Positions 1 to 64,000 of a stretch of DNA of 64,000 nt are shown here, one piece after another (within the stretch, counting starts at the first letter, position 1; each line of letters begins with the position of its first letter). The translations under genes and the position numbers were made by a program. Origin of the DNA: Candidatus Liptonbacteria bacterium (lineage in GTDB: Bacteria > Patescibacteriota > Minisyncoccia > UBA6257 > 2-01-FULL-56-20); the NCBI GenBank assembly GCA_023244895.1, contig JAHFLL010000001.1, forward strand, positions 489,802 through 553,801. The letters are read 5' to 3'. The notes under the pieces were generated by a model. It saw nothing but the letters and a program-made list of their open reading frames with translations. It had not been told where the DNA came from and ran no database searches.

Positions 1-1036
1 AGTGTCGGTGTGCGGGATCGGGAAGTGATAAAGACTGGCCAACTCTTCGCTTGATAGAATCATGGCCTGACCCGAATCAAACTTGCGGAAAATAAAGGGG
101 TAGACAATCTTTTGGAAATTCTTGACTTTAACGAACTTGAATTCGTTGCGCCTGGGACTGGAGAATTGTTGAAATCCAGAGATTATTCCATCTAGAATAT
201 CGTTCGCCTGAAACTGAGTCGCGGCAGAAGCGAGCAAACGAACGTTTACATGGAAAAGCGGCTTAGAAATCTTTGCCTCTAAGGCTTTAACCGCGTCCTC
301 GTCTACCACCTTCTCCTTAATTTCTCCCTTGTCTTTGGTTTCGGTGCTTATTGCCTCTTTTATGTCGTCCCAATCAATATCAAAAGCATTTAAAGCCTTG
401 CGCGCGGACTCTCCCCTTTTTATGCGGTCTATTATTTTTTGGACCGATTTGTTGAGATCTTTCTTGGCAGGACTTACGGCGATTTGCATGGCCGCGCCCT
501 CTCCGAACTCATTCACCTTGGCAAAAGCTCCCAAAATAGGGGCAAAGGTGTCCGACTCCAACTCCTGGTATGTGCGAATGGGTAGATAGGCATTCTCTCT
601 TTGCTTTACGTAAGCGGTGGAGGTGGCGCCATGAGGGTTAAAGATATTGTAGTCTTCATTAGTCTGAACGACGCTCGCGCCTGGCCAAGCAGATTGGATC
701 TGTTTGCTCGTCACCTCCACCGCCTTCTTGGGCACGGATACGTAAAAATGTATTTCTTCTCCGATATGATGCACGGCTATCTCAAAAAGAAAGGGTTCGC
801 GAGCGGAAGCCAGGTTGCTAATCAATTGCTCAAACTTATTTATCTCAAATTTGAAATAGTCCTTCTCGGGCTGATTTTCTTCCTTCTTCAGTTTCGGAAC
901 CTTAACCAAGAGAAGGGCTTGATTTAGAGAACGTATAATTCCCTGACGGCGCAGCCTGCCGTAAAGAAAATATCCGCCCACGCCCAAGAGGGCGCCCAGA
1001 ATCAATATGAAGATAACCGAAAGAAATCCAAGCATC
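1..1036 (-). CDS. Hypothetical membrane-anchored protein, partial; the C-terminus runs off the window start
   Basis: A continuous minus-strand reading frame runs from an ATG at 1034-1036 to position 1 with no stop. It is absent from the ORF track because no stop falls in the window. The N-terminal hydrophobic helix reads MLGFLSVIFILILGALLGVGGYFLY, and more than 340 aa remain open after it. The plus-strand ORFs 329..589 and 601..927 are antisense to it. Confidence 0.5.
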
Positions 1037-1126
1037 GGGTAACTTAATTATACAGCAACCCGCGGTAAGTAGTAAGTAGATGGCGAAAACTATAAAGAAC
1101 GATGTGATAGACTTTCGCCTACCGAT

Positions 1127-2902
1127 TTACGCAACTTCAGCCTGATAACAGGCTTCACAATATACTATCTCTCCGCGGTCAGGGGCATAGCTGGTTTCAA
1201 ATTTATTTTGACAAGGCTCGGCTCCATGAAAATGAATGTCCGTGTTTTGATAAGTCCCATTCTGCGACCTATTCCCAGCACACCCACAGGTCCTTTTCCA
1301 TAATTTTAAAGGGTTGAGGCGAGAGAAGCGCCTTTTATGGCGACAGTCAGAACACTTGTTTGGCAGGGGTAAATCAAACCGACGCAAGAAGGCAATTTCC
1401 GCGGGGACGAAGCGATAGGCTCGAGCGCAGGACGCGCAGGCGACCACCTCTTTTAATATATCGTCTCCTACTTCATCAATGGTTGCGGGCAGCTTCTCGC
1501 CTCTAATAGTTGCGGTGTGTTCAGAAGGAGCGCCGTCACACCACCTCCATCCCGTCTCCAATGCCCGTTCCTTAGTCAGCGGGAAATACACCTGCGCGTC
1601 CGTTTCGTTGTACCCATAAAGGGAAAAGTCATACGGCATGAACTCGCCATACTTCCAAACCCTGCCCTGCGCATCAACATAAGGATTACGTTCCATGTCC
1701 GCAATAATTTGAGTTCTCAGAGAGCGAAACTCTTCGGGTGTATATTGCTTATTTAAAATGCAATATTTTTTCTTGCGCAGACCAGAACAACCGAGAAGGT
1801 CTGCTACGTCTATACACCAAACACAATATTCAGTGTTTAGCGTGTTGCCGAGAGCGCACACATAAGAAAACTTAGCATTGTGCGTACCAGCACCTACATT
1901 CATGCACTCATAAATAAGCTCTACATTGTCACCCCACATAGTATAGTCATAAGCGTCTTTGGTATGCGCGTCCTTAATAAATTGACAGAAACGAACATTC
2001 TCCAGTCCGCGCGCCTGAAAAGAATCCTTGGCGTTTTTTGATTCATATATATAGTCTCCGGACACGTTCACGTTTTGGAAGCCATGCATAAACTTGTGCG
2101 GCACTGAACGCCAGACCTCCTCCGCTCGCGCCTGGAGCTGCAAGATACCCTCTTGCGTCCTCATACTCCGGCGCAGCGATTCTAATTCTCGGACATACTC
2201 TTCTTTAGAATGAGGCTTGTTCCAGATGTAATAACTCTTATTGCGCAGATTTGCGCAACCGAAACAATCCGTACAACCCCAAAGATTTTTAGAAAAAAAG
2301 ACATTCACGCAGTCGCTGGAATCTTCCGAAAAGAAAAGTCTTGATGACTTACGACAATTCACATCCTCATAACACAGATCCGATTCTCCTACTATCAGGA
2401 GGTCCATGGAGTCTTTTATATTAGACAATCTTCCGCCGTAAAGCACATCTTCGCAATAATCCGCATCAAAAATAAGATAGCAATTCTTAGACTCGCCCGA
2501 CTCGTTCACATATTCGCTATTAATCAGGGTGGGATGATTAGTCCCTAGTGCCACTAGGGGTGTTTCGCGGAGTAAGCCTTCTAACTGCTCAAGAAATGGT
2601 TTATGGGGATCATACTCCCGCCCATAATCTAATGGACTCCACCTGTCCGACCACCAACAAGGCGGACAATAGACCACGCATTGCTTATCGGGAGAATATG
2701 TGGAAAGAGTAATTTTTCTACAAAGTGCGCACTCCCGCTTATAGAGGTGGCGTTCGTTCCGAAACATGAGCCGCCGCTGGAGCCGACAATTGGGACAAAA
2801 CGTAGGTGGCGGCACCTTTATCCTCTCGTAGAAATTGAAATCCTCCGGCTCTATCGTGAAGTCGGATTTACAATTCTGACAGCTTTTTGTTTCTGAATTC
2901 AT
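1127..2902 (-). CDS. Cysteine-rich dual zinc-ribbon paralog, family copy A1
   Basis: The track ORF is 1127..2923 from a GTG. An in-frame ATG at 2900-2902 yields MNSETKSCQNCKSDF, which matches the 7-aa lead-in seen in the other five paralogs. The N-terminal ribbon is C-x2-C-x22-C-x2-C. A repeated C-x2-C-x-DC-x-GC-x2-LRNK-x-Y motif follows. The C-terminus reads CASCARAYRF...CSDCRHKRR...ETSYAPDRGEIVYCEACYQAEVA. Confidence 0.85.
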   Translation of the reverse strand: MNSETKSCQNCKSDFTIEPEDFNFYERIKVPPPTFCPNCRLQRRLMFRNERHLYKRECALCRKITLSTYSPDKQCVVYCPPCWWSDRWSPLDYGREYDPHKPFLEQLEGLLRETPLVALGTNHPTLINSEYVNESGESKNCYLIFDADYCEDVLYGGRLSNIKDSMDLLIVGESDLCYEDVNCRKSSRLFFSEDSSDCVNVFFSKNLWGCTDCFGCANLRNKSYYIWNKPHSKEEYVRELESLRRSMRTQEGILQLQARAEEVWRSVPHKFMHGFQNVNVSGDYIYESKNAKDSFQARGLENVRFCQFIKDAHTKDAYDYTMWGDNVELIYECMNVGAGTHNAKFSYVCALGNTLNTEYCVWCIDVADLLGCSGLRKKKYCILNKQYTPEEFRSLRTQIIADMERNPYVDAQGRVWKYGEFMPYDFSLYGYNETDAQVYFPLTKERALETGWRWCDGAPSEHTATIRGEKLPATIDEVGDDILKEVVACASCARAYRFVPAEIAFLRRFDLPLPNKCSDCRHKRRFSRLNPLKLWKRTCGCAGNRSQNGTYQNTDIHFHGAEPCQNKFETSYAPDRGEIVYCEACYQAEVA

Positions 2903-2944
2903 ATTCTGCATACTACATGCCACATTCTACCTACTGCTTTTTCC

Positions 2945-4705
2945 TTATACCACCTCCGCATTGTAGCACTGCTCGCAGTAGACTATTTCTGGCCGGTCGG
3001 GGGCATACGGGGTTCTGAATTCTATCTGGCATTTTTCAGAACCATGCACGTGAACCACCTGATTCTTATATACGCTATTTAAACTGCCCACACCCGAACA
3101 CTGACATTTTCTTGGCCACAGCCCAATCGGAGTGCGGAATTTATCTCTCTCGGAGTGTCGACACTTCGGACAAAGACGCGGGATAGGTAAACCAAATCTT
3201 TTATAGAATTCCAATTCTTTTTCCAAAATGCGATAGACTCTGGCACACCCTTCACAAGATATTATCTCCTTCACTATTGCCGAGGTTGCGTCCTCTATCG
3301 AGTCCGGCAAAGCGGAAGAAGATGTGGTCGGCTCGTATTCCCGCTCTTCAATTTCTCGCCAACCAAACCCCTGGGACAGAGATTGTTCTTCGGTAAGGGG
3401 CATGTATTCAACCGCGCAAGACTCGTTATAAGCCAAGGGGGATGTCTCGGGCGGTAAAAACTCCCCGTATCTGTATGTCTTTCCCAGGGCATCTTTATAA
3501 GGAAGACTGTTCATGCTCGCGATAATTTTATCTCTTAACTTGTAATACTCTTGCTCGCTATATTGCTTATTAAAAATACAGAACTGCTTCTTCCTTAAGC
3601 TCACGCAACCGAAAAGATTGTTGGAAGAGTGACAGCCTATGCAATACTCCAAATTACTGGAGGAGGGCCAACAATCAAAGCAAAATTTAAGATTACTCAC
3701 ATTCTCACCGCAAGAAATACTTTCATAAATCAACTCGGCATTTATCCCCCAATTAGTGTAATCCATACAGTCTTTAACGCGGTCCGAAGATATTTGGGAA
3801 TATTTTACATTTTCCGCGCTGTCTATAATCAGATAGCTTTCATTTACATTCTTGCAGTTATACAAATACTCCCCCTCGGATCTTTCGTTTCTTTGAACGT
3901 GAGCGTACTTATTGGGATATTTCAGCCAAAAATCAAGAACTGTTTTTCTTATTTTCTGAAAAGCGGCATAGGAGCTGGTGTTAAATTCTTTAATTTTTTT
4001 AGCATACGACTCCTTATCGTAAGGCTGGTTAAAAATATGGTATTTTTTATGTCTTAGGCCAACACAGCCGAAGCAATCATTGCAATCTGAACAATCTTTC
4101 ATAAACCAGCAATTGCTTAGATTATAGCTATCCACCGCGAAACGGGCTTGAAAACAGTTGCCCGTATTGTAATTCTCATAACACAACTCGTTGCTCTGGA
4201 CGTCAGAAAACTCCATGCATTCCTTGAGATATCTACCCATATTACCGTACATGCAATTTTCGGAATCCCCGAAGTCAAAACACAGATAGCAGTTCTTGGC
4301 GCGGGAAGCCTGGTCGCAGTAATCGCTGTTTTCCAAAACCTGAACCGAACGGGATGCCCAGGGCACATCCCTGGAGAGGGTTTTAAATTGTTCAAAAAAA
4401 GTTTTCGAGAAATCATATTCCCGCCCATAGTCCATGGGATCCCAGGCATCCGACCACCAATAATCCCGTTCGTATATTTTTATATTCGAACTGTCCGGAA
4501 AAGAAGAAAATATTGTCTCCCCTTTTATTGCTTCTTTCTTGCGAAAAAGGTTTTTCTCGTTCCAAAAAACTAAGCGTCTTCGAAGCCGACAACTCGGACA
4601 CCAGGTCGGGGGCGGAACCTTCACGCGTTCATAAAATTGAAAGTCCTCCGGCTCGATAACGAATTCCGATTTGCAATTTTGGCAGTTTCTTTCCTCGGCG
4701 ATCAT
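2945..4705 (-). CDS. Cysteine-rich dual zinc-ribbon paralog, family copy A2
   Basis: A 586-aa ORF. It carries the same N-terminal motif, NCQNCKSEFVIEPEDFQFYERVKVPPPTWCPSCRLRRR, and the same C-terminal motif, ...YAPDRPEIVYCEQCYNAEVV. Its start overlaps the stop of A3 (4702..4705). Confidence 0.85.
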   Translation of the reverse strand: MIAEERNCQNCKSEFVIEPEDFQFYERVKVPPPTWCPSCRLRRRLVFWNEKNLFRKKEAIKGETIFSSFPDSSNIKIYERDYWWSDAWDPMDYGREYDFSKTFFEQFKTLSRDVPWASRSVQVLENSDYCDQASRAKNCYLCFDFGDSENCMYGNMGRYLKECMEFSDVQSNELCYENYNTGNCFQARFAVDSYNLSNCWFMKDCSDCNDCFGCVGLRHKKYHIFNQPYDKESYAKKIKEFNTSSYAAFQKIRKTVLDFWLKYPNKYAHVQRNERSEGEYLYNCKNVNESYLIIDSAENVKYSQISSDRVKDCMDYTNWGINAELIYESISCGENVSNLKFCFDCWPSSSNLEYCIGCHSSNNLFGCVSLRKKQFCIFNKQYSEQEYYKLRDKIIASMNSLPYKDALGKTYRYGEFLPPETSPLAYNESCAVEYMPLTEEQSLSQGFGWREIEEREYEPTTSSSALPDSIEDATSAIVKEIISCEGCARVYRILEKELEFYKRFGLPIPRLCPKCRHSERDKFRTPIGLWPRKCQCSGVGSLNSVYKNQVVHVHGSEKCQIEFRTPYAPDRPEIVYCEQCYNAEVV

Positions 4706-6459
4706 ACTACTTCGGAATTATAACAGCTCTCACAGTAAACTATTTCCGGTCGATCGGGGGCATAGGAAGTTTCAAACTGATTAGGACATCCGCCCTGGTG
4801 GCTGTGGTTAGGCTTATCGCACATGCACCCTCGGGTCCAAAGTCTGAGCGGATTCCTTTCCGCCAATCTCTCATAGTGCCTGCAATTAGGGCAAAGCCTG
4901 GGCAGAGATAGGTTCATGCGCTTATAAAACTGTAGTTCGGCGGGGATAAGTTTGAAAGCAGTCACACAGCTTGCTTCACAGTTGGCGGTATGATGGTTCT
5001 CTTGGGCATGAAGACACCCTATCACCTCCTCTAGGATGGAGTCAGGGGTGTCTTTGATATGGTCCGGCAGGTCCTGGGGTTGTTTGGTCACGGTGTATTG
5101 CTTGGTATCTGGGTCTCTCCACTTGTATCCCTGAACTAGAGCCTGCTCTTTGGTTAAGGGGAAGTACTCCTGGGCGATGGTTTCGTTGTAGGAGAAGGGA
5201 GAGAGTTCCGGGGGGAAGAACTCCCCGTATTTATATACTCTGCCTAGTTTATCTATATAGGGCATAGTATTCATATGCTCTATGATCTGGGGGACCAGAG
5301 CTTCATACTCCTCCTTGGTGTATTGCTTGTTCAAAATACAGTACTGCTTGTTGCGCAGGGCGACGCAGGCAAAGATGTTCTGACAACCGTGAGAGGCATA
5401 ACTATACTGCACGTTATGCCCGCCCCAAACGAATATATCAAAGAAGAATTTGGTTCCATTTAATCCAGTGTCAACTGATTCATATATGAGCTCGCTTGTT
5501 TCCCCTATGCCATAGCCGTCGTAAGAATCACTCAGGCGCACTCCCCCATTGATACAGAACTTACAGTCGCGAATGCCACCCCAGAAGTCGAAGCATGCTT
5601 TACAGTTGCTGGCCTCTCCCACGTTGTCGCCGGTAGTATTTTCTACCTTATACGTATTGGCATACTTCCTTATCGCCTTAAGCTTGAGCTTCTCAAATTC
5701 CTCCTTTACTCTTAAAACATTTCTATAGCTGCCCAGGTCCAATTCCAGCAATTTCCTACCGTATTCTTCCTTGGAATAGGGCTGGTTGAAGATATGATAG
5801 GATTTACCACGCAGATTAGTACAACCAAAACAATCATTGCACCCCTTGCATTGATATAAAAAGGCGGAGTTGGTGCAATTTTCTGAATTCTGTATATAGA
5901 AAGAGTGGGCTATCTTTTCTGATGAAGAGCCCTCATATACTAACTCTGAGTCAGTAACATTAAGTGAGTCCTCCGAGTCCTTCACGTTGCCGCATTTGGA
6001 AACATAGTTGGAATCTTCTATGCCCCAACATGCATGAGAAAGGTAAGAATTTTTCGCCTCGCCGGTGTGATTGCAATAGTCGCTATTAGTAGCCCGCGAC
6101 AGGAATAATGCCGGCATCGGAACCTTGTTTAGCAGCTCGCGATATTGTCCAAAGAAGGATTTTTCAAAATCATACTCGACTCCATAAGAAAGCGGGTCCC
6201 AGGCATCCGACCACCACATATCCCTATCATAGACGTTTATGCCGCTCTCCGGAGAGAAACAGGTTATGACATCCTTATCGTTCAGAGATTTACGACGATA
6301 CAGAGACCTCTCGTTGCGCCAGCTCATTCTCCTCACGCAACGGCAGTCAGGACAAAATGTCGGCGGGGGCATCTTTATACGTTCGTAGAATACAAAATCT
6401 TCCGGTTCTATCGTAAAATCCTTTTTACAATTCTGGCAATTTCTAATTTCCGGTCCCAT
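4702..6459 (-). CDS. Cysteine-rich dual zinc-ribbon paralog, family copy A3
   Basis: A 585-aa ORF with the same architecture. A GGGAGG Shine-Dalgarno lies upstream of its ATG. It contains a roughly 365-bp tract nearly identical to paralog B1. Confidence 0.85.
   Translation of the reverse strand: MGPEIRNCQNCKKDFTIEPEDFVFYERIKMPPPTFCPDCRCVRRMSWRNERSLYRRKSLNDKDVITCFSPESGINVYDRDMWWSDAWDPLSYGVEYDFEKSFFGQYRELLNKVPMPALFLSRATNSDYCNHTGEAKNSYLSHACWGIEDSNYVSKCGNVKDSEDSLNVTDSELVYEGSSSEKIAHSFYIQNSENCTNSAFLYQCKGCNDCFGCTNLRGKSYHIFNQPYSKEEYGRKLLELDLGSYRNVLRVKEEFEKLKLKAIRKYANTYKVENTTGDNVGEASNCKACFDFWGGIRDCKFCINGGVRLSDSYDGYGIGETSELIYESVDTGLNGTKFFFDIFVWGGHNVQYSYASHGCQNIFACVALRNKQYCILNKQYTKEEYEALVPQIIEHMNTMPYIDKLGRVYKYGEFFPPELSPFSYNETIAQEYFPLTKEQALVQGYKWRDPDTKQYTVTKQPQDLPDHIKDTPDSILEEVIGCLHAQENHHTANCEASCVTAFKLIPAELQFYKRMNLSLPRLCPNCRHYERLAERNPLRLWTRGCMCDKPNHSHQGGCPNQFETSYAPDRPEIVYCESCYNSEVV
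5014..5378. repeat. Near-identical DNA tract shared with 38387..38750 (paralog A3 versus B1)
   Basis: By eye the two stretches are identical apart from a handful of SNPs. Flanking paralog DNA is alignable only at the protein level. Both copies encode ACVALRNKQYCILNKQYTKEEYEALVPQIIEHMNTMPYIDKLGRVYKYGEFFPPELSPF(S/A)YNETIAQEYFPLTKEQALVQGYKWRDPDTKQYTVTKQPQDLPDHIKDTPDSILEEVIGC. Confidence 0.8.
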
Positions 6460-6508
6460 TTATTTTTTACCTCCCGTTTTCTATATTCTATCTTCCAACT
6501 TCTAGCTT

Positions 6509-6913
6509 CTATTCTACCATCCCCCTTTTCTTTAATTCTTCGTATAAATTACCGGCTAAAGCATCATGAAAAACGTCCAGAATATACGGGTTGGATTTGG
6601 CGGCCTCACTTGTCGCTTTTACTATGCCTTCTCGAAATGCCATGCCAAGAAGATTCTCTACCTCCAACTTCGTCTCCGGCGGAGCGGACTGAGCGTATTT
6701 CGGCAAGACCGAATCTTCCGACTTAGTAGGTTCTGCTGACCGGGCTACAGGAGCTACGCCCGTATAGGACTGGATAGACTGCTTGACCAGTTCGTGCCCG
6801 GAAACACCTTTCATCTCCGGATTTTCCTGATGACGCTTCAGCTCCGCGGCTACGCCGTGCAAATCTTGCTCTTGGACAGGTACTTTGATTTCTGGGGTTA
6901 GTTGATCGGGCAT
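6509..6913 (-). CDS. Hypothetical protein, 134 aa, at the head of the A paralog array
   Basis: An ORF on the same strand 50 nt upstream of A3. It has no recognisable motif. Confidence 0.45.
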   Translation of the reverse strand: MPDQLTPEIKVPVQEQDLHGVAAELKRHQENPEMKGVSGHELVKQSIQSYTGVAPVARSAEPTKSEDSVLPKYAQSAPPETKLEVENLLGMAFREGIVKATSEAAKSNPYILDVFHDALAGNLYEELKKRGMVE

Positions 6914-6972
6914 GTTGATTAGTAGTTAGAATTTAGAAGCTAGAATATAGACGAGACATCCTAGCGCGATGT

Positions 6973-6986
6973 TTTTATTGTATAAT
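6973..6986 (+). promoter_or_regulatory. Extended -10 element (TGTATAAT) 7 nt before the ATG of the downstream gene; a leaderless transcript is possible
   Basis: The TGnTATAAT sequence at 6979-6986 sits directly upstream of the ATG at 6994. There is no Shine-Dalgarno sequence. Confidence 0.3.
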
Positions 6987-6993
6987 TTAAACT

Positions 6994-8487
6994 ATGCAAA
7001 AACGCAATGTTTTATGGGGACTGTTTCTGGTCCTGATTATAGCAACCTTCCTCAGAACCTACCAACTGGATAAATTCCCACCCGGACTCTACCCGGACGA
7101 GGCCATGAACGGCAACAACGCCCTAGAGGCCATTAAAACCGGCGATTACAAAGTATATTATCCTGAAAATAATGGCCGGGAAGGTCTTTTCATAAATATA
7201 CAAGCACAGTTTTTGCGCCTGATTGGACTGAATGAACCCTGGGTTTTGCGCCTAACAAGCGCCCTAGTAGGGATACTCACCGTGTTGGGGATTTACCTTT
7301 TTGCCAAGGAACTGTTCTCGCGCAAAGTCGGGCTATTGTCCGCTTTTCTTTTGGCCACAAGTTTCTGGCACATAAACTTTTCCCGCATCGGCTTCCGAGC
7401 CATCTCCGCTTGTATGTTCGCCGTTTGGGGATTCTATTTATTGTGGTACGCTCTTCGCAAATCGAACGAACAAAAGGGCGGCTTGTGGCAAGCAATTTTA
7501 GGCGGAATAATTTTCGGGTTGGGTTTCCATACCTACATTGCCTACCGCGTTACACCTCTCCTGCTACTAATACCGCTTATTTATTTCCGGAAGAATAACG
7601 GCTTCTGGAAAATACTACTAGCGTTTCTGGTCGGCGCTTTCATAGCCGGCTTACCAATTGGTCTTTATTATCTTCAAAACCCAGGCGACTTCTTTGGGCG
7701 CACCTCCCAAATCTCTGTTTTCAGTTCAGACTCTACCCTCAAAGACCTTTCTCTCAACATAGGCAAGACTCTTTTAATGTTCTTCTACGACGGAGACTAT
7801 AACTGGCGGCACAATTACGCCGGTCGCGCGCAACTCTTCTGGCCGGTAGCCCTCATGTTTCTCGGTGGCATAATTTTAGGGCTAGGCGCCATCTTTAAGA
7901 GATATCTGGGTTCAAGGAGCCTCCACGATGAAGATAATTCCGAACTGGGAGCCCGGAAAATGCGCGCTTCTTTCTGGTTAATATTCTTGTGGTTCGGCCT
8001 GGGGCTTCTGCCGGTCATTATCTCGAACGAAGGCCTGCCCCACGCCTTGCGGGCCCTGCTTCTTATTCCCCCTGCCATAGTCCTCGCTGGAGTAGCCGGA
8101 ATATGGTTTTACGAGAAAGCCAAGGAGCGTCTACACCCTAAAATACTGGGAGGGCTGACCGTCCTATTTCTAATCCTTTTGTTTTTGGAAGCATATCAAA
8201 CCTATTTTCTACTCTGGGGACCCAATCAAAATACGCAAGGAGCCTTCGCGGCAAACTACGTGAATATCGGCGAGCAAATCAACCGGACCTCACGCCTGCA
8301 CGACAAATACGTAATAGTAGAAGGAGGCGGCACGGATGTGCGCGGACTTCCTATGCCAACGCAGACCACCATGTTTATAACCGACACCTTCCTGCCTCAA
8401 GACCAAAGGGACAAAAAAATCCACTACGTCCTCCCTGGACAAATTGAGCAAATCCCACCCGGTGCCCTGCGCTTCTATTTAAGATAG
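6994..8487 (+). CDS. GT39/GT83-type membrane glycosyltransferase (ArnT/PMT-like, 4-amino-4-deoxy-L-arabinose transferase family)
   Basis: A 497-aa polytopic protein. Its N-terminal region reads FLRTYQLDKFPPGLYPDEAMNGNNALEA...LFAKELF, which is typical of ArnT/PMT-family glycosyltransferases. Many TM helices follow. Confidence 0.7.
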   Translation: MQKRNVLWGLFLVLIIATFLRTYQLDKFPPGLYPDEAMNGNNALEAIKTGDYKVYYPENNGREGLFINIQAQFLRLIGLNEPWVLRLTSALVGILTVLGIYLFAKELFSRKVGLLSAFLLATSFWHINFSRIGFRAISACMFAVWGFYLLWYALRKSNEQKGGLWQAILGGIIFGLGFHTYIAYRVTPLLLLIPLIYFRKNNGFWKILLAFLVGAFIAGLPIGLYYLQNPGDFFGRTSQISVFSSDSTLKDLSLNIGKTLLMFFYDGDYNWRHNYAGRAQLFWPVALMFLGGIILGLGAIFKRYLGSRSLHDEDNSELGARKMRASFWLIFLWFGLGLLPVIISNEGLPHALRALLLIPPAIVLAGVAGIWFYEKAKERLHPKILGGLTVLFLILLFLEAYQTYFLLWGPNQNTQGAFAANYVNIGEQINRTSRLHDKYVIVEGGGTDVRGLPMPTQTTMFITDTFLPQDQRDKKIHYVLPGQIEQIPPGALRFYLR

Positions 8488-9560
8488 CTTACCTTCAGCT
8501 TCTTCTCCTCTCTAAATCTATCTAAAGCCAACTGGATAAGACGGTCTATCAGCTCACCGTAAGGCATACCGGAAGCCTCCCAGAGCTTGGGGTACATACT
8601 GATATTGGTAAAACCGGGCAGGGTGTTTATCTCGTTAACCAGCACTTCGCCGTTCTCTTTCAGGAAGCAGTCAACTCTGCCCAAGCCTTCGCAATTTAAC
8701 GCTTTGAAGGTTCTGATTGCTAGACCCTGCACTTTCTTTACAACATCTTCCGGCAAAATGGCGGGGATTTTCAAATCCGCTCCGTTCTCGTCCAGATATT
8801 TCGCCTCATAAGAGTAAAACTCATGTCTCGCCACAACTTCTCCCGGCACGGAAGCGATGGGGTTCTCATTGCCCAGTACGGAACACTCTATCTCGCGGCC
8901 GGGTATGAATTCTTCCAGGACTATTTTCCGATCATATTGAAAAGCATCTTTTAGCGCCGTCTCGTAACCAGGCTCATCTTTTATCTTATGCACCCCCACC
9001 GAAGAACCCATATTGGCCGGTTTCATAAAGAATGGCGAACCTATTTTTTCAACCACCTCTCCATATCTCATCTTATCTGAGCCGGGAGCTAGGGTTATAA
9101 ATTTTCCGATAGGTATGCCGGCATCACGCAAAATATGCTTCATCACGTCCTTATCCATGCCAACTGCCGAACCTAACACGCTTGGACCAACGAAAGGGAT
9201 ATCCGCCAACTTCAAAAGACCTTGGACCGTGCCATCTTCGCCAAACGGTCCATGTAAGATCGCAAAGGCCACATCTACTTTAGGGAATATATTTTCCGAA
9301 TCCCCAACCCCTCCAAATCTAAATGCAAGCGCGTCTGATTCTTTTTCTATATCCGCCAGCGAGATGGTCGGCTTATCCGCACGAAGTAGGCTCTCTGTTT
9401 TCACCTTATACCACTCTCCTGACTTAGCTATGCCTATCGCCTGCACTTCGTATTTTTCTGGATCCAAGGCGCGTACAATATTACGAGCAGACTGGATGGA
9501 AACCTCATGCTCCGCGGAGCGCCCACCAAAAATAACCGCTACTTTCAGTTTTTGAATCAT
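8475..9560 (-). CDS. ddl: D-alanine--D-alanine ligase
   Basis: The N-terminus KLKVAVIFGGRSAEHEVSIQSA and the ATP-grasp core (EVLVNEINTLPGFT) match Ddl. Its 3' end overlaps the convergent glycosyltransferase gene by 13 nt. Confidence 0.9.
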   Translation of the reverse strand: MIQKLKVAVIFGGRSAEHEVSIQSARNIVRALDPEKYEVQAIGIAKSGEWYKVKTESLLRADKPTISLADIEKESDALAFRFGGVGDSENIFPKVDVAFAILHGPFGEDGTVQGLLKLADIPFVGPSVLGSAVGMDKDVMKHILRDAGIPIGKFITLAPGSDKMRYGEVVEKIGSPFFMKPANMGSSVGVHKIKDEPGYETALKDAFQYDRKIVLEEFIPGREIECSVLGNENPIASVPGEVVARHEFYSYEAKYLDENGADLKIPAILPEDVVKKVQGLAIRTFKALNCEGLGRVDCFLKENGEVLVNEINTLPGFTNISMYPKLWEASGMPYGELIDRLIQLALDRFREEKKLKVSYLK

Positions 9561-9584
9561 AGAGATACTTTAACTAGCGTAGGG

Positions 9585-9625
9585 CTAAAAGACAAATCCC
9601 CTACGCCAGCTGGCGCAGGGGATTT
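9585..9625 (-). terminator. Rho-independent terminator-like hairpin downstream of rplU
   Basis: A 15-bp stem, aaatcccctacgcca/tggcgcaggggattt, with a 2-nt loop and one mismatch. On the minus strand it is followed by GTCTTTT. Confidence 0.45.
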
Positions 9626-9649
9626 GCTTCAAGCTGTATGTTCTAAAAT

Positions 9650-9961
9650 TTACACGCTTACCACCGTCACTTCCGTAAGCTCTTGGCGATGACCCTTCTT
9701 CCTGCGATAACGAGTCTTGGAGTGATACTTAAAAATTATCTTCTTTTTATCCCGCATTTGGCGAGCTACTGTGGTCACAACCTTGGCACCTGCGACATAG
9801 GGATCCCCGACCTCTACCTTATCCCCATCCGCTACCAGTAACACCTTATCAAAAACCAAGTCCGCCCCGGCAACACCTGCCAGTTTTTCCACTTTTATCT
9901 TATCCCCCGCGGAAACCTTGTATTGCTTCCCGCCGGTTTCTATTACAGCAAATTTAGACAT
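9650..9961 (-). CDS. rplU: 50S ribosomal protein L21
   Basis: The N-terminus MSKFAVIETGGKQYKVSAGDKIKVEKL is typical of L21. No rpmA (L27) gene follows it. Confidence 0.9.
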   Translation of the reverse strand: MSKFAVIETGGKQYKVSAGDKIKVEKLAGVAGADLVFDKVLLVADGDKVEVGDPYVAGAKVVTTVARQMRDKKKIIFKYHSKTRYRRKKGHRQELTEVTVVSV

Positions 9962-10043
9962 TGTATTTTATCGATCCGAACTGTCCCGAATGCCCCAAAT
10001 CACTTCGGATAATTCGGATGTATTCGTAGATTGGGATTACTTT

Positions 10044-10403
10044 TTAATTGACCCCTATTATAGCCGCAAAACCTATAAAAAGCAAGGCTCCTATAAAAAC
10101 ATTAACCCCGGTAACAATGCGGGCCAACATGGTGTCGCGATTCGCCAATTCTAGGGCTAATACTAGATTTAAGAAGGTTAAAATTACTCCAAAACCGCCT
10201 GCCCAGGCCAAATCACCGAAAGAACCATACTGATTTATGCCGTCCAAGTTGTTGAAGTGCACAACGAGAGTTGGTCCGGTTTCATACGAATAGAACACTA
10301 GCCACAAGTAGCCCGCTAAGGACAAAATCGGCCCCAAGAGAGAAATCAGCGTGATTAAACGATGCCTTTTTACTTTATCTAATTGCCGTCCGATAAAATT
10401 CAT
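10044..10403 (-). CDS. Small hypothetical membrane protein
   Basis: There are three predicted TM helices. The likely start is the internal Met (MNFIGRQLDK...) 1 nt after the galT-like stop. The longer track ORF would overlap galT. Confidence 0.45.
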   Translation of the reverse strand: MNFIGRQLDKVKRHRLITLISLLGPILSLAGYLWLVFYSYETGPTLVVHFNNLDGINQYGSFGDLAWAGGFGVILTFLNLVLALELANRDTMLARIVTGVNVFIGALLFIGFAAIIGVN

Positions 10404-10404
10404 A

Positions 10405-11400
10405 TTATTTTTTCCTACCACGCAAAAGCGCAGCGGCAAAGTCGGGATCTATCATGTTTATCTCCACTCCCGTGCCTAACTCGAAACCGGCCTCGGGAGG
10501 AGGTACGTTCGGCATAACCTCAATATGCCAGTGATAGTGGCTATGATCCTCCTTGTTCTTAAGAGGTGCTCCATGGATATAAAAATTAAGGTCTGGATCG
10601 TGCAAGCTCTTGCGCACCATTTTGAGAGTTTTTTGCAAAACCTCTGCAACTCCTATCAAAACCTTATCGCCCGAATCCTCAAAGTTAGGTATGTGGGTTT
10701 TAGGAAATATTCTTATCTCAAACTTCTTACGGGAAGCAAATGGGCAAATCGCAATGGCCTCTTTGTTCTGGCAAACGATTCTGCTTTTATGTCTTTTCTC
10801 GTAAGTCAGCATAGCGCAATGCGCGCATTGATTGTGTTCTTTGACATAGAGATGTGAACCGGACAAAGAGCGGCGGGCTTCGTTTGGAATAACCGGCAAG
10901 GCTAATATCTGGAAGTGGGGATGGTATAGGGATGCGCCCGCGCTCGGTCCCCAATTGTGAAAACCTATCGCATAGCTGAAACAACTATCCTCTGCGAGAG
11001 TGCGATACCGTTCCCGAATAACCCGCAGAACATCAACTGCCTTGCCCGGAGCTAAGTCAGCATAAGGACAATTATGATCCTTCAGTACGACCACGTCATG
11101 CGCGCCGATACCACTTCTGGTTTCATAGGGACCAACCACATTTCTAACCGCACATTTCATACCGTGCGTTACAGCGGGATATTTATTCGGTATAACGACC
11201 ACCTCCCACTTCGCCTCATTTGGCATTGAAATCATGGGTGGCCAGTTGCCGGTTTTCTTTAGATCTTCGAAGGGGCAACCTTCTTTGGGCACGACTACTC
11301 GTTTTGCCATGCCCTTGCGTATATCGTGAGGACGCCGTGCCCGTTCCGGCGCGTTAATTACCCAATCCCCCGTTACTAAGTCTTGTCTGTATTCAGCCAT
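10405..11400 (-). CDS. Galactose-1-phosphate uridylyltransferase-like protein (GalT/HIT superfamily)
   Basis: There are two HIT-like half domains. The active-site-like HPHFQI sits in the first and HYHWHIEV in the second. The region near the N-terminus reads EGCPFEDL. Confidence 0.65.
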   Translation of the reverse strand: MAEYRQDLVTGDWVINAPERARRPHDIRKGMAKRVVVPKEGCPFEDLKKTGNWPPMISMPNEAKWEVVVIPNKYPAVTHGMKCAVRNVVGPYETRSGIGAHDVVVLKDHNCPYADLAPGKAVDVLRVIRERYRTLAEDSCFSYAIGFHNWGPSAGASLYHPHFQILALPVIPNEARRSLSGSHLYVKEHNQCAHCAMLTYEKRHKSRIVCQNKEAIAICPFASRKKFEIRIFPKTHIPNFEDSGDKVLIGVAEVLQKTLKMVRKSLHDPDLNFYIHGAPLKNKEDHSHYHWHIEVMPNVPPPEAGFELGTGVEINMIDPDFAAALLRGRKK

Positions 11401-11446
11401 ATACCATACAGAATATATTATTTAGAAGTTAGAATCTAGTTCTGTG

Positions 11447-11518
11447 TGCGCGCACAAGGGATCGGACCTTGGACCTCTTCGATGTGAACGAAGCGCTCTA
11501 CCACTGAGCTATGCGCGC
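11447..11518 (-). tRNA. tRNA-Val(CAC)
   Basis: The reverse complement folds as a cloverleaf. The acceptor is GCGCGCA/TGCGCGC, the D arm GCTC-AGTGGTA-GAGC, the anticodon stem CTTCG/CGAAG with loop TTCACAT, and the T arm CAAGG-TTCGATC-CCTTG. CCA is not encoded. Confidence 0.85.
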
Positions 11519-11537
11519 CATTGCCTGGATAATATAA

Positions 11538-11572
11538 ACAAAACGGGCGCATTTTTCAATGCGCCCGTTTTG
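11538..11572 (-). terminator. Rho-independent terminator hairpin
   Basis: aacgggcgcatt-tttc-aatgcgcccgtt is a 12-bp perfect stem. A T-rich tract follows on the minus strand (TTTGTTTATATT), downstream of the 11595..12014 gene. Confidence 0.55.
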
Positions 11573-11594
11573 TGACAGTAATCGCCAGCACGGC

Positions 11595-12014
11595 CTATTG
11601 CGGTTCGCATCCGCCATAAACCGGACCCCAGCTGATCCCCCATATGGGCTTATCTCCCATGTTTTTGCATTCTTCTGCGGAAATTTTATCTGCATAAACA
11701 ACAAAATAACCTCCGTTATCCGGACAGACATCCCCGAAACATTGATAAATCTCATTGACCATTCTACCTTTGTACCAACCTAAAAATTTAAGATGGTTTT
11801 GCGTTTTAGACACCCAATCCGAGTCACCGTTCCTACTGGCATCCAATTGATCCACTCTATTTTTTTCTTTCTGCAGATCTGCCTGAGTCATATTTCTCAG
11901 ATAATTATGGAATCCTAACCTATAATCAACTCCAATAATCATAGCTAGAACAATGATTAAAGCTGAAATAGATACTTTTGCCTTCTTGCTCATGTTGTAA
12001 ATAATACCATACAC
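11595..12014 (-). CDS. Hypothetical membrane-anchored or secreted protein
   Basis: A 139-aa protein with an N-terminal TM helix (ISALIIVLAMIIGV). It has no recognisable domain. Confidence 0.5.
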   Translation of the reverse strand: MYGIIYNMSKKAKVSISALIIVLAMIIGVDYRLGFHNYLRNMTQADLQKEKNRVDQLDASRNGDSDWVSKTQNHLKFLGWYKGRMVNEIYQCFGDVCPDNGGYFVVYADKISAEECKNMGDKPIWGISWGPVYGGCEPQ

Positions 12015-12077
12015 ACAACCAACGCAAACTAAAACCGCCCCAGATGAGGCGGCTTTAGAACCAAGCGAAGCTAGTTG

Positions 12078-12446
12078 CTACTGAAGTTCGACAGTCGCAC
12101 CGGCACCCTCTAGTTTGGCCTTCAATTCGTCCGCCTCTTCCTTCTTCAGGCCCTCCTTTATCACCTTGGGAGCGGCGTCTACCATGTCTTTGGCCTCCTT
12201 AAGGCCCAGACCGGTCGCTTCCCGCACCACCTTGATAACATTTATCTTCTGCTCGCCCGCGGACTTCAACATAACGTTGAAGGCGGACTTCTCTTCCGCC
12301 GGAGCGGAACTAGCAGCGGCGGCGGCAACCGGAGCCGCGGCGGAGATTCCAAACTTTTCCTCCAGAGCCTTGACCAACTCGGCCAATTCCAGGGCGGTCA
12401 GTTTCTCAATCTCAGAGATTAATTTCTCAAATTTTTCGTTTGCCAT
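12078..12446 (-). CDS. rplL: 50S ribosomal protein L7/L12
   Basis: The N-terminus [33 protein letters not shown] and an Ala/Pro hinge are followed by a C-terminal domain reading [29 protein letters not shown]. Confidence 0.95.
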
Positions 12447-12476
12447 GTTTTTGTATTATTTATCGACTTTAATTAA

Positions 12477-13001
12477 TTACTTAGATGGTTCGGCAGAGCT
12501 CGCCATCTTTGACTTCTGATCTAAGACATACAAGAAAGAGCGAATGGGCGCGGCGAGCATACCCAAGAGCTGGCCCAAGAGGGCCTCTCTCGGAGGCAAC
12601 TTGCCGATGAAGACGGCCTGCTCCGCGGGAATAAACGTTCCCGCCATCACGTCGTATCCTCCCAACATTCTCATCTTGTCTATCTTTCTCTCTATTACTA
12701 GACCCTGAAAGAATTTGTAGACCGAAGCGGAAGCGGATTCCAGGTTGGAAGCGAAAACCGCTCCGACCGGCATCTTAAAATCCGCGTTTTGGAACTCAAT
12801 ATTCTTGTCCTTCAAAAGCAGTCCCAGAAGACGCTTCTTAATGATCAAAAGCGGATTACCGCTCTTCTTGAGTTCTTGGCGCAAATTGCGCAAGTCGGCA
12901 GTCCTGACTTTAGAAAAATCTATAAGCAAAACCACCTGGCTATCCTTTAGCAATTTTCTGCCTTTTTCTAATTCCTCGTTTTTTTGAGCTTTACTTTTCA
13001 T
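12477..13001 (-). CDS. rplJ: 50S ribosomal protein L10
   Basis: The L10 signature VVLLIDFSKVRTADLRNLRQELKKSGNPLLIIKKRL is present. The gene sits immediately upstream of rplL. A roughly 200-nt untranslated region at 13002-13201 precedes it, and that region contains the GGTCGCTCACGCGACC palindrome. Confidence 0.85.
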   Translation of the reverse strand: MKSKAQKNEELEKGRKLLKDSQVVLLIDFSKVRTADLRNLRQELKKSGNPLLIIKKRLLGLLLKDKNIEFQNADFKMPVGAVFASNLESASASVYKFFQGLVIERKIDKMRMLGGYDVMAGTFIPAEQAVFIGKLPPREALLGQLLGMLAAPIRSFLYVLDQKSKMASSAEPSK

Positions 13002-13201
13002 TTATTGTACAGATGTACTATTTCGACCTTGGCAGTTCCTTAAACGATAAATCGCCCGTTCCAGGGCGACAAAAGCAGACGAAATATCTGCCTCCTCGGT
13101 TGGGTTTATGGTCGCTCACGCGACCCACCAACTGTCTTTGGAACTTGGCAAGATATTAACCCAAATAGACCCAAAAGTCAACATTTAGGAACATGTCGGA
13201 A

Positions 13202-13636
13202 CTATCGAACCTGCACCGACTGCGCCGTAATACTACCGTCCGGGTTTTGGCTGCCCATAACCGTAACCTGCCCACCCGAGACCAGATCGGACATAGAACC
13301 GGCGGTTGACTTTAGAACTTGAGTAGAACTGGAAACAAATACTATTCTGGAACCGCCATCCCTCAATTTAACGGTGATACTCTTGTCGTCCAGACTGATT
13401 ATTTCTCCCCCCACGAAGCCGCCTCCTCTTAGATTTCCCATCATCCTATTCTGTCCGCTATACGCGCCGCCCATCATTCCGACCACACGACCCTGGAAGT
13501 TGCGCGCATCCTGATTCGGAAGGTTCAGAGAATTCTGTCCGCCGGACCTGAATCCCAAATAGAACGCAAACACTCCAACTACAACCGCTGTTATTATGGC
13601 TAACGGAACCCGGCCGATATCTTTTATTTTTTTCAT
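13202..13636 (-). CDS. Hypothetical secreted or membrane-anchored Gly-rich protein
   Basis: A 144-aa protein with an N-terminal TM helix. It lies directly upstream of the ABC transporter genes. Confidence 0.45.
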   Translation of the reverse strand: MKKIKDIGRVPLAIITAVVVGVFAFYLGFRSGGQNSLNLPNQDARNFQGRVVGMMGGAYSGQNRMMGNLRGGGFVGGEIISLDDKSITVKLRDGGSRIVFVSSSTQVLKSTAGSMSDLVSGGQVTVMGSQNPDGSITAQSVQVR

Positions 13637-13667
13637 TTTTTGTTTTTTATTTTTACGACTTTATTTT

Positions 13668-14891
13668 TTATTCGTATCTTAAAGCCTCAATTGGATTCAG
13701 GCTCGCGGCGCGGCGGGCGGGATAATAACCGAAAACTATTCCTATCGCCGCGGATACACCGAAAGCCAAAAGAATGGAATTGTAGGATATCTGCGTTGCT
13801 ATGCTGGCAAACTGAGAAACTGCCAGTGCCAAAAGCCAGCCTAAAATTACGCCGAACACTCCGCCCAAAAAAGTAAGCATAACCGACTCCGCCAAAAACT
13901 GAGTGCTGATATCAGATTTTTTGGCGCCAATCGCTTTACGTAAACCGATTTCCCTGGTTCTCTCGGTAACGGTCGTAAGCATCATATTCATGATTCCGAT
14001 GCCGCCCACCAGAAGAGATATGCTGGCGATAGCGCTTAGCAGAATAGTGAAAATACTTGTCACCGAAGATGCGGTAGCTACAATATCGGACTGGTTTAAT
14101 ACATTAAAATCTTTGAGCTGGGGGTCGGAGATATGGTGGCGCGACACTAGCAAGTCCGTGACCTGTTGCTGCATGTCGGTCATAGTTTCCTGGTTTTCAG
14201 CCTGGATACTTATGGTCGTAACGTACGTATCCCCCGCTAAGAAGCGCTGAGCGGTAGAGAGTGGAACGAAAATCATATCATCCTGACTGCCGAAACCGCT
14301 GCCGCCTTTGGCCTTCGTAATGCCGACTATCTTAAAATCAACCTTATTAATTCGGATAGTCTGTCCGATTGGGATAGTGTCTGACCCGAATAAATCGTCT
14401 CGCACGGTCGGCCCGATCACGGCCACCTTCGCGATACTGCGGACGTTCTGATCGGAGATAAAGGATCCTTGATCCACTTCTACGTTCCTGACCCCGGGAT
14501 ACGCGGACACGGTTCCCACAACCTGGGTGTTGGTATTCTTGCCGGGAGAAGTCACCTGGTATCTCCTGGATATTTCCGGAGCAACCGCTTTGGCACTCGT
14601 AATGTCTTTTATGATGGCGTCCGCATCTTCCTGGGTTAAAGTTTGAGCCGAACCTCTTCCGGCGCTCACCTGTACTCCCGGCCCGCGTTGCGCGCCAGGC
14701 ATAACTAGAAGCAGATTAGAGCCTATTGACTGGATACTGGTCTCAATCGAGCTCTGCGCGCCCTGGCCGATGGAAACCATGGCGATAACTGAACCAATCC
14801 CGATTACAATACCTAAGATAGTCAGCCCGGATCGAACCTTGTTTACCGTGAGCGAGGAGTATGTTTCTTTAAACAGATCAGAAATGGTCAT
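13668..14891 (-). CDS. ABC transporter permease, MacB/FtsX family
   Basis: It has an N-terminal TM helix, a large periplasmic MacB-like core, and a C-terminal FtsX 3-TM bundle reading TREIGLRKAIGAKKSDISTQFLAESVMLTFLGGVFGVILG. Confidence 0.9.
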   Translation of the reverse strand: MTISDLFKETYSSLTVNKVRSGLTILGIVIGIGSVIAMVSIGQGAQSSIETSIQSIGSNLLLVMPGAQRGPGVQVSAGRGSAQTLTQEDADAIIKDITSAKAVAPEISRRYQVTSPGKNTNTQVVGTVSAYPGVRNVEVDQGSFISDQNVRSIAKVAVIGPTVRDDLFGSDTIPIGQTIRINKVDFKIVGITKAKGGSGFGSQDDMIFVPLSTAQRFLAGDTYVTTISIQAENQETMTDMQQQVTDLLVSRHHISDPQLKDFNVLNQSDIVATASSVTSIFTILLSAIASISLLVGGIGIMNMMLTTVTERTREIGLRKAIGAKKSDISTQFLAESVMLTFLGGVFGVILGWLLALAVSQFASIATQISYNSILLAFGVSAAIGIVFGYYPARRAASLNPIEALRYE

Positions 14892-15601
14892 GCCTTGTGA
14901 TTGTGAACTATTAGCTTACGAACGTTCTTCTTGTCTTCCAATATCATTCCGTCCTGGATGTGGATTATCCTATCGGCATGCTCCGCAACATATAGCTCAT
15001 GAGTGATTAAAACAATGGTATGCTTGTGTTCTGAGTTGAGTTCTTGGAATGTTCCCAGCACAACCTCGCCGGTCTTGGTATCTAAGTTTCCGGTTGGCTC
15101 GTCCGCTAAGATTAAGGCGGGGTTGTTGACCAGCGCCCGAGCTATCGCAACCCGCTGCATCTGGCCCCCGGAGAGCTGGTTGGATAAATGGTTCCAGCGG
15201 TCTTCCGGCAGCCCGGCTGAGGTTAACGCAGCAGCAGCACGCTCCTCTCGCTGTATAGGCGGAACTCCGGCATAAATCAAAGGTAGGGAAACGTTGCGTA
15301 AAACTGTAGAGCGAGACAGAAGATTAAAAGACTGAAATACGAAACCTATTTTGTTGCGGCGGATTTCTGCCAGCTCGTCATCGCTTAATTTAGAAATATC
15401 GTGTCCATCCAGGTGATACGAACCAGAAGTAGGCGTATCGAGCGCGCCCAAAATGTGCATCAGGGTTGACTTGCCCGAACCGGACGGACCCATTATCGCA
15501 ACAAATTCACCGCTCTTGATGCTGAAAGTTATGCCTTTCAAGACTACGGTTTCTACGTCTCCGTTTACATAAGACTTGCCGATATTTTTGCAATCAATCA
15601 T
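14888..15601 (-). CDS. ABC transporter ATP-binding protein (MacB/LolD-like)
   Basis: The Walker A box is [10 protein letters not shown], the ABC signature [15 protein letters not shown], and the Walker [12 protein letters not shown]. Confidence 0.95.
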
Positions 15602-15604
15602 GTT

Positions 15605-17404
15605 TTATCTTCCGCCTAAGCCAGGCAGCCTAATACCACCTGCAGCGGATTGGGTCGTTTGAGCCGCAGTAGAGGAAGAAATGGTTCTTACCACTACCAG
15701 GTCTCCCTCGTTCAAACCGCTCAGAATTTCGGTTGCAGATTCGTTAGATAGTCCGATTTCTATGGTCTTGCGTGTAGGCGGAACTTTAGATGCAATCCCC
15801 TGGCTGGAAGTAGATAATCCGAGCGAACTGTCTAGAATTTCCACATACTGAGATCCATTGCTGATTTTAATCGCGGAGTTAGCCACCGTTAGAATATCCT
15901 GTTTCGAGTCGGTGATTATGGAAGCAGATACGCTCATGCCTGGTTTAATTTGATCGTCGTCGGTATCAAAAGAAATCTTCACCCCATACGACACCACGCC
16001 CTGACTCACCGTGCCGATAGAATCTACCTGGGCTACTTGCCCGGTGATAGCAAGGTCCGGGAATGCATCAAAAGTCAGAGTCGCCTTTTGGCCAACTTTT
16101 ATTTTAGCGACATCCACCTCATTTAAAGAAACTTCCGCTATCTTCTTGTCGGTTATAACCGTAGCTATCACGGTCGCAGGAGAAGCAGGATCTCGCAACT
16201 CAACATTCATTTTCCCGACCACTCCGTCGAACGGAGCTCGGACATAATAGTCGGATAGATTCTCCTGCGCATCCAAAAGACTATTCTGCTTTTGCTTCAA
16301 AGATAACTGCTGGGATTGGATATCTAAAACATCCGCGCCAGCTTTAAGCTTAGCTAAAGATTCTGTTTTTTCTTTAATCGACATATCGGCGTTCGTAATA
16401 GAATCTTTGTCATTCTGGATGCTGTTCTGAATATTGAGCAGATTACCCAGATGGGTATTAGCCGTACCAGTATAGGTTTGCAAACTTGATTCATGGGAAG
16501 CAAGAAGCGCGGGCGGATGAGCGGATTGGGAATTAGTCGTTAGGGTGTCGTTCACCAAATCTAAGAATGTTTTAGTGTTTTTTATTGCCTCAGAAATCTG
16601 TTTAGTCGTTTCGTAAGTCTCCTTAATTAAGGATTCTATCGTCGCCTTGGCCGAATAGCGGCTTACATTTTTATAGTCCTGCAGATTTTTATCATAAGAT
16701 GTCCTGGCTTTTTGATAACTGGCTATCGCAAGATCCCGAAACTGATCCGCATCCGGCCGATATCCTTTTATTAAACTGTAATAAGCATCCGCGTTGCTTT
16801 GAGAATTGTTTAGAGCGCTGCCGTTCAGAATCGTGTTTAAGCCAGTAATCAAGCCCGGAATATCTATAAAAGCATTAGAAACGGTGTTAAAACCATCATC
16901 ATAGACTTTCGCCAGATCAGACAAGGCATTCTGTTTGGCCTGGTTAGCAGAAGCCAAGCTGTTCTCAGCCTGGGTCATAGAAAGAGCATCCGCCGGTTGA
17001 ACCAGTTTTTGCAAAGCCAGCTGGGCGGACTCTAAGGCAGACTGTGCGTCTCGAACCGATTTCTCGGCCGCGGTGGCATCAAGCTTTACGAGCAATTGAC
17101 CGGATTTTACAGAGTCTCCCTGCTTCACTCCTATAAACACGATGTCTCCAGAAGCTTTAGGCTTTACGTCTACCTGGCTCTCTGCGGAAACCTGACCCGT
17201 GCCGGACACAGAAGCAATCAGTGTTCCCTTCTGGACGGAGGTAAGCACATAACGAGTCTCGCTACCCGCGGCAAACATTTTTCCATATCCATAATATGCC
17301 ACCCAAACCAAAACTATAGCTATTAGTACCGATGCTATCTTATGGCTGATAGCCCACGCCCAACATTTCTTAAAATAATGCCTTATGCCCGATATTTTAT
17401 TCAT
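15605..17404 (-). CDS. Periplasmic adaptor subunit, HlyD/MacA membrane-fusion family
   Basis: It has an N-terminal TM helix, a biotinyl/lipoyl-like beta hairpin (SGDIVFIGVKQGDSVKSGQLL), and a long coiled coil. It is co-oriented with the ABC pair. Confidence 0.8.
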   Translation of the reverse strand: MNKISGIRHYFKKCWAWAISHKIASVLIAIVLVWVAYYGYGKMFAAGSETRYVLTSVQKGTLIASVSGTGQVSAESQVDVKPKASGDIVFIGVKQGDSVKSGQLLVKLDATAAEKSVRDAQSALESAQLALQKLVQPADALSMTQAENSLASANQAKQNALSDLAKVYDDGFNTVSNAFIDIPGLITGLNTILNGSALNNSQSNADAYYSLIKGYRPDADQFRDLAIASYQKARTSYDKNLQDYKNVSRYSAKATIESLIKETYETTKQISEAIKNTKTFLDLVNDTLTTNSQSAHPPALLASHESSLQTYTGTANTHLGNLLNIQNSIQNDKDSITNADMSIKEKTESLAKLKAGADVLDIQSQQLSLKQKQNSLLDAQENLSDYYVRAPFDGVVGKMNVELRDPASPATVIATVITDKKIAEVSLNEVDVAKIKVGQKATLTFDAFPDLAITGQVAQVDSIGTVSQGVVSYGVKISFDTDDDQIKPGMSVSASIITDSKQDILTVANSAIKISNGSQYVEILDSSLGLSTSSQGIASKVPPTRKTIEIGLSNESATEILSGLNEGDLVVVRTISSSTAAQTTQSAAGGIRLPGLGGR

Positions 17405-17479
17405 GAAATAAATTTATGCCCACATACCCGAAAACGTTCCCGCTTCTTGTTTGAAGCGGGAACGTCATTCGAGAGAAGA

Positions 17480-17923
17480 CTAGGATCCGAAACCCATATG
17501 TCTGCCCATCATACCGCGTCCGGCCTTTTTTACTTTGCCCGCATTACTTTCCATGAACTTCAGCCTCTGGTCCGCCTGAGTTTGAGTTATCACGCCTTTA
17601 TCTACCAGAATCTGCAAACTTTCCTTCATTTGTTTCAGACGAACCGCTTTCATTTTGGCCTGAAGCTGTTCTTGGGTTACACCCTTCTCCTTAGCGACTT
17701 CCAGAAGAGTCTTACCATTCGCCCAGGCGTTCTTCACCTCATCTACGCCTACTCCCAGAATATCCGCTTCGGACTGAAACTTAGACTGCTGATTAGACAC
17801 GAGCTGCTCCGGGTCCATATTGCCCATACCCCAGCCAGCGGCGGAAGCGGTGCCGTATCCCAGAATACCCAGTCCGATAATTGGCAAAGCCGCGTACATT
17901 AATATTTTTGTTTTGCTTTTCAT
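17480..17923 (-). CDS. Hypothetical secreted protein
   Basis: A signal-peptide-like N-terminus (MKSKTKILMYAALPIIGLGILGYGTASA) and a Gly/Met-rich C-terminus. Confidence 0.5.
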   Translation of the reverse strand: MKSKTKILMYAALPIIGLGILGYGTASAAGWGMGNMDPEQLVSNQQSKFQSEADILGVGVDEVKNAWANGKTLLEVAKEKGVTQEQLQAKMKAVRLKQMKESLQILVDKGVITQTQADQRLKFMESNAGKVKKAGRGMMGRHMGFGS

Positions 17924-18046
17924 ATTCTTTTTTTATCTATTATTTTTTAATTTTACTTAACCTTTAAGTTGGCACGACCAGATTGATTTGCGCAGAACCC
18001 TTCTATTCGCACGCAACTACTTATTACTACAGACCTCGAGGTCTAT

Positions 18047-18802
18047 TTATTTCATTACCGGAAACATCTTGCCCGAACGGCGGAAACCAGAGTCTAAGTC
18101 AAAATCGCCTATCTCTCTTATGCCGAATGCACGAATAGTGCCAGATTCATCCTTTTGCCCAAACACAACAATGGTGTCTCCCGTTTCAAAATCGGCTCCA
18201 TATGGCAAACGTGTTTCCGGATAGATAACAACCGTGGAGGTGCCTCCAAAAACATCCTGCATTTGGAGTCCGTCCGAGTTTCTGCCAATCACCTCTCCGC
18301 GGTGCACTTCCCCGGGTCGTTGAGGCGGACCGAAATTCTTATAGAATAAACCCATCATGGGTAATTTATTTTCCTGAGCTGATCTGAAAAAACCGCGGTG
18401 CATAGGCGCCATAAAAGCACCTCCCAGTAAAACCAGTAGCAATACCGCGGAGGCGGAATATAAAAGCGGCTTGCGATAAGCAAAAGAATACTTTTTTACC
18501 AGCACTTCCAAAACAACTATAAATATGCCGGAGAGGCAGATAAGTAATAATGGCAACGAGCGCAAGAACACCAGCCAACCGCGCGGACCAAACACCGGCA
18601 CAAACCAGTTGCCAGCTTGTTGCATAGTGAAGAAAATAAAACTTATAAGATAAAACAGAAATAGAAACATTAAAGCTATGCCGGTTATAAGCAAAACTGC
18701 CCTCAACACAAAGTGCCAGCGCGGACGCATCCTAATTTTGCCACGCTTTATGGCCTCTAAAACACCGCCGCCGATATTCTTCCTGTCTTGTTCTTCGTTC
18801 AT
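18047..18802 (-). CDS. Membrane protein, putative anti-sigma factor
   Basis: A 251-aa protein with about 4 TM helices. It starts 2 nt after the ECF sigma stop. The anti-sigma role rests only on this adjacency and is inference. Confidence 0.4.
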   Translation of the reverse strand: MNEEQDRKNIGGGVLEAIKRGKIRMRPRWHFVLRAVLLITGIALMFLFLFYLISFIFFTMQQAGNWFVPVFGPRGWLVFLRSLPLLLICLSGIFIVVLEVLVKKYSFAYRKPLLYSASAVLLLVLLGGAFMAPMHRGFFRSAQENKLPMMGLFYKNFGPPQRPGEVHRGEVIGRNSDGLQMQDVFGGTSTVVIYPETRLPYGADFETGDTIVVFGQKDESGTIRAFGIREIGDFDLDSGFRRSGKMFPVMK

Positions 18803-18803
18803 T

Positions 18804-19364
18804 TTATTTATCCGGCCTAATGTTTTTCTTGAGCAACGCTCGCCCGCGACCCAAACGCACGCCCACCGTAGAAACAGGAATCTGTAGAATATCCGCGATT
18901 TCCTGATAATTCATCTCCTCAAAATAGTAAAGGACCAGGGGCTCGCGATATTTGGCATCTAAAGAATTTAAAGACTTTTCCATCCAATCCTTGATCTCTC
19001 GTGAATTAGCTCTTTCATCTGCCGTCTCTCTGGCTATGGGATGAGGGAAAAGCACATCTATATCAAAAAGAGAAAAAGTCTCCTTGCCCTTTTTGCTCTT
19101 AATTACGTTCAAAAACTCATTGTGCGCTACCCGGTAAAGCCAGGGCGAGAACCTTCTTTTCGCGTCAAAGCTTTGCAGATTAGAATAGGCCCTAATAAAA
19201 ACATCCTGCACTAAGTCTTTAGCGTCATCCTGACCGAATAGGAATTTGCGGGCGTAACGCAATAATTTCTGCTCGTAGCGTTCCACAACTACGCCAAAAG
19301 CGTCCACGTCCCCGCCCTGCACCATAGCGACAACTTCCTCATCGGTCCGATCCGCCAGGCTCAT
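18804..19364 (-). CDS. RNA polymerase sigma factor, ECF (sigma-70 group 4)
   Basis: Region 2 reads DLVQDVFIRAYSNLQSFDAKRRFSPWLYRVAHNEF. Region 4 HTH reads NYQEIADILQIPVSTVGVRLGRGRALLKK. Confidence 0.9.
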   Translation of the reverse strand: MSLADRTDEEVVAMVQGGDVDAFGVVVERYEQKLLRYARKFLFGQDDAKDLVQDVFIRAYSNLQSFDAKRRFSPWLYRVAHNEFLNVIKSKKGKETFSLFDIDVLFPHPIARETADERANSREIKDWMEKSLNSLDAKYREPLVLYYFEEMNYQEIADILQIPVSTVGVRLGRGRALLKKNIRPDK

Positions 19365-19401
19365 AGTATTAATACAAGATCTAATAGATGTTTATTTCAA
19401 G

Positions 19402-19734
19402 CTAGGAACCCACCTCATCCATTTCGTCCATTATTCGCATCACTTCATCATAGATATCCGTCTCTCCTGCGCTATATAACTGAACGCGCATAGTTTCTAA
19501 AATATCCCAAGCCTCCCTGGTAAACCCGGCCGCACGATAGAGCTTAGCTCTTTTGACGTCAAACTCATTGTTGGCGCGGGGAGAGTTAATCTCGTTGGCG
19601 CGCACTTCTTCTGCTTGCACCCAAGCCACCAAAGACTCTCTCGCTTCCTGGTTATCCGGACCAAGGCTTTTAAGCCTGTCTATCAGTTCAAGTTCCGCTC
19701 CGGAAAATTCCAATGTTTCAATTCTTTCTGACAT
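19402..19734 (-). CDS. Hypothetical acidic protein
   Basis: A 110-aa ORF with no known motif. Confidence 0.45.
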   Translation of the reverse strand: MSERIETLEFSGAELELIDRLKSLGPDNQEARESLVAWVQAEEVRANEINSPRANNEFDVKRAKLYRAAGFTREAWDILETMRVQLYSAGETDIYDEVMRIMDEMDEVGS

Positions 19735-19739
19735 ATAAA

Positions 19740-20402
19740 CTACTTAAGCGTGATGGACTCTATTACTACTGGACTAATTGGTCGGTCGTTCTGATCGGTC
19801 GGGACGGAATTGATGGCCATAACCACGTCCAGACCCGCGGTTACCCTGCCGAAAACGGTGTGTTTCTGGTCTAAGAAGTTGTTAGCGGAAACATTAATGA
19901 AGAACTGACTACCATTGGTGTCTGGCCCCGCATTTGCCATAGCAATCGTACCCACGTCATTTCTATTGCTCGCAGTTATTTCGTCCTCAAAAGTATAGCC
20001 TGGTCCGCCGGTCCCCCATCTCGCCATCTGAGAATCGTCCTTACTTAGGGGGTCGCCACCCTGATTCATAAAACCCTTTATAACCCGATGGAATTTAGTT
20101 CCGTTATAAAAACCCTCTCCCGCCAGCTTGACGAAGTTCGCCACAGTCTTGGGTGTGGTCTCTGGGGTAAACTCAACACTGAAATCTCCCTTATTGGTGT
20201 GTATGGTTGCGTTCATAATTTTATTGTCTGTGTTTATTGGATTAACGACTGGTTTGTTATCTTCTGAAACCGCCCCGCCCAAGTCGCCCGGCACCACCCC
20301 CGGTCCCGTTACTTTAGTTCTATTATTATCCGAAATCCAATATATCCCAAAACCGATTATGAGCGCGCATATTATTAGTAAAACAATTTTATTGGTCGTC
20401 AT
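19740..20402 (-). CDS. Peptidyl-prolyl cis-trans isomerase, cyclophilin type, membrane-anchored
   Basis: The cyclophilin core reads FHRVIKGFMNQGGDP...GTGGPGYTFEDE...SQFFIN. An N-terminal TM helix is present. Confidence 0.9.
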   Translation of the reverse strand: MTTNKIVLLIICALIIGFGIYWISDNNRTKVTGPGVVPGDLGGAVSEDNKPVVNPINTDNKIMNATIHTNKGDFSVEFTPETTPKTVANFVKLAGEGFYNGTKFHRVIKGFMNQGGDPLSKDDSQMARWGTGGPGYTFEDEITASNRNDVGTIAMANAGPDTNGSQFFINVSANNFLDQKHTVFGRVTAGLDVVMAINSVPTDQNDRPISPVVIESITLK

Positions 20403-20622
20403 TGGAACATTCTAACACTTTCGGTTGGAGCTGTCTCAAAGGATTACAAAATCAGAGCATATTACAGGTTCTTATAAACTTTGATAATTACCCGAAATAG
20501 ACCCGAGAAACTGGGCCCGTTTAAAGCTTCTTGAGCTCTTGTAATATCTGGGGGGACGTCTCGGCTCTATATCATATGGCAAAGGTCGAACCATCCACAT
20601 CAACAATCAAAAAATAAAAACA

Positions 20623-21243
20623 ATGAAAACAACGAAAAAGTATCTGCTCTTATCTTTAGTGACCGTCCTTACGGTTACGGGCATGAGCATCGGTTCTTTG
20701 GGCTTCGCGCAAACAGTCACGCCTTTGGTCTGTACTTTAGGAGTGTCTTCCGTAAGGGCAAATCAGGCGGAGATTTTAACTGCGACGGGCGGCAACGGAA
20801 CCTATTTCTGGTCTGGTCCGAATCTGAACATTACCAATACAGCTGGCAATCAGTTCGCGGTCAGCTATCCGGATCCCGGTACCTATTTGGTAACAGTTGC
20901 GAGCGCTGGTCAAACAGCAACCTGTAGCGTAATCGTTACGGCGGCGGCATCTACTGGCAGCATCGCCTGTTCCCCGGCAGTGCAAAGCGTCACATTGGGA
21001 CAAACCGTTTCTGTTTCGGCAACGGGAGGTAATAGCGTATATGTCTGGTCTTCTCCGGATTTGACCATCATCAATCCGAATGGCTCGGGCTTTAGCGCTA
21101 ATTACGCGTCCAGCGGACTTAAAACCTTGACCGTCACAAGCGCGGGACTAATGGATACCTGCGCGGTGAATGTCTTGAGCGGTGTCGTTACTCCTCCGGT
21201 TACTCCTGGCTTACCGAGCACGGGCGGTGGTTTCGGTCAATAA
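20623..21243 (+). CDS. Secreted tandem-Ig-like repeat protein ending in LPSTG, with no membrane anchor
   Basis: It has a signal peptide and two roughly 70-aa repeats (ATGGNGTYFWSGPNLNITN... and ATGGNSVYVWSSPDLTIIN...). The C-terminus reads ...PGLPSTGGGFGQ followed by a stop. Confidence 0.7.
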   Translation: MKTTKKYLLLSLVTVLTVTGMSIGSLGFAQTVTPLVCTLGVSSVRANQAEILTATGGNGTYFWSGPNLNITNTAGNQFAVSYPDPGTYLVTVASAGQTATCSVIVTAAASTGSIACSPAVQSVTLGQTVSVSATGGNSVYVWSSPDLTIINPNGSGFSANYASSGLKTLTVTSAGLMDTCAVNVLSGVVTPPVTPGLPSTGGGFGQ

Positions 21244-21275
21244 AGAAATAAGCAGGCCGAACGCCTTTAAGTGAT

Positions 21276-21971
21276 ATGAGCGCTAATTCTACAAAAACAT
21301 TTTCCTGGAAAGCGGCGATTCTCTTATCTTTGGGCGTAGGCCTGCTCGTAGCAGGCCTTTCCATTTTCCTGCAAACCAGAAGTCAGACCCGGCAAATCTT
21401 CCCTATAGGAGCAGAAAGCCCCGGGTCTATCGCAGAGGTTGTGGAACCAGTGGCAGAAGATCCAAAGCCCATGGCCGCGATTCCCGCGGCAGTGAGTCTT
21501 GGATCTTCTTTTGATGTCCCTAGTCAGCCGACACGATTACTCATTCCCGCTATCGGGGTGGATGCCAATATTCAGAGCGTAGGACTTTCTTGGAGGAATG
21601 ATGGAACCATGGGCATCCCCACCAACTTCACGGATGTCGCCTGGTATAATTTGGGACCCAGGCCCGGTATGCCGGGTAGCGCCGTGATTGACGGTCACTT
21701 GGATGGCAAGAAAGTTAAAGAGGCCGTCTTTTATAATCTCGGCAATTTGAAACCAGGCGATTCCGTAGGGGTGGTGGATCGGGCGGGTAAGACGGCGCAG
21801 TTCCGGGTTGTGGAAACTAAAATCTACGAACACGATGCCGTAACTACTGATATTTTTTCTAATGATTCCGGGAAGACTAGGCTCAATCTAATAACTTGCA
21901 CAGGAGATTGGATCAAAGACCAAAAAATGTATGACCGAAGAATCGTGGTGTTCACCGAACTTATTAACTAG
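21276..21971 (+). CDS. Sortase family transpeptidase
   Basis: It has an N-terminal TM helix. A catalytic His region reads AVIDGHLD. The catalytic Cys motif reads TRLNLITCTGDW, a TLxTC sortase signature. Confidence 0.85.
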   Translation: MSANSTKTFSWKAAILLSLGVGLLVAGLSIFLQTRSQTRQIFPIGAESPGSIAEVVEPVAEDPKPMAAIPAAVSLGSSFDVPSQPTRLLIPAIGVDANIQSVGLSWRNDGTMGIPTNFTDVAWYNLGPRPGMPGSAVIDGHLDGKKVKEAVFYNLGNLKPGDSVGVVDRAGKTAQFRVVETKIYEHDAVTTDIFSNDSGKTRLNLITCTGDWIKDQKMYDRRIVVFTELIN

Positions 21972-22043
21972 ACGCCTAGCGAATTCAGGTCACGTAAACT
22001 CCCTCAAATATTCAAGGGTAAATATTTTTCCTCTCTACCTCGG

Positions 22044-23891
22044 CTAAACCGTACGCTCTTTTGAAATTACCGCCAGCGCGGTCAAGACGAATAGGAGGAG
22101 ACCCGAGATTACGATAATGTCTCCCGAGAATGTACTATCTTCTGGAAGGAATCCTGCGTCAGGAAGACTGGGGGTGGTCACTAGAACATCAGCGAAGGCG
22201 TAGCCCAGCGCGGTCAAACCATTAGCCTTACCTTCTGCAGTAGCGATATTCCTGGTTGAAGCTGGAACGTTTGTCCGGCAGGTATACGCCCAGATTTCAC
22301 TCGGCTCAAGCAGATTATTACTGTTCAGATCTCCAGAGATACGAGAGACTGGAGCGCACTTGTCGTCCGTTACGACCACATCGTGCAACGCAACTACGCC
22401 CGGATTTATTACGGTATAAGCATAGGTAACATCACCTCCTCCGAATGGGAACGGGGTCAGGCGATCGGGCACCTTTATGATATTAATGAGCGGGGGCGTG
22501 AGTGGTGCGCCGACGACCACCGTTGCGATTGCGGTGGCGATCGTGGCTTGGTTGGCGCCGTCGTCGCTATGCCCAATCGCAATCGCGGTATTGGTGGTAG
22601 TGTTCGCGAGCGTTGCGGCGCAACTGTATTTCCAGTATTCGCCTGGATCAAGCTTGGCGTTGTTGTTAAGGTCGCCGGAAACAAAATTTACCGGAGCGCA
22701 CTTGTCGTCCGTTAGTGTAACATTAGTCAGAGACTGCTGACCTCCAACATTCCAAGCCGTATAGTTGTAAATGACCGAGCCGGGACCCGCAGGCAAGGCT
22801 AATGGCGTAGGAACTTTGACTATCCCAATCAGGGGTATAATCCTGCCGCCTCCGGCACCGATAAGAACTGGCGCCGCCAGAGGAACGAAGGTGTTAACAA
22901 TAGTACAGGTCCTGTTTTCGCCCGCGGCGAGCGTCACGTTCCCGCTTGAGTTACAAGCCCCGCTGAAACTTCGCACATAGGAAGTATTCGCATCTTCGCT
23001 AACCGCGTACGTGCCCGCGGCGAGAGAATAAGAAATTCCAGGCGCCGCGACTCCCGCTGCCGGGCTTCCCGACACCTCCGTACTGGAAGAATTTTTCACG
23101 TGCACGCTGAAACTTGAAGAAATCGCCGCACCGCCACCGCCGTTAACAACCAGCTTAACCACATTAAGAGTAGCGGGTAGTGACCCGCAGGTCGGTACGG
23201 TGATAGTGTTCGTATCAGTAGTGATGGTTCCACCAAACGCCAAAGACCTCCCTGTCCAAGTAGTGTTGGCGCCTACGGTTACCCCCGCGTTACTGATAAC
23301 GGTACCCGCTAATGTGGTGTTGGCGGCAAATGTTGCGGCTTGCGTTGGCGTCCAGAAAACGTCGCAAGCAGACGCTCCCGTGAGAGTAACGGTCGCACCC
23401 GCTGTGGAAGTAAGCGCACCAACTGGCCTGAAGATGTATGTTCCACTCCCGTTTAACGTAAGCGGACCTCCTATGTCCATCGCTCCCGAGCTACAATACA
23501 CTCCGGGCACGTACACGCCAGCAGTGCCATGGGTTATGTCGGTGGAGAGATTAATCGCTCCTCCCCCGAAAGTAAAAGTACATAATTGAGAAGCCAGAGC
23601 AGATAGAGCGCTCCCCTGGTCCGCGCCCGCGATAGCGTACGGAGCACCGGAGCCATAGTTTATATGTGTGCCCAAAGGAGCAACTGCTGGTCCGGTAGTG
23701 AACCCTACTCCTCCATTAATCGTGGTCCCTGCGGTAGTGTTGGTATAGGTACTACCCAGCACGCCATAAGCTGCCGCCGCTCCCAGAGATGGGGTTGTGG
23801 CCGCCAGCGCGGCAATTGGCCCAGCAAAGCCGAGCACGAATACCACGGTTAATATGGCTACTATTATTGTATTTCTACTAGGCTTTTTCAT
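22044..23891 (-). CDS. Large surface protein with a C-terminal LPDAG-type cell-wall sorting signal
   Basis: A 615-aa protein with a signal peptide. It has Thr/Gly/Ala-rich beta-rich repeats and two copies of a DUF11-like module (DDKCAPV...SGDLN.N..L(D/E)P.E.W.Y.C). The C-terminus reads SLPDAG, then 11 aa, then a hydrophobic stretch IIVISGLLLFVLTALAVIS, then KERTV. Confidence 0.7.
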   Translation of the reverse strand: MKKPSRNTIIVAILTVVFVLGFAGPIAALAATTPSLGAAAAYGVLGSTYTNTTAGTTINGGVGFTTGPAVAPLGTHINYGSGAPYAIAGADQGSALSALASQLCTFTFGGGAINLSTDITHGTAGVYVPGVYCSSGAMDIGGPLTLNGSGTYIFRPVGALTSTAGATVTLTGASACDVFWTPTQAATFAANTTLAGTVISNAGVTVGANTTWTGRSLAFGGTITTDTNTITVPTCGSLPATLNVVKLVVNGGGGAAISSSFSVHVKNSSSTEVSGSPAAGVAAPGISYSLAAGTYAVSEDANTSYVRSFSGACNSSGNVTLAAGENRTCTIVNTFVPLAAPVLIGAGGGRIIPLIGIVKVPTPLALPAGPGSVIYNYTAWNVGGQQSLTNVTLTDDKCAPVNFVSGDLNNNAKLDPGEYWKYSCAATLANTTTNTAIAIGHSDDGANQATIATAIATVVVGAPLTPPLINIIKVPDRLTPFPFGGGDVTYAYTVINPGVVALHDVVVTDDKCAPVSRISGDLNSNNLLEPSEIWAYTCRTNVPASTRNIATAEGKANGLTALGYAFADVLVTTPSLPDAGFLPEDSTFSGDIIVISGLLLFVLTALAVISKERTV

Positions 23892-24013
23892 GTGTTTTTA
23901 CCGGCAAGTTAGCTTTAGTTAATTATTTGTAACTAGCCTTTATACAAACGCCGTCTCGGCAGGCGCCTTATTACAACATGTCTAAGCCTGGAGTATTATC
24001 GCCTACCCTGCTT

Positions 24014-24364
24014 TTATTTTTCGTCAAGTTTTGCCGCCGCCTCCGGAGTTGACACTGTTTTGCTCATAAGAAACAGCCGGACAATCGCGAGGGCAATCAT
24101 CCAATAGACCAGCATCGCAAGCAGGGTGGTCCACTCAAAGATACTGCCCTGCACGACGGTCCTCGGAAACACCGCGAGAAATGGAGCGGTAAAGGGCCAG
24201 GTTAGGGCGTATATGAAGCTGCTAAACCCAGCCGTGGGGTTTGCCCCCGTCAGCTTGAGCACAAAACGGAATACGAGCAATACTTCCAAAAGAGAAACAA
24301 GATACCATACGATCTGAGTGCCTTTAAACAACGGCTTAGTAGTGGGAGAGTTATATGAGTCCAT
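24014..24364 (-). CDS. YggT-family membrane protein
   Basis: The motif LVFRFVLKLTGANP and a second TM segment fit the YggT/Ycf19 pattern. Confidence 0.55.
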   Translation of the reverse strand: MDSYNSPTTKPLFKGTQIVWYLVSLLEVLLVFRFVLKLTGANPTAGFSSFIYALTWPFTAPFLAVFPRTVVQGSIFEWTTLLAMLVYWMIALAIVRLFLMSKTVSTPEAAAKLDEK

Positions 24365-24408
24365 AGTTTTTAATGTTAATTAGTGTGTTTCCAGAACGAC
24401 TATTTATT

Positions 24409-24657
24409 TTAGCGACGCAATATCCGCAGAATAAAGATGAACACGCACGCTCCTAGGAGTGCGACTAGAAAACTGTAGATATTAAATCCTCCCACCCCGC
24501 TTTCTCCGATGATACTCATCAGCCACCCGCCGATGAAGGCGCCGGCTATACCGACCAGAATATTAAGCAACGCTCCCTGCTCGGCATCCGTCTTCATTAT
24601 TAGAGAGGCTACCCAACCAACTAGAGCACCAAACACTATCCATATAACAATTCCCAT
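24409..24657 (-). CDS. GlsB/YeaQ/YmgE family small membrane protein
   Basis: MGIVIWIVFGALVGWVASLIMK...ILVGIAGAFIGGWL matches the transglycosylase-associated (GlsB/YeaQ/YmgE) family. Confidence 0.8.
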   Translation of the reverse strand: MGIVIWIVFGALVGWVASLIMKTDAEQGALLNILVGIAGAFIGGWLMSIIGESGVGGFNIYSFLVALLGACVFIFILRILRR

Positions 24658-24674
24658 ATTTTTGTAATTAAGTG

Positions 24675-25784
24675 TTATTTTGTTTTGAAGACCATCGGTT
24701 CTCCGCGCACAAGTCCAAGACTATTCTGCGCCACCCCGCGAAAATAGTAGTTAGTTCTCGGAATCAACTCGGACGCTCTTGCATCAACCGATATTACACT
24801 TGATCCTGCCCCAACCGACTTCTGCTCGGTTGAGCGCAATAAGGCAGAACTAAAGATGGAGTCCGGACTGTACTCATACCAGTATCTGGTTTCCGCGCCA
24901 TTTGGATTAACCGTACCCCGCAAGGTAACGGAAGAAGTGCTTATATTAATAGCGCTCCTCGTAATGACGGAGGGTGCAGCTGCCGAGACTGGGCCAGTGG
25001 TTTTGAAGTTAAGTATCATGCCATTCACGGTGCCAAATTGATTTTGGGCGTTGAGGCGAAAATAATACGTGGTATTGGGGTCCAGACTAGCAAGAGATGC
25101 GGACACCGACACCCTGTCCATACCGTTTCCAGCGGAAATAATTGCCGTGGTATTCCCCAGGTCAGCGGTTTTGCCATACTCAAACCAATATTGCGTAGAT
25201 ACTTTATTGGGGGTTACTTCTCCGTTCAGATTGGCAGTAATTCTTGATATTTGATTTGCCGCTAAGGTTTTTACTACCGGAACACTGCCCACTATCGGAG
25301 GATTGCTGGGACTAGTCTGGAAGGAATACTGCGTGCCAACCGTTTGGCCATATTGATTTAGAGCCACCAGGCGGAAATAGTAGGTTGTGTTTTTAGCTAA
25401 TTCCGTAATATAGCCAGGCGCAGAGATTGAGACGAATCCAGACCCAACCGTTTGGCTTTTACCCGATATTTTATTGTTCAGATCAGAAGAAGTACTGTAC
25501 TCATACCAGTAGCTGGTCAAGGCACCATTTGGAGTTACAACGCCACCTAAAACCGCGGCTATGTCAGAAGCGGCAACATTGGCGCTGGTCGTCACTAAGG
25601 GCCTTCCGGGTTGGCGCGCCTGGACTGGAGGTGTGCTGGTTGGACTTACGTCCACCACCACTTCAGTAGTTGATGTGGTGTTGGCGCCAGGAGAAAACCA
25701 GGTCGTATTCTGACTGGCATATACGATAATCCCGCCGATTACCAATAGAACAACTACTCCGACCGCGACCGTAACTTTGTTCAT
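24675..25784 (-). CDS. Secreted protein with three tandem roughly 100-aa repeats
   Basis: An N-terminal TM helix is present. Three repeats each read (S/Q/R)YW(Y/F)EY...NTTYYFR(L/G)(V/N)AQN..G...G....F(Q/K)T. Confidence 0.6.
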   Translation of the reverse strand: MNKVTVAVGVVVLLVIGGIIVYASQNTTWFSPGANTTSTTEVVVDVSPTSTPPVQARQPGRPLVTTSANVAASDIAAVLGGVVTPNGALTSYWYEYSTSSDLNNKISGKSQTVGSGFVSISAPGYITELAKNTTYYFRLVALNQYGQTVGTQYSFQTSPSNPPIVGSVPVVKTLAANQISRITANLNGEVTPNKVSTQYWFEYGKTADLGNTTAIISAGNGMDRVSVSASLASLDPNTTYYFRLNAQNQFGTVNGMILNFKTTGPVSAAAPSVITRSAINISTSSVTLRGTVNPNGAETRYWYEYSPDSIFSSALLRSTEQKSVGAGSSVISVDARASELIPRTNYYFRGVAQNSLGLVRGEPMVFKTK

Positions 25785-25971
25785 AATATTTGTATTAGTT
25801 GGTTAATAAATTTACGCGAACTTTCCAGAAGACGCTGCCGTCTCCGCGACAAAGACATTACGACTATTCTTCGTTTTTGCCGTATTCGCTCTCCGGCAAG
25901 GCGCTGAGAGCACGACGCAGGATTTGCTGTAGGAATCGTAGTATCGTGATCTTAGCTCTGGCCATTTGGGG

Positions 25972-26553
25972 TTATGGCTTTCCTTTTAGTGCATTAATCT
26001 CCTGTTCTAATTTCCCAATGTGGGCTTCCAGCTTCTGGGTCCGCTCCATAAGCTTGGCTTCCAGTTGATTGGTGTGGCTGGCCAGCGTTTCCGCCACCGC
26101 CATCATTTCCGTAACGTCTTCCATGGCTAAAAGTATGATGGGCGGGAATATTCCGGAGACAATATCGTCTTCGTTATGGATCTGCCGCGCGTTCAAAATC
26201 ATTATTTTGCGTCCAATCAGAGGGAATTCGTGGTCAACTTCAAAACCTTTAAAAAAGGTGTTTTTGGGCAAAATACTCTCCAGTAGCTTGCGTAGGGCAG
26301 GGATATTCCACTGACCGTCTCCGAGTTCATAAACAATCTTGCCCTCGGTATCTTTCGGCCCAACCTGAAACATCTTATAGAAAGACTCATTGCCCGCCAT
26401 CACGCGAAGGTCCTTATCTAAAATCAAAATCGGCTCTCGTACCACGTCCACCACGGTCTTAATATATGTCCAGCTCTTCTCCCAAAGAGGACCCAAAAAA
26501 TCGGCTCCGGTTGTCTTAGTTTTTTGCACAATATCTTCTTTGTTTGTTTCCAT
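25972..26553 (-). CDS. PAS-domain protein with a C-terminal coiled coil
   Basis: A PAS-like core reads ILILDKDLRVMAGNESFYKMFQV...GRKIMILNARQI. It is followed by a heptad-rich tail. Confidence 0.6.
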   Translation of the reverse strand: METNKEDIVQKTKTTGADFLGPLWEKSWTYIKTVVDVVREPILILDKDLRVMAGNESFYKMFQVGPKDTEGKIVYELGDGQWNIPALRKLLESILPKNTFFKGFEVDHEFPLIGRKIMILNARQIHNEDDIVSGIFPPIILLAMEDVTEMMAVAETLASHTNQLEAKLMERTQKLEAHIGKLEQEINALKGKP

Positions 26554-26640
26554 AATAATTACGCCGTTATAGGACTTAAATTGTTACATAATACATCTCA
26601 TAAATAGGTTCTCTCCTTGGGGTTACCCGCCCTGCTCCCA

Positions 26641-27276
26641 TTACCAGTATTTCCTCATAAATTGCGCGACGATAACTGGTTCTACCCCGCCCTGAACCAA
26701 ATCCCCCGTAATGGTGACTATATCGCCCGCCCGGACGTCTTCTAGGGCCTCTTTCTCGCCCCGGGAGGTTATGAATTCCGTAAACGATTTAGTCTGTATT
26801 CCCCAGGTAAAAGAAATAGAATCCCAAGCCGTAACTACACGCACGATGCCGTTGGAAGAGGACACGACCCGTGCCCCGCGCAAAATGATCAAGCCGTTAT
26901 TCGCAATATTAACACCCAGCGTTGGTTGCTTTGAGAGCGGGGTTACGGGAAGAGTTGCTGCTCGAGTGGTGGAAAAATACGTCGCGCCCGAAGGGAGAGC
27001 TCCCAACGGGGACTCCGTGGAATTACGGACTGAAAATTGAGCGTAGACCTGGTATAGATAAGGACCAAACCAGAAAAGTGCCGTGACCACAACGGCCGTG
27101 ACCAAGAAAACTATTTGCAAATTAACACTTTTCCGTAAAACTTTTTTATCCTTTCGCATATAACCATAGCCGCCCCAGACCCGGAATTGTTTCATTGGTC
27201 TGAAATAGAGGCCCAAAGCTATGAAAGTTCTAGGACGCTCAAACGGGCTATTAAACGCGTAACGTGCTACACTCAA
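26641..27276 (-). CDS. Hypothetical membrane-anchored protein
   Basis: An ORF with one TM helix (IVFLVTAVVVTALFWF). It is divergent from the ECF sigma gene. Its start is uncertain. Confidence 0.4.
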   Translation of the reverse strand: MSVARYAFNSPFERPRTFIALGLYFRPMKQFRVWGGYGYMRKDKKVLRKSVNLQIVFLVTAVVVTALFWFGPYLYQVYAQFSVRNSTESPLGALPSGATYFSTTRAATLPVTPLSKQPTLGVNIANNGLIILRGARVVSSSNGIVRVVTAWDSISFTWGIQTKSFTEFITSRGEKEALEDVRAGDIVTITGDLVQGGVEPVIVAQFMRKYW

Positions 27277-27461
27277 GAACCAATTACCTACTCCTTAGCG
27301 CGCGACTCTGTAATCTCGGTGCGCTGAAGCACCCCATATCCGGTCGGTCACAAACGCAGGAGAGCCTATATATATCCTCGTTTTTACCGCGCCGTTGTAA
27401 TGCCCGTGTAATATTGCACGCAAACGGGCGGCTTAGATACCGAGGACCTTTAAAACTCAAT

Positions 27462-27977
27462 ATGATAACCCCCGAGGAAGAAAAACAACAAAAAGAGGTT
27501 TTGGCCACGGCCTACCAAAGCTACAGCAAGGGGCTTAATTCATACGCCTTTTTCAAAGTTAACAACCAGGGAGTTAGTCAGGAGTTGGTGCAAGATGTTT
27601 TTATGAAAACATGGAGATACCTCCTTAAGGGTGGCAAGGTGGATATAATGAAGGCGTTTCTGTATCACGTCCTCAATGATCTGGTAATAGATGAATATCG
27701 CAAACACAAAACAACTTCGCTCGACCTCCTTTTAGAGAAAGGATTTGAGCCGGGCACGGATGATTCTGGGCGTCTTTTCAAAATTCTAGACGGCAAGGCG
27801 GCACTTTTCTTAATCCAGCGCCTCCCGGAAACATATCAAAAGGTAATGCGCATGAAGTATGTGCAAGATCTTTCGCTTCAGGAGATGTCCCTCATTACCG
27901 GACAATCCAAAAACACCATCGCCGTACAAACGCACCGCGGACTTGAGAAGCTCAAACGGCTATACAAAACTACATAA
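27462..27977 (+). CDS. RNA polymerase sigma factor, ECF family
   Basis: Region 2 reads ELVQDVFMKTWRYL. Region 4 reads MKYVQDLSLQEMSLITGQSKNTIAVQTHRGLEKLKRLY. The start is placed at the internal ATG (MITPEEE...), because the N-terminal extension of the track ORF looks noncoding. Confidence 0.75.
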   Translation: MITPEEEKQQKEVLATAYQSYSKGLNSYAFFKVNNQGVSQELVQDVFMKTWRYLLKGGKVDIMKAFLYHVLNDLVIDEYRKHKTTSLDLLLEKGFEPGTDDSGRLFKILDGKAALFLIQRLPETYQKVMRMKYVQDLSLQEMSLITGQSKNTIAVQTHRGLEKLKRLYKTT

Positions 27978-27999
27978 ATGATGGCAGGCTACCACCAAG

Positions 28000-28455
28000 G
28001 TGAATTTTCCAAACCAAGAAGATAGAGGTAGCGAATTTGAAGAAGTTATAGAAAAACTCTCTTCTTTTTCCAGCGCTCGCAAAGAGCTGGTCATAGAATA
28101 TCTCAAAAAGATGCTCTCGGACGATAAGCCCGCCGGGGCAACTCGTCGTAGAACAGCTTCAACCATATCTAGCCTGGAACAATTAGTAACGCGCTATCCC
28201 AACATAGATTTCGCGGGGTTTATCTCCCGAGAAAACGACAAGGAACAATACCAGCTATGGAAATTGATTGACGCGTTTGAAGAAACGTCTAAACAACTTG
28301 GGCCGGGCGCTTTCGAGAAGCTGCGCATTACCCTGATCGTATTTGGCGAGAAAATTACCTATGTAAGCGACGGCACCATTGCCATAAACTACGAGCGGTT
28401 TTCCAAGGGAAACCTGGTAAAACAGCTGGTCGCGATGGCGCAACAGCAGGGCTGA
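28000..28455 (+). CDS. Hypothetical protein downstream of the ECF sigma gene
   Basis: A 151-aa ORF from a GTG start. It has no TM helix and no motif. Confidence 0.4.
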   Translation: MNFPNQEDRGSEFEEVIEKLSSFSSARKELVIEYLKKMLSDDKPAGATRRRTASTISSLEQLVTRYPNIDFAGFISRENDKEQYQLWKLIDAFEETSKQLGPGAFEKLRITLIVFGEKITYVSDGTIAINYERFSKGNLVKQLVAMAQQQG

Positions 28456-28479
28456 TATCCGCCCTAAAACAGAAACAAC

Positions 28480-29451
28480 CTAGCCGGAATAAAGCCGAAC
28501 CATATTCATTAGTTGGATTACGAGGAACGCGGCGTAGAAGCTAAGCAATATTAGGCCTTCTTTTCTGGTGACAACCCATTTGGACGAGGCAAAAAAATAG
28601 AAACAGATAAGACCGGCCATGGTTAGAATGACCGTAAGAATAAACTCACTCGCCTCCACCACAAAACTTCCGTTTACCAGAACCAAAACCCCGAATATCA
28701 GGGTATTGGTCGCGGCCGAACCGATATAGTCCCCAAAGGCTATATCTTTGCGTTTCTTCAGGATTGACTGGGCAGCAACCACCAACTCCGGCACATTGGT
28801 CCCGATAGATAAAAGTATCAAACCGATAATGGAATTTGGCACATGGAGAGCGTTCGCGAAGTACACGGCCTGTTCCACTAAGAAGTGCCCGGCTATAAAA
28901 ATAAAGATCCCGCCCAACAATATTTTTGCTCCATCTCTCCAACCGATATTATTCCCAAGAAGGTCCTTTTCAATTATTTGCACATCCGCCCTAACGGAGT
29001 CTTTTTGGTTTTCAATCAGAAAGAGTAGAACCGCAAATGCCAATATGGAAGACAACCCTTCCAGTCTGGTGACTCTTCCATCAATTACAAATAGGGCAGG
29101 CAGAAGAATGGCCAAGAGAGACAGCTGCAAATTGCGGTGAGATAAGGTGTGACGCAACTGGACGCCTTTTCCGGTTACAGCTAAGAAAGGAATAATAAAA
29201 AGCAGAATCACGAAAGAGGCACCGATTAAGTTACCTACCGAGACCTGAGGCACACCCTCAATCCAGGAGTTGGTCGCAACCGATATCTCGCTGATGGACG
29301 TCAAGAAACCCAATATAAAGAAGGCTATCGCAAAACCACTTTTGTGAAAGTGTTTCGCGACCCGGTCCACGGATTCAATAAGCATGCCCGCGAAAAACCA
29401 GATGACCGCGGAGGAGAATAAAAAAAGAAGAATATGGGCGAGCGTATTCAT
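28480..29451 (-). CDS. Na+/Ca2+ exchanger family (CaCA, YrbG-like) membrane protein
   Basis: Two alpha-repeat motifs are present, GNLIGASFVIL and GTNVPELVVA...GDYIGSAATN. The protein has about 10 TM helices. Confidence 0.75.
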   Translation of the reverse strand: MNTLAHILLFLFSSAVIWFFAGMLIESVDRVAKHFHKSGFAIAFFILGFLTSISEISVATNSWIEGVPQVSVGNLIGASFVILLFIIPFLAVTGKGVQLRHTLSHRNLQLSLLAILLPALFVIDGRVTRLEGLSSILAFAVLLFLIENQKDSVRADVQIIEKDLLGNNIGWRDGAKILLGGIFIFIAGHFLVEQAVYFANALHVPNSIIGLILLSIGTNVPELVVAAQSILKKRKDIAFGDYIGSAATNTLIFGVLVLVNGSFVVEASEFILTVILTMAGLICFYFFASSKWVVTRKEGLILLSFYAAFLVIQLMNMVRLYSG

Positions 29452-29481
29452 GCTTTGATTATACCAGGAAACATGGAAGGG

Positions 29482-30318
29482 TTAGGCCTTGCTCTTGAGC
29501 ACCTCAACCACATCCCAAGACTTCTCCCGGCTCATATCCTCTCTGCCCAGGCGGTATAACCCTGCCTCGTTCGGCAAACGAGAATATAGGGGAGAAAAAT
29601 GCGGATAGTAGGGCGGTTGAGATACGGCGTGAAAAACCTCGCGCGGGTTCTCATACGCAAGCTTTTTCTCTAAAAGATGATTGTTGTCCATCTCGCGCAA
29701 TAGAACCAGAACTGCTTGTGTTCCAATGATAATCAAGCTAACGATTAAGCTCATAAGCATACTCCCGTCTCGGATAGCTAAAATAGTTGTTATCATCAAA
29801 ACCGCAAGCGTTATAAGAACAATCCAGTGACCAGTGGTCAGATTGTTTTTCGCGGCCAGTGATATCTCTTGCCGACAAGAAATAATTTTATCTTTCATGT
29901 CTAGGATGCGTTCCAGATATTCTTTTTCTTCAGGACCGACTGCGAGAGCGTTGATGGCCGTCTCTATTCGGTCTACTTCTTTCTCTGTTTGAAAAACATG
30001 ACCGAGCGTTCCAAGGTTTAACTGAGCAATCATATATTGATCAATGGCCTGATGCACGCTCTCCGATTTGTTGTCGCCTATCTTCCTCGCGGTGTCCGCT
30101 ATGGAAATAAGCGAGGCGTTTTCTTCCGCTATCAGGGTCTGTAGACGCAAGTAGTTAGACATGGCGTCCGCAATAAAAAATCCGGCAACAATCGCGAAAA
30201 CCGTGGAAGTTGCGCTCACTAACGTACCCAATTCGTTACCAATCTTAAAAAGTGGCAACAAAAAAGAGACTAAAACAAGACATATCCCGAGCGCGATATC
30301 TTTTTTAAACACACGCAT
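29482..30318 (-). CDS. Hypothetical polytopic membrane protein
   Basis: A 278-aa ORF with at least 4 TM helices. Confidence 0.5.
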   Translation of the reverse strand: MRVFKKDIALGICLVLVSFLLPLFKIGNELGTLVSATSTVFAIVAGFFIADAMSNYLRLQTLIAEENASLISIADTARKIGDNKSESVHQAIDQYMIAQLNLGTLGHVFQTEKEVDRIETAINALAVGPEEKEYLERILDMKDKIISCRQEISLAAKNNLTTGHWIVLITLAVLMITTILAIRDGSMLMSLIVSLIIIGTQAVLVLLREMDNNHLLEKKLAYENPREVFHAVSQPPYYPHFSPLYSRLPNEAGLYRLGREDMSREKSWDVVEVLKSKA

Positions 30319-30337
30319 ACTCTTATTGGAATAGTCC

Positions 30338-30451
30338 CTATACGCGCTTCTTTCTAGCCGCGAGCATCTGCCTCTTTATCTCCAAGCGCTTCTTGGTCTT
30401 ATGGGAATGCGATTTCTGAGGAGTACCTACTGTCGTGAATCTTTTTGCCAT
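30338..30451 (-). CDS. Possible small basic protein, 37 aa
   Basis: MAKRFTTVGTPQKSHSHKTKKRLEIKRQMLAARKKRV runs from ATG to TAG. It is below the ORF-track size cutoff. Its composition is Lys/Arg-rich like a ribosomal protein. Confidence 0.25.
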   Translation of the reverse strand: MAKRFTTVGTPQKSHSHKTKKRLEIKRQMLAARKKRV

Positions 30452-30527
30452 ATGTGTATTTGTTGATTAGTTGATTACTTGGTAAGTGTAGCAGGAATAC
30501 CGTTAAAAGAAAATATTTGAGCGGAAG

Positions 30528-30986
30528 CTAGATCTCTAAGACGGCTTGGAAATTGCCCCGGAAAGCCGGGTTCTCGGCGTCTCCCTCGCCCAGCTCTCCG
30601 ACCTTAACCACCACTCTCCCGCCCTCCTTAAAAACACCAATTTCATTTCCCCCGCCCGCAAACCAGCACTGCACGCGCGAAACCTCGTTCGGGTCGGCGG
30701 ACTCGCTTAGTATGCCGGTCTGACCAGCCTCCACCTCGTGACAACTACCGGTATATTTACCCACTGCGCGAGTATTTCCATTTGTAGTGATACTAATGGT
30801 TGTATAGGGAACGCTCTGTTCGTCCGGTTCGGATTCCACAAAACTCCATTTGTAGGACTGGGCAGGAGCTGCTAGCACTTCAGCCCTATTCGTTCCCGCC
30901 TGCTCCCCTGTCTTCTGCATATAGAAATACACGGCCGAAATAGCTACCACCAGAACAACAACCGCGATAATTATTTTTTTACTCAT
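30528..30986 (-). CDS. Hypothetical secreted protein
   Basis: An N-terminal TM or signal sequence is present (KIIIAVVVLVVAISAVYFY). Confidence 0.5.
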   Translation of the reverse strand: MSKKIIIAVVVLVVAISAVYFYMQKTGEQAGTNRAEVLAAPAQSYKWSFVESEPDEQSVPYTTISITTNGNTRAVGKYTGSCHEVEAGQTGILSESADPNEVSRVQCWFAGGGNEIGVFKEGGRVVVKVGELGEGDAENPAFRGNFQAVLEI

Positions 30987-31076
30987 AAGGTTAATATTTT
31001 ATCATCCTATCCGAAGAAGAGAATGGAAACAAAAAGCTAGGCGTGAACACTCAACCTTTTTGTTTGTCCGAAATTA

Positions 31077-31895
31077 TTATTCGATCTCGTAACGAAGCGT
31101 GACATTAACCGTAATCTCCTGACTCCCTGGCTCAACCGTAGGCGCAGGCGGAGCCTTTACGGACGAAGCGGATTCGGTAGCGGCATAATCAAGCGCGGAG
31201 TTATACACTCGATACGGGGCATAGCCCTCGTCCACGGAGAGCAATCTTCCCAATCTGAATCCAGCGGCGGTGGCAACTTTTTCCGCCCTAGCTTTTGCTT
31301 TCTGTATCGCCTGTTCGCGCGCCTGCTCCTGAATAGTGCTCGGATCATCAATCTGGAAGGACAATTGCGAAACATCGTTCACGCCCCGCGAGACAACACC
31401 GCTCAGAATATCACCAACCCTAGCGAAGTCACGCGCCTTTACCTGTACGGTTTGGGTAATCGTATATCCGACTATCTCGGCAGGCGGACAAACCTTAGAA
31501 ATCACATTCTCCGCCCCCGGTATTAACGGAGCTGGCATAATCTCGCGGCAGGTCGCATACTGATAGCGCGGAGAAAGGCTGTATCCCTGTGTCTTGATAT
31601 CTTTCGCATCCACACCGCTCGATTTCACAAATTCGATTGCCTGGTTAACTTTTTCCGTGTTTTTAGCCTGCAAAGACGCGATATCTTTCCCACCCTCACT
31701 TATCACACTGAAGGTAAATACCGCAACGTCTGGAATAGCAACAATCTTCCCTTCCCCGACAGCCGAAAAACTGCGGAACGAAGACGGCTGAATCGATTTA
31801 TCGTAAGAGCTGACATAGGAAAGAGCGGAATAACCAAACACTAGAACCCCGACAACGATAGCCCCACCTAGAACATTTTTAATTTTTTGATTCAT
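31077..31895 (-). CDS. SIMPL-domain (DUF541) periplasmic protein
   Basis: It has a signal peptide and the SIMPL-like pattern VVAIPDVAVFTFSV...LQAKNTEKVNQAIEFVKSSGVDAKDIKTQGYSLSPRYQY. Confidence 0.6.
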   Translation of the reverse strand: MNQKIKNVLGGAIVVGVLVFGYSALSYVSSYDKSIQPSSFRSFSAVGEGKIVAIPDVAVFTFSVISEGGKDIASLQAKNTEKVNQAIEFVKSSGVDAKDIKTQGYSLSPRYQYATCREIMPAPLIPGAENVISKVCPPAEIVGYTITQTVQVKARDFARVGDILSGVVSRGVNDVSQLSFQIDDPSTIQEQAREQAIQKAKARAEKVATAAGFRLGRLLSVDEGYAPYRVYNSALDYAATESASSVKAPPAPTVEPGSQEITVNVTLRYEIE

Positions 31896-32155
31896 TTTTG
31901 TAAGTTATTTTTAGCCTTTCTATTAGTTTACAGCATATCCGAGAGAAGACAAAGCAACTATTTGTTTGGGTGTTAATCGCCAATAGTGAGAGGAGTCTCA
32001 CACGCTCCCCTTCGACAAGCTCAGGGTCGTTTTTGAGACCCTCCTGTTCCAATACCTCCGCCCTTGGAAAACTCCCGTTTTCCAACTCCTTTCCCTATTC
32101 GATTCCTACCGCCAAAAATGTTTCAACCCGCCACAAGGGCGGGGCAAAACATTTG

Positions 32156-32226
32156 CGGGGGCACTAGGAATCGAACCCAGATCTCTTCTTTTGGAGAGAA
32201 GCATTCTACCACTGAACTATGCCCCC
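32156..32226 (-). tRNA. tRNA-Trp(CCA)
   Basis: The reverse complement reads GGGGGCA-TA-GTTC-AGTGGTA-GAAT-G-CTTCT-CTCCAAA-AGAAG-AGAT-CTGGG-TTCGATT-CCTAG-TGCCCCC-G, with anticodon CCA. It lies immediately downstream of rpmG, as in many bacteria. Confidence 0.85.
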
Positions 32227-32294
32227 AATGGTAACGGTTAAATTTAACAGGATAACTTAAAACCCCGCAAGTGCGGGGCTTTAAGGTTGAAAAT

Positions 32295-32474
32295 CTATTT
32301 CGCGGTTATCTTGGCTTCCTTGTGGACGGTGTGCTTTCTGCACCAGGCGCAAAATTTCTTGTAAGCGATTTTACGCTCCACGGTCTTCTTATTCTTGGAA
32401 ATATAATAATTCCGCCTCTTGCAGGTTTCGCACTTCAATCCGATAAGCTTGTCGGAACGCTTTACTTTGGCCAT
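32295..32474 (-). CDS. rpmG: 50S ribosomal protein L33
   Basis: MAKVKRSDKLIGLKCETCKRRNYYISKNKKTVERKIAYKKFCAWCRKHTVHKEAKI is the C4 zinc-ribbon form of L33. The start is placed at the internal ATG of track ORF 32295..32543. Confidence 0.85.
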   Translation of the reverse strand: MAKVKRSDKLIGLKCETCKRRNYYISKNKKTVERKIAYKKFCAWCRKHTVHKEAKITAK

Positions 32475-32567
32475 TTTATTAGTAAGTAGTGAGTAGAAAG
32501 TAGTAAGTAGGATACTACTTAGAACTGGGATATGGTACCCCAAAAGAACGTTTTAGTCAATTATAAT

Positions 32568-32584
32568 CTGAGCCGTTGGCCGGA
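32568..32584. repeat. 16-nt exact direct repeat of the tRNA-Thr(GGU) 3' acceptor end
   Basis: tgagccgttggccgga at 32569-32584 is identical to 32706-32721, which is the 3' end of the split tRNA. The roughly 120-nt spacer carries two strong hairpins (CGGAGGGAA...TTCCCTCCG and TTCGGAACC-GTGG-GTTCCGAA). Confidence 0.6.
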
Positions 32585-32707
32585 ATTTCACTACTCGCCT
32601 CTCGGTAACCTCGGAGCTGCGCTTTCGGAACCCACGGTTCCGAATAACCTCCTTCTTCGGAGGGAACCCGGTAGCTTTCCCTCCGACACCTCCTTTCGTT
32701 CAAATTG

Positions 32708-32965
32708 AGCCGTTGGCCGGATTTGAACCGGCGACCTACTCCTTCGCTTACACCCCTATTTTCTAGACACTATTAGGGGACTAGACTGTATCTTATCCCG
32801 CGGAGCGGGACCCCTTGTCAGTCGTTCGAGCCGCTAAGCGGCTACGGTCTTAACCTGTGCAGGTCTTTAACCGTTATTCGGGATTCATCCGCGATGTTGC
32901 CATCGGGATGGGCAGGAGACTTGCGTCCCACCATGGAGTTGCTCTACCAACTGAGCTACAACGGC
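32708..32965 (-). tRNA. tRNA-Thr(GGU) interrupted by a 185-nt intervening sequence in the anticodon loop
   Basis: The 5' half reads GCCGTTG-TA-GCTC-AGTTGGTA-GAGC-A-ACTCC-ATGGT. The 3' half reads AA-GGAGT-AGGTC-GCCGG-TTCAAAT-CCGGC-CAACGGC-T. Together they give perfect acceptor, D, anticodon and T stems. G1-C72 and C2-G71 are ThrRS identity pairs in E. coli. The D arm is identical to that of the intact tRNA-Thr(UGU) at 33702..33774. The exact splice site is ambiguous, and k-mer alternatives would give Pro(GGG) or Arg(GCG). Confidence 0.55.
32745..32929 (-). other. Intervening sequence within the tRNA-Thr anticodon loop (candidate self-splicing intron)
   Basis: The boundaries are consistent with a group I intron: U precedes the 5' splice site and the insert ends in G. 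At 185 nt it is shorter than the smallest group I introns I know of (about 205 nt). I did not do a core P3-P7 assignment. Confidence 0.35.
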
Positions 32966-33576
32966 TTATCTACCTTATCAATAAGCCCGACCATTATATC
33001 CCTTAACTTTGTATTTGAAAAGTGGACAGTTATTACCCCGTACCTACTCTTCTTTCGGTAGGTTCCCAGCTTACCAGACCTGGTTACTGTTGGTTTATAA
33101 AACTGGCTCACTCCAACTCCCAGCTCTTTTTTCCAAAAATCCATAGCCTCTTTGGTATCTATGTCCGAGAACGTATGCAAATGGAATTTGAAATTGTTTT
33201 TATCTATCCCGAAAAATCTTTTAAGAAACTTCATAAACGCCAAGATTAGCTTGGGGTCAGAATTGCCCAACCGAACCTGATTTTTATCTGCCTTGGTGCC
33301 CTCGCCCCAATAGAGCCCTACGCCCAGCCCAAATAATCTGAAATCCTCTGGGGTTATGGGCGCGAAAAACTTGAATGGGTCTCCGTTCGGGTTGCATCTA
33401 GCGTAAACCGCATCACTAATGCTCCGTTTTTCTATCGCATATTTCAAAAGCCAATAATTAACTTTATTTTCGGAACAATTCAATATTTCAGAAATCTCTT
33501 TAGCGGATCTCTTCTTCGTTAGGTACAAATCTACAAGCATCTGCTCTGCAATTATCCCTCTATTACCCTTATTCAT
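32956..33576 (-). CDS. HTH-domain protein with a LAGLIDADG-like motif (putative homing-endonuclease-like)
   Basis: A 206-aa protein with an N-terminal HTH-like region (SAKEISEILNCSENKVNYWLLKYAI). The motif FGLGVGLYWGEGTK resembles the single LAGLIDADG motif seen in I-CeuI/I-CreI-type enzymes. It sits between two tRNA-Thr genes and overlaps the 5' end of the split tRNA by about 10 nt. Confidence 0.4.
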   Translation of the reverse strand: MNKGNRGIIAEQMLVDLYLTKKRSAKEISEILNCSENKVNYWLLKYAIEKRSISDAVYARCNPNGDPFKFFAPITPEDFRLFGLGVGLYWGEGTKADKNQVRLGNSDPKLILAFMKFLKRFFGIDKNNFKFHLHTFSDIDTKEAMDFWKKELGVGVSQFYKPTVTRSGKLGTYRKKSRYGVITVHFSNTKLRDIMVGLIDKVDKPL

Positions 33577-33701
33577 GGCATTTATTTAAATATCGGTTGA
33601 CCTCTTTATTATATACAATTATATCAAACAATATAAGTAAAACAAACTAATGAGATGAAAACTCACGATCCATCTCCCCCCTCTCCTCTGCCCCATAGCT
33701 G

Positions 33702-33774
33702 AGCCACCTCCCGGACTCGAACCGGGGACCTTCACTTTACAAAAGTGTTGCTCTACCAACTGAGCTAAGGTGGC
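33702..33774 (-). tRNA. tRNA-Thr(UGU)
   Basis: GCCACCT-TA-GCTC-AGTTGGTA-GAGC-A-ACACT-TTTGTAA-AGTGA-AGGTC-CCCGG-TTCGAGT-CCGGG-AGGTGGC-T, with anticodon TGT. Confidence 0.85.
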
Positions 33775-33923
33775 GCTACGAGCCCAATAATAAGGAAAAG
33801 CGGGGTTTTTGTAAAACGGCTAATTGTTAAATTTGGGTAATTTTTGTACAATGAACCCGGTTGGAAAACCAGCCGAATCTCCCTAAAATCCCGCCCTGCG
33901 GGATGGTGGGCAAAACAATATTT

Positions 33924-36900
33924 ATGGCTAAATTTACTCACTTACACACCCACAGCCACTACTCCCTCTTAGACGGCCTGACCCAGATAGACGCTATGGT
34001 AGGTAGGGTCAAAGAGCTGGGGATGGATTCAATTGCTCTTACCGATCACGGCGTACTCTATGGCGCGGTGGAGTTTTACAAGAAAGCTAAGAAGGCTGGC
34101 ATTAAGCCTATTTTAGGCGTAGAGACATATGTCGCTCCCAAAGACCGCTTCAGCAAGGAGGCGGGTGAAAGATACTACCACCTCATTCTACTCGCCAAAG
34201 ACAAGCAGGGCTGGAAAAACCTTATTAAACTAGTCACCGCCGCTCATCTGGAAGGATTCTATTACAAGCCCCGGGTAGACAAGGAACTCTTGCGCCAAAA
34301 TCACGAGGGGCTAATCGCCTCTTCCGCTTGTCTGGGCGGAGAGATAGACCAGGCACTACTGGCCGACAAATTTGATGAGGCGGTAAAAATAGCGAAAGAA
34401 TACGAAGAAATCTTCGGCAAGGGAAATTATTATTTGGAAATTCAAAAGCATCCCCACATACCGGAAGCGGAAAAAGTTTGGCCGCTTAAAATTAAATTAT
34501 CCAAAGAAACCGGAATCCCCCTTATCGCCACCCAGGACAGCCACTACACCTACCCGGAACAGGCGGAATATCATGATATTTTGCTTGCGGTTCAAACCGG
34601 CAATAAACTTTCGGACGACGACCGCCTATCGCTTAAGGAAGACGACTTCTCTATCGCTGGCCCGGACACAATGGCGGAGAGATTCGCGGAGGTGCCGGAG
34701 GCGATCTCCAACACTCAAGTTGTCGCGGACATGTGCAATGTGGAGCTAGAGTTGGGCAAGGTGCTACTGCCGGATTTTCAGAAACCGGACGGCAAGACTG
34801 CCAATCAGTATTTGCGAGAACTGGTTGAAAAAAGAATTGGCAATCGCTTCAAGCCGGAAGAACAGACCAAAGAGGTGCACGACCGCGTGGAATACGAATT
34901 AGGCGTGGTAGAAAAAACTGGTTTCGCGGACTACTTCTTAATAGTGCAAGATCTCATTAACTGGGCCAAAGACCATGGCATAGCGGTCGGTCCCGGCAGA
35001 GGCTCGGCGGCGGGCAGTTTGGTTTCTTATATTCTGAATATTACCGACGTTAATCCCCTGCCCTATGACCTATTGTTTGAACGCTTCCTAAATCCGGAAC
35101 GTATTCAAATGCCAGATATTGATATTGACTTCGCGGACAAGCGCCGGGACGAGGTTTTAGCCTACGCGCGCGACACCTACGGCGAAGATCGAGTGGCCCA
35201 AATTATTACTTTTGGAACCATGGCGGCGCGCGCCGCTATCAGAGACGCGGGCAGAGCCATGGGCATGACTTACGGCTTTTGCGACCAGATTGCCAAGCTA
35301 ATACCTCTCAACGAAAAATTGGCGGTGGCCATTAAAAAAGTGCCGGAGCTCAGTGAATTTTACAATACCAACCCGGATGCCAAAAAACTACTTGATGCGG
35401 CGGCGCACCTGGAGGGAGTCGCCCGCCACGCCTCCGTGCACGCTTGCGGAACAGTGATATCTAAGGAGCCATTGGTAAATGTGGTGCCGCTTCAATTCGC
35501 TCCGCAGGAAAGGAGTAATGTCATCACCCAGTTTGAAATGCACTCCGTAGAAGACCTGGGATTGCTCAAAATTGACTTCTTGGGGTTGCGGAATCTGACT
35601 ATTATTGAGAATACGGTGCGTCTCATAAAAGATTTGCACGGCGTGGATTTGGATATATCCAAACTGCCGCTTAACGACCAAAAAACTTTTGAGCTGCTGC
35701 AGGTCGGCAATACCACCGGAGTATTCCAGTTTGAGTCCAGCGGTATGCGCCGTTATATGAAAGAGATTGTGCCAACCGAATTTGAAGACCTGGTGGCGCT
35801 GGTGGCGCTATTCCGCCCCGGCCCAATGGAACTTATCCCCTCCTATATTAAGCGCAAACACGGCAAGGAGAAGATTACCTATCTACACCCCAAGCTGGAG
35901 CCAATTCTAAAAAACACCTACGGCATAGGTGTCTACCAGGAACAGATGATGCGTATCGCGCGCGACTTGGCCGGCTACTCTCTGGCGGAAGCGGATACTC
36001 TACGCAAAGCTATCGGCAAGAAGATTAAGGAGCTGCTGGACGAACAGGAAAGCAAGCTAGTGAACGGTATGATAAAAAATGGCATAGACAAAAAAATCGC
36101 CAAGGCCATTTGGGAGTTGTTCCCGCCCTTCGCGCGTTATGGCTTCAATAAAAGCCACGCGGTCTGCTATGCTCTAATCGGTTACCGCACTGCCTATCTT
36201 AAAGCGCACTATCCGGAAGAGTTCATGGCGAGCTTATTAAACGCGGAGGTAAATGATATTGAGCGGATTTCTTTGCTTATTAACGAGGCACGCCAGAATA
36301 AGGTAGATATACTGCCTCCCGATGTGAACAAAAGCTTTGTGGACTTCACCCCAGAAGGAGAAAAGATAAGATTCGGCTTACAAGCCATTAAAAACGTGGG
36401 CGAGGCTATCACGCAGGCCATTATTGAAGAAAGAGTAATGCGCGGACCGTTTACTTCTTTTAGTGAATTTTTAACTCGCACCCAACACAAGGATTTAAAT
36501 AAAAAATCTTTGGAGAGCATGATCAAGGCGGGTGTATTTGACTCGCTCGGGCTGGAACGCAATCAGGGACTTTTCAACTCGGATGAAATAGTTAAATTCG
36601 CCTCTAATTTCCGCAAGTCCCAAGAACAAGCCAGTAGCTCTCTCTTCGGAGCAGGCACCATGCCAACGCCAACCCTGATTCTCAAGGAGTGCCCACCCGC
36701 TACCTCCGCCCAAAAATTATCCTGGGAAAAAGAATTGGTAGGCTTCTACCTTTCCGACCACCCACTTAACAGCTATTTAGATGTTATAAAAAGAGTTAAC
36801 GCCAAACCCATCGCCGAAGTGCGCCAAATGCAAGACAGCGATGAAAAAGTGATTATCGCGGGCTGCGTTTCCAGTCTGAAAAAGATCACCACCAAGAGCG

Positions 36901-37094
36901 GACGCGCTATGATATTTGCCAGCGTAGAAGATTTTTCCCCTCAACCCATAGAAGTCGTAGTCTTTAACAGCACTCTCACTAAAACTCTCCCGGTCTGGGA
37001 AGTGGGAAACGTGGTTTTGGTGGAGGGTCATATGTCTTCTCGCAACGACGAGCCCAAGCTGGTCTGCGACAGAGCGCAGAAGATTAATAAATAA
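33924..37094 (+). CDS. dnaE: DNA polymerase III alpha subunit
   Basis: The PHP domain starts at MAKFTHLHTHSHYSLLDG. The polymerase core reads GLLKIDFLGLRNLT. A C-terminal OB fold is present. The start is set to the internal ATG at 33924, because the track ORF begins 21 codons earlier. Confidence 0.95.
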   Translation: MAKFTHLHTHSHYSLLDGLTQIDAMVGRVKELGMDSIALTDHGVLYGAVEFYKKAKKAGIKPILGVETYVAPKDRFSKEAGERYYHLILLAKDKQGWKNLIKLVTAAHLEGFYYKPRVDKELLRQNHEGLIASSACLGGEIDQALLADKFDEAVKIAKEYEEIFGKGNYYLEIQKHPHIPEAEKVWPLKIKLSKETGIPLIATQDSHYTYPEQAEYHDILLAVQTGNKLSDDDRLSLKEDDFSIAGPDTMAERFAEVPEAISNTQVVADMCNVELELGKVLLPDFQKPDGKTANQYLRELVEKRIGNRFKPEEQTKEVHDRVEYELGVVEKTGFADYFLIVQDLINWAKDHGIAVGPGRGSAAGSLVSYILNITDVNPLPYDLLFERFLNPERIQMPDIDIDFADKRRDEVLAYARDTYGEDRVAQIITFGTMAARAAIRDAGRAMGMTYGFCDQIAKLIPLNEKLAVAIKKVPELSEFYNTNPDAKKLLDAAAHLEGVARHASVHACGTVISKEPLVNVVPLQFAPQERSNVITQFEMHSVEDLGLLKIDFLGLRNLTIIENTVRLIKDLHGVDLDISKLPLNDQKTFELLQVGNTTGVFQFESSGMRRYMKEIVPTEFEDLVALVALFRPGPMELIPSYIKRKHGKEKITYLHPKLEPILKNTYGIGVYQEQMMRIARDLAGYSLAEADTLRKAIGKKIKELLDEQESKLVNGMIKNGIDKKIAKAIWELFPPFARYGFNKSHAVCYALIGYRTAYLKAHYPEEFMASLLNAEVNDIERISLLINEARQNKVDILPPDVNKSFVDFTPEGEKIRFGLQAIKNVGEAITQAIIEERVMRGPFTSFSEFLTRTQHKDLNKKSLESMIKAGVFDSLGLERNQGLFNSDEIVKFASNFRKSQEQASSSLFGAGTMPTPTLILKECPPATSAQKLSWEKELVGFYLSDHPLNSYLDVIKRVNAKPIAEVRQMQDSDEKVIIAGCVSSLKKITTKSGRAMIFASVEDFSPQPIEVVVFNSTLTKTLPVWEVGNVVLVEGHMSSRNDEPKLVCDRAQKINK

Positions 37095-37158
37095 GATTTA
37101 GAACTTAGTCATTAGGACCTAGCGGGAGATATACTTCAAACGGAAAATTTGCCCGATT

Positions 37159-37563
37159 CTATCTTTTAAGTAGGCTGGAATGATAAACGTTCGGTTCAAA
37201 AGATTTCATAACCTTCACCTCCGGATGCCAATCAAACTCATCTAAGTGGGATCGAAGAGAATCTGCCAGCTGGACTTGGTCGTAGCCCAAAGCGATAACT
37301 TCCGGACGATGCTGCCTCACCACTCCCCAAGTTTCTATTTCCGCGTCCCCTATCACCACCTGGTCCACCTCGTCTTCGTCCAACAAGTGCTGGAACCTTT
37401 CTTCTAGATTCATTTCCGGTAAATGACCCTTTAAATGTTCAATCACATGGTCCTGCGCCACAACGGCGATCAAGTACTGACCCTGATTTTTAGCTTCTTT
37501 TAAAAACTCGCGATGCCCGCGATGTATACCGTCAAATGTTCCAAACACCATTACCTTACGCAT
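37159..37563 (-). CDS. Cytidylyltransferase-like HxGH nucleotidyltransferase (RibL/TagD/NMNAT-like small nucleotidyltransferase)
   Basis: VFGTFDGIHRGHREFLKEAK carries the (T/H)xGH motif of the nucleotidylyltransferase alpha/beta fold. At 134 aa its length is typical of archaeal-type FAD synthase or glycerol-3-phosphate cytidylyltransferase. Confidence 0.65.
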   Translation of the reverse strand: MRKVMVFGTFDGIHRGHREFLKEAKNQGQYLIAVVAQDHVIEHLKGHLPEMNLEERFQHLLDEDEVDQVVIGDAEIETWGVVRQHRPEVIALGYDQVQLADSLRSHLDEFDWHPEVKVMKSFEPNVYHSSLLKR

Positions 37564-37595
37564 TGCAGAATGAATTATGAATTAAGAATTGGGAA

Positions 37596-38039
37596 TTAGG
37601 GATAGTGGATGAGGATGCCCGCGGACTTGCTAAATTCGTGTTCGTCTTTAGCGCCTTCTGAATCTTCCCAGCGCGGACCCATAAAAATATCCGTGACGTA
37701 GCCCGAACCCAAAACATCTCTCCAGAATATTTTAAAATCAGCGTCTGGCAGTGATTCCAAGTTTATGGCGCCGTACACGTCTTCGCTAAATACATCTACC
37801 GCCGAAAAAATAGGAAAGTCATTAGCCTTCCTAAGCTGCTCCGCGAAATCATCTAGGGCGCGAATATTCTCCCATATTTTATCCCGCCCATCCGAAGCAA
37901 TCATTCCAGCTACATATCCTAGCTTCTCTTGATTACCTCTAAACTCCTTAATCGTTGAAAGCAGGGTGGCCTTTAGACTATCCAAGTCTTTTATGGAGTC
38001 TATCTCGGATTGTATTTTATCTCTTATTTTTTTGTGCAT
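37596..38039 (-). CDS. DUF4406-like protein (nucleoside 2-deoxyribosyltransferase-like fold)
   Basis: LGYVAGMIASDG and DIFMGPRWEDSEGAKDEHEFSKSAGILI recall the YxAGP...W..S.G...E pattern of that family. This rests on my memory of the family and is tentative. Confidence 0.35.
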   Translation of the reverse strand: MHKKIRDKIQSEIDSIKDLDSLKATLLSTIKEFRGNQEKLGYVAGMIASDGRDKIWENIRALDDFAEQLRKANDFPIFSAVDVFSEDVYGAINLESLPDADFKIFWRDVLGSGYVTDIFMGPRWEDSEGAKDEHEFSKSAGILIHYP

Positions 38040-38116
38040 GTTAAATAGTTGGAATTAGGATTTATTTAGAAATTAGAGCAATTAGAAATTTACTTTCTAC
38101 GCTCTACTCTGTGTCT

Positions 38117-39835
38117 TCAAGCCACTTCCGCATTATAACACTGCTCGCAGTAAACCATCTCTGGCCGGTCGGGCGCGTAACTGGTTTCAAACTCATTGGA
38201 GCAACCCGGCTTCATACACTTGCGATGCCAGAGCTTATAGGGATTTTTAAGCTTGAGGCGTTCGTAGTGCCTACAATTAGGACATAATCTAGGAATAGGT
38301 AATCCTATCTTCTTGTAAAACCCCAGCTCTTGGGGTATCAGCTTGAAAGCCGACGTGCATTGATGATTGCATCTTGCCCCATGCCCACACCCTATCACCT
38401 CCTCTAGAATAGAGTCGGGGGTGTCTTTGATGTGGTCCGGCAGGTCCTGGGGTTGTTTGGTCACTGTGTATTGCTTGGTATCTGGGTCTCTCCACTTGTA
38501 TCCCTGAACTAGAGCCTGCTCTTTGGTTAAGGGGAAGTACTCCTGGGCGATGGTTTCATTGTAGGCGAAGGGAGAGAGTTCCGGGGGGAAGAACTCCCCG
38601 TATTTATATACTCTGCCTAGTTTATCTATATAGGGCATAGTATTCATATGCTCTATGATCTGGGGGACCAGAGCTTCATACTCCTCCTTGGTGTATTGCT
38701 TGTTCAAAATACAGTACTGCTTGTTGCGCAGGGCGACGCAGGCAAAAACGTTTGAAGAGGCGTTGCAAAAGTCGGTAAATTCAACATTGGCCAGGTTGCC
38801 AATAGAGTTGGTGGAAAATTTTATGCCAGTGCTTTCTCTTCCTCCGGTCGCATATTCGTAGGATAAATCAGAATAAATGAGTCCGCTTATATCCATACTA
38901 TCTTTTAGATAGTATACGCGCATGGCGTTCTTGACGTTTTCAAGCTCCCAGCCCTCAAAACAGTTATGGCAATTTTTGGCGTTAGAAATAGCATCTCCAT
39001 CGGAATTAGCGCACTTTATGACGTCCGCCCAACGATGTAGACAGTTTTCCATCATCACCCTAAATTCAGTTTTAAATTTATCTAGATTAGAATGGCTTCC
39101 AAAATCGAATTCTTCCGACACTTTTTTACGATATTCTTCCTTGGTATATTGCTTATTGCGTATCACATACCTCTTATTCCTTAGGTTGTGAGACATTACG
39201 CAGTCCTGGCAATTCACGCAGTCAAACAGAAACCAGGAATCCACACAGTCAGTAGCGCGAAAAATAAAATGGCAGTTATTACATCTACCCGAATATGCGT
39301 CCCCGTAACACATATTGAGGCTCTCTGCATTTAAACAATCATAAGCATGAACAGAATTATCTACTGCCCGAGAATAATAAACATCTTCACAGTTAACGAC
39401 CGAGTACCCTAAGTAAACATTCTTAGATTCTCCGGTCATGTTGGAATAGCTGACGTTCTCGGAGTTATGGCGTTGCCACAGAGCCATGTGCGGTACCGCT
39501 CTGCGCAATTCCACAAACTGCTCAAAAAATGTCTTGGAAAAATCATACTCCCGACCATACTCTATCGCTTCCCACCCATCCGACCACCAGCAATCATTGC
39601 AATACACGACCAACTCCTTGTCTGGGGAACAGAAGGTAATAGTGCTCTTCCCACAAAGCGCGCATGCCCCCTTATACAGAGAGCGCTCATTGCGAAAGCA
39701 GATCCTTCTCTGTAGTCGGCAATCCGGACACCAGGTTGGAGGCGGAACCTTAATACGCTCATAGAAACCAAAATCATCCGGCTCTATTACAAATGCGCTG
39801 TGACAACTTTGGCATGTCTTGGTTTCCGGTTCCAT
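38117..39835 (-). CDS. Cysteine-rich dual zinc-ribbon paralog, family copy B1
   Basis: A 572-aa ORF reading MEPETKTCQSCHSAFVIEPDDFGFYERIKVPPPTWCPDCRLQRR...YAPDRPEMVYCEQCYNAEVA. It contains the near-identical tract shared with A3. Confidence 0.85.
   Translation of the reverse strand: MEPETKTCQSCHSAFVIEPDDFGFYERIKVPPPTWCPDCRLQRRICFRNERSLYKGACALCGKSTITFCSPDKELVVYCNDCWWSDGWEAIEYGREYDFSKTFFEQFVELRRAVPHMALWQRHNSENVSYSNMTGESKNVYLGYSVVNCEDVYYSRAVDNSVHAYDCLNAESLNMCYGDAYSGRCNNCHFIFRATDCVDSWFLFDCVNCQDCVMSHNLRNKRYVIRNKQYTKEEYRKKVSEEFDFGSHSNLDKFKTEFRVMMENCLHRWADVIKCANSDGDAISNAKNCHNCFEGWELENVKNAMRVYYLKDSMDISGLIYSDLSYEYATGGRESTGIKFSTNSIGNLANVEFTDFCNASSNVFACVALRNKQYCILNKQYTKEEYEALVPQIIEHMNTMPYIDKLGRVYKYGEFFPPELSPFAYNETIAQEYFPLTKEQALVQGYKWRDPDTKQYTVTKQPQDLPDHIKDTPDSILEEVIGCGHGARCNHQCTSAFKLIPQELGFYKKIGLPIPRLCPNCRHYERLKLKNPYKLWHRKCMKPGCSNEFETSYAPDRPEMVYCEQCYNAEVA
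38387..38750. repeat. Near-identical DNA tract shared with 5014..5378 (paralog B1 versus A3)
   Basis: See 5014..5378. Confidence 0.8.
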
Positions 39836-39873
39836 TTTTTTACTTTTTACATTCTACCTACCACCTTCCATCT

Positions 39874-41598
39874 TCACGCTACTTCCGCATTGTAGCATTG
39901 CTCGCAGTAGACGACCTCTGTCCCGTCGGGACGGTAGCTGGACCTAAACATATTGGGGCACCTGCCCTCGGGATGGTTGGTATGGCTCGCGGTATTTTGA
40001 TACACCTTATAGTCACATCTGCATTGCTGAGGGGCGGAAAGGCGATTCGGACCGCGGGCGGTCATGCGTCGGTCGTGACGACAATCGGGACACATCCTGG
40101 GAATTGGAATATTCAAACGCTTATAGAATTGCAACTCTGGCGGAATAATACGATAGTTTTTATCGCATTTTACGCAAGAAAATATCTCCCTACTCACATC
40201 CGCCACGTTAAGGTCTCCTATGGCGTCCGGAACGTTATCCCATTTCAAAGTTTCTTTGCCATAGGTACCGCGGGGATATTCTTCCCAGCCGAATCCCAGC
40301 GCCTCCGCCCTCTCTTTCGTAAGCGGAAACTGTTCTTGAGCAACAGTTTCGTTATATCCGAAGGGACCGAGTGAAGATGGGAAAAATTCTCCATATTCTC
40401 CGCTCACCTTCATGTCCCCCACTATCTTATCTCGCAAAGATTCATATTCATCTTTGGAATATTGCTTATTCAAAATGCAATAATCCTTTTTGCGCAAACC
40501 GGCGGAACCCAGGCAGTGGTTGGAATTAAAACAATTAAGGGCATACTCCATAAAGGTAGAACTCCAGGCCTGCGCGCAGGACACACAGTTAGACACGTCT
40601 ATGCCGGTATTAATGGAATTATAGATTGTGCTTGCGTTTCTGCCCGCGGTGCTCACGTCCACGCAATCCTTAGCGTTGCGCCAAACATGCTCTCCGTAAG
40701 CGCAATCTTCCGCTTCATAAGAATGGAAACACTCTCGGCAGTTTTTCGCGTCGGATATGTAGTTCCCGGATGAGCCCGGCGCGTTTACAATCTCCGCGTA
40801 TTTTCTGGGCTGGGTTTTAATAAATTCTAAAAACTTGGCGCGCATAGCCTCTACCCCGCTTGCGGTATCAAGCCGTGCCTCCGTTATAAACCCTTCATAT
40901 TCTTCTTTGCTTAAGGGCTTATTGAAGACATAGTATTGGCGATTACGCAGATTGACGCATCCAATACAGTCACTGCAACCCCTACAGTCGTACAGAAAAT
41001 AGGAGTTTCTGCTGTCATAACAAACTTTACTATAGACAAGCTGATAACAGTTGTAGCAATCGTCACTTTCATAAGAAAGTTCGGTCTGGTGCGAGAAAGA
41101 AAGGTCCAGCGAGTCCCGACATTGCTGTACCCAATAGGAATGAATACAACCTTCATTGTTGGAGGACTCTACCAGCATATAGCAATCCTTATTATCCGCG
41201 GAAATATTCACGTACTCCGAGTTCACGCTACGCACGTAAATCAGCGCCACCTTGGGCACTTTTTTATAAATCTCATTAACCTGCTCTAGAAATGGCCGGC
41301 TTGGGTCATAATCCTGACCGTATTCTGTCGCGTCCCAGTCATCTTTAAACCAGCACTCATAGCACCAAACCGGATATGGTTTATTGGGACTATACATGGA
41401 AACCACCTCCCGCTTGCACTTATCGCAGGCGCGCTTATAGAAGACACGCTCGTTACGAAAAGCTAGTCTGCGCTGGGCGCGACACAAGGGACACATTTTC
41501 GGCAAAGATACGCCGATTTTTTCGTAAAACGTAAAATCATCCGGCTCTATCGTAAAGTCCTTTTTGCAGCTCTGGCAGGTTTTAGCTTCCGGTCCCAT
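39874..41598 (-). CDS. Cysteine-rich dual zinc-ribbon paralog, family copy B2
   Basis: A 574-aa ORF reading MGPEAKTCQSCKKDFTIEPDDFTFYEKIGVSLPKMCPLCRAQRR...YRPDGTEVVYCEQCYNAEVA. Confidence 0.85.
   Translation of the reverse strand: MGPEAKTCQSCKKDFTIEPDDFTFYEKIGVSLPKMCPLCRAQRRLAFRNERVFYKRACDKCKREVVSMYSPNKPYPVWCYECWFKDDWDATEYGQDYDPSRPFLEQVNEIYKKVPKVALIYVRSVNSEYVNISADNKDCYMLVESSNNEGCIHSYWVQQCRDSLDLSFSHQTELSYESDDCYNCYQLVYSKVCYDSRNSYFLYDCRGCSDCIGCVNLRNRQYYVFNKPLSKEEYEGFITEARLDTASGVEAMRAKFLEFIKTQPRKYAEIVNAPGSSGNYISDAKNCRECFHSYEAEDCAYGEHVWRNAKDCVDVSTAGRNASTIYNSINTGIDVSNCVSCAQAWSSTFMEYALNCFNSNHCLGSAGLRKKDYCILNKQYSKDEYESLRDKIVGDMKVSGEYGEFFPSSLGPFGYNETVAQEQFPLTKERAEALGFGWEEYPRGTYGKETLKWDNVPDAIGDLNVADVSREIFSCVKCDKNYRIIPPELQFYKRLNIPIPRMCPDCRHDRRMTARGPNRLSAPQQCRCDYKVYQNTASHTNHPEGRCPNMFRSSYRPDGTEVVYCEQCYNAEVA
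41526..41583. repeat. 58-nt identical tract shared with about 43271..43328 (N-terminal coding ends of B2 and B3)
   Basis: aaaacgtaaaatcatccggctctatcgtaaagtcctttttgcagctctggcaggtttt is identical in both. It encodes KTCQSCKKDFTIEPDDFTFY. Confidence 0.7.
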
Positions 41599-41641
41599 TT
41601 CTTTTTTTTACTTCCTACGTTTTGCCTACCACTTTTTATCT

Positions 41642-43345
41642 TTACGCCACTTCTTGATTATAACAACTCTCGCAATACACTATTTCCGGTCGGCCGGGGG
41701 CATAGCTGGTTTCAAACTCATTGGGGCAGTCCGACTTCATGCATTTGCGGTGCCAGAGCCTGCGGGGATTGCGCATTTTAAAACGCTCTGTTCTGCGACA
41801 GGGATAACAATATTCCGGAACCGGGATACCCATTTTGCGATAGATCATAAGTTCCGTAGGGTGTAAACGGAAAGCACCCACGCAAAGCGGGTTCCTTGTT
41901 TTTGCTTCTTCATCTTCTTGTGTTCGACAACCGATAGTTTGGCTTAGGATATCATCCGAAGCCTCAGCTACGGTGGACGGCAATTGGTCTGGAGTCATAG
42001 TGACTTTATGGTTGGTAGCCGGCTTGTCGTACCAACTATAACCCTTTTGAATTGCCTCTTCTCTAGTCAACGGAAAGTAGTCCTGCGCCATAGATTCGTT
42101 ATAGGCGAACGGGGAGACATCCGGAGGATAGTATTCGCCCCACTCCCCGGTTTTTCTCATATGCTCTACGATCTTCTTTTTTAAATCCAAATACTCCTCC
42201 TTGGAATATTGTTTATTCAAAATGCAATACTGTTTTTGTTTCAATCCAAAACAGCCGAAACAATTATTAGCACCAAAACACATGTCGCAATAACAGGAAT
42301 CAGTTATGGTGCTAAAGCAACTGCGAGCGACGATGGTGCGATGCGGGGTATCCACCCCTTGCGTCTCGTAGGATAGTTCGGCATTTATTATTTCCGTGCA
42401 ATCCCTACAGTCCTCAGTGTTTCGCCAAGCATCCTGCATATAGGCCACATCCTTATTGTCGCGACAGTTAAAACAATAATTCGCTCTTTGAGTGTTCTCC
42501 AGGTAGTCTCCGGAAGATTCCTGAGCCTGGGTACCGTGATAGTTTTTTACCGGCTTAGTTAATCTAAAGCCAGCGAATTTTTTAAGTTGCTCCCGGATAG
42601 ACAATCTTGTCCGGGTAAACTCTTTCTTTCTTTGCTCGTATTCCTCTTTAGAAAGCTGTTCGTTAAACCAACAATATTGCTTATTTCTTAATCCCCAACA
42701 GCCGAGACAATCGACGCAACCTCGACAGTCATCCGAAAAATAGATGTTTACACAGTCGGCGCAATTGCTTATCCAGGCGCAATTGGAACATTTTGCCAAG
42801 TTAATGCTCTCGTAGCAGAGTTCGGAGCTCTCTATCATGTAGCAATCAGAACACATAAAGCACTTGCGCTGGTTCCAACTGCCATACATGCACTTTTCGC
42901 TGGTATCGCTCGTGACCAGCATGTAGCAGTCCTTGTTATCTTGGGACTGATTTGTGTATTCACTATTTACGCTATTCGCATTAACCAAAGCAAGATGAGG
43001 AACTACTCGGCGCAATTCTTCGTATTGCTCAAAAAACGGGCGGTTGAAATCAAAGTTCCGCCCATAAACGGATGCGTCAAAAGCGTCCGATTTCCAATAG
43101 TCCTGCTTGTAGACCGGAAATGAGACGTCTGGTCGGTAAATGGAGATTATGTCCTCCCCGGTAGCATCGCACTTGCGCTTATAAAAGTTGTACTCGTTTC
43201 TATCCGAAAGCCGCCTAATATATCTGCACTCCGGGCAAAGAGTCGGAGGCGGCACATCTATTTTTTGATAAAACGTAAAATCATCCGGCTCTATCGTAAA
43301 GTCCTTTTTGCAGCTCTGGCAGGTTTTTACTTGAGATTCGGTCAT
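41642..43345 (-). CDS. Cysteine-rich dual zinc-ribbon paralog, family copy B3
   Basis: A 567-aa ORF reading MTESQVKTCQSCKKDFTIEPDDFTFYQKIDVPPPTLCPECRYIRR...YAPGRPEIVYCESCYNQEVA. Its start overlaps the NUDIX stop (ATGA). Confidence 0.85.
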   Translation of the reverse strand: MTESQVKTCQSCKKDFTIEPDDFTFYQKIDVPPPTLCPECRYIRRLSDRNEYNFYKRKCDATGEDIISIYRPDVSFPVYKQDYWKSDAFDASVYGRNFDFNRPFFEQYEELRRVVPHLALVNANSVNSEYTNQSQDNKDCYMLVTSDTSEKCMYGSWNQRKCFMCSDCYMIESSELCYESINLAKCSNCAWISNCADCVNIYFSDDCRGCVDCLGCWGLRNKQYCWFNEQLSKEEYEQRKKEFTRTRLSIREQLKKFAGFRLTKPVKNYHGTQAQESSGDYLENTQRANYCFNCRDNKDVAYMQDAWRNTEDCRDCTEIINAELSYETQGVDTPHRTIVARSCFSTITDSCYCDMCFGANNCFGCFGLKQKQYCILNKQYSKEEYLDLKKKIVEHMRKTGEWGEYYPPDVSPFAYNESMAQDYFPLTREEAIQKGYSWYDKPATNHKVTMTPDQLPSTVAEASDDILSQTIGCRTQEDEEAKTRNPLCVGAFRLHPTELMIYRKMGIPVPEYCYPCRRTERFKMRNPRRLWHRKCMKSDCPNEFETSYAPGRPEIVYCESCYNQEVA

Positions 43346-43788
43346 TTTGCTAAACGGAGATATTCTTTTACGCCCCTGAGCCAGCCACCCTTAAACTTTT
43401 CCTCCGGGCGGAAAGTTCTAACATCTTCCCAGCTCATTTCCGTATGACGTTTTGATAATTTAATTTCTCCTCCAGTCAACTTTGCTTCATAGCCGATTGC
43501 GAAAATCTGGACCTTCAACTTTCCCCCACTCACGCTCTCCTGTCTTTCGTGGCGCATAAAAACAACCGGCTGACCGAGTTTATACTTCACGCCTCCCAGC
43601 TCCTCTTTGATTTTCCGAGCGATAATCTTCTCTATCGGTCTGCCGAACTCTTCCGGCAACATTCTGCCACCCGGCAAGTCCCAGCACCCAAAAGAATCCT
43701 TTAAAATCAACAGCTTGTCTGCCTTGCGTAAAAAGACCTTAAAAGCCACAAAATACAGGCCTTTACCGTTTAAGCTGTCCGATTTCAT
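43342..43788 (-). CDS. NUDIX hydrolase
   Basis: The Nudix box reads GGRMLPEEFGRPIEKIIARKIKEELGG, matching GX5EX7REUXEEXGU. The gene is translationally coupled to B3. Confidence 0.8.
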   Translation of the reverse strand: MKSDSLNGKGLYFVAFKVFLRKADKLLILKDSFGCWDLPGGRMLPEEFGRPIEKIIARKIKEELGGVKYKLGQPVVFMRHERQESVSGGKLKVQIFAIGYEAKLTGGEIKLSKRHTEMSWEDVRTFRPEEKFKGGWLRGVKEYLRLAK

Positions 43789-44076
43789 TGCTTAATATTA
43801 CCACCCACCAGCTAAAAGATGCCAGAAAAATAAAGGTCATCACCTTGACCTCAAATGTATGTTTTAGCCTCTACCTCTGTAGCAGAAGTGGGGGCAAACA
43901 TATTGTTGCTGTCCATATAATCTGTCGCAGGAAATAGGTTTTTATATAAATTTATTGCCTATTTTATAAAGTGTGTTGCTGTTAGTGATTTTGGGGATAA
44001 GTGCCCTATTCTTGCAATATATTATTTTGAGTAAAATGAAATTGCCACAGAGTATGTGGTTTTTTAATTAGAACAG

Positions 44077-44198
44077 CTCTTTTGCACGGGATAAGATAGC
44101 TCAATAAGACTGGCTCCGACAGAAAACCTTAACCTCCCAAAATCGTCTTATCTGACTGATCAATCTCTTATCCCGTACAAAGGAGCCGTTGATAAAGT
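44077..44198. repeat. Long imperfect palindrome in the AT-rich lysS-NUDIX intergenic region
   Basis: The arms gctcttttgcacgggataaga (44077-44097) and tcttatcccgtacaaaggagc (44178-44198) are reverse complements at 19 of 21 positions. Nested ataagac/gtcttat repeats lie between them. Confidence 0.4.
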
Positions 44199-44267
44199 AT
44201 CCTAATGTGATTATAGCACTCCGTAAATAGGAGGTCTGTTGATAACCCCATTTTAGCCTTATAAAGC

Positions 44268-45719
44268 CTACTTTCCCTGCGGACGCATTAGAGGAAAAAA
44301 GACGGTCTCCCGCACGGGCTTGTCCATTAGGACCGCAAAGAGTCGCTCGGAAGTGCCAAAACCCGCCGCGGGTGGCATGCCGTACTCCAACGCCTCCAGA
44401 AAGTCTTCGTCCAGCATTTGAGCCTCCTTGTCCCCTGCCTCACGCAATTTCATCTGGTCCTCAAAGCGCGCGCGCTGGTCAATCGGGTCATTGAGTTCCG
44501 AAAAGCCCTTGCCAAGCTCCGTGCCCGCGGCCAAAATCTGGAACCTCTCTACCTGACCGGGTTTTTTATCACTACGCTTGGCCAATGGCTCAATCTCTAC
44601 TGGCGGGTCTATCAAAAAGCAGGGCTGAAGCAATTTCGGCCGAACGGTCTTTTTATATATCAAATCTATGAGCCGTCCCTTGCCTAAATTTTCTTCCAAA
44701 TCAATCTTCAAAGATTTGGCCTTCTTCTTCAACTCTTCCACGCTCGCATTCACGGGATTCAAGCCATTTTCTTTTTCAAATATTTCTACATAGTCCACAG
44801 AGGGCCACTTGCCCGACCAATCTATTTCCTGCCCACCATAAGTGGTTTTTAGACTACCCGTAACGTTTTTAATGGCCTTTTGATACACATCCCGCATTAG
44901 ATCCATCGCGTCGTGATAGTCGCGATACGCCCAATAAAACTCCATCTGAGTGTAGTCCTGTAAGTGCTCCTTATCTATGCCTTCGTTGCGAAAGATGCGT
45001 CCGATCTCAAACACCGCGTCAAATCCGCCCACTAAAAGCTTCTTAAGAGGAAGCTCCAGGGAAATGCGTAGATAAAAATCCGTATCCAGCGCGTTGTGGT
45101 GGGTCACGAACGGCTCCGCTTCCGCTCCACCAGGAATCGCTTCCAGAACCGGAAGCTCTACTTCCGTAAATCCATTTTTAGTAAGCTCGGTACGAAATGT
45201 TTGCCAGAAAATATTTTTCTTTTCAAAAGTCTTACGCAGGTCCTGGTCCATTACTAAATCAAGATAACGTTTGCGCAAGCGGGTCTCCGCGTCTTCCAGA
45301 CCGAAATGTTCGGTCGGTAATGGCCTTAGACTCTTTGAAAGCATAACCACCTTCTTGGCGGACACACTCTTGGTGCCACGATTAGTGACCATCAGTTCTC
45401 CGCTAACGGAAATAAAGTCGCCCCGGTCCAGATTAGCCTGCCAGAAATCAAAATCACCCAAATCCTGCTTGCGCAAGACCGCCTGGATTTCGCCGGTAGA
45501 ATCCCTTAGGTCGGCGAAGATCACGCCCCCCTGATCGCGCAAGGTGATAGCGCGGCCCGCCAAAGATACGGTCTCGGCGCCAGCCATTAGAGCGTCAAAG
45601 CCAGCCAACGCCTCGCCTATACTGTGGGTACGCTCGGTTTTTATGGGATAGGCCGATACCCCCGAGGCGTTTATCCGGTCCAGCTTTTTCTTACGTTCCT
45701 GTATTATTTCGTCTAACAT
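44268..45719 (-). CDS. lysS: Lysine--tRNA ligase, class II
   Basis: An N-terminal OB anticodon-binding domain is followed by class II motifs (FRNEGIDKEHLQDYTQMEFYWAY; GFGTSERL). Confidence 0.9.
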   Translation of the reverse strand: MLDEIIQERKKKLDRINASGVSAYPIKTERTHSIGEALAGFDALMAGAETVSLAGRAITLRDQGGVIFADLRDSTGEIQAVLRKQDLGDFDFWQANLDRGDFISVSGELMVTNRGTKSVSAKKVVMLSKSLRPLPTEHFGLEDAETRLRKRYLDLVMDQDLRKTFEKKNIFWQTFRTELTKNGFTEVELPVLEAIPGGAEAEPFVTHHNALDTDFYLRISLELPLKKLLVGGFDAVFEIGRIFRNEGIDKEHLQDYTQMEFYWAYRDYHDAMDLMRDVYQKAIKNVTGSLKTTYGGQEIDWSGKWPSVDYVEIFEKENGLNPVNASVEELKKKAKSLKIDLEENLGKGRLIDLIYKKTVRPKLLQPCFLIDPPVEIEPLAKRSDKKPGQVERFQILAAGTELGKGFSELNDPIDQRARFEDQMKLREAGDKEAQMLDEDFLEALEYGMPPAAGFGTSERLFAVLMDKPVRETVFFPLMRPQGK

Positions 45720-45786
45720 GTTAGTTTATGCACCTAATAATACCCTATTTTGTAGGAAAAACGCCATAATCCAATGGCTTAGCGGG

Positions 45787-46245
45787 TTAGTCTATTTTGA
45801 GAACCTTGTAGACAGATTTACCGGAAGGCGTAACTATGGTCACCTCTTCACCCACGCGCCTATCTATCAATGCCCTGCCAATCGGAGATTCATTAGAGAT
45901 CTTACCCTCTTCCGGCTTGGATTCACTGGAGCCAACAATATTATAAGTAAACGAATCCTTGTCTTTTTTTAGAACAACCACCGAACCAACCTGGACCCGA
46001 TCGCCTATACCGGTCTTTTCAATCACCACCGCTTTTTTCAAAAAGTCCTCCAGTTCCGCGATGCGCGACTCCAGCTTAGCCTGCTCGTCTTTAGCCTCGC
46101 TATACTCCGCATTTTCGGACAAGTCGCCGTACTCCTTGGCGCGCTTAAGGTGATCCGCGACTTCCATTCTCTTATTGGTGCGCAAATCTTCCAGCTCCCT
46201 ATTCAATTCTTCCAGTTTTTCTGAACTGACGTAATACTGATTCAT
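45787..46245 (-). CDS. greA: Transcription elongation factor GreA
   Basis: An N-terminal coiled coil reads YGDLSENAEYSEAKDEQAKLESRIAELE. A C-terminal FKBP-like domain reads VVLKKDKDSFTYNIVG. Confidence 0.85.
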   Translation of the reverse strand: MNQYYVSSEKLEELNRELEDLRTNKRMEVADHLKRAKEYGDLSENAEYSEAKDEQAKLESRIAELEDFLKKAVVIEKTGIGDRVQVGSVVVLKKDKDSFTYNIVGSSESKPEEGKISNESPIGRALIDRRVGEEVTIVTPSGKSVYKVLKID

Positions 46246-46258
46246 TTGTTTATTATTT

Positions 46259-47011
46259 TTACGACGTTTGCGCCTCCTTCTTTTCTTTATAAACCCCCGT
46301 CCACAACCACCAGCGAATACGAACCGTGTCCCAAAGAGTGGTAATGTAGGCAGACATACCTACGGTTGAATTAATATCATTTACCCAATGGACCGGAACT
46401 TCTTTAATCCTGAAACCGAACTTCTTGGCCAGAGCTAGAATCTCTACGTCAAACCCCCAACCTGCGATACGTGATAGCTTAAAAATCTTTTCCGCGGCTT
46501 CCGCCGAGAATGCCTTGAAACCGCACTGCGAATCCCAAACGCCGGGCAAAACCAGTATCTGAATAATCAGATTGCCTATCTTGCCGGGAATTTGGCGATA
46601 GATCGGCTGAGGCGGATCCAACTTACTCTCTTTATGCGCCCTGGAACAAATTACCACTCCATAACCCTCGTCGAAAAACGGGCGCATCTTTTCAAAGTGA
46701 TCAACCGTAGTGGCATTATCCGCATCCATGAAGAGGCGGTATTTGCCCTGCGCGACCAGCATACCCTGACGCACGGCGTTACCCTTGCTACCGATCTGCA
46801 ACTCCATCAAACGCAAGCCTTTTATAGTCGGCATCATTTTGCGGACTATCTCAGCGGTATTATCTTTAGAACCATTCTCCACCACTAAAATCTCATAATC
46901 GTAATCCACTCCCGACATACGCTTATCAATGTCAAGTAAAGTTATAGGCAGGCGCTTGGATTCGTTATGCGCCGGTATAATGACGGACAGAAAGGGCTGG
47001 CTAGGGCTCAT
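46259..47011 (-). CDS. Family 2 glycosyltransferase (dolichyl/polyprenyl-phosphate glycosyltransferase-like)
   Basis: The motifs SVIIPAHNESKRL, DADNAT (a DxD motif) and a GT-A fold pattern are present. Confidence 0.75.
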   Translation of the reverse strand: MSPSQPFLSVIIPAHNESKRLPITLLDIDKRMSGVDYDYEILVVENGSKDNTAEIVRKMMPTIKGLRLMELQIGSKGNAVRQGMLVAQGKYRLFMDADNATTVDHFEKMRPFFDEGYGVVICSRAHKESKLDPPQPIYRQIPGKIGNLIIQILVLPGVWDSQCGFKAFSAEAAEKIFKLSRIAGWGFDVEILALAKKFGFRIKEVPVHWVNDINSTVGMSAYITTLWDTVRIRWWLWTGVYKEKKEAQTS

Positions 47012-47179
47012 GCTGTTAATAATTTAGCCCGCAGAGCAGGCCTTTTTTAATACTTCGTCTGTCTTATTGTATCATGCCTAAAATATCAGAGCAACCTCCA
47101 GGAGGCCTTATTTTATAAGGCTAAAAATGGGTCGTCCCAGAAGACCCATCCGGGGGCGCAAGCATGGTTCGTAACGTTA

Positions 47180-47950
47180 TTACAAGGTCAACACCCTTGG
47201 GCCAGTCTTAGTTATGGCTATAGTATGTTCGAAATGCGCAGACAGAGAACCGTCCGCGGTGCGCACCGGCCACTCGCCCGGACGAGAACGGAGTTTGTAG
47301 CTTCCTGCTGTAATCATTGGCTCTATCGCCAAAACCATTCCTTCCGCCAATTCCAATCCTGTCCCCGGCCTGCCGAAACAAGGAACCGCCGGTTCCTCGT
47401 GAACAGCGTAACCAACTCCATGTCCTATCAGGTCGCGCACCACCGCGAAACCCGCCTCTTCGGATGTCTTCTGAATAGCATGACTTATGTCCCCTATACG
47501 ATTACCGACCCGCGCGACCGCAATGGCGGCTTCTAGCGCGCGTTTGGCAGTTTTGGTTAAACGTTCCGCTTCTTCGGAAACCTTGCCTATCATCACTGTA
47601 ACCGCCCCGTCCGAGTAGAATCCATCCAAGTTTACGCCCAAATCCAAACCCACAATATCCCCTTCCTGCAAAATAATATTGGGCAAGGGCACGCCGTGCA
47701 CCACCACGTCATTTACGGAAGTACACAAAGATGCCGGAAACTCATCTTCATCGTGGCCGGTATAACCTTTAAAACTAGGCTTCCCGCCAGAACGCAAAAT
47801 TTCCTGCTCCGCTATTTTATCCAGTTCCGCCGTAGAAACACCCGCCCGGGCTTCTTTTACCGCTAAAGCCAAAGCGCGCGCTAAAATATTACCGGAAGCG
47901 GCAATCTTTTCCACGTCTTCCCTGGACTTAAGCTTAAACGGTGGCTTCAT
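47180..47950 (-). CDS. map: Methionine aminopeptidase type I
   Basis: A pita-bread fold with metal ligands in DIVGLDLGVNLDGFYSDGAVTV and HGVGYAVHEEP. It is in the usual post-adk position. Confidence 0.9.
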   Translation of the reverse strand: MKPPFKLKSREDVEKIAASGNILARALALAVKEARAGVSTAELDKIAEQEILRSGGKPSFKGYTGHDEDEFPASLCTSVNDVVVHGVPLPNIILQEGDIVGLDLGVNLDGFYSDGAVTVMIGKVSEEAERLTKTAKRALEAAIAVARVGNRIGDISHAIQKTSEEAGFAVVRDLIGHGVGYAVHEEPAVPCFGRPGTGLELAEGMVLAIEPMITAGSYKLRSRPGEWPVRTADGSLSAHFEHTIAITKTGPRVLTL

Positions 47951-48543
47951 AAAACTTTGGATAAATAATCGGCTATACGTTTCTTGACCTCTTGGCGAGA
48001 GCCTAAGCCTGATATCTTCTTATGCTTATATTGAGAGTTGAAAAATTTTACCACCCGTGCGATATCCGTGCGATAGTACTTCATTCTATTTTTCATAGCT
48101 TCCGGGCTGTCATCCGGACGTCTAGTCAATTTACCATTAACCTTCTCTACTCTCAATTTCGCACGCCTAACTATTTCAACAAAGGGAATGAAAAGATAAA
48201 TAAAAAGCGGTTCGGAACGATTAGTTTTTTTAAGCAAGCCAGCCACCAGCTTAGCCTCGCTTATTTTCTTGGGTGTACCATTAAAAAGAATGCCTCGGTT
48301 GGTCGGTATTTTATTCAGTAAAAAATCACGGAATATGCCCCGCACAACCTCAGCCCTAGCGAGAATACCCTTGCCAGAACGATTAGCATAATCATATTTC
48401 TTGATTGAAATCGGCTTGCGTAGCTCGGCGCCCATATCAAGATTAAAAAGCTTGTATTTCTTTATCAAAAAACCAGCCTGGGTGGCTTTGCCCGCGTTCG
48501 GGTCCCCGAGCAGTATTATGTTTATCAGCTTGTTTTTACTCAT
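47947..48543 (-). CDS. Adenylate kinase-like nucleoside monophosphate kinase, divergent second paralog
   Basis: A P-loop reads GDPNAGKATQ, an NMP-binding-like region ILFNGTPKK, and a LID-like region RRPDDSPEAMKNRMKYY. It sits directly downstream of canonical adk. Confidence 0.6.
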   Translation of the reverse strand: MSKNKLINIILLGDPNAGKATQAGFLIKKYKLFNLDMGAELRKPISIKKYDYANRSGKGILARAEVVRGIFRDFLLNKIPTNRGILFNGTPKKISEAKLVAGLLKKTNRSEPLFIYLFIPFVEIVRRAKLRVEKVNGKLTRRPDDSPEAMKNRMKYYRTDIARVVKFFNSQYKHKKISGLGSRQEVKKRIADYLSKVL

Positions 48544-49117
48544 GTATATCCAAAACCCTAAAGATCTCCTCGGTTACCTCTTCTATGGAGGGAGTTCCGT
48601 CTATCTCAACAAATTGAGTCTTTGTCTTCATGTAATCCAAAATCGGTAGGGTGGCAGTTTCGTGTTCTTTAAGGCGGGACTCTATAGACTCACGGGTGTC
48701 GTCCGCCCGATGCTCTATTTCCGCACGCAAGAGCAAGCGCTTAATAGATTCCTCTCGAGGCAGGTCAATATATAAGGTCATAAGATTTTTGTACTCCCGA
48801 CCGGCAAGATAATTGAATAAATATTCCGCCTGGCCCATTCGGCGTGGGATGCCGTCAAAAATTATTCCCTGTGCCGAAGGCAATGTTTTAAGCCTGGGTT
48901 CAATCACTTCAATTAATTGCTTGTCGCTGAGGTAATTTCCAGCATCCATAATTTCTCCCGGGGTTAGCCCGTCGGATAACTTAAACTCCTTGGAAGCACG
49001 CAAAATGCCACCCATTTCCCAATAATACATATTTAGTTTTTCAGCCAAAATACGGGCCTGGGTGCCCTTACCACAGCCCTGCGGACCCATAATGAAGATA
49101 ATCTCGGGGGTTTGCAT
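48536..49117 (-). CDS. adk: Adenylate kinase
   Basis: IFIMGPQGCGKGTQ, GIIFDGIPRRMGQAE and RADDTRESIESRL are all present. It is in the standard position after secY. Confidence 0.9.
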   Translation of the reverse strand: MQTPEIIFIMGPQGCGKGTQARILAEKLNMYYWEMGGILRASKEFKLSDGLTPGEIMDAGNYLSDKQLIEVIEPRLKTLPSAQGIIFDGIPRRMGQAEYLFNYLAGREYKNLMTLYIDLPREESIKRLLLRAEIEHRADDTRESIESRLKEHETATLPILDYMKTKTQFVEIDGTPSIEEVTEEIFRVLDIHE

Positions 49118-49155
49118 GGAGCTAATAATAACCCGAAACTGGCCCCAAAATAAAG

Positions 49156-50430
49156 CTATTCAATACCCTCGTATTCACGCACCGTGAGCTGAGAACTGAT
49201 CTGGCGCATAGATTCCAAGGCTACAGCAACAACGATTAAAAGCGCTGTGCCGCTTACATTCAAGACGGAAACCTTGGTTATATATTGAACGATGATAGGC
49301 AGAATAGCTATCAATCCCAAGAAGCCAGCACCGAAGAAGGTCACCTTGTTAACGATGGAAGAGAAGAATTTAGATGTGGCCTCGCCGGGTCTAATGCCGG
49401 GCACGAATCCACCGCCCCTTTGCAAATTCTTCGCGATTTCTTCAGGGTTAAAGGTAATGGCGGTGTAGAAATAGGTGAAAGCAAAGACCAGCGCGAAATA
49501 AACTATTCCATACAAAATCTGGTTGGCCATAAATTTAGACACCCAGCCGTTTAGGGTTAAAGCCAAAGCGGGAGAAAAAACAGAAGAGATTTGGGCGATA
49601 AATTGCGGGAAGAGTAAAACGGAGATGGCGAAGATAAGCGGTATCATGCCAGCCTGGTTTACCTTTAAAGGTAAGTAGCTGGAAACTCCGCCGAACATCT
49701 TTATGCCACGCACACGTCTAGCATAAGTCACGGGGATCTTACGCTCGCCTTCATTCAGATAAACCACGCCCGCTATGACCAGCACCAAAACTATCACAAA
49801 TCCGATGTAGGCCGGCAAAAGGGAGGGCTGATAGCCGTTCCAAGCCTGTTGGATACTCCGAGGCAAGCCACTTACGATACCCGCCAAGATAATTAAGGAA
49901 ACACCGTTGCCGATTTTCTGTTCGGAGATAAGCTCACCCAGCCAAAGAGTCAACATTGACCCCGCGGTTACGGCCAAAACGTTTGCGACCAGACCCCAGG
50001 CAGTGTCGGGACGAGTTATCGCGCCTTGCGAAACTAAAATATTTAAGAAACCGTAAGACTGAAGTAGGGCCAAAGGTACCGTTAAAATTCTGGAATACTG
50101 ATTGAACTTCGCCTGCCCGCGCGCGCCATCTTCGTAGTACATCTCCTTGAACTTCGGAAAGATGATGGTGAGAAGCTGCATAATGATGGTGGCGGTAATA
50201 TAAGGACCGACACCGAGCATCGCTAGAGATAAATTGGAAAGACCGCCACCCGAGAAAAGATTTAAGAAACCCAATAGCTGGTTGGATTGGAACAGATCCC
50301 GCAAACGCATAATATCTACCCCGGGAATAGGGATGTTGGCCAGTAGTCTAAAAGCTACTAAAAGACCCAAGACAATTAGCACCTTGCGGCGCAGGTCCGG
50401 TATTTTGAATATTTGGATTAGTTTATTCAT
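49156..50430 (-). CDS. secY: Preprotein translocase subunit SecY
   Basis: A 424-aa protein with 10 TM helices and the SecY N-terminus FKIPDLRRKVLIVLGLL. Confidence 0.95.
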   Translation of the reverse strand: MNKLIQIFKIPDLRRKVLIVLGLLVAFRLLANIPIPGVDIMRLRDLFQSNQLLGFLNLFSGGGLSNLSLAMLGVGPYITATIIMQLLTIIFPKFKEMYYEDGARGQAKFNQYSRILTVPLALLQSYGFLNILVSQGAITRPDTAWGLVANVLAVTAGSMLTLWLGELISEQKIGNGVSLIILAGIVSGLPRSIQQAWNGYQPSLLPAYIGFVIVLVLVIAGVVYLNEGERKIPVTYARRVRGIKMFGGVSSYLPLKVNQAGMIPLIFAISVLLFPQFIAQISSVFSPALALTLNGWVSKFMANQILYGIVYFALVFAFTYFYTAITFNPEEIAKNLQRGGGFVPGIRPGEATSKFFSSIVNKVTFFGAGFLGLIAILPIIVQYITKVSVLNVSGTALLIVVAVALESMRQISSQLTVREYEGIE

Positions 50431-50511
50431 ATTGGTTGGAAGATAGAAGCTAGTAGCTAGAAGTTAGTGCCCGGACCATGCTTCATATTACCAAATTCTA
50501 ATTCCTCATCC

Positions 50512-50949
50512 CTAGTTTACAACCTTACCGCCCGCCTTCTCAATCTTAAGCTTAGCGCTCGCGGAAACTTTCAAGCCCTTCAGAGTAATCGGAAAATCTA
50601 TATTGCCATCACCCAGTATCTTGATTGGACCATTAAAGCGCATGGGCACAACCTTGAGGGCGCGCAGGGTTGCTAAGTCTAGTAATACCGACTTATCCCC
50701 CACCTTGCTCTTAAGGGAAGCTAAATTGGATAAATTAATAACGAAGGACTTCTCGGTAGTCGGTTTATTGCGAAAACCACGTTTCTTAGGCAGGCGGATG
50801 ATAAGATCCCGCAAGGCCGGACGAATCTTGTGCCCAGCGCGAGACTTTTGACCCTTAATACCGCGACCGGAGTAAGAACCTCTCTTGCCGCTACGGCCAA
50901 TACGAGGCTTGGGAGATTTAGTTGTTTTTGTAAGGTTGTGGAGTTGCAT
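50512..50949 (-). CDS. rplO: 50S ribosomal protein L15
   Basis: MQLHNLTKTTKSPKPRIGRSGKRGSYSGRGIKGQKSRAGHKIRP is typical L15. It directly follows rpsE with no rpmD between them. Confidence 0.9.
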   Translation of the reverse strand: MQLHNLTKTTKSPKPRIGRSGKRGSYSGRGIKGQKSRAGHKIRPALRDLIIRLPKKRGFRNKPTTEKSFVINLSNLASLKSKVGDKSVLLDLATLRALKVVPMRFNGPIKILGDGNIDFPITLKGLKVSASAKLKIEKAGGKVVN

Positions 50950-50957
50950 GTCGGTAT

Positions 50958-51425
50958 TTATTTGGCGGACGGTTTAATCTGGCGCAAGGCTTCCAGCGCA
51001 GCCAAAGCATTGGTTAGCTTATTGGGGGTCCTGCCTAAACATTTCGCGGTGGCATCCTTTATGCCGGCCAAGCTCAAAACGAAACGAACCGCGCCACCCG
51101 CCTTAAGACCATGACCGGAACCAGCTGGCTTAATGACCACCTTGGCAGCACTATACTTAGCATGAACTTCATGAGGAATGGTGCGACCATCTCGCAAGAC
51201 AACCGTAACCATACTTTTCTTGCCCTCCAGCTTGGCCTTGTTGACGGAGCTAGCTACGTCTAAGCCCTTGGCCACACCCACACCCACTCTGCCTTTCTCA
51301 TCGCCAATCACCACGGTGGCACGGAAGCGAAATCTTTTTCCGCCCGCAACCACGCGCGTTACACGGCGTAAGTCCAAAACCTTTTCTTTGAATTCGTCTT
51401 TTTTAGCGTATCTGTCGCGTACCAT
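50958..51425 (-). CDS. rpsE: 30S ribosomal protein S5
   Basis: Core S5 dsRBD-like and C-terminal domains are present (GRVGVGVAKGLDVASSV...GSGHGLKAGGAVRFVL). Confidence 0.9.
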   Translation of the reverse strand: MVRDRYAKKDEFKEKVLDLRRVTRVVAGGKRFRFRATVVIGDEKGRVGVGVAKGLDVASSVNKAKLEGKKSMVTVVLRDGRTIPHEVHAKYSAAKVVIKPAGSGHGLKAGGAVRFVLSLAGIKDATAKCLGRTPNKLTNALAALEALRQIKPSAK

Positions 51426-51429
51426 ATTT

Positions 51430-51792
51430 TTACATTTTTATTCCTCCCTTACGTACCGTCTCCGCCAATGCCTTTATCCGACCATGATAAGCATAACCGC
51501 GGCGATCAAAAACAACACTTGAGACCTTGGCGGCTTGCGCCTTTTTAACGATAATTTCTCCCAGCATTACCGCTTGCTCGGTCTTATTTTTCTTTAAAGA
51601 CGCCTTCTCTAGCTCGCGGGAAGTAACGGCAAACAACGTCACGCCCTTCACATCGTCAATCGCCTGGGCGATCATCCCCTTATTGCTGCGAAAAACCGTA
51701 AGGCGGGGACGCTCCGCGCTACCGGATATGCGCGCGCGAGTGCGCCCGATGCGGCGAGTGCGTATTTGATTTAGTTTCTTAGAAGAGTTCAT
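51430..51792 (-). CDS. rplR: 50S ribosomal protein L18
   Basis: RPRLTVFRSNKGMIAQAIDD...FDRRGYAYHGRIKALAETVRKGG. Confidence 0.9.
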   Translation of the reverse strand: MNSSKKLNQIRTRRIGRTRARISGSAERPRLTVFRSNKGMIAQAIDDVKGVTLFAVTSRELEKASLKKNKTEQAVMLGEIIVKKAQAAKVSSVVFDRRGYAYHGRIKALAETVRKGGIKM

Positions 51793-51810
51793 ATTGATTC
51801 AATTTATTCT

Positions 51811-52356
51811 CTAGCCTCCGGAAGTGGTAGCTTTCTTGCCGGCCTTACGACGGATTACCTCGCCCCGATAATGGATACCCTTGCCCTTATACGGCTCCGG
51901 CTTCTTGAGCTTACGAATCTCCGCGGCAACCTGACCGACTTGTTCCTTATTGTTGCCAGAAATGGAAATGGCATTTTTCTCTACCGTAATGGTTATGCCC
52001 TGAGGGATCGGGAACCTAACCGGATGAACATAGCCCAGAGAGATAACGAGAGCCTGACCTTCCAGCGCCGCCTTATAGCCTACGCCTTCTATCTCTAGAA
52101 CCTTGCCATAACCTTCTGTTACGCCCAAGATGGAGTTTCTGGCCAAAGACCAAACCGTCCCCACATTAGCACGATTCTGCTTTGCGGTCTTCTCGGTGCT
52201 AACGGATATTTCATTGCCATTCACGGCAACGTTTATCCCATATGGGATGTTTACCGTGAGCTCCCCCTTGGGGCCTTTAACACTCAAGACAGAACCATCC
52301 GAAGACACGGTTACGCCGGAAGGAATTATTAGTGGTTTTTTAGCTAATCTAGACAT
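51811..52356 (-). CDS. rplF: 50S ribosomal protein L6
   Basis: Two L6 alpha/beta domains are present. The N-terminus reads SRLAKKPLIIPSGVTV. Confidence 0.9.
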   Translation of the reverse strand: MSRLAKKPLIIPSGVTVSSDGSVLSVKGPKGELTVNIPYGINVAVNGNEISVSTEKTAKQNRANVGTVWSLARNSILGVTEGYGKVLEIEGVGYKAALEGQALVISLGYVHPVRFPIPQGITITVEKNAISISGNNKEQVGQVAAEIRKLKKPEPYKGKGIHYRGEVIRRKAGKKATTSGG

Positions 52357-52359
52357 GGT

Positions 52360-52740
52360 TTACCAAACTTCACACAAATATTCTCCTCCGACCTTATCTT
52401 GCTTTGCCTTCTTGCCGGAAACAACTCCCTGAGGGGTAGAAAGAATAGCGTTGCCATAGCCCTGACGAACCGGTTTAAGAGAGCGATAATCCGAATAGAT
52501 ATGACGGCTAGGCTTGCTTATTATTCTAAAATCGGTCATGCCCGGACGGCCGGCGCGATATTTCAATTTTATCTCTAACAAAGATTTCTTGGCCGAGCCG
52601 CGCTTTTCCGCTTCCTTTATATATCCTGTTTCAACCAAAACCTTCCCGACCGCCAAATCAAAATTAGAAAAAGGCATCTGGAAAGATTCCTGGCGGGCAG
52701 CTTGAGCATTTTTTATTCTGGCCAATAAATCGTAAAACAT
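52360..52740 (-). CDS. rpsH: 30S ribosomal protein S8
   Basis: MFYDLLARIKNAQAARQES is an S8 N-terminus. The start is placed at the internal ATG 32 nt after the S14 stop. The track ORF 52360..52890 would overlap rpsZ. Confidence 0.85.
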   Translation of the reverse strand: MFYDLLARIKNAQAARQESFQMPFSNFDLAVGKVLVETGYIKEAEKRGSAKKSLLEIKLKYRAGRPGMTDFRIISKPSRHIYSDYRSLKPVRQGYGNAILSTPQGVVSGKKAKQDKVGGEYLCEVW

Positions 52741-52772
52741 TTTTTTGATTAATTCGGATATTTCTTTCGTGA

Positions 52773-52958
52773 TTACCAAGACGACTTTCTTACTCCTGGA
52801 ATTTCGCCTTTGGTAGCCATCTCTCGGAAGCAAATACGGCAAATCCCGAAGGTGCGCATGAAGCCACGCTTGCGTCCGCAACGAAAACAACGCCGGACCT
52901 CTCGGGTGGAAAACTTGGGCTTCTTTTTACTGCGCGCGATTACGGATTGTTTAGCCAT
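52773..52958 (-). CDS. rpsZ: 30S ribosomal protein S14, type Z (zinc-binding)
   Basis: A 61-aa protein with a [24 protein letters not shown]4 motif. Confidence 0.9.
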
Positions 52959-52959
52959 A

Positions 52960-53469
52960 TTATTTCTTAAATGGTACCCCGAGTTCCTTATACGACTCCA
53001 GACTCTCTGCGCGCTTATGCTTACGTGGTACCAGGTTCACGCCTAGAGAAAAAGCGAATCCGGATTCCTCCGGGTTTATCTCCGGGAAAACATACTGGTC
53101 CCGAAAACCAATATTAAGCACACCTCCCTTATCTACCGAGTCCTGACTTATACCGCTAAAGTCGCGCACGCGAGGCAGGACTATTGTAAGCAACCTGGTC
53201 AAAAAATCAATCATTTTCTGGCGACGCAAAGTCACCCGCAGACCAACCACCTGTCCCTCGCGAATCTTGAAACCCGCGATGGACTTACGCGCCCGACGAA
53301 TCTGAGGTTTTTGGCCAACGACAACAGATAAATCCCGGATGATCTGGGGCAGAACCTTGTCTTCAAAATTGGGTTGCTGGCTGGCGCGCCCAACACCCGC
53401 GTTTATTATTATTTTTTCAAACGCGTTGCGGGGACTTATAGAAGATTTGTGGGCTGGCTTAGTAGTCAT
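52960..53469 (-). CDS. rplE: 50S ribosomal protein L5
   Basis: L5 core ([12 protein letters not shown]...GFAFSLGV). The internal ATG (MTTKPAHK) is chosen so that the gene abuts rplX rather than overlapping it by 28 nt. Confidence 0.85.
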
Positions 53470-53471
53470 AT

Positions 53472-53777
53472 TTATGTGGAGGATTGGCACTTGCGGCAAA
53501 ATCTGACCTTTTGATTGCCCTCTTTGCGCATACCTAAACGCGTCGGCTCCTTACAATTGCTGCAAATCAGAAGAACGTTGGAAGCATTAAGCGGACGAAC
53601 CACGGTCACGGTTTCTCCTTTCTGGCCCTGCTTTTTAGGACGCATTCTCTTTTTATAGGAGTTGATGCCTTCTATTGAAATCCTATTCGCCTCAGAAAGA
53701 ACCTTAAGCACGGTCCCGGTCTTACCCCGATCCTTGCCTGCGATTATTTTTACCTGATCTCCCTTTTTAATACGCAT
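53472..53777 (-). CDS. rplX: 50S ribosomal protein L24 with a C-terminal Cys4 extension
   Basis: The KOW motif reads MRIKKGDQVKIIAGKDRGKTGTV. The C-terminal tail reads CSNCKEPTRLGMRKEGNQKVRFCRKC. Confidence 0.85.
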   Translation of the reverse strand: MRIKKGDQVKIIAGKDRGKTGTVLKVLSEANRISIEGINSYKKRMRPKKQGQKGETVTVVRPLNASNVLLICSNCKEPTRLGMRKEGNQKVRFCRKCQSST

Positions 53778-53779
53778 GA

Positions 53780-54148
53780 TTATACTATTTCTTCCGCCAT
53801 GGTCATCAGTTTTTCGTAACCTTTGGCTTTAAGCTCGCGCGGCATTGGACCGAAAACGCGGGTCGCGACTGGTTCCTTCTTGGCATCCACTAATACCACT
53901 GCGTTCTCGTCAAAACGAATGTAGGAACCATCCTGGCGGCGCAAGGCTTTCTTCTGGCGGACGATAACAGCCTTAACAATATCTTTCTTCTTCACGCTCT
54001 TGCGGGGCTCGGCGGACTGAACGGAGGCAACAATTATATCCCCTACTTGGGCATAGCGGCGACGAGTACCACCCAGAATTCGGAAACAGCGCACCATTTT
54101 CGCGCCACTGTTGTCCGCTGCTTTTAATATCGCTCTTTCTTGTATCAT
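53780..54148 (-). CDS. rplN: 50S ribosomal protein L14
   Basis: MIQERAILKAADNSGAKMVRCF... Confidence 0.95.
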   Translation of the reverse strand: MIQERAILKAADNSGAKMVRCFRILGGTRRRYAQVGDIIVASVQSAEPRKSVKKKDIVKAVIVRQKKALRRQDGSYIRFDENAVVLVDAKKEPVATRVFGPMPRELKAKGYEKLMTMAEEIV

Positions 54149-54149
54149 G

Positions 54150-54410
54150 TTAGTCCTTGATTATTTCCCAGCGCTTATCGCGAGAAAGCGGCCTGGTTTC
54201 ACGGATAGTTACCTCTTCGCCCTTTTTGGTCGCATTCATTTCGTCGTGCACCTTGAATCTCTTGGTTACCTTGTAATAGCGCAAATACTTGGGGTGCTTA
54301 CGCAGTCTAGTAATAGCTACCACGCGGGTTTTATTCATCTTATCCGAAACCACCACTCCCACGAGGGTGCGACGGATAACCTTTTTGTCTGTTGGAGTAA
54401 TTACGGCCAT
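54150..54410 (-). CDS. rpsQ: 30S ribosomal protein S17
   Basis: An OB-fold S17 (RTLVGVVVSDKMNKTRVV...). Confidence 0.9.
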   Translation of the reverse strand: MAVITPTDKKVIRRTLVGVVVSDKMNKTRVVAITRLRKHPKYLRYYKVTKRFKVHDEMNATKKGEEVTIRETRPLSRDKRWEIIKD

Positions 54411-54412
54411 GA

Positions 54413-54616
54413 TTATTTAGATTCTGGTTTTTGATGAATAAAAGTAAGCAAGCGCGCGATGGTTTTGCGCACGTGTCGCAACTCACTCACATTCTTAACC
54501 TTTCCAGCAACCAAGTCAAACCGAAGCGTGCGCAGTTTCTCATGCTGTTCTTTGAGCATCTTCTCCTGCTCTGCCAAAGGCTTGCTCTTCAATTCTTGAA
54601 CTTCTTTGAGTTTCAT
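54413..54616 (-). CDS. rpmC: 50S ribosomal protein L29
   Basis: MKLKEVQELKSKPLAEQEKMLKEQHEKLRTLRFDLVAGKV. Confidence 0.9.
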   Translation of the reverse strand: MKLKEVQELKSKPLAEQEKMLKEQHEKLRTLRFDLVAGKVKNVSELRHVRKTIARLLTFIHQKPESK

Positions 54617-54617
54617 A

Positions 54618-55028
54618 TTAGCGGGATATTATTCTGGTTTTAAAAGGCAGCTTGTAACCGGCCAAACGCAAAGCTTCGTGGGCCTTTGCGGCGCTCGGCG
54701 CATCCATCTCAAAAATGACTCTACCGGGTCGAACAATGTAGACATAATATTCTACCGCGCCCTTTCCGCCACCCATGGTGGTCTCGGGCGGACGCTTGGT
54801 AATCGGCTTATCCGGGAAAACTCTTATCCAAAGACGTCCCTCACGCTTCATAAAGTTGGTAATCGTGCGCCGGGCGGATTCAATTTGGCGAGAATTAAGG
54901 CGGGCGGACTCCAGAGCCTTGATACCGTAGTGGCCGTAGCTCAATTCCAAACCACGCGTCTCAATCTGACGATCCTTGTTGCGGCCCTTGTGCCACTTTC
55001 TGTGTTTTACCTTCTTGGGAATAAGCAT
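54618..55028 (-). CDS. rplP: 50S ribosomal protein L16
   Basis: MLIPKKVKHRKWHKGR...GKGAVEYYVYIVRPGRVIFEM. Confidence 0.95.
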   Translation of the reverse strand: MLIPKKVKHRKWHKGRNKDRQIETRGLELSYGHYGIKALESARLNSRQIESARRTITNFMKREGRLWIRVFPDKPITKRPPETTMGGGKGAVEYYVYIVRPGRVIFEMDAPSAAKAHEALRLAGYKLPFKTRIISR

Positions 55029-55062
55029 GTTAACTAAATAAAATTAAAATATGGGAACGGAA

Positions 55063-55821
55063 TTATCTGTATCTGTTATTTCTGCGTTCGTTGCGGCTAT
55101 TTTGTTCCTTCTCTTTGTCCGCCTGTTTGTCTTCAAAAACCTCTCCCTTATAAACCCATATCTTGACTCCAATAGTACCGTAAGTAGTAGTCGCGGTCGC
55201 GGTACCGTAGTCAATATTCGCGCGCAAGGTCTGAAGCGGGAGTGGACCCTGCTTCATGCTCTCGGTGCGGGCTATTTCCGCTCCGTCTAACCGGCCGGAA
55301 ACCATAATCTTGGCGCCCTTCACGTCCCGGCTCTGCATCATCTGTTCCAAATACTTTCGGATAGTCCGGCGGAAGGTCATTCTGCGCTCCAGGTCCCATG
55401 CAATTTGTTGAGCGACATAGGCGGCAGAAACATCTGTGCGCTTCAACTCCTCCACATTAACAGACAGAGAAGAGCTGGACTTGGTTTTATATCCCAAGCG
55501 CACGCTTCGCAATGCTTTCTCTATTGCCTTGCTTAGATCCTCTATGCCCTTACCGCCCTGCCCGATTACAAAACCAGGACGGGCCGCGCGGATTAAGACG
55601 CGCAAGTTGTTGGTAGTACGCTCAATCTCTATGGCAGCTATTCCGGCCTGGCCTATTTTTTCACGGATTATATTGCGGATAGCTTCGTCCTCCGCCAGGT
55701 AGCGATGATAGAAATATCTGCCGGTGTGCGAACCCTCCCCTTTCCCGGCGAAAAACCAGCGGGCTGGCCACTTTTTGTTTACCTGCAGACGATACGAAGT
55801 TGGATTAATCTTGTGACCCAT
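55063..55821 (-). CDS. rpsC: 30S ribosomal protein S3
   Basis: MGHKINPTSYRLQVNKKWPARWF..., with KH and S3-C domains. Confidence 0.95.
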   Translation of the reverse strand: MGHKINPTSYRLQVNKKWPARWFFAGKGEGSHTGRYFYHRYLAEDEAIRNIIREKIGQAGIAAIEIERTTNNLRVLIRAARPGFVIGQGGKGIEDLSKAIEKALRSVRLGYKTKSSSSLSVNVEELKRTDVSAAYVAQQIAWDLERRMTFRRTIRKYLEQMMQSRDVKGAKIMVSGRLDGAEIARTESMKQGPLPLQTLRANIDYGTATATTTYGTIGVKIWVYKGEVFEDKQADKEKEQNSRNERRNNRYR

Positions 55822-55870
55822 AGTTGTTTAGCTTGCCTATTCTACTTAAAAATTTATTATCCGTAAACCT

Positions 55871-56380
55871 TTAGACCGCCTTACGGTTGAAGTTACGACG
55901 GAAGAAGCCGGGCTTGGACGAAGCCGCCTTTTCCGAACTTTGTTCCGACTCTTTGGCTTCTTTCTTGCGGCGGGACTTGGACTTATCTTCGCTGGACTTC
56001 TTTTTCTTCTGCGCCATTATCTTGAAGCGGGAGTCTTTCTTCTCCGGCATATCCGCCAAGGTTAAAGTGATATGGCTCATCTTTTTCTGAATAGGGCTGG
56101 CCACGCCGCGGGCGCGAGGCAAGTGACGCTTCAACATTGGACCCTGGTCAACCTGAATGGATTCCACTTTTAAAGATTCCGGGTTGAGATGCTTTGTAGT
56201 CTGAGCCGCGCTAACTGCGGAACGCAAAAGCTTCAATATGGGTAAGGTAGCGCGACGACGCATCATTAAAAGTTGCGCTTCGGCTTCGTTTACCGAAAGA
56301 CCGCGGATAAGGTCCGCAATCGCGCGCACCTTGCGGGGCGCCATTCTCAAATATCTCAGTTTTACGGTTTGAGTGGTCAT
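55871..56380 (-). CDS. rplV: 50S ribosomal protein L22 with a Lys-rich C-terminal extension
   Basis: L22 core (RMAPRKVRAIADLIRG...). A roughly 50-aa K/S/E-rich tail follows. Confidence 0.9.
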   Translation of the reverse strand: MTTQTVKLRYLRMAPRKVRAIADLIRGLSVNEAEAQLLMMRRRATLPILKLLRSAVSAAQTTKHLNPESLKVESIQVDQGPMLKRHLPRARGVASPIQKKMSHITLTLADMPEKKDSRFKIMAQKKKKSSEDKSKSRRKKEAKESEQSSEKAASSKPGFFRRNFNRKAV

Positions 56381-56386
56381 GTCAGT

Positions 56387-56719
56387 TTATTTCTTGGCTG
56401 CGGGCGCGGCGGCAGCTGCGGGCGCGGCGGCAGCGGCTTGAGATTTTTGCTCCTGCTCCTTTTGCATTTTACCGCCATGTTTTATGAACTTGCGGGTTAA
56501 AGAAAACTCTCCCAAACGATGCCCCACCATGTCCTCCGTCACGCGAACCTCAATAAAGTCTTTGCCGTTATGAACAGCGAAAAGATAGCCAACCATTTCC
56601 GGAGAAATTTCGGAAGCGCGAGACCAAGTCTTGATAGCTCCACCGTCTGGCTTTTGCTTGGAAACTTTTTTGAGAATGTTCGGATCCACGAACGGACCCT
56701 TTTTGGAACTTCTGCTCAT
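56387..56719 (-). CDS. rpsS: 30S ribosomal protein S19 with an Ala/Pro-rich C-terminal tail
   Basis: [18 protein letters not shown]...[13 protein letters not shown], followed by ...[17 protein letters not shown]. The tail is encoded by a tandem 18-nt repeat at about 56399-56436. Confidence 0.9.
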
Positions 56720-56724
56720 GATTT

Positions 56725-57555
56725 TTAGCGTTTGGGACGACGTTTGGTAATAAACTTACTCGACCGGCGCTTGGGATCACGGGTCCTGTGGCCCCCGGTA
56801 ATCTTGCCCCAAAGCGTTTTGGGCTTGCGGGTACCACGCTGAGTGCGGCCTTCGCCACCACCATATGGATGATCCACCGGATTCATAACCGAACCGCGCA
56901 CGGTCGGGCGAACGCCCAGCCAACGCGAGCGACCGGCTTTTCCAAGATTAACCAGATTGTGCTCCGGATTGGAAACCTGACCAAGCGAAGCATAGCCCTC
57001 GGAAGAAACCCGGCGCAATTCGCCGGAAGACATTTTTATATCAGTGTAACCCTGCGCGTTACCCAAGACTTCCGCGTAGGAACCGGCGGAACGAGCCATC
57101 TGTCCGCCTTTGCCGACGTTCAATTCTATATTGTGAATCTGATAACCGATTGGAATATTTTTGAGTTGCATGCGATTACCGGGCTTGAAAGGCGCGGCAG
57201 GAGCTATTGCCAAAACATCTCCCTGTTTTACGCCGTGCGGAGCCAGGATGTAAGCCCGAGAGCCGTCACTGTAAACAATTTTCGCGATAAAAGCGGTGCG
57301 ATATGGATCGTATTCTAGAGTCTCCACGCGCGCGGACTGGTTAATCTTATTCTGTTTGAAATCAATCACGCGATAACGTCTCTTATTACCACCTCCCTGA
57401 TGACGCATGGTTATACGACCAGCGGAGTTGCGTCCGGCATGCTCTTTTAACTTGCGCAGAAGCGGCTTGTGGGGCTTAACCTTGCTTAACTCACCGTAAT
57501 GAATATTGGTTAAGTGGCGACGGGAAGGAGATGTGGGAGAATAAGACTTAATCAT
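56725..57555 (-). CDS. rplB: 50S ribosomal protein L2
   Basis: L2 core ([26 protein letters not shown]...[14 protein letters not shown]). Confidence 0.95.
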
Positions 57556-57559
57556 TTTT

Positions 57560-57838
57560 TTATCTGGCTAGGTCTATTTTTTGACCGGCCTTGAGCGTAA
57601 CGATTGCTTTCTTGTAGCCCGGCTTTTCGGACCTCATGCCACGATAGCGGCGGGACTTAGCGGGAATGTTTACGATATTAACCTCCGTAGCGTCTACCTG
57701 GTAAAGCTCTTTGACCATCTTTTTCATTTCGTTCTTGGTGGCGTTGTCCTTAACTAAAAACACGTACTTACCCTCTTCGTTCAAGCGAGTAGACTTTTCG
57801 GTTATCCAAGGCTTTTTAACTAAAAATGAGTCTTTCAT
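57560..57838 (-). CDS. rplW: 50S ribosomal protein L23
   Basis: YVFLVKDNATKNEMKKMVKELYQVDATEVNI. Confidence 0.9.
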   Translation of the reverse strand: MKDSFLVKKPWITEKSTRLNEEGKYVFLVKDNATKNEMKKMVKELYQVDATEVNIVNIPAKSRRYRGMRSEKPGYKKAIVTLKAGQKIDLAR

Positions 57839-57839
57839 G

Positions 57840-58481
57840 TTAGAAGGAGTAGTGCTTGGTTATAACCTCTACCGCCTTTTGGTCTACAAAAATATTCTTG
57901 TGATTCAAAATGTCATATACATTTAAGGAAGTCGCACCCAAAACTTTAGCCTTGGGCAAGTTGCGCGCGGCGCGAGAGATATTCTTGTTTTCCGTTTCCG
58001 GCACGAACAGTAAATCATATTTCAAAACTTTCTTGGCGGTGAAGAATGGCTTTAGATTTTTAGTCACAATCTTAGTTTTTGGCTCGGCAATGTTTAGAGT
58101 ATCAAAAAACTTAATCTCCCCATCCTTGAATTTGCGGGAAAGAACGGCCGCGAGCGCAGCCTTTTTCATTTTAGCGTTAACTTTCTGGCTATAGTCGCGT
58201 TCGTTGCGCGGACCATGCGCCTTGCCACCACCTACCCAAATAGGAGAACGGGTGGAGCCATGACGAGCGCGCCCAGTACCCTTCTGACGCCAAGGCTTCT
58301 TACCGCCACCGCGCACTTCGCTGCGGTCGCGCGCGTGCGCCCAGGGGCGACGCTTATTAGCCAACTGCGCCATAACAACCTGATTAACCAGAGCCTCATT
58401 CCAACGCTTGCCGAAAATACTGTCCGGCAACTCGATCGTGCCAACTTTACTATTTTCCCAGTTATACAAATCCGTCTTCAT
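57840..58481 (-). CDS. rplD: 50S ribosomal protein L4
   Basis: RRPWAHARDRSEVRGGGKKPWRQKGTGRARHGS. Confidence 0.9.
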   Translation of the reverse strand: MKTDLYNWENSKVGTIELPDSIFGKRWNEALVNQVVMAQLANKRRPWAHARDRSEVRGGGKKPWRQKGTGRARHGSTRSPIWVGGGKAHGPRNERDYSQKVNAKMKKAALAAVLSRKFKDGEIKFFDTLNIAEPKTKIVTKNLKPFFTAKKVLKYDLLFVPETENKNISRAARNLPKAKVLGATSLNVYDILNHKNIFVDQKAVEVITKHYSF

Positions 58482-58496
58482 ATCTAGAGTATAAAA

Positions 58497-59066
58497 TTAC
58501 TTAGACTTCTTGCTTCTGATTTTGACTATTTCTAAAAGTCCTCCGCGCGCGCCCGGCACCGCGCCACGCAACATAAGCAAACCCTTCTCCGCATCCACTT
58601 CCGCAACCATTAAATTACCAACCGTAACCCGTTCCGTGCCCATGTGGCCGGCCATGCGCCTGCCCGGGACAACTCTCTGAAAAGCGGTGCTTCCGATAGA
58701 ACCCGGCGCGCGGTGCCGATTCTTCTGACCATGAGTCTTGGGGCCTCCCGCGAAACCATGGCGCTTTACCACGCCCTGGAATCCGCGACCCTTGGTTAGA
58801 CCGGCGACGCGCACAATGTCTCCCGCCGAAAAAATATCAACCTTAACCTCGTCTCCAACTTTAAACTCACCCAGAGCCTCCACTCCGCGCGGGCGGAATT
58901 CTTTAGCTGTTTTGCCTAATTTGATTTGAACCGCCGCGTAGCCGTCTTTTTCTTTGGTACGCAAAATCGCCACCTTGTTGGCGGGTACAGAAATGATCGT
59001 GACCGGCAGGATTTTTTCACCTTGCCAGAGCTGATCCATCTTTACTTTTCTACCCAAGATCATCAT
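58497..59066 (-). CDS. rplC: 50S ribosomal protein L3
   Basis: LGRKVKMDQLWQGEKILPVTII...TKGRGFQGVVKRHGF. Confidence 0.9.
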   Translation of the reverse strand: MMILGRKVKMDQLWQGEKILPVTIISVPANKVAILRTKEKDGYAAVQIKLGKTAKEFRPRGVEALGEFKVGDEVKVDIFSAGDIVRVAGLTKGRGFQGVVKRHGFAGGPKTHGQKNRHRAPGSIGSTAFQRVVPGRRMAGHMGTERVTVGNLMVAEVDAEKGLLMLRGAVPGARGGLLEIVKIRSKKSK

Positions 59067-59381
59067 ATTTTTACTATTAAAAAATCGCCTAAGGCGCAGC
59101 CCGGCGATTCCGGTCCGTCCTTGTGAAGCGCCCCCTTATGTTTCGTCTCTCTGGGCACCCATTAAAGCGACCGGGATATGATAGTTTAAAAATAGGTTTG
59201 TGTCAACCCCGTAGCGACCCGTGCAGTTTTTTCTGTTTTGACATCTTGAATATAAAAATTTATGCGGTAGATAATAATGTAAATAACGAACATAGACCTA
59301 CTGCCGGGTCTAGTACGGGGTCAATATTTAACTGGGAATAAACGACGAGCGGCTCCGGGGATGACCCACGGAGCCGCTGAC

Positions 59382-59693
59382 TCATGCCGCTCGCTGAAGA
59401 CGTGTCCGCAGAAGCCTATACGCGTCCAGCTCCTTGTAGTACGGACTGTCCTCTTCTCCTGGCCGGGTTGCTCTCTCCCCTTTCACTTGGCAAATCGGGA
59501 TGCCACACAGGACATCCTTGGGAGCACCGTCCACCACGACCGTTATCGTGGCTTCGACGGCTCCAACCAAACACGCCATAGCTTCCAGATCGCTATCGCT
59601 AGCTACCTGGACAAGCTCGTTCCGTCGCTGGACGAACTCCGCTTCCGAGATCTTGCCTTGCCCACGCGAGAGCAGTAGGTCAAACCAGTTCAT
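59382..59693 (-). CDS. Hypothetical small protein inserted between rpsJ and rplC
   Basis: The ORF is preceded by AGGAGG 5 nt before MNWFDLLLSRGQGK... It encodes about 104 aa. The track lists a longer form, 59382..59738. The sequence looks more GC-rich than its flanks by eye. Confidence 0.35.
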   Translation of the reverse strand: MNWFDLLLSRGQGKISEAEFVQRRNELVQVASDSDLEAMACLVGAVEATITVVVDGAPKDVLCGIPICQVKGERATRPGEEDSPYYKELDAYRLLRTRLQRAA

Positions 59694-59751
59694 GGGACCT
59701 CCTACCGGGCAGATTAGCACCCGGGAACTTTTTTGCAAATCAGAAAAACTT

Positions 59752-59773
59752 AAAACCCCCTTACGGGGGCTTT
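59752..59773 (-). terminator. Terminator-like GC hairpin immediately downstream of rpsJ
   Basis: aaaaccccc-ttac-gggggcttt. On the minus strand it reads GCCCCCGTAAGGGGGTTTTAAGTTTTT. Confidence 0.4.
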
Positions 59774-59805
59774 AAGCGTCTAACTTCTAGATTCTATCTT
59801 CTGCC

Positions 59806-60138
59806 CTATACTATCTTTATTTCAATATCCACCCCTGCTGGCAGATTCAGATTAGACAGAGACTCAATGATTTTCTGATTGGGATTCAGGATATCTATCA
59901 GGCGCTTGTGCACCCTAAGCTCAAACTGTTCCCTGGAATTCTTGTCAATAAAAGTAGAGCGGTTGACCGTGTACTTTTTGACTTCGGTCGGCAAGGGAAT
60001 CGGACCCACAACCTTGGCATCGTTTCTTTCCGCGGTTTCAATAATCTGACGCGCGGAATTATCGATGAGCTTATGGTCGTAAGCGCGAATCCTTAGCCTT
60101 ATCTTTTGAGGAACTTCCTGATCCTTCTTCTTAACCAT
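59806..60138 (-). CDS. rpsJ: 30S ribosomal protein S10
   Basis: [26 protein letters not shown]...[20 protein letters not shown]. Confidence 0.9.
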
Positions 60139-61338
60139 TTACTTGTTGATTTTAGTGACTACGCCCGCGCCTACAGTCTTGCCACCTTCACGGATGGCGA
60201 AGCGCTGCTTCTCTTCCAGCGCGACCGGAGTGATGAGCTTGACGCCCAACTTCACGGTATCACCCGGCATAACCATCTCGGTGCCTTCCGGTAGGAAGAC
60301 CTCGCCGGTCACGTCCGTGGTGCGGATGTAGAATTGCGGCTTATAGCCTTTAAAGAACGGGGTATGTCGACCGCCTTCCTCCTTGGAAAGGACGTATACT
60401 TCACAGTCAAACTCGGCGTGAGGCGTAACGGATCCCGGCTTAGCCAAGACCTGACCGCGCTCCACATCTTCTTTCTTCAAGCCACGCAGAAGGGCGCCGA
60501 CGTTGTCGCCAGCCTGACCTTCGTCCAAAAGCTTGTTGAACATTTCAATACCGGTTACGACGGTTTTCGCAGTTGGGCGCAAACCTACGATTTCAATTTC
60601 CTCGTTAACCTTAACTCTGCCGCGCTCCACGCGACCAGTCACAACGGTGCCACGTCCTTCAATCGAGAAGATATCTTCAATCGGCATCAGGAACGGCTTC
60701 TCTAGTTCGCGAACCGGGTCCGGGATGTAGGTGTCCAAAGCGGTCATCAAATCAATGATGCACTTTGCATCCGGATCATCCGCAGACTTGGCATTTAAGG
60801 CCTTGAGCGCGGAACCACGGATAACCGGGGCGTTGTCGCCGTCAAACTCATATTTCTTAAGCAACTCACGAACCTCGGTCTCTACTAAGTCAATCAGTTC
60901 CGGGTCGTCCACCATATCGCACTTATTAAGGAACACAATCATATTCGGAACACCTACCTGGTGAGCCAAGAGCACGTGCTCGCGAGTCTGAGGCATAGGA
61001 CCATCCGTCGCGGCAACCACCAAAATCGCACCGTCCATCTGAGCGGCGCCAGTAATCATGTTCTTGATGTAGTCCGCGTGTCCTGGAGCATCGATGTGCG
61101 CATAGTGGCGCTTGTCGGACTCATACTCGGAGTGATGCAAAGCAATCGTGATTCCACGTGCTTTTTCTTCCGGCGCATTGTCAATCTGGTCTACGCCTTC
61201 CGACTTCTTGGCTAAACCCCTCATGAATTGAACGCTCGTAATAGCCGCAGTCAAAGTCGTTTTGCCATGGTCAACGTGACCGATAGTACCAACATTTACG
61301 TGCGGCTTGCTTCTGCTAAACTTTTCTTTTTCTGCCAT
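60139..61338 (-). CDS. tuf: Elongation factor Tu
   Basis: [18 protein letters not shown] and NKCD G-motifs are present. It is 399 aa. Confidence 0.95.
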
Positions 61339-61401
61339 TTTAGAAATTAAAAAACTGCTTCGACGTTTTGTTTATTTTTTATATACCAACGATACCGATA
61401 A

Positions 61402-61429
61402 ATTGTAGCGAAAACCTGCACAAAGTCAA
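61402..61429 (-). promoter_or_regulatory. Near-consensus sigma-70 promoter upstream of tuf
   Basis: On the minus strand the element reads TTGACT, then 16 nt, then TACAAT. It lies about 65-90 nt upstream of the tuf ATG. Confidence 0.4.
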
Positions 61430-61507
61430 CCCCCATGCTAAATAAGCCGTAAGATACGCTCACCCTCTTTGATGCGAGGGTCGCAATCTTAAGCTCCAAA
61501 ATCTGTT

Positions 61508-61906
61508 TTAGGAGTTCGTCATCCGAGCACGAATCAACTTTTCAACCGCGTACGGGTCCTTAATGCCCCGGAAAATTATTTCCGCTTCGGGCGAACCGGC
61601 GGAGCTCACATAAATTGTGCCTAAGCCCAAGACGCGCTCTATCACGCCTTGACTCACTTTCAGATCTTGTATTTTTAGGTACTCGATAAAGGCCTGACCC
61701 GTAGAGATAAAGCGCAAGCTCTTTTCCACTCCCTTCTCCCCTAGCGTCATAGTTTCCGCTCTACGGGAAAGCTCGCTAATAGCAAGCATAATTATACCCA
61801 ACAATGGATACCAATAGTTATAAGCGAATCCCAGACAGAAAACCAAAAAACTCAGGGCGTAGTAGCCAAGATAAGAGAGCGGATGAGGATGCCAAGACTG
61901 CGGCAT
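61508..61906 (-). CDS. Membrane protein with a bacterial PH (bPH_2/YdbS-like) domain
   Basis: Two TM helices are followed by ...TLGEKGVEKSLRFISTGQAFIEYLKIQDL...IYVSSAGSPEAEIIFRGIKDP, which resembles DUF304/bPH_2. Confidence 0.5.
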   Translation of the reverse strand: MPQSWHPHPLSYLGYYALSFLVFCLGFAYNYWYPLLGIIMLAISELSRRAETMTLGEKGVEKSLRFISTGQAFIEYLKIQDLKVSQGVIERVLGLGTIYVSSAGSPEAEIIFRGIKDPYAVEKLIRARMTNS

Positions 61907-61929
61907 GTCTCTATTTTAGCACACGAGTA

Positions 61930-64000
61930 TTATTTCTTCTTACCCTCTATAATCTGCTGTTCCACATTCCTGGGGGCAGGAGTGTATTCGCTAAACTCCA
62001 TCGTAAAGCTTCCCCGGCCCTGAGTCATAGAGCGTAATTGGGTCGCATAACCGAACATTTCTGAAAGCGGAACCTGTGCGTCAATAACTTTGATGTTGGT
62101 GCGGTCGGAGATGTTCTCAATCTTACCGCGGCGGGAATTCAAATCGCCCGTGACCGTACCCTGAAACTCGGTTGGAATCAAAACCTGCACCTTCATAATT
62201 GGCTCCAAAACTACCGGCTTGGCCTGACGAGCGGCTTCTTGAAAAGCCATTGAGCCCGCGATTTTGAAAGCCGCTTCGGAAGAGTCTACTTCGTGATAGG
62301 AACCGTCAAAAAGAGCAACTTCTATGTCTACCATGGGGTAACCGGCCACCACGCCTTTATCCATCGCTTCTTTAACACCCTTACCGGTCGGAGCAATAAA
62401 TTCCTTGGGGACCGAGCCTCCCTTAATTTCATCCAAAAATTCATAACCAGACCCACGTTCCCGCGGTTTAATTCTCAACCAAACGTGCCCGTACTGACCA
62501 CGTCCGCCAGACTGACGGATGTACTTACCCTCCGCTTCCGCACCGATAGTAATAGTTTCTTTATAGGCAACCTGCGGGCGGCCAACATTCGCGTCCACGC
62601 TAAATTCGCGCTTCATACGGTCCACGATAATATCCAAATGCAACTCACCCATACCTTCAATAATGGTTTCACCTGTATCTATATCTCCCCTCACCCGGAA
62701 GGTTGGGTCCTCGTCCGCCAAACGATGCAAAGCCACGCCCATTTTTTCCTGGTCGGCTTTGGTTTTAGGCTCAATGCGAATTCCAATAACTGGCTCCGGA
62801 AAAGTAATCTGCTCCAAAACTATCGGTTTGTCTATGTCGCACAAAGTGTCTCCGGTTGTGGTGTCTTTCAGACCTACAATGGCGGCGATTTCTCCCGCGT
62901 ATATCTCCTCCACTTCTTCTCTCTGGTTAGCATGCATACGCACTAAACGGCCGATTCTTTCCTGCTCGCCCTTGATGGAGTTGTAGACATAAGAACCACG
63001 CTTTAACGTGCCGGCGTAAACCCGGTAGAAAGTTAAAGCACCGACATAGGGGTCGGTTGCAACCTTAAAGGCCAAACCGGTCAAAGGTTCGCTGTCTTCC
63101 GGCTTGCGGGTTATTTCCTCTCCAGTCTTGGGATCGGTGCCCTTGGTGGGTGGTATATCTAAGGGCGAGGGTAAATAATCCACCACCGCGTCCAACATGT
63201 ATTGCACGCCCTTGTTTTTTAAGGCGGAACCGCACATAACCGGAACGATTTTGTTGTCTATAACACCTTTACGCAAAACGCGCTTCAAATCTTCCAGGCC
63301 AATTTCCTGTCCTTCTAGATACTTGGACATGAGCGCGTCATCGTTCTCCACAATTTTCTCCACTAATTCATGACGATGCTTTTTCACGTCTTCCATCATG
63401 GAGTCCGGTATTGGAATCTCCACTATTTTTTCGCCATGCTCGCCCTGAAACTCAAAGGCCTGCATGCGCAGTAAATCTATAATCGCCTTAAAGTCCGCCT
63501 CCGCTCCGATTGGTAACTGTATCGCGACCGCGTTCGGGGTCAGGCGCTCCCGAATGGAACCGAAAGACTTTTCAAAATTCGCACCCATGCGATCCAATTT
63601 ATTAATAAAACAAACCCGCGGTACGTGATATTCGTCCGCGTAGTGCCAGTTGGTCTCGGACTGCGGCTCCACGCCTGCCACACCGTCGAAAACAACCACC
63701 GCGCCGTCCAAGACACGCAAGGAGCGCTTAACCTCCACCGTAAAGTCAATGTGTCCCGGGGTATCAATCAGGTTAATACGGATCTCCTTACTTTTATCTC
63801 CTTTCGCGTAGGTTGGAATCCAAAAAGCGGTCGTGGCGGCAGAGGTAATAGTAATACCGCGTTCGCGTTCCTGTTCCATCCAATCCATAACGGTGTCTCC
63901 GGTGTGCACTTCTCCAATCTTATGAGAAACGCCCGTATAGAAAAGCACGCGCTCCGAGACGGTTGTCTTACCCGCGTCAATATGGGCAATAATTCCGATG
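61930..64000 (-). CDS. fusA: Elongation factor G, N-terminus beyond the window end
   Basis: The frame stays open to the window end (…[32 protein letters not shown]). The EF-G domains II-V follow. Confidence 0.95.

What the first reader, a model, noticed from the sequence alone, without database searches (positions are those of the whole stretch)
32708..32965. tRNA-Thr(GGU) split by a 185-nt intervening sequence
Two halves give a perfect cloverleaf. The acceptor is GCCGTTG/CAACGGC, the D arm GCTC/GAGC, the anticodon stem ACTCC/GGAGT and the T arm GCCGG/CCGGC. The 5' half is at 32930-32965 and the 3' half at 32708-32744. They are separated by 185 nt inserted in the anticodon loop, after ...ACTCC-ATGGT and before AA-GGAGT. 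The insert follows a U and ends in G, as group I introns do, and it has several GC hairpins. It is shorter than any group I intron I know of. It could be a minimal or degenerate group I intron, or another class of intervening sequence. A sibling tRNA-Thr(UGU) 700 bp away is intact and shares the same D arm.
Basis: partly seen in the sequence, partly recalled or inferred. Interest (0 to 1): 0.7.

Follow-up and report, generated by a model that had tools for sequence, protein, structure and literature searches.

The report
Compact group I intron in tRNA-Thr
The gene for threonine tRNA (anticodon GGU) is really interrupted by a 185-base self-splicing-type (group I) intron; this very small intron family is common in the ultra-small Patescibacteria and was described in 2026, so the find is real but not new.

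Summary
On the minus strand, exon 1 (32965-32930) and exon 2 (32744-32708) form a perfect tRNA-Thr(GGU) cloverleaf, split after U36 by 185 nt (32929-32745). ARAGORN and Rfam, including RF00028, miss it.

A genome scan found at least 83 such split tRNA-Thr(GGU) genes, nearly all in Patescibacteria, with inserts of 176-266 nt. They align into one family. The group I fold (P1-P9, the P3/P7 pseudoknot, P9.0, the U·G 5' splice pair and a terminal G) is supported by covariation: 89.8% of cells are paired against 31-46% in slid controls, and 40 of 57 pairs show compensatory changes. A model built from 48 other species hits only this spot in the window (168 bits).

Nakagawa et al. 2026 (PMC13011429) already reported these "divergent group I introns" at 36/37 of tRNA-Thr(GGU), also invisible to RF00028. 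This is therefore a new member of a known kind.

One point may be new. A LAGLIDADG-like gene (33576-32956) ends in the tRNA's own U8-A9-G10. It directly precedes about a third of these split genes, which suggests a two-part homing cassette. Short structured inserts flanked by repeats of tRNA ends also occur here and remain unexplained.

The parts
32930..32965 (-). tRNA-Thr(GGU) exon 1 (tRNA positions 1-36, ending in anticodon G34 G35 U36)
   Evidence: Read directly; the stems were checked. A sub-threshold Rfam tRNA match covers the 5' half.
32745..32929 (-). 185-nt compact group I intron inserted at 36/37. Window coordinate = 32930 minus intron position. P1 extension 1-5/10-14 with a GCAA loop. 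Guide G17-C19 pairs with exon G34 G35 U36. P2 20-29/34-44 with a GCAA loop. P3 47-50/116-119. P4 57-61/81-85. P5 65-69/74-78. P6 87-92/96-101. P7 107-111/142-146. P8 120-125/129-134. P9.0 149-150/183-184. P9 151-156/172-177. Terminal G is position 185.
   Evidence: Family alignment A2. Covariation count. Independent RNAalifold structure and model R2. R2 match of 168.3 bits over the full length. MFE z-score -3.2.
32911..32913 (-). Internal guide G17 C18 C19, which pairs with exon G34 G35 U36 (U·G at the 5' splice site)
   Evidence: The pairs GC, GC and UG are present in 82 of 82 sequences (helix 1). They never vary, so they give no covariation evidence.
32784..32823 (-). P7 (GACUG 32823-32819 / CAGUC 32788-32784) enclosing the P3 3' strand and P8, with J8/7 UAAGAUA. 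This is the presumed guanosine-binding core.
   Evidence: P7 is invariant in 82 of 82 sequences. P3 and P8 covary.
32745..32747 (-). P9.0 3' strand (G183 C184) and terminal G185 at the 3' splice site
   Evidence: The two P9.0 pairs switch GC to AU (56/23) and CG to UA (51/24) in concert. The terminal G is invariant.
32708..32744 (-). tRNA-Thr(GGU) exon 2 (positions 37-73, including discriminator U; no encoded CCA)
32956..33576 (-). 206-aa gene for a LAGLIDADG-like protein with an N-terminal helix-turn-helix. Its last codons (Pro-Leu-stop) are tRNA positions 2-10, and the stop TAG is U8-A9-G10. It is a candidate free-standing homing endonuclease (or maturase) linked to the split tRNA.
32993..33021 (-). 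Promoter-like site TTTTCA-17-TATAAT inside the 3' end of the ORF, 28 nt upstream of the tRNA
   Evidence: Consensus scan, 10 of 12 positions. This is a pattern match only.

Best explanation
The 185 nt are a compact group I intron in the anticodon loop of the tRNA-Thr(GGU) gene, between positions 36 and 37. The proposed mechanism, inferred from the established group I pathway, runs as follows. In the precursor, the last three exon bases G34 G35 U36 pair with intron G17 C18 C19 to form P1, with the U·G wobble marking the 5' splice site. The core (P3-P8 and P4-P6, locked by the P3/P7 pseudoknot) binds a free guanosine in P7, and that guanosine attacks after U36. P9.0 then brings the terminal G185 into the same site, and the freed U36 3'-OH attacks after G185. 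This joins the exons into a normal tRNA-Thr(GGU) that reads ACC/ACU. The intron is small because every peripheral element is reduced to a short hairpin, and three of these carry GNRA-type loops (P1 extension, L2, and L9 in relatives). Shown here: the split gene, homology to a large family, and covariation for every variable helix. Inferred: catalysis, splicing in vivo, and whether a protein helps. The LAGLIDADG-like gene that abuts the tRNA is most likely the mobility partner of this ORF-less intron.
For: Sequence and cloverleaf. Eighty-three split tRNA-Thr(GGU) genes with inserts of 176-266 nt in species-representative genomes. One alignable family with an invariant core (GAAUAACGGUU, AAGACCGU, ACGACUGACAAG, AUACAGUCUA). 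Covariation test of the group I structure: 89.8% of cells paired against 31-46% when partners are slid; 40 of 57 pairs with changes on both sides; 0 of 500 shuffles reach the observed values; P2, P3, P5, P6, P8, P9 and P9.0 all covary. RNAalifold independently recovers P2 and P4-P9. The model built without the window scores it at 168.3 bits, with a single hit in the window. There are 71 strong hits in 100 loci. Literature: the same tRNA, site and 'divergent group I intron', missed by RF00028 and mostly by ARAGORN; in one of the three published genomes (GCA_001029635.1) the supplementary table read shows tRNAscan-SE finding only two tRNA-Thr genes: PMC13011429.
Against: No Rfam RF00028 match even at E<=10. 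No splicing experiment exists for the Thr introns; the 2026 paper tested only the Asn and Asp 35/36 introns. P1, P4 and P7 never vary, so they are supported by conservation only. P1 is just 3 bp plus an extension. P10 (CUCCU/AGGAG in the window) is not conserved across the family. The window holds only 64 kb, so a second, intact tRNA-Thr(GGU) elsewhere in this genome cannot be excluded.
Confidence: 0.9

Rival explanations
1. The gene is a dead tRNA pseudogene disrupted by an inert insertion. ACC/ACU codons would then be read by another tRNA-Thr.
For: Standard tRNA finders do not call it. tRNA-Thr(UGU) lies 700 nt away. The locus is littered with other small insertions.
Against: Both exons keep 16-17 of 17 stem pairs in 83 species, while the intron varies from 54 to 98% identity and changes by compensatory substitutions. 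The splice-site U and G are invariant. The published complete genome whose row was read here (GCA_001029635.1) shows only two tRNA-Thr genes by tRNAscan-SE (PMC13011429).
Confidence: 0.04
2. It is a group I-shaped intron that no longer splices on its own. It would need a protein helper, for example the adjacent LAGLIDADG-like protein acting as a maturase.
For: The periphery is extremely reduced and P1 is 3 bp. A LAGLIDADG-fold protein is encoded next to it. LAGLIDADG maturases are established in fungal mitochondria (general knowledge).
Against: Forty-one of 83 intron-bearing loci have no such gene within at least 800 nt upstream, and two keep only 31-aa remnants, yet their intron cores are equally conserved. 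The acidic residue of the GEG motif is invariant, as expected of an active nuclease rather than a pure maturase. The Azoarcus intron, of similar size, self-splices (general knowledge).
Confidence: 0.12
3. It is a different kind of intervening sequence: an archaeal-type bulge-helix-bulge intron, a group II intron, or a small transposable element with target duplication.
For: There is no RF00028 hit. The same locus does carry small inserts flanked by duplicated tRNA ends.
Against: No target duplication flanks the 185 nt, and removing it restores the loop exactly. No Rfam group II or other family matches. The helix order, pseudoknot, P9.0, U·G pair and terminal G are those of group I and covary. 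No search for a bulge-helix-bulge motif was run.
Confidence: 0.02

Closest known systems
'Divergent group I introns' at position 36/37 of tRNA-Thr(GGU) in Patescibacteria (Nakagawa et al. 2026, mSystems, PMC13011429; detected with tFind's gpI_bact_tRNA model, Williams 2020, bioRxiv 10.1101/2020.01.27.920355)
   Same: Same tRNA, same anticodon and same insertion site. Same failure of RF00028 and ARAGORN. Same size class (their tRNA introns start at 184 nt). Same phylum. One locus in my family alignment, L056, is the complete Wolfebacteria genome CP011209.1; it may be one of their three genomes, but I could not verify the accession link.
   Different: Nothing essential differs. They listed three cases from complete genomes and gave no structure, covariation or splicing test for the Thr introns. 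Here at least 83 cases are aligned, the smallest is 176 nt, and a flanking LAGLIDADG-like gene is noted, which their search (limited to ORFs inside introns) would not have seen.
[quoted passage not shown]
   Same: A bacterial tRNA anticodon-loop intron. It has a very short P1, minimal periphery, and GNRA loops on P2 and P9. It is an ORF-less ribozyme.
   Different: No detectable sequence relationship through Rfam. The 2026 paper places the Thr introns with subgroup IA rather than IC. The present family is 10-30 nt shorter.
Patescibacteria tRNA-Asn/Asp group I introns at 35/36 (PMC13011429), shown to self-splice in vitro
   Same: Same phylum and the same kind of host gene. Similar core motifs (GACUA/UAGUC-type P7, A-rich J8/7). 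They cluster with the Thr introns in the authors' tree.
   Different: Different insertion site and host tRNA. They are detected by RF00028. Some carry HNH endonuclease genes inside the intron. They have been tested experimentally.
[quoted passage not shown]
   Same: An ORF-less intron sits next to a separately encoded endonuclease-family gene. The gene shows a presence, absence and remnant pattern across relatives.
   Different: Here the host is a cellular tRNA gene, the protein is LAGLIDADG-like with an HTH, and its reading frame ends inside the tRNA. No cleavage activity or target is known, so this is an analogy and not a demonstrated membership.

Membership tests
Group I intron | The 5' splice site follows a U that forms a U·G wobble with the internal guide in P1 | tested here: met
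   U36·G17 with G35-C18 and G34-C19 in 82 of 82 aligned sequences. The pairs are invariant, so this is conservation and not covariation.
Group I intron | The intron ends in a guanosine (omega G) | tested here: met
   Terminal G in 82 of 82 sequences (invariant column G195).
Group I intron | Conserved core helices in the order P3-P4-P5-P6-P7-P3'-P8-P7', with the P3/P7 pseudoknot | tested here: met
   P3 has 3 of 4 pairs with compensatory change. For P5 the figure is 4 of 5, for P6 5 of 6, and for P8 6 of 6. P4 and P7 are invariant. Overall 89.8% of cells are paired against at most 46% when slid.
Group I intron | P9.0: two pairs between the bases after P7 and the bases before the terminal G | tested here: met
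   Both pairs covary (GC 56/AU 23; CG 51/UA 24), with 98.8% of cells paired (helix 9).
Group I intron | P10 pairing of the guide with the 3' exon | tested here: inconclusive
   In the window, CUCCU (12-16) can pair with AGGAG of exon 2. The pairing is absent in relatives whose anticodon stem is UGACG.
Group I intron | Match to the curated covariance model Rfam RF00028 (Intron_gpI) | tested here: not met
   No match at gathering score or at E<=10 on 701 nt. The same failure is reported for this intron family in PMC13011429, so it reflects the model's reach.
Group I intron | Guanosine-dependent two-step self-splicing | not testable with these tools
   [quoted passage not shown] Not done for any tRNA-Thr intron in the literature I read.
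Patescibacterial tRNA-Thr(GGU) 36/37 intron family | Sequence and structure homology to other members | tested here: met
   Model R2, built from 48 other species, scores the window at 168.3 bits over positions 1-185 of 185. The best non-self identity is 77%.
LAGLIDADG homing endonuclease (for the flanking ORF) | LAGLIDADG helix with a conserved acidic residue, and the alpha-beta-beta-alpha-beta-beta-alpha fold | tested here: inconclusive
LAGLIDADG homing endonuclease (for the flanking ORF) | Site-specific DNA cleavage of alleles lacking the element | not testable with these tools
   Needs purified protein and an intronless tRNA-Thr(GGU) target.

The most novel reading that the evidence does not exclude
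The ORF-less intron and the LAGLIDADG-like gene immediately upstream form a two-part homing cassette in a cellular tRNA gene. The gene's stop codon is the tRNA's own U8-A9-G10. On this reading the protein, probably a homodimer, cuts the near-palindromic anticodon-arm DNA of intronless tRNA-Thr(GGU) alleles. The intron splits that site and so protects its carrier. Repair then copies gene, exon 1 and intron together. This would be collaborative homing outside phages. It would also revise the published view that Patescibacteria tRNA introns lack endonucleases and are therefore immobile. Distant homologues of the same protein sit just downstream of intron-split tRNA-Phe genes, which hints that the arrangement is general.
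Probability: 0.4. Interest if true: 0.6.

Novelty: new member of a known kind. Interest (0 to 1): 0.33.

Why it matters
For annotation: an essential-looking tRNA is invisible to ARAGORN, the Rfam tRNA model and RF00028. Genomes of this phylum will therefore be scored as lacking tRNA-Thr(GGU), and completeness estimates suffer. The family model built here recovers it cleanly.

For RNA biology: members of 176-185 nt are among the smallest natural group I candidates. The 82-sequence alignment gives a covariation-backed minimal architecture that could be tested as a ribozyme.

For mobile-element biology: if the flanking LAGLIDADG-like gene is an active endonuclease, these introns are not stranded relics. 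They would be half of a mobile unit, in a phylum where intron persistence in tiny genomes is an open question.

Tried and rejected
1. Rfam at gathering score and at E<=10: no group I, group II or other family over the insert or the neighbouring structured inserts.

2. ARAGORN: finds only the three intact tRNAs.

3. Exact-protein look-up of the ORF: not on record. The L33 look-up gave close relatives instead.

4. Profile search of the ORF family against PDB sequences: only weak HTH-type matches and no endonuclease. Fold comparison was needed.

5. Looked for near-identical introns in distant hosts as a sign of recent transfer: none. The best cross-locus identity is about 79%.

6. Tried to explain the 121-nt insert after the tRNA as group I, hammerhead-like, a T-loop intron, an IS605/TnpB-type or IS110-type guide RNA, or an integrase att remnant. 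None fits all of its features. The splice-site rules fail by eye, and no recombinase or nuclease gene was noted near it (ORFs were listed only for window 30000-36000; genes in the other loci were not searched).

7. Model R1 of the dispersed repeat detects the copy after tRNA-Trp. It does not detect the insert after tRNA-Thr(GGU), so I do not claim homology for that one.

8. A viral-contig scan for the repeat motif gave one irrelevant coding-region match.

9. Literature searches for the repeat or for tRNA-end duplications in this phylum found nothing relevant.

10. I could not link CP011209.1 to the GCA accession in the 2026 paper, because the supplement is truncated.

Full report
1. The observation

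All features lie on the minus strand. One search shows exon 1 at 32965-32930 (GCCGTTG TA GCTC AGTTGGTA GAGC A ACTCC ATGGT). It is followed by a 185-nt insert at 32929-32745, and then exon 2 at 32744-32708 (AA GGAGT AGGTC GCCGG TTCAAAT CCGGC CAACGGC T). Joining the exons gives a canonical 73-nt tRNA with anticodon GGU, and all 17 acceptor, anticodon and T-stem pairs are intact. The break lies between positions 36 and 37. The insert follows a U and ends in G.

The intact tRNA-Thr(UGU) is at 33774-33701. ARAGORN and Rfam report only three tRNAs in the window (Val, Trp, Thr-UGU) and nothing over the split gene. Even at E<=10 on a 701-nt slice there is no RF00028 match, only a sub-threshold tRNA hit to the 5' half. 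The insert folds better than shuffled controls (z = -3.2).

The surroundings are bacterial: dnaE, rpmG, and tRNA-Trp. Relatives carry Patescibacteria names.

2. What it is

A pattern that asks only for the D arm, the anticodon GGT and a non-A at position 37 was scanned over one genome per species. In 83 of them, counting the window and L002, a downstream 3' half completes a tRNA-Thr(GGU) with 16-17 of 17 stem pairs. The inserts are 176-266 nt long.

Almost all of these loci are Patescibacteria MAGs (Kaiser-, Wolfe-, Moran-, Uhr-, Azam-, Jorgensenbacteria, Saccharibacteria and others). One is an isolate of Niastella populi, a member of the Bacteroidota.

The inserts align as one family with an invariant core. 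I wrote a group I structure on the window sequence and counted it across the 82 distinct sequences:
- 89.8% of cells are paired, against 31-46% when the 3' partners are slid by 1-3 columns.
- 40 of 57 pairs show changes on both sides.
- No shuffle out of 500 reached any observed measure.
- P2, P3, P5, P6, P8 and P9 covary.
- The two P9.0 pairs, which join the bases after P7 to the bases before the terminal G, switch GC/AU and CG/UA in concert.
- P1 (GGU/GCC with the U·G wobble), P4 and P7 are invariant.

RNAalifold independently recovered P2 and P4-P9 on a second alignment of 48 introns that excluded the window. The resulting model hits the window once, at exactly 32745-32929, at 168.3 bits over its full length. 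It finds 71 strong matches in 100 loci.

The close relative L002 differs at four intron positions. One of these differences is an A-U to G-C exchange in P5.

3. How it most likely works

What follows is inferred from the established group I pathway; it was not tested here. P1 presents U36. A guanosine bound in P7 cleaves after U36. P9.0 then docks the terminal G185, and exon ligation yields tRNA-Thr(GGU).

The intron is small because all peripheral domains are short hairpins. The P1 extension and L2 carry GCAA loops, and the shortest relatives cap P9 with a GNRA loop. P10 is possible in the window but is not conserved. Whether a protein assists is open.

4. Comparison with what is known

Nakagawa et al. 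2026 (PMC13011429) surveyed 95 complete Patescibacteria genomes. They listed three tRNA-Thr(GGU) genes with 'divergent group I introns' at 36/37. These introns were not detected by RF00028 and were mostly missed by ARAGORN. They were found with tFind's model (Williams 2020).

The same paper gives a tRNA-intron length range of 184-894 nt. It places the Thr introns near subgroup IA and states that most tRNA introns lack endonuclease genes. Its splicing tests covered only the Asn and Asp 35/36 introns. In one of the three genomes (GCA_001029635.1), the supplementary row I read shows tRNAscan-SE finding only two tRNA-Thr genes, so the split gene would be a third tRNA-Thr copy; I read that row for that genome only.

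The window's intron is therefore a further member of a described kind.

5. The flanking gene

The 206-aa ORF at 33576-32956 ends ...Asp-Lys-Pro-Leu-stop, encoded by GAT AAG CCG TTG TAG. Its last codons are therefore tRNA positions 2-10.

The association with the split gene is strong:
- Homologues lie directly upstream on the same strand in 26 of the 83 split genes.
- Two further loci keep only 31-aa C-terminal remnants.
- 41 loci with at least 800 nt of upstream sequence have none.
- Sampling the family from the protein side (four proteins, ten contigs) gave an intron-split tRNA-Thr(GGU) abutting the ORF every time.
- Many family members end in ...Pro-Met or ...Pro-Leu in the same register.
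- Distant homologues (25-29% identity) lie about 100 nt downstream of tRNA-Phe(GAA) genes split at 33/34.

This pattern of presence, decay and loss fits a free-standing homing endonuclease gene travelling with an ORF-less intron, as in collaborative homing in phages (PMC3984707). A single LAGLIDADG domain implies a homodimer and a near-palindromic target, and the anticodon-arm DNA is near-palindromic. That last point is inference only. A promoter-like site within the ORF's 3' end lies 28 nt upstream of the tRNA.

6. Other things at the locus

The tRNA's last 16 nt (TCCGGCCAACGGCTCA, 32721-32706) recur at 32584-32569, and 121 structured nt lie between the two copies. That insert begins with ATTTGAAC, the complement of this tRNA's own T loop.

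Across the fetched Patescibacteria loci, 24 of 283 tRNA genes of many isotypes show such a downstream complement, a 3'-end repeat, or both. In L002 an equivalent insert sits in the T arm of tRNA-Thr(UGU), and other inserts duplicate tRNA 5' ends.

Many of these inserts share a scaffold, GGGTCGGGGAAAC-loop-GTTTCCCCG...AAACCGNGGGTTT. That scaffold occurs in at least 120 metagenome contigs. About half of the sites lie downstream of tRNAs, and the rest are plain intergenic spacers. A model of the scaffold detects a copy after the window's tRNA-Trp (32100-32022, 45 bits). It does not detect the insert after tRNA-Thr(GGU). I found no Rfam family or paper for this repeat, and its nature is unresolved.

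7. Verdict

The family is already published, so the novelty rating is 'new member of a known kind' and interest is modest. The most novel reading still open is the two-part homing cassette.

Noticed in passing
window 32956-33576 (minus): A 206-aa LAGLIDADG-like + HTH gene whose stop codon TAG is tRNA-Thr(GGU) U8-A9-G10. It belongs to a family of at least 1089 unnamed proteins. It sits directly upstream of about a third of the split tRNA-Thr(GGU) genes, with decayed remnants in others.
   Followed up: yes
window 32569-32721 (minus): A 16-nt direct repeat of the tRNA 3' end (32721-32706 and 32584-32569) flanks a 121-nt hairpin-rich insert that starts with the complement of the tRNA's own T loop (ATTTGAAC). 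There is no Rfam match, and the insert is not detected by the dispersed-repeat model R1.
   Followed up: partly
window 32022-32108 (minus), downstream of tRNA-Trp: After a terminator-like hairpin comes TAGGAATCGAA, the complement of the tRNA-Trp T loop and stem. It is followed by a copy of a structured repeat (model R1, 45.1 bits, E 1.6e-8). The core motif of this repeat occurs in at least 120 metagenome contigs, downstream of tRNAs of all isotypes and also in ordinary intergenic spacers. Its function is unknown.
   Followed up: partly
L002:1-200 and L002:930-1060: In a close relative, tRNA-Thr(UGU) carries a roughly 146-nt insert in the T arm with a repeated 3' end, and a 19-nt hairpin breaks the first copy. 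A roughly 115-nt insert flanked by ATAAGCCGTTGTAGC also separates the LAGLIDADG-like ORF from tRNA-Thr(GGU). Similar 5'-end duplications occur in L032, L065, L104 and L115, and at a tRNA-Trp in L002.
   Followed up: partly
L026, L039, L047, L075, L110 (about 160-200 nt upstream of the split tRNA): A second copy of the whole exon 1 (positions 1-38, reading ...CCATGGTAA) is followed by unrelated sequence. It lies just upstream of the real intron-containing tRNA-Thr(GGU). This could be a relic of an intronless allele or of a recombination event.
   Followed up: no
L059:5198-5450 (Niastella populi contig NZ_LWBP01000002.1): A cultured Bacteroidota isolate carries a 181-nt member of the same intron family in tRNA-Thr(GGU) (173 bits with model R2). 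The family is therefore not confined to Patescibacteria.
   Followed up: partly
L004, L017, L033, L037, L041, L068, L082 (and probably L070): tRNA-Phe(GAA) genes are split at 33/34 by 237-250-nt introns (exon 1 ...GGACT, exon 2 GAAAATCC...; L070 has the same 5' half, but its 3' exon was not found). In L033, L037, L068 and L070 a distant homologue (25-29% identity) of the LAGLIDADG-like protein lies about 100 nt downstream.
   Followed up: partly
L079:7209-7407, L023:7675-7859, L070:1364-1536: Weak additional matches (23-35 bits) of the Thr-intron model away from tRNA-Thr(GGU) exons. They may be more divergent related introns in other genes.
   Followed up: no
L163:3100-3420: A copy of the dispersed repeat is flanked by a roughly 42-nt direct repeat covering the 5' end of a GTPase-like gene on the opposite strand. 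This suggests that the repeat's insertions can duplicate long stretches of target sequence.
   Followed up: no

Follow-up and report, generated by a model that had tools for sequence, protein, structure and literature searches.

A known pairing of an HxGH nucleotidyltransferase with a NUDIX partner is that of the NadM-Nudix and NadR-type proteins, bifunctional enzymes in which an NMN adenylyltransferase is combined with Nudix. Members of the Nudix superfamily, such as the MutT-like and ADP-ribose pyrophosphatase-like enzymes, are described by the canonical box G-x5-E-x7-R-E-U-x-E-E-x-G-U, and the N-(deoxy)ribosyltransferase-like fold group comprises NDT, DNPH1/Rcl and BlsM/MilB. Defence and anti-defence systems centred on NAD or ADP-ribose are known to include NUDIX, N-deoxyribosyltransferase-like and NMNAT-like folds. 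Among FMN adenylyltransferases, the archaeal RibL of M. jannaschii carries two conserved cysteines (PMC11423594), and Parcubacteria have been reported to be without FAD synthase despite their requirement for FAD (PMC4508563).

The window analysed here, a stretch of 64,000 nt from a Candidatus Liptonbacteria genome, contains a string of six genes in which three Cys-rich multi-zinc-ribbon paralogs, the B triplet, are flanked by genes for three small enzymes (Table 1). An earlier note had placed the six on one strand and in tight order, with the NUDIX gene translationally coupled to B3. All six ORFs were found on the minus strand at precisely these coordinates, and the stop of NUDIX overlaps the start of B3 by 4 nt (ATGA). 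The three family calls of the note, namely a NUDIX fold, a DUF4406 protein with an N-deoxyribosyltransferase fold and an HxGH protein, also hold on Pfam, PDB and AF2 evidence, and the B triplet is literally located among genes for nucleotide-acting enzymes. A second paralog triplet (A3-A2-A1) in the same window served as the comparison locus.

Table 1. Features of the string, its boundaries and the comparison locus (positions in the window).
Feature	Position	Strand	Remarks
A locus: upA, then A3-A2-A1, then TraG/VirD4-like ATPase	1-6913	-	comparison locus, same window
TraG/VirD4-like ATPase, N-terminal 343 aa	1017-1	-	clipped at window edge
A3-A2-A1 triplet	6459-1127	-	
upA, small unknown protein	6509-6913	-	
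dnaE	33861-37094	+	NF005298, 1374 bits; convergent with string, downstream boundary
HxGH nucleotidyltransferase, stand-alone	37159-37563	-	134 aa
DUF4406-like protein, N-(deoxy)ribosyltransferase-like fold	37596-38039	-	147 aa
B1, Cys-rich multi-zinc-ribbon paralog	38117-39835	-	572 aa
B2, Cys-rich multi-zinc-ribbon paralog	39874-41598	-	574 aa
B3, Cys-rich multi-zinc-ribbon paralog	41642-43345	-	567 aa
probable NUDIX-fold protein, non-canonical box	43342-43788	-	148 aa
lysS-NUDIX spacer, 479 nt	43789-44267	.	lineage-specific insertion with hairpin
lysS	44268-45719	-	NF001756, 540 bits; upstream housekeeping neighbour

The gaps between the genes, in the order from HxGH to B3, are 32, 77, 38 and 43 nt. 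Throughout the window, 64 of 77 ORFs lie on the minus strand, and same-strand gaps have a median of 31 nt, with 45 of 61 at or below 80 nt and nine overlaps. The tight co-directional spacing of the string is that of the genome background and nothing beyond. Upstream, lysS is the final gene of a SecY-Adk-Cmk-Map-GT2-GreA-LysS run, which has the identical order in the sister lineage L153, where the gap between lysS and the NUDIX gene is only 22 nt. The much longer spacer of the window matched none of the collected loci in a BLAST search, and an Rfam search returned chance-level matches only and no family. It holds a hairpin of ~115 nt (44072-44190, minus strand) with a fold z-score of -3.7, and consensus scans marked positions 44048-44021 as promoter-like and 43852-43833 as terminator-like; the scan found no terminator-like site between genes inside the string from NUDIX to HxGH. 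The promoter of the string could lie in this spacer. Co-transcription is likely in this lineage, since the string is kept in the nearest relatives and the NUDIX and B3 genes overlap by 4 nt. Shared read-through transcripts would be plausible here, as for most genes of this genome, and would carry no functional meaning.

The NUDIX protein matches the Pfam NUDIX model (PF00293) at 6.7e-4 with 20.1 bits, below the cutoff of 21.1, and the MutT-related structure 3grn at 5e-4; many of its orthologues carry precomputed PF00293 matches. Its box reads GGR-x4-EF-x9-RK-xx-EELG. Of the superfamily box, G-x5-E and EE-x-G are retained, whereas RE has become RK and the spacer is x10 instead of x7, an addition of three residues, and the resulting G-x5-E-x10-R-K-I-x-E-E-L-G departs from the canonical box. 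This deviation is a family trait: all 33 aligned orthologues have RK and the EE-L-G core without variation and retain the longer spacing, and the family conserves two downstream motifs, FMRHER and GGWL-G, which the canonical description lacks. The family includes 635 homologues at ~60% identity, and is a non-canonical RK-box family conserved across Paceibacterota. The modified box would probably still bind a nucleoside-diphosphate-X substrate.

For the DUF4406-like protein, the match to PF14359 (E = 0.0015) reaches 19.3 bits, below the cutoff of 22; 47 of 53 members of its family match DUF4406 at E ≤ 0.01, the best at 1e-5. PDB sequence searches with the single sequence or the family profile returned nothing, and only the fold search succeeded. 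The AF2 model (pLDDT 90.7) has as its top PDB match 1t1j (probability 1.0, TMt 0.62), the P. aeruginosa structural-genomics target APC5043, and in BFVD it matches DUF4406 proteins and nucleoside deoxyribosyltransferases of phages (probability 1.0, E to 9e-5). On this model the protein has an N-(deoxy)ribosyltransferase-like fold. Its C-terminal W-x-x-S-x-G-A-x-D-E-H fits the Pfam model of DUF4406, from which it differs by an additional N-terminal helical segment of ~35 residues and by its membership of a small CPR/DPANN-type subfamily (54 clusters). D117 and E133 do not vary and, judged from motif position, may be equivalent to the nucleophile of NDT and DNPH1. A literature search on DUF4406 gave incidental mentions only and no demonstrated activity for any member. 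The protein probably acts as an N-glycosidase or transferase on nucleotides or nucleosides, most likely cleaving or exchanging the base of its (deoxy)nucleotide or nucleoside substrate. In other genomes, members of the family stand next to canonical NUDIX pyrophosphatases and DNPH1-like N-hydrolases or are fused with them, which points to a possible conversion of NTP or NDP-X to NMP and on to base and sugar phosphate, in salvage or sanitation.

The HxGH protein combines the motif GTFDGIHRGH with profile matches to Pfam CTP_transf_like (PF01467; 2.4e-13, 50.9 bits, cutoff 21) and TIGR00125 (54.4 bits, cutoff 27.7), which places it in the superfamily defined by an (H/T)xGH motif and a profile match. 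Its best PDB match is 3glv (5e-12), a 143-aa Thermoplasma protein. Like RibL/RibF-type FMN adenylyltransferases it passes the gathering cutoff of Pfam FAD_syn (PF06574; 30.5 bits, cutoff 27), yet none of the NCBIfam equivalog cutoffs for NadD, CoaD, RibF or NMNAT was reached (ribF 24.4 versus 184, coaD 12.9 versus 103, NMNAT 16 versus 341), and the TagD, ECT and RfaE-domain-II models give equally good scores. With its ~135 aa it is stand-alone, as is archaeal RibL, but it has no cysteines, where the M. jannaschii protein has two conserved ones. One relative, 41% identical, is fused to riboflavin kinase/Flavokinase and another to FAD_binding_4; eight further fusions in the family are heterogeneous and have no relation to flavins, and the window contains neither a riboflavin kinase nor an FAD_binding_4 gene. 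On this sequence evidence, the gene probably encodes a stand-alone, housekeeping-like FMN adenylyltransferase (FAD synthase) of the RibL/RibF type. The earlier note had allowed for ordinary housekeeping genes for NadD, RibF or CoaD, an alternative that is borne out in the resemblance to FAD synthase, but not in any equivalog assignment. As in the NadM-Nudix and NadR-type enzymes, HxGH and NUDIX occur in one neighbourhood; here, however, they are separated by 5.8 kb and four genes, and the NMNAT scores are far below the cutoffs.

For the paralogs themselves, more than 6400 homologues of B2 were found, chiefly in Patescibacteria, and all of them are unnamed or annotated as 'hypothetical'. B1 weakly matches zf_Tbcl and zf_Tbcl_2, and B3 matches phrog_15341 at 1.6e-9; literature searches found no paper on PF13451, zf_Tbcl or TIGR04272 and nothing relevant on Cys-rich paralogs in Patescibacteria. 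A PDB fold search with the AF2 model of B2 (pLDDT 83, pTM 0.86) returned no significant match (best E = 0.49), and gamma-carbonic-anhydrase beta-helices, at E ≥ 0.49, were taken as noise; no nucleotide-binding fold is apparent in the model. The B triplet is fast-evolving. B3 shares 77% identity with its L153 orthologue, against 95-98% for the genes on either side, and a tract of 370 bp in B1 (38387-38755) shares 97% identity with A3.

To our mind the most probable explanation, held with fair confidence, is that the string is an unremarkable segment of a compact, near-unidirectional chromosome of the Paceibacterota type, in which the B triplet has come by chance to lie amid three unrelated small enzymes that form no functional module with it. 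This is carried by a comparison with 78 paralog-array loci (±10 kb) of other Patescibacteria genomes, which were searched by tblastn and blastp with NUDIX, DUF4406-like, HxGH, DnaE, LysS, GreA and GT2. None of the 78 returned a NUDIX or a DUF4406-like homologue; the NUDIX family, being ~60% identical across lineages, would be readily detected. All three enzyme genes are absent from the A triplet of the window as well. The full gene order is retained only in the sister L153 (flanks 95-98% identical) and in the lineage L079-L089 (DnaE 84% identical). Paralogs and HxGH accompany DUF4406-like genes in just two of 56 independent groups of DUF4406-like loci, both close relatives of this genome, and the NUDIX gene has another neighbourhood in each lineage examined. 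The association of paralog array, NUDIX, DUF4406 and HxGH lacks the recurrence in distant genomes, and the spacing tighter than background, of a conserved neighbourhood or functional operon. The earlier note had proposed that the adjacency hints at a nucleotide-related function of the paralogs, and had named synteny of the enzyme trio with arrays in related genomes as a check. The proposal is not supported, the trio accompanying arrays in the sister and near lineages only; arrays without these neighbours, which the note had named as telling against it, are what we found in 78 of 78 loci for both NUDIX and DUF4406. Because related genomes reveal a local accident of gene order, adjacency is uninformative on what the paralogs do.

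An unlikely alternative is that NUDIX, DUF4406 and HxGH once formed a nucleotide-salvage operon inside which the B array was inserted or expanded, the enzymes being linked to one another and not to the paralogs. Across 56 independent groups of DUF4406-like loci, a NUDIX gene is adjacent in five, within three genes in ten and fused in one (odds ratio 4.6, p = 9e-4), a fusion to a DNPH1-like domain occurs elsewhere, and phage N-deoxyribosyltransferase-fold proteins are fused to dATP/dGTP diphosphohydrolase domains; the C-terminal domain of the L091 DUF4406 fusion had no PDB match. Of the combination of nucleotide enzymes pointed out in the earlier note, the pairing of DUF4406-like with NUDIX genes is real elsewhere, but with NUDIX partners that have canonical x7-RE boxes and do not belong to the subfamily of the window. 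Orthologues of the RK-box protein never stand beside DUF4406 in six contexts, and their neighbours in five other lineages are DprA-TopA, a helicase, a beta-eliminating lyase, Peptidase_S51 and RecG. HxGH lies near DUF4406 in the window's lineage only and is never adjacent to NUDIX in the other genomes examined, and no relative was found in which the three enzymes are adjacent without an array.

We give rather low odds to a true operon specific to this lineage, whose three enzymes would produce or break down a ligand derived from a nucleotide, one that acts on the zinc-ribbon paralogs or modifies them, so that in this clade the paralogs would be nucleotide-related. The shared strand, the short gaps, the ATGA overlap and the order retained in L153 and L079-L089 are what such an operon would look like; the spacing, however, equals the genome baseline, the overlap becomes a 10-nt gap in a 90%-identical sister lineage, NUDIX and DUF4406 are missing from the other arrays, including the A triplet, and the B2 model offers neither a nucleotide-binding fold nor a PDB match. 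HxGH-class genes do adjoin an array or fall within one in three loci (L035, L043 and L073), and in L006 and the window's lineage a single gene separates them from the array. We consider it very improbable that arrays have a real, if loose, tendency to lie near small HxGH genes and that the string is, in this lineage, a true operon, with a nucleotide-derived molecule being produced for the paralogs or coupled to them; a position at ±1 of the array was seen in 3 of 8 cases against a baseline of 21%, which is not significant.

HxGH searches by tblastn/blastp gave 4-5 matches in the 78 loci, and small HxGH genes of the TIGR00125 class are present in 8 of 78, above the naive expectation for a single-copy gene, yet not significant against the baseline of 21% for position ±1. 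Enrichment of HxGH at arrays was dropped as evidence, given this baseline and a Poisson expectation that hinges on the copy number per genome.

The suggestion in the earlier note of a NAD-centred conflict or anti-defence module can be set aside as hardly credible: such folds are known from defence systems and the NUDIX protein weakly matches the PADLOC candidate PDC-S07 (1.3e-4), but no PADLOC system was matched, none of the five remaining proteins has any PADLOC match, HxGH matches NMNAT models at E = 0.006-0.1 only, the NUDIX family is conserved phylum-wide, and the region has dnaE on one side and the SecY-Adk-Map-GreA-LysS housekeeping run on the other, with no GC anomaly and no mobile-element genes seen inside or beside the string.

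Of 26 homologues of the TraG-like ATPase in array loci, 19 directly adjoin a paralog, in every case with the same orientation (odds ratio 10.9, p = 1.5e-8), and the ATPase also adjoins A1 in the window. The true conserved partner of the paralogs is a TraG/VirD4/HerA-like ATPase.

The Cys-rich family is very large, with more than 6400 clusters and several copies per genome, all without annotation, and the biology of Patescibacteria is mostly deduced from gene neighbourhoods, so that a misleading call by guilt of association would spread. The analysis removes the nucleotide lead for these paralogs, which is superseded by the statistically supported lead of an ATPase partner. For the enzymes, it leaves three modest and testable annotations: a DUF4406 subfamily that may act with NUDIX and DNPH1-type enzymes, a Paceibacterota-wide NUDIX family with an RK box, and, in the HxGH protein of the window, a candidate for the FAD synthase reported missing in Parcubacteria (PMC4508563).

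The six minus-strand ORFs that the earlier note placed between 37159 and 43788 were recovered at exactly those coordinates. Three of them, B1, B2 and B3, make up one of the two triplets of Cys-rich multi-zinc-ribbon paralogs in the window, and are flanked by three small enzyme genes encoding a NUDIX, a DUF4406-like and an HxGH protein. From the HxGH gene to B3 the genes are separated by gaps of 32, 77, 38 and 43 nt, while the NUDIX stop codon overlaps the B3 start in an ATGA. Upstream of the NUDIX gene, a spacer is followed by lysS, greA and a GT2 glycosyltransferase gene. Since 64 of the 77 greedily called ORFs in the window lie on the minus strand, and same-strand gaps have a median of 31 nt (≤80 nt in 45 of 61, with nine overlapping pairs), a shared strand and tight spacing are the default of this genome and do not mark a dedicated operon.

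Features of the B-triplet region and of the A-triplet end of the window
Feature	Position	Strand	Length	Remark
TraG/VirD4-like ATPase	1017-1	minus	N-terminal 343 residues	directly downstream of A1; cut by window edge
A triplet	1127-6459			second paralog array
upA	6509-6913	minus	134 aa	directly upstream of A triplet
dnaE	33861-37094			convergent with the B-triplet string, on its downstream side
HxGH protein gene	37159-37563	minus	134 aa	
DUF4406-like protein gene	37596-38039	minus	147 aa	
B1	38117-39835	minus		
B2	39874-41598	minus		
B3	41642-43345	minus		
NUDIX protein gene	43342-43788	minus	148 aa	
lysS-NUDIX spacer	43789-44267		479 nt	
Hairpin in spacer	about 44072-44190	minus	~115 nt	near-perfect

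It had been suggested from this adjacency that the paralogs might be nucleotide-related, and we approached the synteny from three sides, those of the paralogs, the DUF4406-like gene and the NUDIX gene. A paralog profile yielded 78 loci in other Patescibacteria genomes, each taken with ±10 kb around it and carrying an array of 1–8 copies; named B2-family homologues belong to Patescibacteria lineages (Liptonbacteria, Jorgensenbacteria, Minisyncoccia and others). A NUDIX orthologue or a DUF4406-like gene was present in 0 of these 78 loci, as is the case for most other window genes used as controls. At 60% identity, the NUDIX family would have been easily detected there. The flanks of the A triplet match 3–6 array loci, which reflects true synteny, and the A triplet itself is without NUDIX, DUF4406-like and HxGH genes. 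HxGH homologues were found by BLAST in four of the 78 loci, or in eight if every TIGR00125-class gene is counted. Three of these eight (L035, L043, L073) have the gene directly beside or inside the array, which is not significant because 21% of all non-family genes in array loci occupy position ±1.

Among 56 independent groups of DUF4406-like genes, assembled from a metagenome scan and look-ups of the encoding contigs, paralogs occurred within three genes in only two, both close relatives of the window (70% and 97% identity), and an HxGH gene within three genes in just one of these two. The order in the sister lineage L153 is SecY-Adk-Cmk-Map-GT2-GreA-LysS-NUDIX-paralog-paralog, and NUDIX orthologues of five other lineages lie between DprA and TopA, or beside a helicase, a beta-eliminating lyase, Peptidase_S51 or RecG. 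Arrays in related genomes thus occur without these neighbours, and a nucleotide-related function of the paralogs is not supported. The enzymes and paralogs may alternatively form a lineage-specific operon; against this, the NUDIX/B3 overlap is already a 10-nt gap in the 90%-identical sister lineage. A NAD-centred conflict module, also raised by the earlier note, has essentially no support, as no PADLOC defence system was found, the GC content of the region is unremarkable and it is embedded among housekeeping genes.

The paralogs themselves gave only weak treble-clef zinc-finger matches in Pfam. The B2 model (pLDDT 83, pTM 0.86, with central repeats at just 60–70) returned no PDB match in a fold search, and no nucleotide-binding domain was recognisable in it. 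The phage family phrog_15341 matches the Cys-rich repeat region of B3 (residues 126–223, 1.6e-9), and B1 and B2 weakly. Array members diverge much faster than their flanks: between L153 and the window the flanks are 95–98% identical and B3 and B1 77%, and in the L079-L089 lineage the values are 84% for DnaE, 81% for HxGH, 70% for the DUF4406-like protein, 74% for B2 and 44% for the gene at the B1 position. A tract of 370 bp is 97.3% identical between A3 (5014-5383) and B1 (38387-38755), two proteins otherwise ~40% identical, which indicates recent gene conversion between the A and B arrays, 33 kb apart.

The arrays are significantly linked to a different partner, a TraG/VirD4/HerA-like ATPase (Pfam DUF87, T4SS-DNA_transf, TraG-D_C). 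The 78 array loci hold 26 homologues, of which 19 adjoin a paralog and share its strand (odds ratio 10.9, p = 1.5e-8), and none lies more than three genes from a paralog; the 610 ORFs of the DUF4406 loci include none. The window fragment is 52–54% identical to 790-aa proteins of the array loci L001 and L067. One example of an array-linked ATPase is found at L001:4826-7198. The small protein upA has no Pfam or NCBIfam match; it is conserved at the corresponding place, in the order small protein, paralogs, 790-aa ATPase, in L001/L022, L040 and L067.

Profile, PDB and fold matches bear out all three enzyme domain calls. The NUDIX protein is borderline in Pfam (20.1 bits, cutoff 21.1) and matches MutT-like PDB entries at 5e-4, and many members of its family carry PF00293 matches. 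This family comprises 635 clusters at ~60% identity across Liptonbacteria, Nomurabacteria, Sungbacteria and Paceibacterota. Its Nudix box, G-x5-E-x10-R-K-U-x-E-E-L-G, departs from the canonical one by a spacer three residues longer and by a Lys where ‘RE’ has its metal-binding Glu. All 33 aligned orthologues keep the longer spacing, and RK and EE-L-G do not vary among them. Together with the further conserved motifs FMRHER and GGWL-G-EY, the modified box suggests that catalysis or substrate may be altered in this RK-box family.

The DUF4406-like protein scores 19.3 bits with Pfam DUF4406 (cutoff 22), the match being confined to the C-terminal 30 residues, and 47 of 53 aligned members of its 54-cluster family match DUF4406. 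The nucleoside 2-deoxyribosyltransferase fold assigned to it was right: its AF2 model (pLDDT 90.7) has 1t1j as top PDB match (probability 1.0), and BFVD returned phage nucleoside deoxyribosyltransferases, DUF4406 proteins, blasticidin-M/CMP-hydrolase-like proteins, and the same fold combined with a dATP/dGTP diphosphohydrolase domain. G41, Y42, V43, G45, D117, W124, G129 and E133 are invariant in the family. Elsewhere, canonical NUDIX genes are enriched beside DUF4406-like genes: 5 of the 56 groups have a NUDIX gene directly adjacent, and 10 have one within three genes. Of the 222 neighbour slots, 10 are filled by Nudix-box ORFs, compared with 12 of 1190 ORFs in the background (odds ratio 4.6, p = 9e-4). 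Fusions also occur, with a canonical NUDIX domain (L123:4077-4946) and with a DNPH1/Rcl-like 2'-deoxynucleoside 5'-phosphate N-hydrolase domain (L110:26-1015; PDB 2khz and 4fyh, ~3e-6). This adjacency and these fusions support a putative role for the family in a pyrophosphatase-to-N-glycosidase sequence on nucleotides. All NUDIX partners found elsewhere have the canonical x7-RE box; the RK-box NUDIX of the window is a different subfamily and lies 5.3 kb from the DUF4406-like gene. A further protein, L091:1613-2515, joins a DUF4406-like domain to an unidentified 150-aa C-terminal domain.

The HxGH protein matches Pfam CTP_transf_like (2.4e-13) and FAD_syn (30.5 bits, above the 27-bit cutoff), and of the NCBIfam models only the generic TIGR00125 domain, remaining far from every cutoff of the NadD, CoaD, RibF and NMNAT equivalogs. 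Its closest solved relatives are a 143-aa Thermoplasma protein (3glv, 5e-12), human ethanolamine-phosphate cytidylyltransferase and TagD. An exhaustive search returned 780 representative clusters (E ≤ 1e-10), mostly stand-alone proteins of 130–145 aa. Ten relatives are multi-domain: P0332 is a riboflavin kinase fusion, 41% identical to the HxGH protein over its full length, P0351 carries a fused FAD_binding_4 domain, and the remaining eight are heterogeneous fusions. RibL enzymes of the archaeal type are small HxGH proteins that carry a cytidylyltransferase annotation (PMC11423594), and ribF/ribKL have been reported absent from Parcubacteria, although the FAD-dependent MurB and TrxB are kept (PMC4508563). 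From these domain matches, fusions and reports we infer, with modest confidence, that FMN adenylyltransferase is the likeliest activity of the HxGH protein. Given the two flavin-domain fusions, this family is a candidate source of the FAD synthase reportedly missing in Parcubacteria.

The lysS-NUDIX spacer is a lineage-specific insertion, the sister lineage having 22 nt between the two genes, and its whole-spacer fold has a z of -3.7. It contains no ORF and matches no Rfam family, and neither the rest of the window nor the compared loci hold a second copy.

We conclude that three small enzyme genes, independent of one another, have come by chance to flank a paralog array that evolves rapidly, and that this arrangement is fixed in a single small clade. 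The linkage of the arrays to the ATPase, the association of DUF4406-like proteins with NUDIX and DNPH1, the RK-box NUDIX family, the candidate FAD synthase and the hairpin spacer are each worth their own follow-up.

Follow-up and report, generated by a model that had tools for sequence, protein, structure and literature searches.

The ribosomal protein genes running from S10 through L3 and beyond are regarded as a syntenic, invariant block, which serves in concatenated 16-protein phylogenies and as an anchor for binning. In a genome of Candidatus Liptonbacteria (contig JAHFLL010000001.1, of which a stretch of 64,000 nucleotides was analysed and is called the window here), rpsJ and rplC are separated by a 739-bp spacer (59067-59805) holding a strong terminator, an SD-preceded open reading frame (ORF) of 103 aa, a hairpin of 9-13 bp and about 315 nt of non-coding DNA. 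What is this spacer, and does it split an operon, as a preliminary description of the window had proposed? The distance given there, about 740 bp, agrees with our measurement, and both neighbours were confirmed by Pfam. Our answer, to which we assign a probability of about 0.7, is that the spacer is the boundary of two transcription units and holds an exchangeable accessory cassette, and that a leader RNA at its rplC side would attenuate the rplC operon. The features of the locus, where all genes lie on the minus strand, are collected in Table 1.

Table 1. Features at the rpsJ-rplC junction, in the direction of transcription (positions in the window).
Feature	Position	Strand	Basis
rpsJ (S10, 110 aa)	59806..60138	-	Pfam Ribosomal_S10, E 2.6e-34
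Predicted intrinsic terminator closing the tuf-rpsJ unit	59740..59777	-	13-pair hairpin (59777-59748) and U-run; terminator scan
Cassette 5' control region (putative)	59694..59738	-	-35-like, extended -10-like, palindrome, SD
103-aa orphan ORF, cassette cargo	59382..59693	-	ATG at 59693, stop codon ends 59382
Cassette-end hairpin AGCGGCUCCG-loop-CGGAGCCGCU and tail CGUCGUUUAUU	59337..59378	-	folding and recurrence in relatives
113-nt AT-rich insert interrupting an older -35 box	59207..59319	-	comparison with relatives
Predicted rplC operon promoter (TTGACA, 17 nt, TATCAT)	59178..59206	-	11/12 consensus positions
Conserved rplC leader RNA	59078..59181	-	covariance model R1, 78.8 bits, E 5.7e-15
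rplC (L3, 189 aa)	58497..59066	-	Pfam Ribosomal_L3; heads the downstream ribosomal operon

Neighbours at the locus include fusA, a bPH_2-domain gene, tuf, rpsJ, rplC and rplD. Because the stop codon of tuf abuts the start of rpsJ, we take rpsJ as the last gene of a fusA-tuf-rpsJ unit. The hairpin with a T tract already noticed behind rpsJ folds with -23.7 kcal/mol (z = -5.5 against shuffles), carries the core GCCCCC-GUAA-GGGGG at 59770-59756 followed by UUUUAAGUUUUU, and is kept in five relatives (L006, L009, L010, L012 and L014). On the rplC side, all of 32 related loci have a TTGACA-like box, a spacing of 16-18 nt and TAnnnT, with a constant distance to the leader motif. The first unit (fusA, the bPH_2-domain gene, tuf and rpsJ) would stop at the strong terminator, and the second (rplC, rplD and so on) would begin at its own sigma-70-type promoter, with the leader RNA opening the transcript. 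The idea of a split operon has to be given up, as relatives with an empty site already possess the terminator after rpsJ and, before rplC, a promoter and a leader dedicated to it. In cyanobacteria, plastids and archaea, rps10 is attached to the str operon (tuf-rps10), apart from the rpl3 operon, and the window resembles this arrangement in having rpsJ directly after tuf, then a terminator, then rplC with a promoter of its own; it differs in belonging to a CPR lineage and in that the junction is additionally a variable insertion site.

This variability is seen among the closest relatives. The S10 protein of the window is also encoded on contigs of relatives, 17 contigs carrying the same protein, and among the loci with identical S10 the rpsJ DNA differs by 5-10%, all of it synonymous. 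At four such loci (L006, L009, L013 and L015) the same terminator leads directly to the rplC promoter with no ORF between them; the window and L007 have one ORF between rpsJ and rplC; four others (L008, L010, L011 and L012) have at least two to four other ORFs; and on the rplC-side contigs L002-L005 the genes are different again. Module order also varies between relatives. A two-gene form (66-aa and 105-aa genes in L010) is confined to L008, L010 and L011, and in L010 the 66-aa coiled-coil ORF sits between the control block and the homologue of the window ORF, with a repeated SD block flanking it. Most of the related contigs are short and broken at the locus, so that the full islands referred to here are pieced together from different samples. 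The insert is not common to the relatives, and the earlier suspicion that foreign-looking DNA had been inserted stands: four loci with identical S10 are empty, others hold different genes, and the ORF is an outlier in composition. Since relatives with identical S10 are empty or hold other orphans at this site, and since unrelated genes precede the same hairpin, we regard the ORF as an exchangeable, moron-like cassette. Exchange would have proceeded by homologous recombination, both within the conserved flanks and at repeated joints, and the module of the window probably goes back to a larger L010/L004-type island that was reduced through recombination between repeats, namely the hairpin and the SD blocks.

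The spacer had also been presented as exceptional, and for this organism it is not. In a set of 80 related Paceibacterota species, 48 rpsJ-rplC gaps could be measured; the shortest is 78 bp, the longest exceeds 2479 bp and the median is 758 bp, and only three are 100 bp or less, so that 739 bp is typical of the clade. In a further 21 species no rpsJ lies within 3 kb. When 184 proteins (175 gap ORFs and nine cassette proteins) were clustered, 127 remained singletons, and Pfam matches were obtained for only about 5 of the 35 gap ORFs of at least 100 aa. Transposases of the rve type and reverse transcriptases are present upstream of rplC in L139, L215, L171 and L213. We rejected a clade-wide GC rule for gap genes, some species having gap ORFs richer in GC than the flanks and others having poorer ones. 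Metagenome assemblies repeatedly break at the S10/L3 junction (L002 and L012 belong to one MAG, L004 and L008 to one sample), and because of these breaks S10 and L3 are often found on different contigs.

Oliveira, Touchon and Rocha reportedly described, in 2017, hotspots of horizontal gene transfer flanked by core genes in bacterial chromosomes. The gap is like them in that two core genes bracket differing accessory genes, mostly orphans, accompanied in some species by transposases and reverse transcriptases, and unlike the usual hotspots in that it lies inside the S10/str ribosomal supercluster of genome-reduced CPR bacteria (about 0.84 Mb). We propose that the stretch from terminator to promoter offers transcriptionally neutral ground between extremely conserved genes and that, in this Paceibacterota clade, it would act as a hotspot for the accumulation and exchange of accessory DNA. 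The S10/L3 junction is one of the most variable places in this clade, and the locus tells where strain-specific orphan genes are kept in a bacterium whose genome has about 0.84 Mb, providing a concrete site for the study of gene flux in CPR bacteria. As a side observation, a 348-aa protein encoded in the neighbourhood matches only itself in a set of 5.8 billion proteins, and one homologue of 33% identity lies upstream of rplC in L185.

The ORF itself was confirmed as SD-preceded (GGAGG at 59702-59698) and has 103 aa. Its GC content, earlier judged by eye to be higher than that of the surroundings, is 0.579 (GC3 0.631), against means of 0.480 (sd 0.031) and 0.526 (sd 0.043) for GC and GC3 in the 70 other window ORFs of at least 100 aa; it is the highest GC among 71 (z = 3.2), a composition unlike that of the flanks, and the cassette ORFs of this species group all fall within 0.55-0.63. 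Two homologues are 51-53% identical to it, with substitutions biased to third codon positions and dN/dS of 0.13-0.25, and by this comparison the ORF is a real gene under purifying selection. In searches covering billions of public proteins the family consists of three members, all at the rpsJ-rplC locus. An exhaustive phmmer search over 1.84 billion representative proteins returned only two entries (P0013 and P0014), which we rejected as relatives because they are tandem-repeat proteins whose scores are sums of many weak repeats. Sequence profile searches of the ORF gave no match in Pfam, NCBIfam, PADLOC, PHROGs or PDB, no Pfam family at E <= 1 was found for either the ORF or its L010 homologue, and PHROGs gave no meaningful phage-family match. 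The N-terminal GKISEAEFxxRRNEL suggested a SHOCT domain (PF09851), an identity that was rejected since the Pfam model gives no match at E <= 1. In an AF2 model (pLDDT 69.6, with residues 43-50 and 61-76 below 50) three helices form the N-terminal part of the protein and a long helix its C-terminal part, along with a beta hairpin. The protein is predicted to be soluble and mainly helical with one beta hairpin.

Upstream of the gene lies a block of about 45 nt containing a -35-like TTGCAA (59738-59733), an extended -10-like TGcTAATCT (59719-59711), a palindrome CCGGG-N10-CCCGG (59724-59705) and the SD sequence. It occurs once in the window and recurs in L010 and L012 ahead of the homologous module, whose first gene differs there; we infer that it acts as the cassette's own promoter. 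Phage morons, as Hendrix and colleagues are said to have defined them, are autonomous promoter-gene-terminator units between conserved genes. The cassette is similar in that a single small gene lies between a promoter-like block and a hairpin, its composition is unlike that of its neighbours, it is absent at the same junction in close relatives, and the conserved co-oriented neighbours are uninterrupted. It apparently has a promoter and a terminator of its own: the motifs are conserved, but both assignments are uncertain because the -10 hexamer (TAATCT) is weak and the block was not called by a consensus promoter scan, and because the U-tract after the hairpin is interrupted. The cassette differs from morons in residing in a cellular chromosome, within a ribosomal protein cluster, and in that several modules have one common hairpin joint. 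A search of IMG/VR brought up no phage relatives of the ORF family, of the 348-aa and SPFH-like neighbours, or of the control block and the hairpin plus tail. The module in the window is a minimal one, made up of a promoter-like/operator/SD block, the GC-rich orphan gene and the hairpin, and may be an autonomous unit expressed on its own, leaving ribosomal gene expression undisturbed.

The same block admits another reading, in which the ORF encodes a small autoregulating DNA-binding or antitoxin-like protein, the remnant of a larger selfish module, that binds CCGGG-N10-CCCGG. Such a role would suit the position of the palindrome over the -10 region of the promoter-like block of its own gene and its retention in the window and L012 (one arm is altered in L010), as well as the two-gene layout of L010 under the same control block, which is typical of addiction modules, and the predicted fold. 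The confidence of that fold is moderate, however, Foldseek with the AF2 model found nothing at E < 0.7 in PDB or BFVD, and no HTH, toxin-antitoxin or defence profile matches the ORF. Folded as RNA, the palindrome is no more stable than shuffled sequence (z = -0.1), which speaks neither for nor against a DNA operator. We consider this reading unlikely, though worth bearing in mind. A type II toxin-antitoxin module was rejected for the window, which has a single gene and no toxin-antitoxin or defence profile match.

At the other end of the cassette, the 9-bp stem reported near 59348-59380 was located at 59378-59348 (AGCGGCUCC...GGAGCCGCU) and extends to 13 pairs (-28.4 kcal/mol, z = -6.0). No chance match to this stem is expected in the window, which has one copy, and related islands have at most two to three. 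The same stem and tail stand behind at least five unrelated ORFs, in L002, L003, L004/L005, L010 and, twice, in L012; the 10-bp base of the stem is invariant, the upper stem covaries (GGG/CCC, GGA/UCC, GAGGAU/AUCCUC) and the tail CGTCGTTT is conserved. The sequence common with the rplC-side contigs starts exactly at this hairpin. We consider it a probable terminator, perhaps a leaky one, and a recurrent joint between modules. A separate observation is that an identical stem behind unrelated genes, with covariation limited to its top, exceeds what a plain terminator requires, and it could be a site of sequence-specific recombination. In JGI metagenomes a strict hairpin pattern matched the known L005 contig and one high-GC contig (L217), the latter rejected as fortuitous, being an ordinary terminator behind an unrelated gene. 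The strict search of viral contigs gave no match, and a loose pattern was uninformative there, with at least 120 chance hits. A 13-nt inverted repeat (59228-59240/59736-59748) was considered as the ends of an element and dropped, being low-complexity, T/A-rich and unsupported by relatives.

Recurrent hairpins behind unrelated genes bring integrons to mind. Integron attC sites are 55-141 nt long with paired R''-L''/L'-R' boxes (RYYYAAC ... GTTRRRY), the cassettes are generally promoterless, and integrase-less attC clusters still have many attC sites. The locus is like an integron in that its genes are small, mostly orphans, and follow one another in the same orientation at a single site, with a hairpin element behind each whose structure is kept and whose sequence is partly variable. 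The hairpin might then be the site for a site-specific recombinase that inserts, excises and shuffles cassettes between rpsJ and rplC, which would fit the recurrence and the invariant stem base described above, as would the differences in module order, if exchange takes place at the hairpin joints. Unlike an integron, the locus has no attI and no integrase or other recombinase gene nearby; the hairpin, with about 30 nt and an 11-nt tail, is too short and lacks the R''/L''/L'/R' boxes, a single GTTAAAT about 20 nt downstream having no RYYYAAC partner upstream; and the modules bear their own promoter-like blocks. The single copy in the window, to which the JGI metagenomes add one probably fortuitous match beyond L005 and the viral contigs none, also argues against it, and homologous recombination between repeats of 30-45 nt gives the same pattern. 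An integron-like platform is in our estimation quite improbable. A broader variant, that the gap is a dedicated cassette-capture site whose hairpin joint is used by an enzyme or by single-strand uptake and recombination, appears to us rather a long shot; if true, it would be an integron-like acquisition system in genome-reduced episymbionts, with conserved ribosomal flanks carrying cassettes across species.

The exchangeable cassette has further to be weighed against a functional member of the ribosomal cluster, i.e., a lineage-specific ribosomal or ribosome-associated protein placed here by co-regulation. In favour of such a protein, the ORF is small, co-oriented and under purifying selection inside the most conserved ribosomal cluster. 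The four relatives with identical S10 do without it, however, and further relatives have other genes instead; it is isolated by the strong terminator and the rplC promoter; it has an outlying composition, and the divergence of its alleles goes far beyond that of the flanks, with saturated dS against flanks differing by only 5-7%; and no homologue was found in the 80 related species, nor among the 1.84 billion representative proteins. We regard a ribosomal role as very improbable. Least of all do we credit an assembly chimera or a non-coding remnant with a chance reading frame, which the breaks of metagenome assemblies at the locus in many samples might suggest: the insert is not a single-contig artefact, because a Logan contig (L001/L007) is 100% identical to the region across 2333 bp and the 103-aa product is also recorded from an 840-kb NCBI/ENA contig, and the substitution pattern of the two homologues is that of a coding gene.

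The last part of the spacer, some 315 nt of structured non-coding DNA in the preliminary description, is structured as claimed, and it is not a single entity: four elements make it up, namely the hairpin of the cassette, an indel of 113 nt, the promoter of rplC and a leader RNA that is conserved. The rplC-proximal half is, as far as its sequence tells, the rplC operon promoter with this leader. Covariance model R1 has a single match in the window and recognizes 35 loci, one match per locus and in all 35 directly 5' of rplC, with none elsewhere in the 564 kb searched; the matches cover 30 of the 80 related species, and a second type of leader, unrelated to this one, is seen in the clade's other half. 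In the leader, P1 (59170-59164 with 59121-59117) pairs (R)UC.CUU with AAG.GA(Y) and holds an internal loop of UAAU opposite (U)UCAC, P2 is a variable hairpin (59160-59128), and a terminator AAUCGCC...GGCGAUU with U6 follows (59109-59079); this terminator and its U-run are present in all matches of the model. Over 34 distinct sequences, 95.7% of cells are paired and 10 pairs are changed on both sides, a value reached by 0 of 500 shuffles, slid controls remaining at or below 54% paired, and the single-sequence MFE structure reproduces the covariance model. An antiterminator candidate, in the window CCGG (59113-59110) with CCGG (59104-59101), overlaps P1 on its 3' strand; 80% of its helix is paired, one pair shows CG/UA/UG covariation and two pairs are changed on both sides, a moderate support given that the alignment had been fitted to the terminator structure.

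Rfam 15 gave no match at E <= 1 in the window between 58000 and 61500, nor at the leader positions of five related loci (L197, L184, L148, L173 and L004), and we propose the leader as a previously undescribed RNA, absent from Rfam, and a candidate regulator of the L3 operon. The structured E. coli S10 leader (L4-mediated attenuation) and other r-protein leaders likewise have covarying helices and an intrinsic terminator, and like other r-protein leaders this one combines a covariation-supported structure with a consistent position in the 5' UTR. It is unlike the E. coli S10 leader in being placed before rplC rather than rpsJ and in having no Rfam 15 match, and its range, as sampled, is the Paceibacterota/Liptonbacteria-like clade. 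A structured leader with a terminator before rplC-rplD implies feedback attenuation by a protein encoded in the operon, and the leader is probably an attenuator that senses an r-protein. The P1/internal-loop/P2 module would be followed by mutually exclusive antiterminator and terminator hairpins; an r-protein of the operon in excess, for which L4 is the prior candidate and L3 is the product of the nearest gene, would bind the P1/P2 module, lock P1 and block the antiterminator, whereupon the terminator would abort transcription ahead of rplC. A search of the leader loops for rRNA mimicry, against E. coli 23S and 16S, the window having no rRNA of its own, gave one match of 8/9 at 23S position 2179, which was rejected since about 0.3 such matches are expected by chance. 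To our knowledge almost no cis-regulatory RNAs are described in this phylum, to which the rplC leader adds a new, covariation-supported candidate for r-protein feedback regulation, with a predicted terminator/antiterminator design that makes it directly testable in vitro. A candidate L4 leader has also been reported upstream of rplC-rplD-rplW-rplB in Archaeoglobi (PMC7247131).

Finally, the 113-nt insert is present in the window and in L004/L005, at 82% identity, and absent from L002, L003 and L009; the 64-kb window and the related loci retrieved contain no second copy other than the orthologous L004/L005 site. A direct repeat TTGAC stands on either side of the insert (59324-59320 and 59206-59202), and its ends are inverted (CCCGTA...TACGGG), which gives it both the target-site duplication and the terminal inverted repeats of a miniature inverted-repeat element.

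The interval between rpsJ and rplC in the window is an accessory-gene hotspot that carries a moron-like cassette together with a new candidate leader for a ribosomal-protein operon. The S10 protein encoded here is HEY4526166.1 (Candidatus Paceibacterota, CPR, from a MAG; contig of 840,672 bp), the spacer measures 739 bp, and all relevant genes lie on the minus strand. Every element named in a preliminary description of the spacer was found in its place, and the layout is summarized in the table.

Features of the rpsJ-rplC region in the window and, in the last three lines, in contigs or loci from relatives or metagenomes (L numbers)
Feature	Coordinates	Strand	Remarks
tuf	60139-61338	-	adjoins rpsJ directly
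rpsJ	59806-60138	-	
Strong intrinsic terminator	59777-59740	-	-23.7 kcal/mol, z = -5.5
45-nt control block	59738-59694	-	TTGCAA, 16 nt, TGcTAATCT, palindrome CCGGG-N10-CCCGG, GGAGG
103-aa ORF	59693-59382	-	ATG start
Hairpin AGCGGCUCCG...CGGAGCCGCU with tail CGUCGUUUAUU	59378-59337	-	-28.4 kcal/mol, z = -6.0
AT-rich 113-nt piece	59319-59207	-	between TTGAC repeats
Near-consensus promoter	59206-59178	-	TTGACA-17-TATCAT
Structured 104-nt leader	59181-59078	-	terminator-like hairpin and U6 at its end, just 5' of rplC
rplC	start 59066	-	
Palindromes, rplC 5' region	L003 155-245; L009 3440-3490		
Palindromes, leader terminator to rplC	L165, L190, L208; L149, L154, L191, L203, L215		
Orphan family of ~102-108 aa	L177 2451-2774; L191 2350-2658; L197 2338-2664		

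The 103-aa ORF is a genuine gene, an orphan of foreign appearance. The impression that it is richer in GC than its surroundings is borne out by its computed composition, since its GC of 0.579 is the highest among the 71 ORFs of at least 100 aa in the window (mean 0.480, sd 0.031, z = 3.2) and its GC3 is 0.631 against 0.526 for those ORFs. When 5.8 billion proteins were searched by word index, the only match was the ORF itself; a profile search recovered two further family members (P0011 and P0012, 51-53% identity), both encoded at the same place, 3' of rpsJ, in L012 and in L008/L010/L011. Exhaustive comparison by HMMER with 1.84 billion representatives yielded just two more proteins, both of tandem repeats and judged spurious. 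Pairwise dN/dS within the family is 0.13-0.25 and the changes cluster at third positions, indicating that the frame is under purifying selection. Profile libraries, a PDB sequence search and a fold search gave nothing on function, and an AF2 model of moderate quality (pLDDT 69.6) shows three helices at the N terminus, one beta hairpin and a long helix at the C terminus. Our best guess, a weak one, is that the protein might be an autoregulator or the remnant of an addiction module, given that a palindrome overlies the promoter-like block and that L010 has a two-gene form. Another small orphan family (KPFHEAIV...ANHDAI...HIAAEKAR), unrelated to this ORF, directly follows rpsJ in three species.

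Exactly the same S10 protein is encoded on 17 contigs, ten of which were examined. Their rpsJ DNA differs from that of the window by 5-10% and every change is synonymous, so that they represent related populations or species and not clones. In four of them (L006, L009, L013 and L015) the spacer holds no ORF and measures 313-340 bp, the same terminator being followed within ~10 nt by CCCAG...TTGACAC, the rplC promoter. The window and L007, a Logan contig 100% identical to it over 2333 bp, have one ORF; L012 has a 102-aa ORF and the homologue, of 109 aa; L008, L010 and L011 have ORFs of 101 and 66 aa, the homologue, of 105 aa, and the beginning of a 348-aa ORF. Still other genes stand at the ends of the contigs that begin on the rplC side (L002-L005). 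The genes of the cassette proteins are all GC-rich (0.55-0.63 vs ~0.48 for the host), and profile searches assigned none of these proteins to a family. The suspicion of foreign origin thus holds, the insert being a GC outlier that is absent from or replaced in relatives with an identical S10. Furthermore, synonymous sites are saturated between alleles of the 103-aa ORF while rpsJ beside it differs by only 5-7%, which favours exchange with a wider pool of alleles over divergence in step with the flanks. In the relatives with an empty site (L009 3358-3520, also L006, L013 and L015), AAAGATAGTATAAGG occurs ~60 nt past the rpsJ stop and agrees at 14 of 15 positions with the rpsJ 3' end as found in L010; it looks like the relic of a displaced gene end, of the kind left by elements that integrate in the 3' end of a gene and supply a new one.

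The island is built of modules. At least five unrelated ORFs have this hairpin and tail behind them, with two copies in L012; the 10-bp stem base is invariant and the upper stem shows compensation (GGG/CCC, GGA/UCC, GAGGAU/AUCCUC). Sequence common to the window and the rplC-side contigs starts exactly at this hairpin, and the 45-nt control block is near-identical in the window, L010 and L012 despite the different gene behind it, as in L010, where it is followed by the 66-aa ORF bracketed by repeated CCGATAGGAGGTGC. Because hairpin joint and control block recur around differing genes, the window looks like a larger island of the L010/L004 type reduced to a minimum, the 101-aa, 66-aa and 348-aa genes of which would have been lost by recombination between repeated joints. 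An unrelated high-GC metagenome contig (L217 314-352) has the same 10-nt stem arms and an CGTCGTTT tail as the terminator behind an unrelated gene, a match we consider fortuitous since terminator hairpins are so numerous.

An integron cassette is a poor comparison: the hairpin does not have attC architecture, the locus does not supply an integrase, and the cassette carries a promoter-like block instead of being promoterless. The unit, with its promoter-like block, gene and hairpin, its deviant composition and its presence or absence among relatives, resembles what phage biologists call a moron; however, it sits on the chromosome, and viral-sequence searches found no phage connection.

The preliminary description also suggested that an insertion here would split a highly conserved operon, and on this point the clade speaks against it. 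A scan for L3 with one genome per GTDB species gave 80 loci of the Liptonbacteria/Paceibacterota type (L3 identity 58-83%). In 48 of them rpsJ lies within 3 kb 5' of rplC, with gaps of 78-2479 bp (three of <=100 bp, 14 of 101-350 bp, 16 of 351-1000 bp and 15 of >1 kb); 21 more loci with at least 2.9 kb of upstream sequence have no rpsJ there. As the median gap is 758 bp, 739 bp is typical of the clade: the two genes are already apart throughout, the ORF is not the cause, and the window's arrangement is not unusual. When 175 gap ORFs and nine cassette proteins were clustered, 127 of the 184 had no relative in the set, and ~5 of the 35 gap ORFs of at least 100 aa match Pfam (methyltransferase, TSCPD, AdoMet_dc, DUF4116 and a kinase-like protein). 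Directly upstream of rplC there is an rve-type transposase in L139 and L215 and a reverse transcriptase in L171 and L213. In L185, a distant species (L3 ~63% identical), a 33%-identical homologue of the 348-aa protein of the L010/L004 island directly precedes the rplC leader (1662-2765), the same gene family recurring at this hotspot in different species. With core genes on both sides, the junction acts as a hotspot. One relative has a tRNA gene upstream of rplC (L173 1918-1989).

The non-coding half of the spacer is the rplC operon's own control region. What had been described as structured non-coding sequence is indeed structured, and it holds the rplC promoter and a conserved leader RNA. 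Alignment of close relatives revealed a conserved core and a replaceable hairpin domain; this domain is short in the window, L002 and L009, and L003 and L004/L005 have a long, different one. The motif was found by pattern at 34 loci, and a 28-sequence seed gave the consensus: helix P1, in which (R)UC.CUU pairs with AAG.GA(Y); an internal loop formed by UAAU and, opposite it, (U)UCAC; then helix P2 and the terminator. The covariance model (R1) matches 35 loci, six of them outside the seed, once per locus and always immediately 5' of rplC, and its single match in the 64-kb window scores 78.8 bits. In its alignment 95.7% of cells are paired and 10 of the 20 pairs are changed on both sides (81 cells); none of 500 shuffles attains these values, and sliding the partners lowers pairing to 41-54%. 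The single-sequence MFE of the window leader also gives P1, P2 and the terminator. At all 32 loci examined a TTGACA-like box, 16-18 nt and TAnnnT lie at a fixed distance upstream, which places the motif at the 5' end of the transcript.

The P1 3' strand (GAYAGCC) and the 5' portion of the terminator loop (GGCUR) can form a second helix, 80% paired, its closing pair being CG in 15, UA in 8 and UG in 6; the counterpart in the window is CCGG (59113-59110) with CCGG (59104-59101). It is a moderately supported candidate antiterminator that would compete with both P1 and the terminator. Nothing in Rfam 15 matches the leader, and in a published survey of ribosomal leaders Archaeoglobi alone have a listed L4 candidate upstream of rplC (PMC7247131). 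We read the leader as a putative transcription attenuator sensing a ribosomal protein encoded by the operon. About half of the related species are without it and have other conserved sequences ~170 nt upstream of rplC, namely ...CUAAGGUUUCCUCGGAAGUUUUAUGC...CGGAAGACG... and/or ...ACUCCGG...CCGGAGUU...UACUGGAUUCCG...GGACGAUCAAGAAAAUG (L139, L140, L143, L146, L147, L150, L153, L158, L167, L170, L174, L180, L183, L186-L188 and L202), which look like a second, unrelated leader type. Long imperfect palindromes of short repeats, either (ACGCAGA)n...(UCUGCGU)n or rich in CGAAU/AUUCG, recur in many species at differing points of the rplC 5' region, within P2 or between terminator and start codon; CPR genomes may carry them as small palindromic mobile elements.

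We propose that transcription from the str/tuf side would end after rpsJ and the rplC operon would restart at its own promoter under leader control, leaving DNA between terminator and promoter that could be extended without cost. Because the flanking genes are so conserved (identical S10 protein, near-identical L3), homologous recombination could carry the intervening DNA from one population into another. Accessory orphan genes that bring their own expression signals would build up and reshuffle at the repeated joints, the window being the smallest such configuration.

Further upstream in the str operon, a gene whose 132-aa product has a bacterial PH domain (bPH_2, PF03703; 61508-61906, minus strand) stands between fusA and tuf, a position kept in L006, L008, L009 and L010. 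It is 23 nt from fusA in the window (61907-61929), while in L008 two extra GC-rich orphan ORFs of 64 aa (GC 0.585) and 169 aa (GC 0.604) lie between them (1144-2137); this interval is a second variable slot of the same supercluster. The tuf stop abuts the rpsJ start (TAA ATG) in the window (60136-60141) and in L012, whereas L006 (4289-4358), L008, L009, L010 (1755-1824) and L011 keep a 70-nt spacer, which has thus been lost in part of the group, and this loss implies translational coupling.
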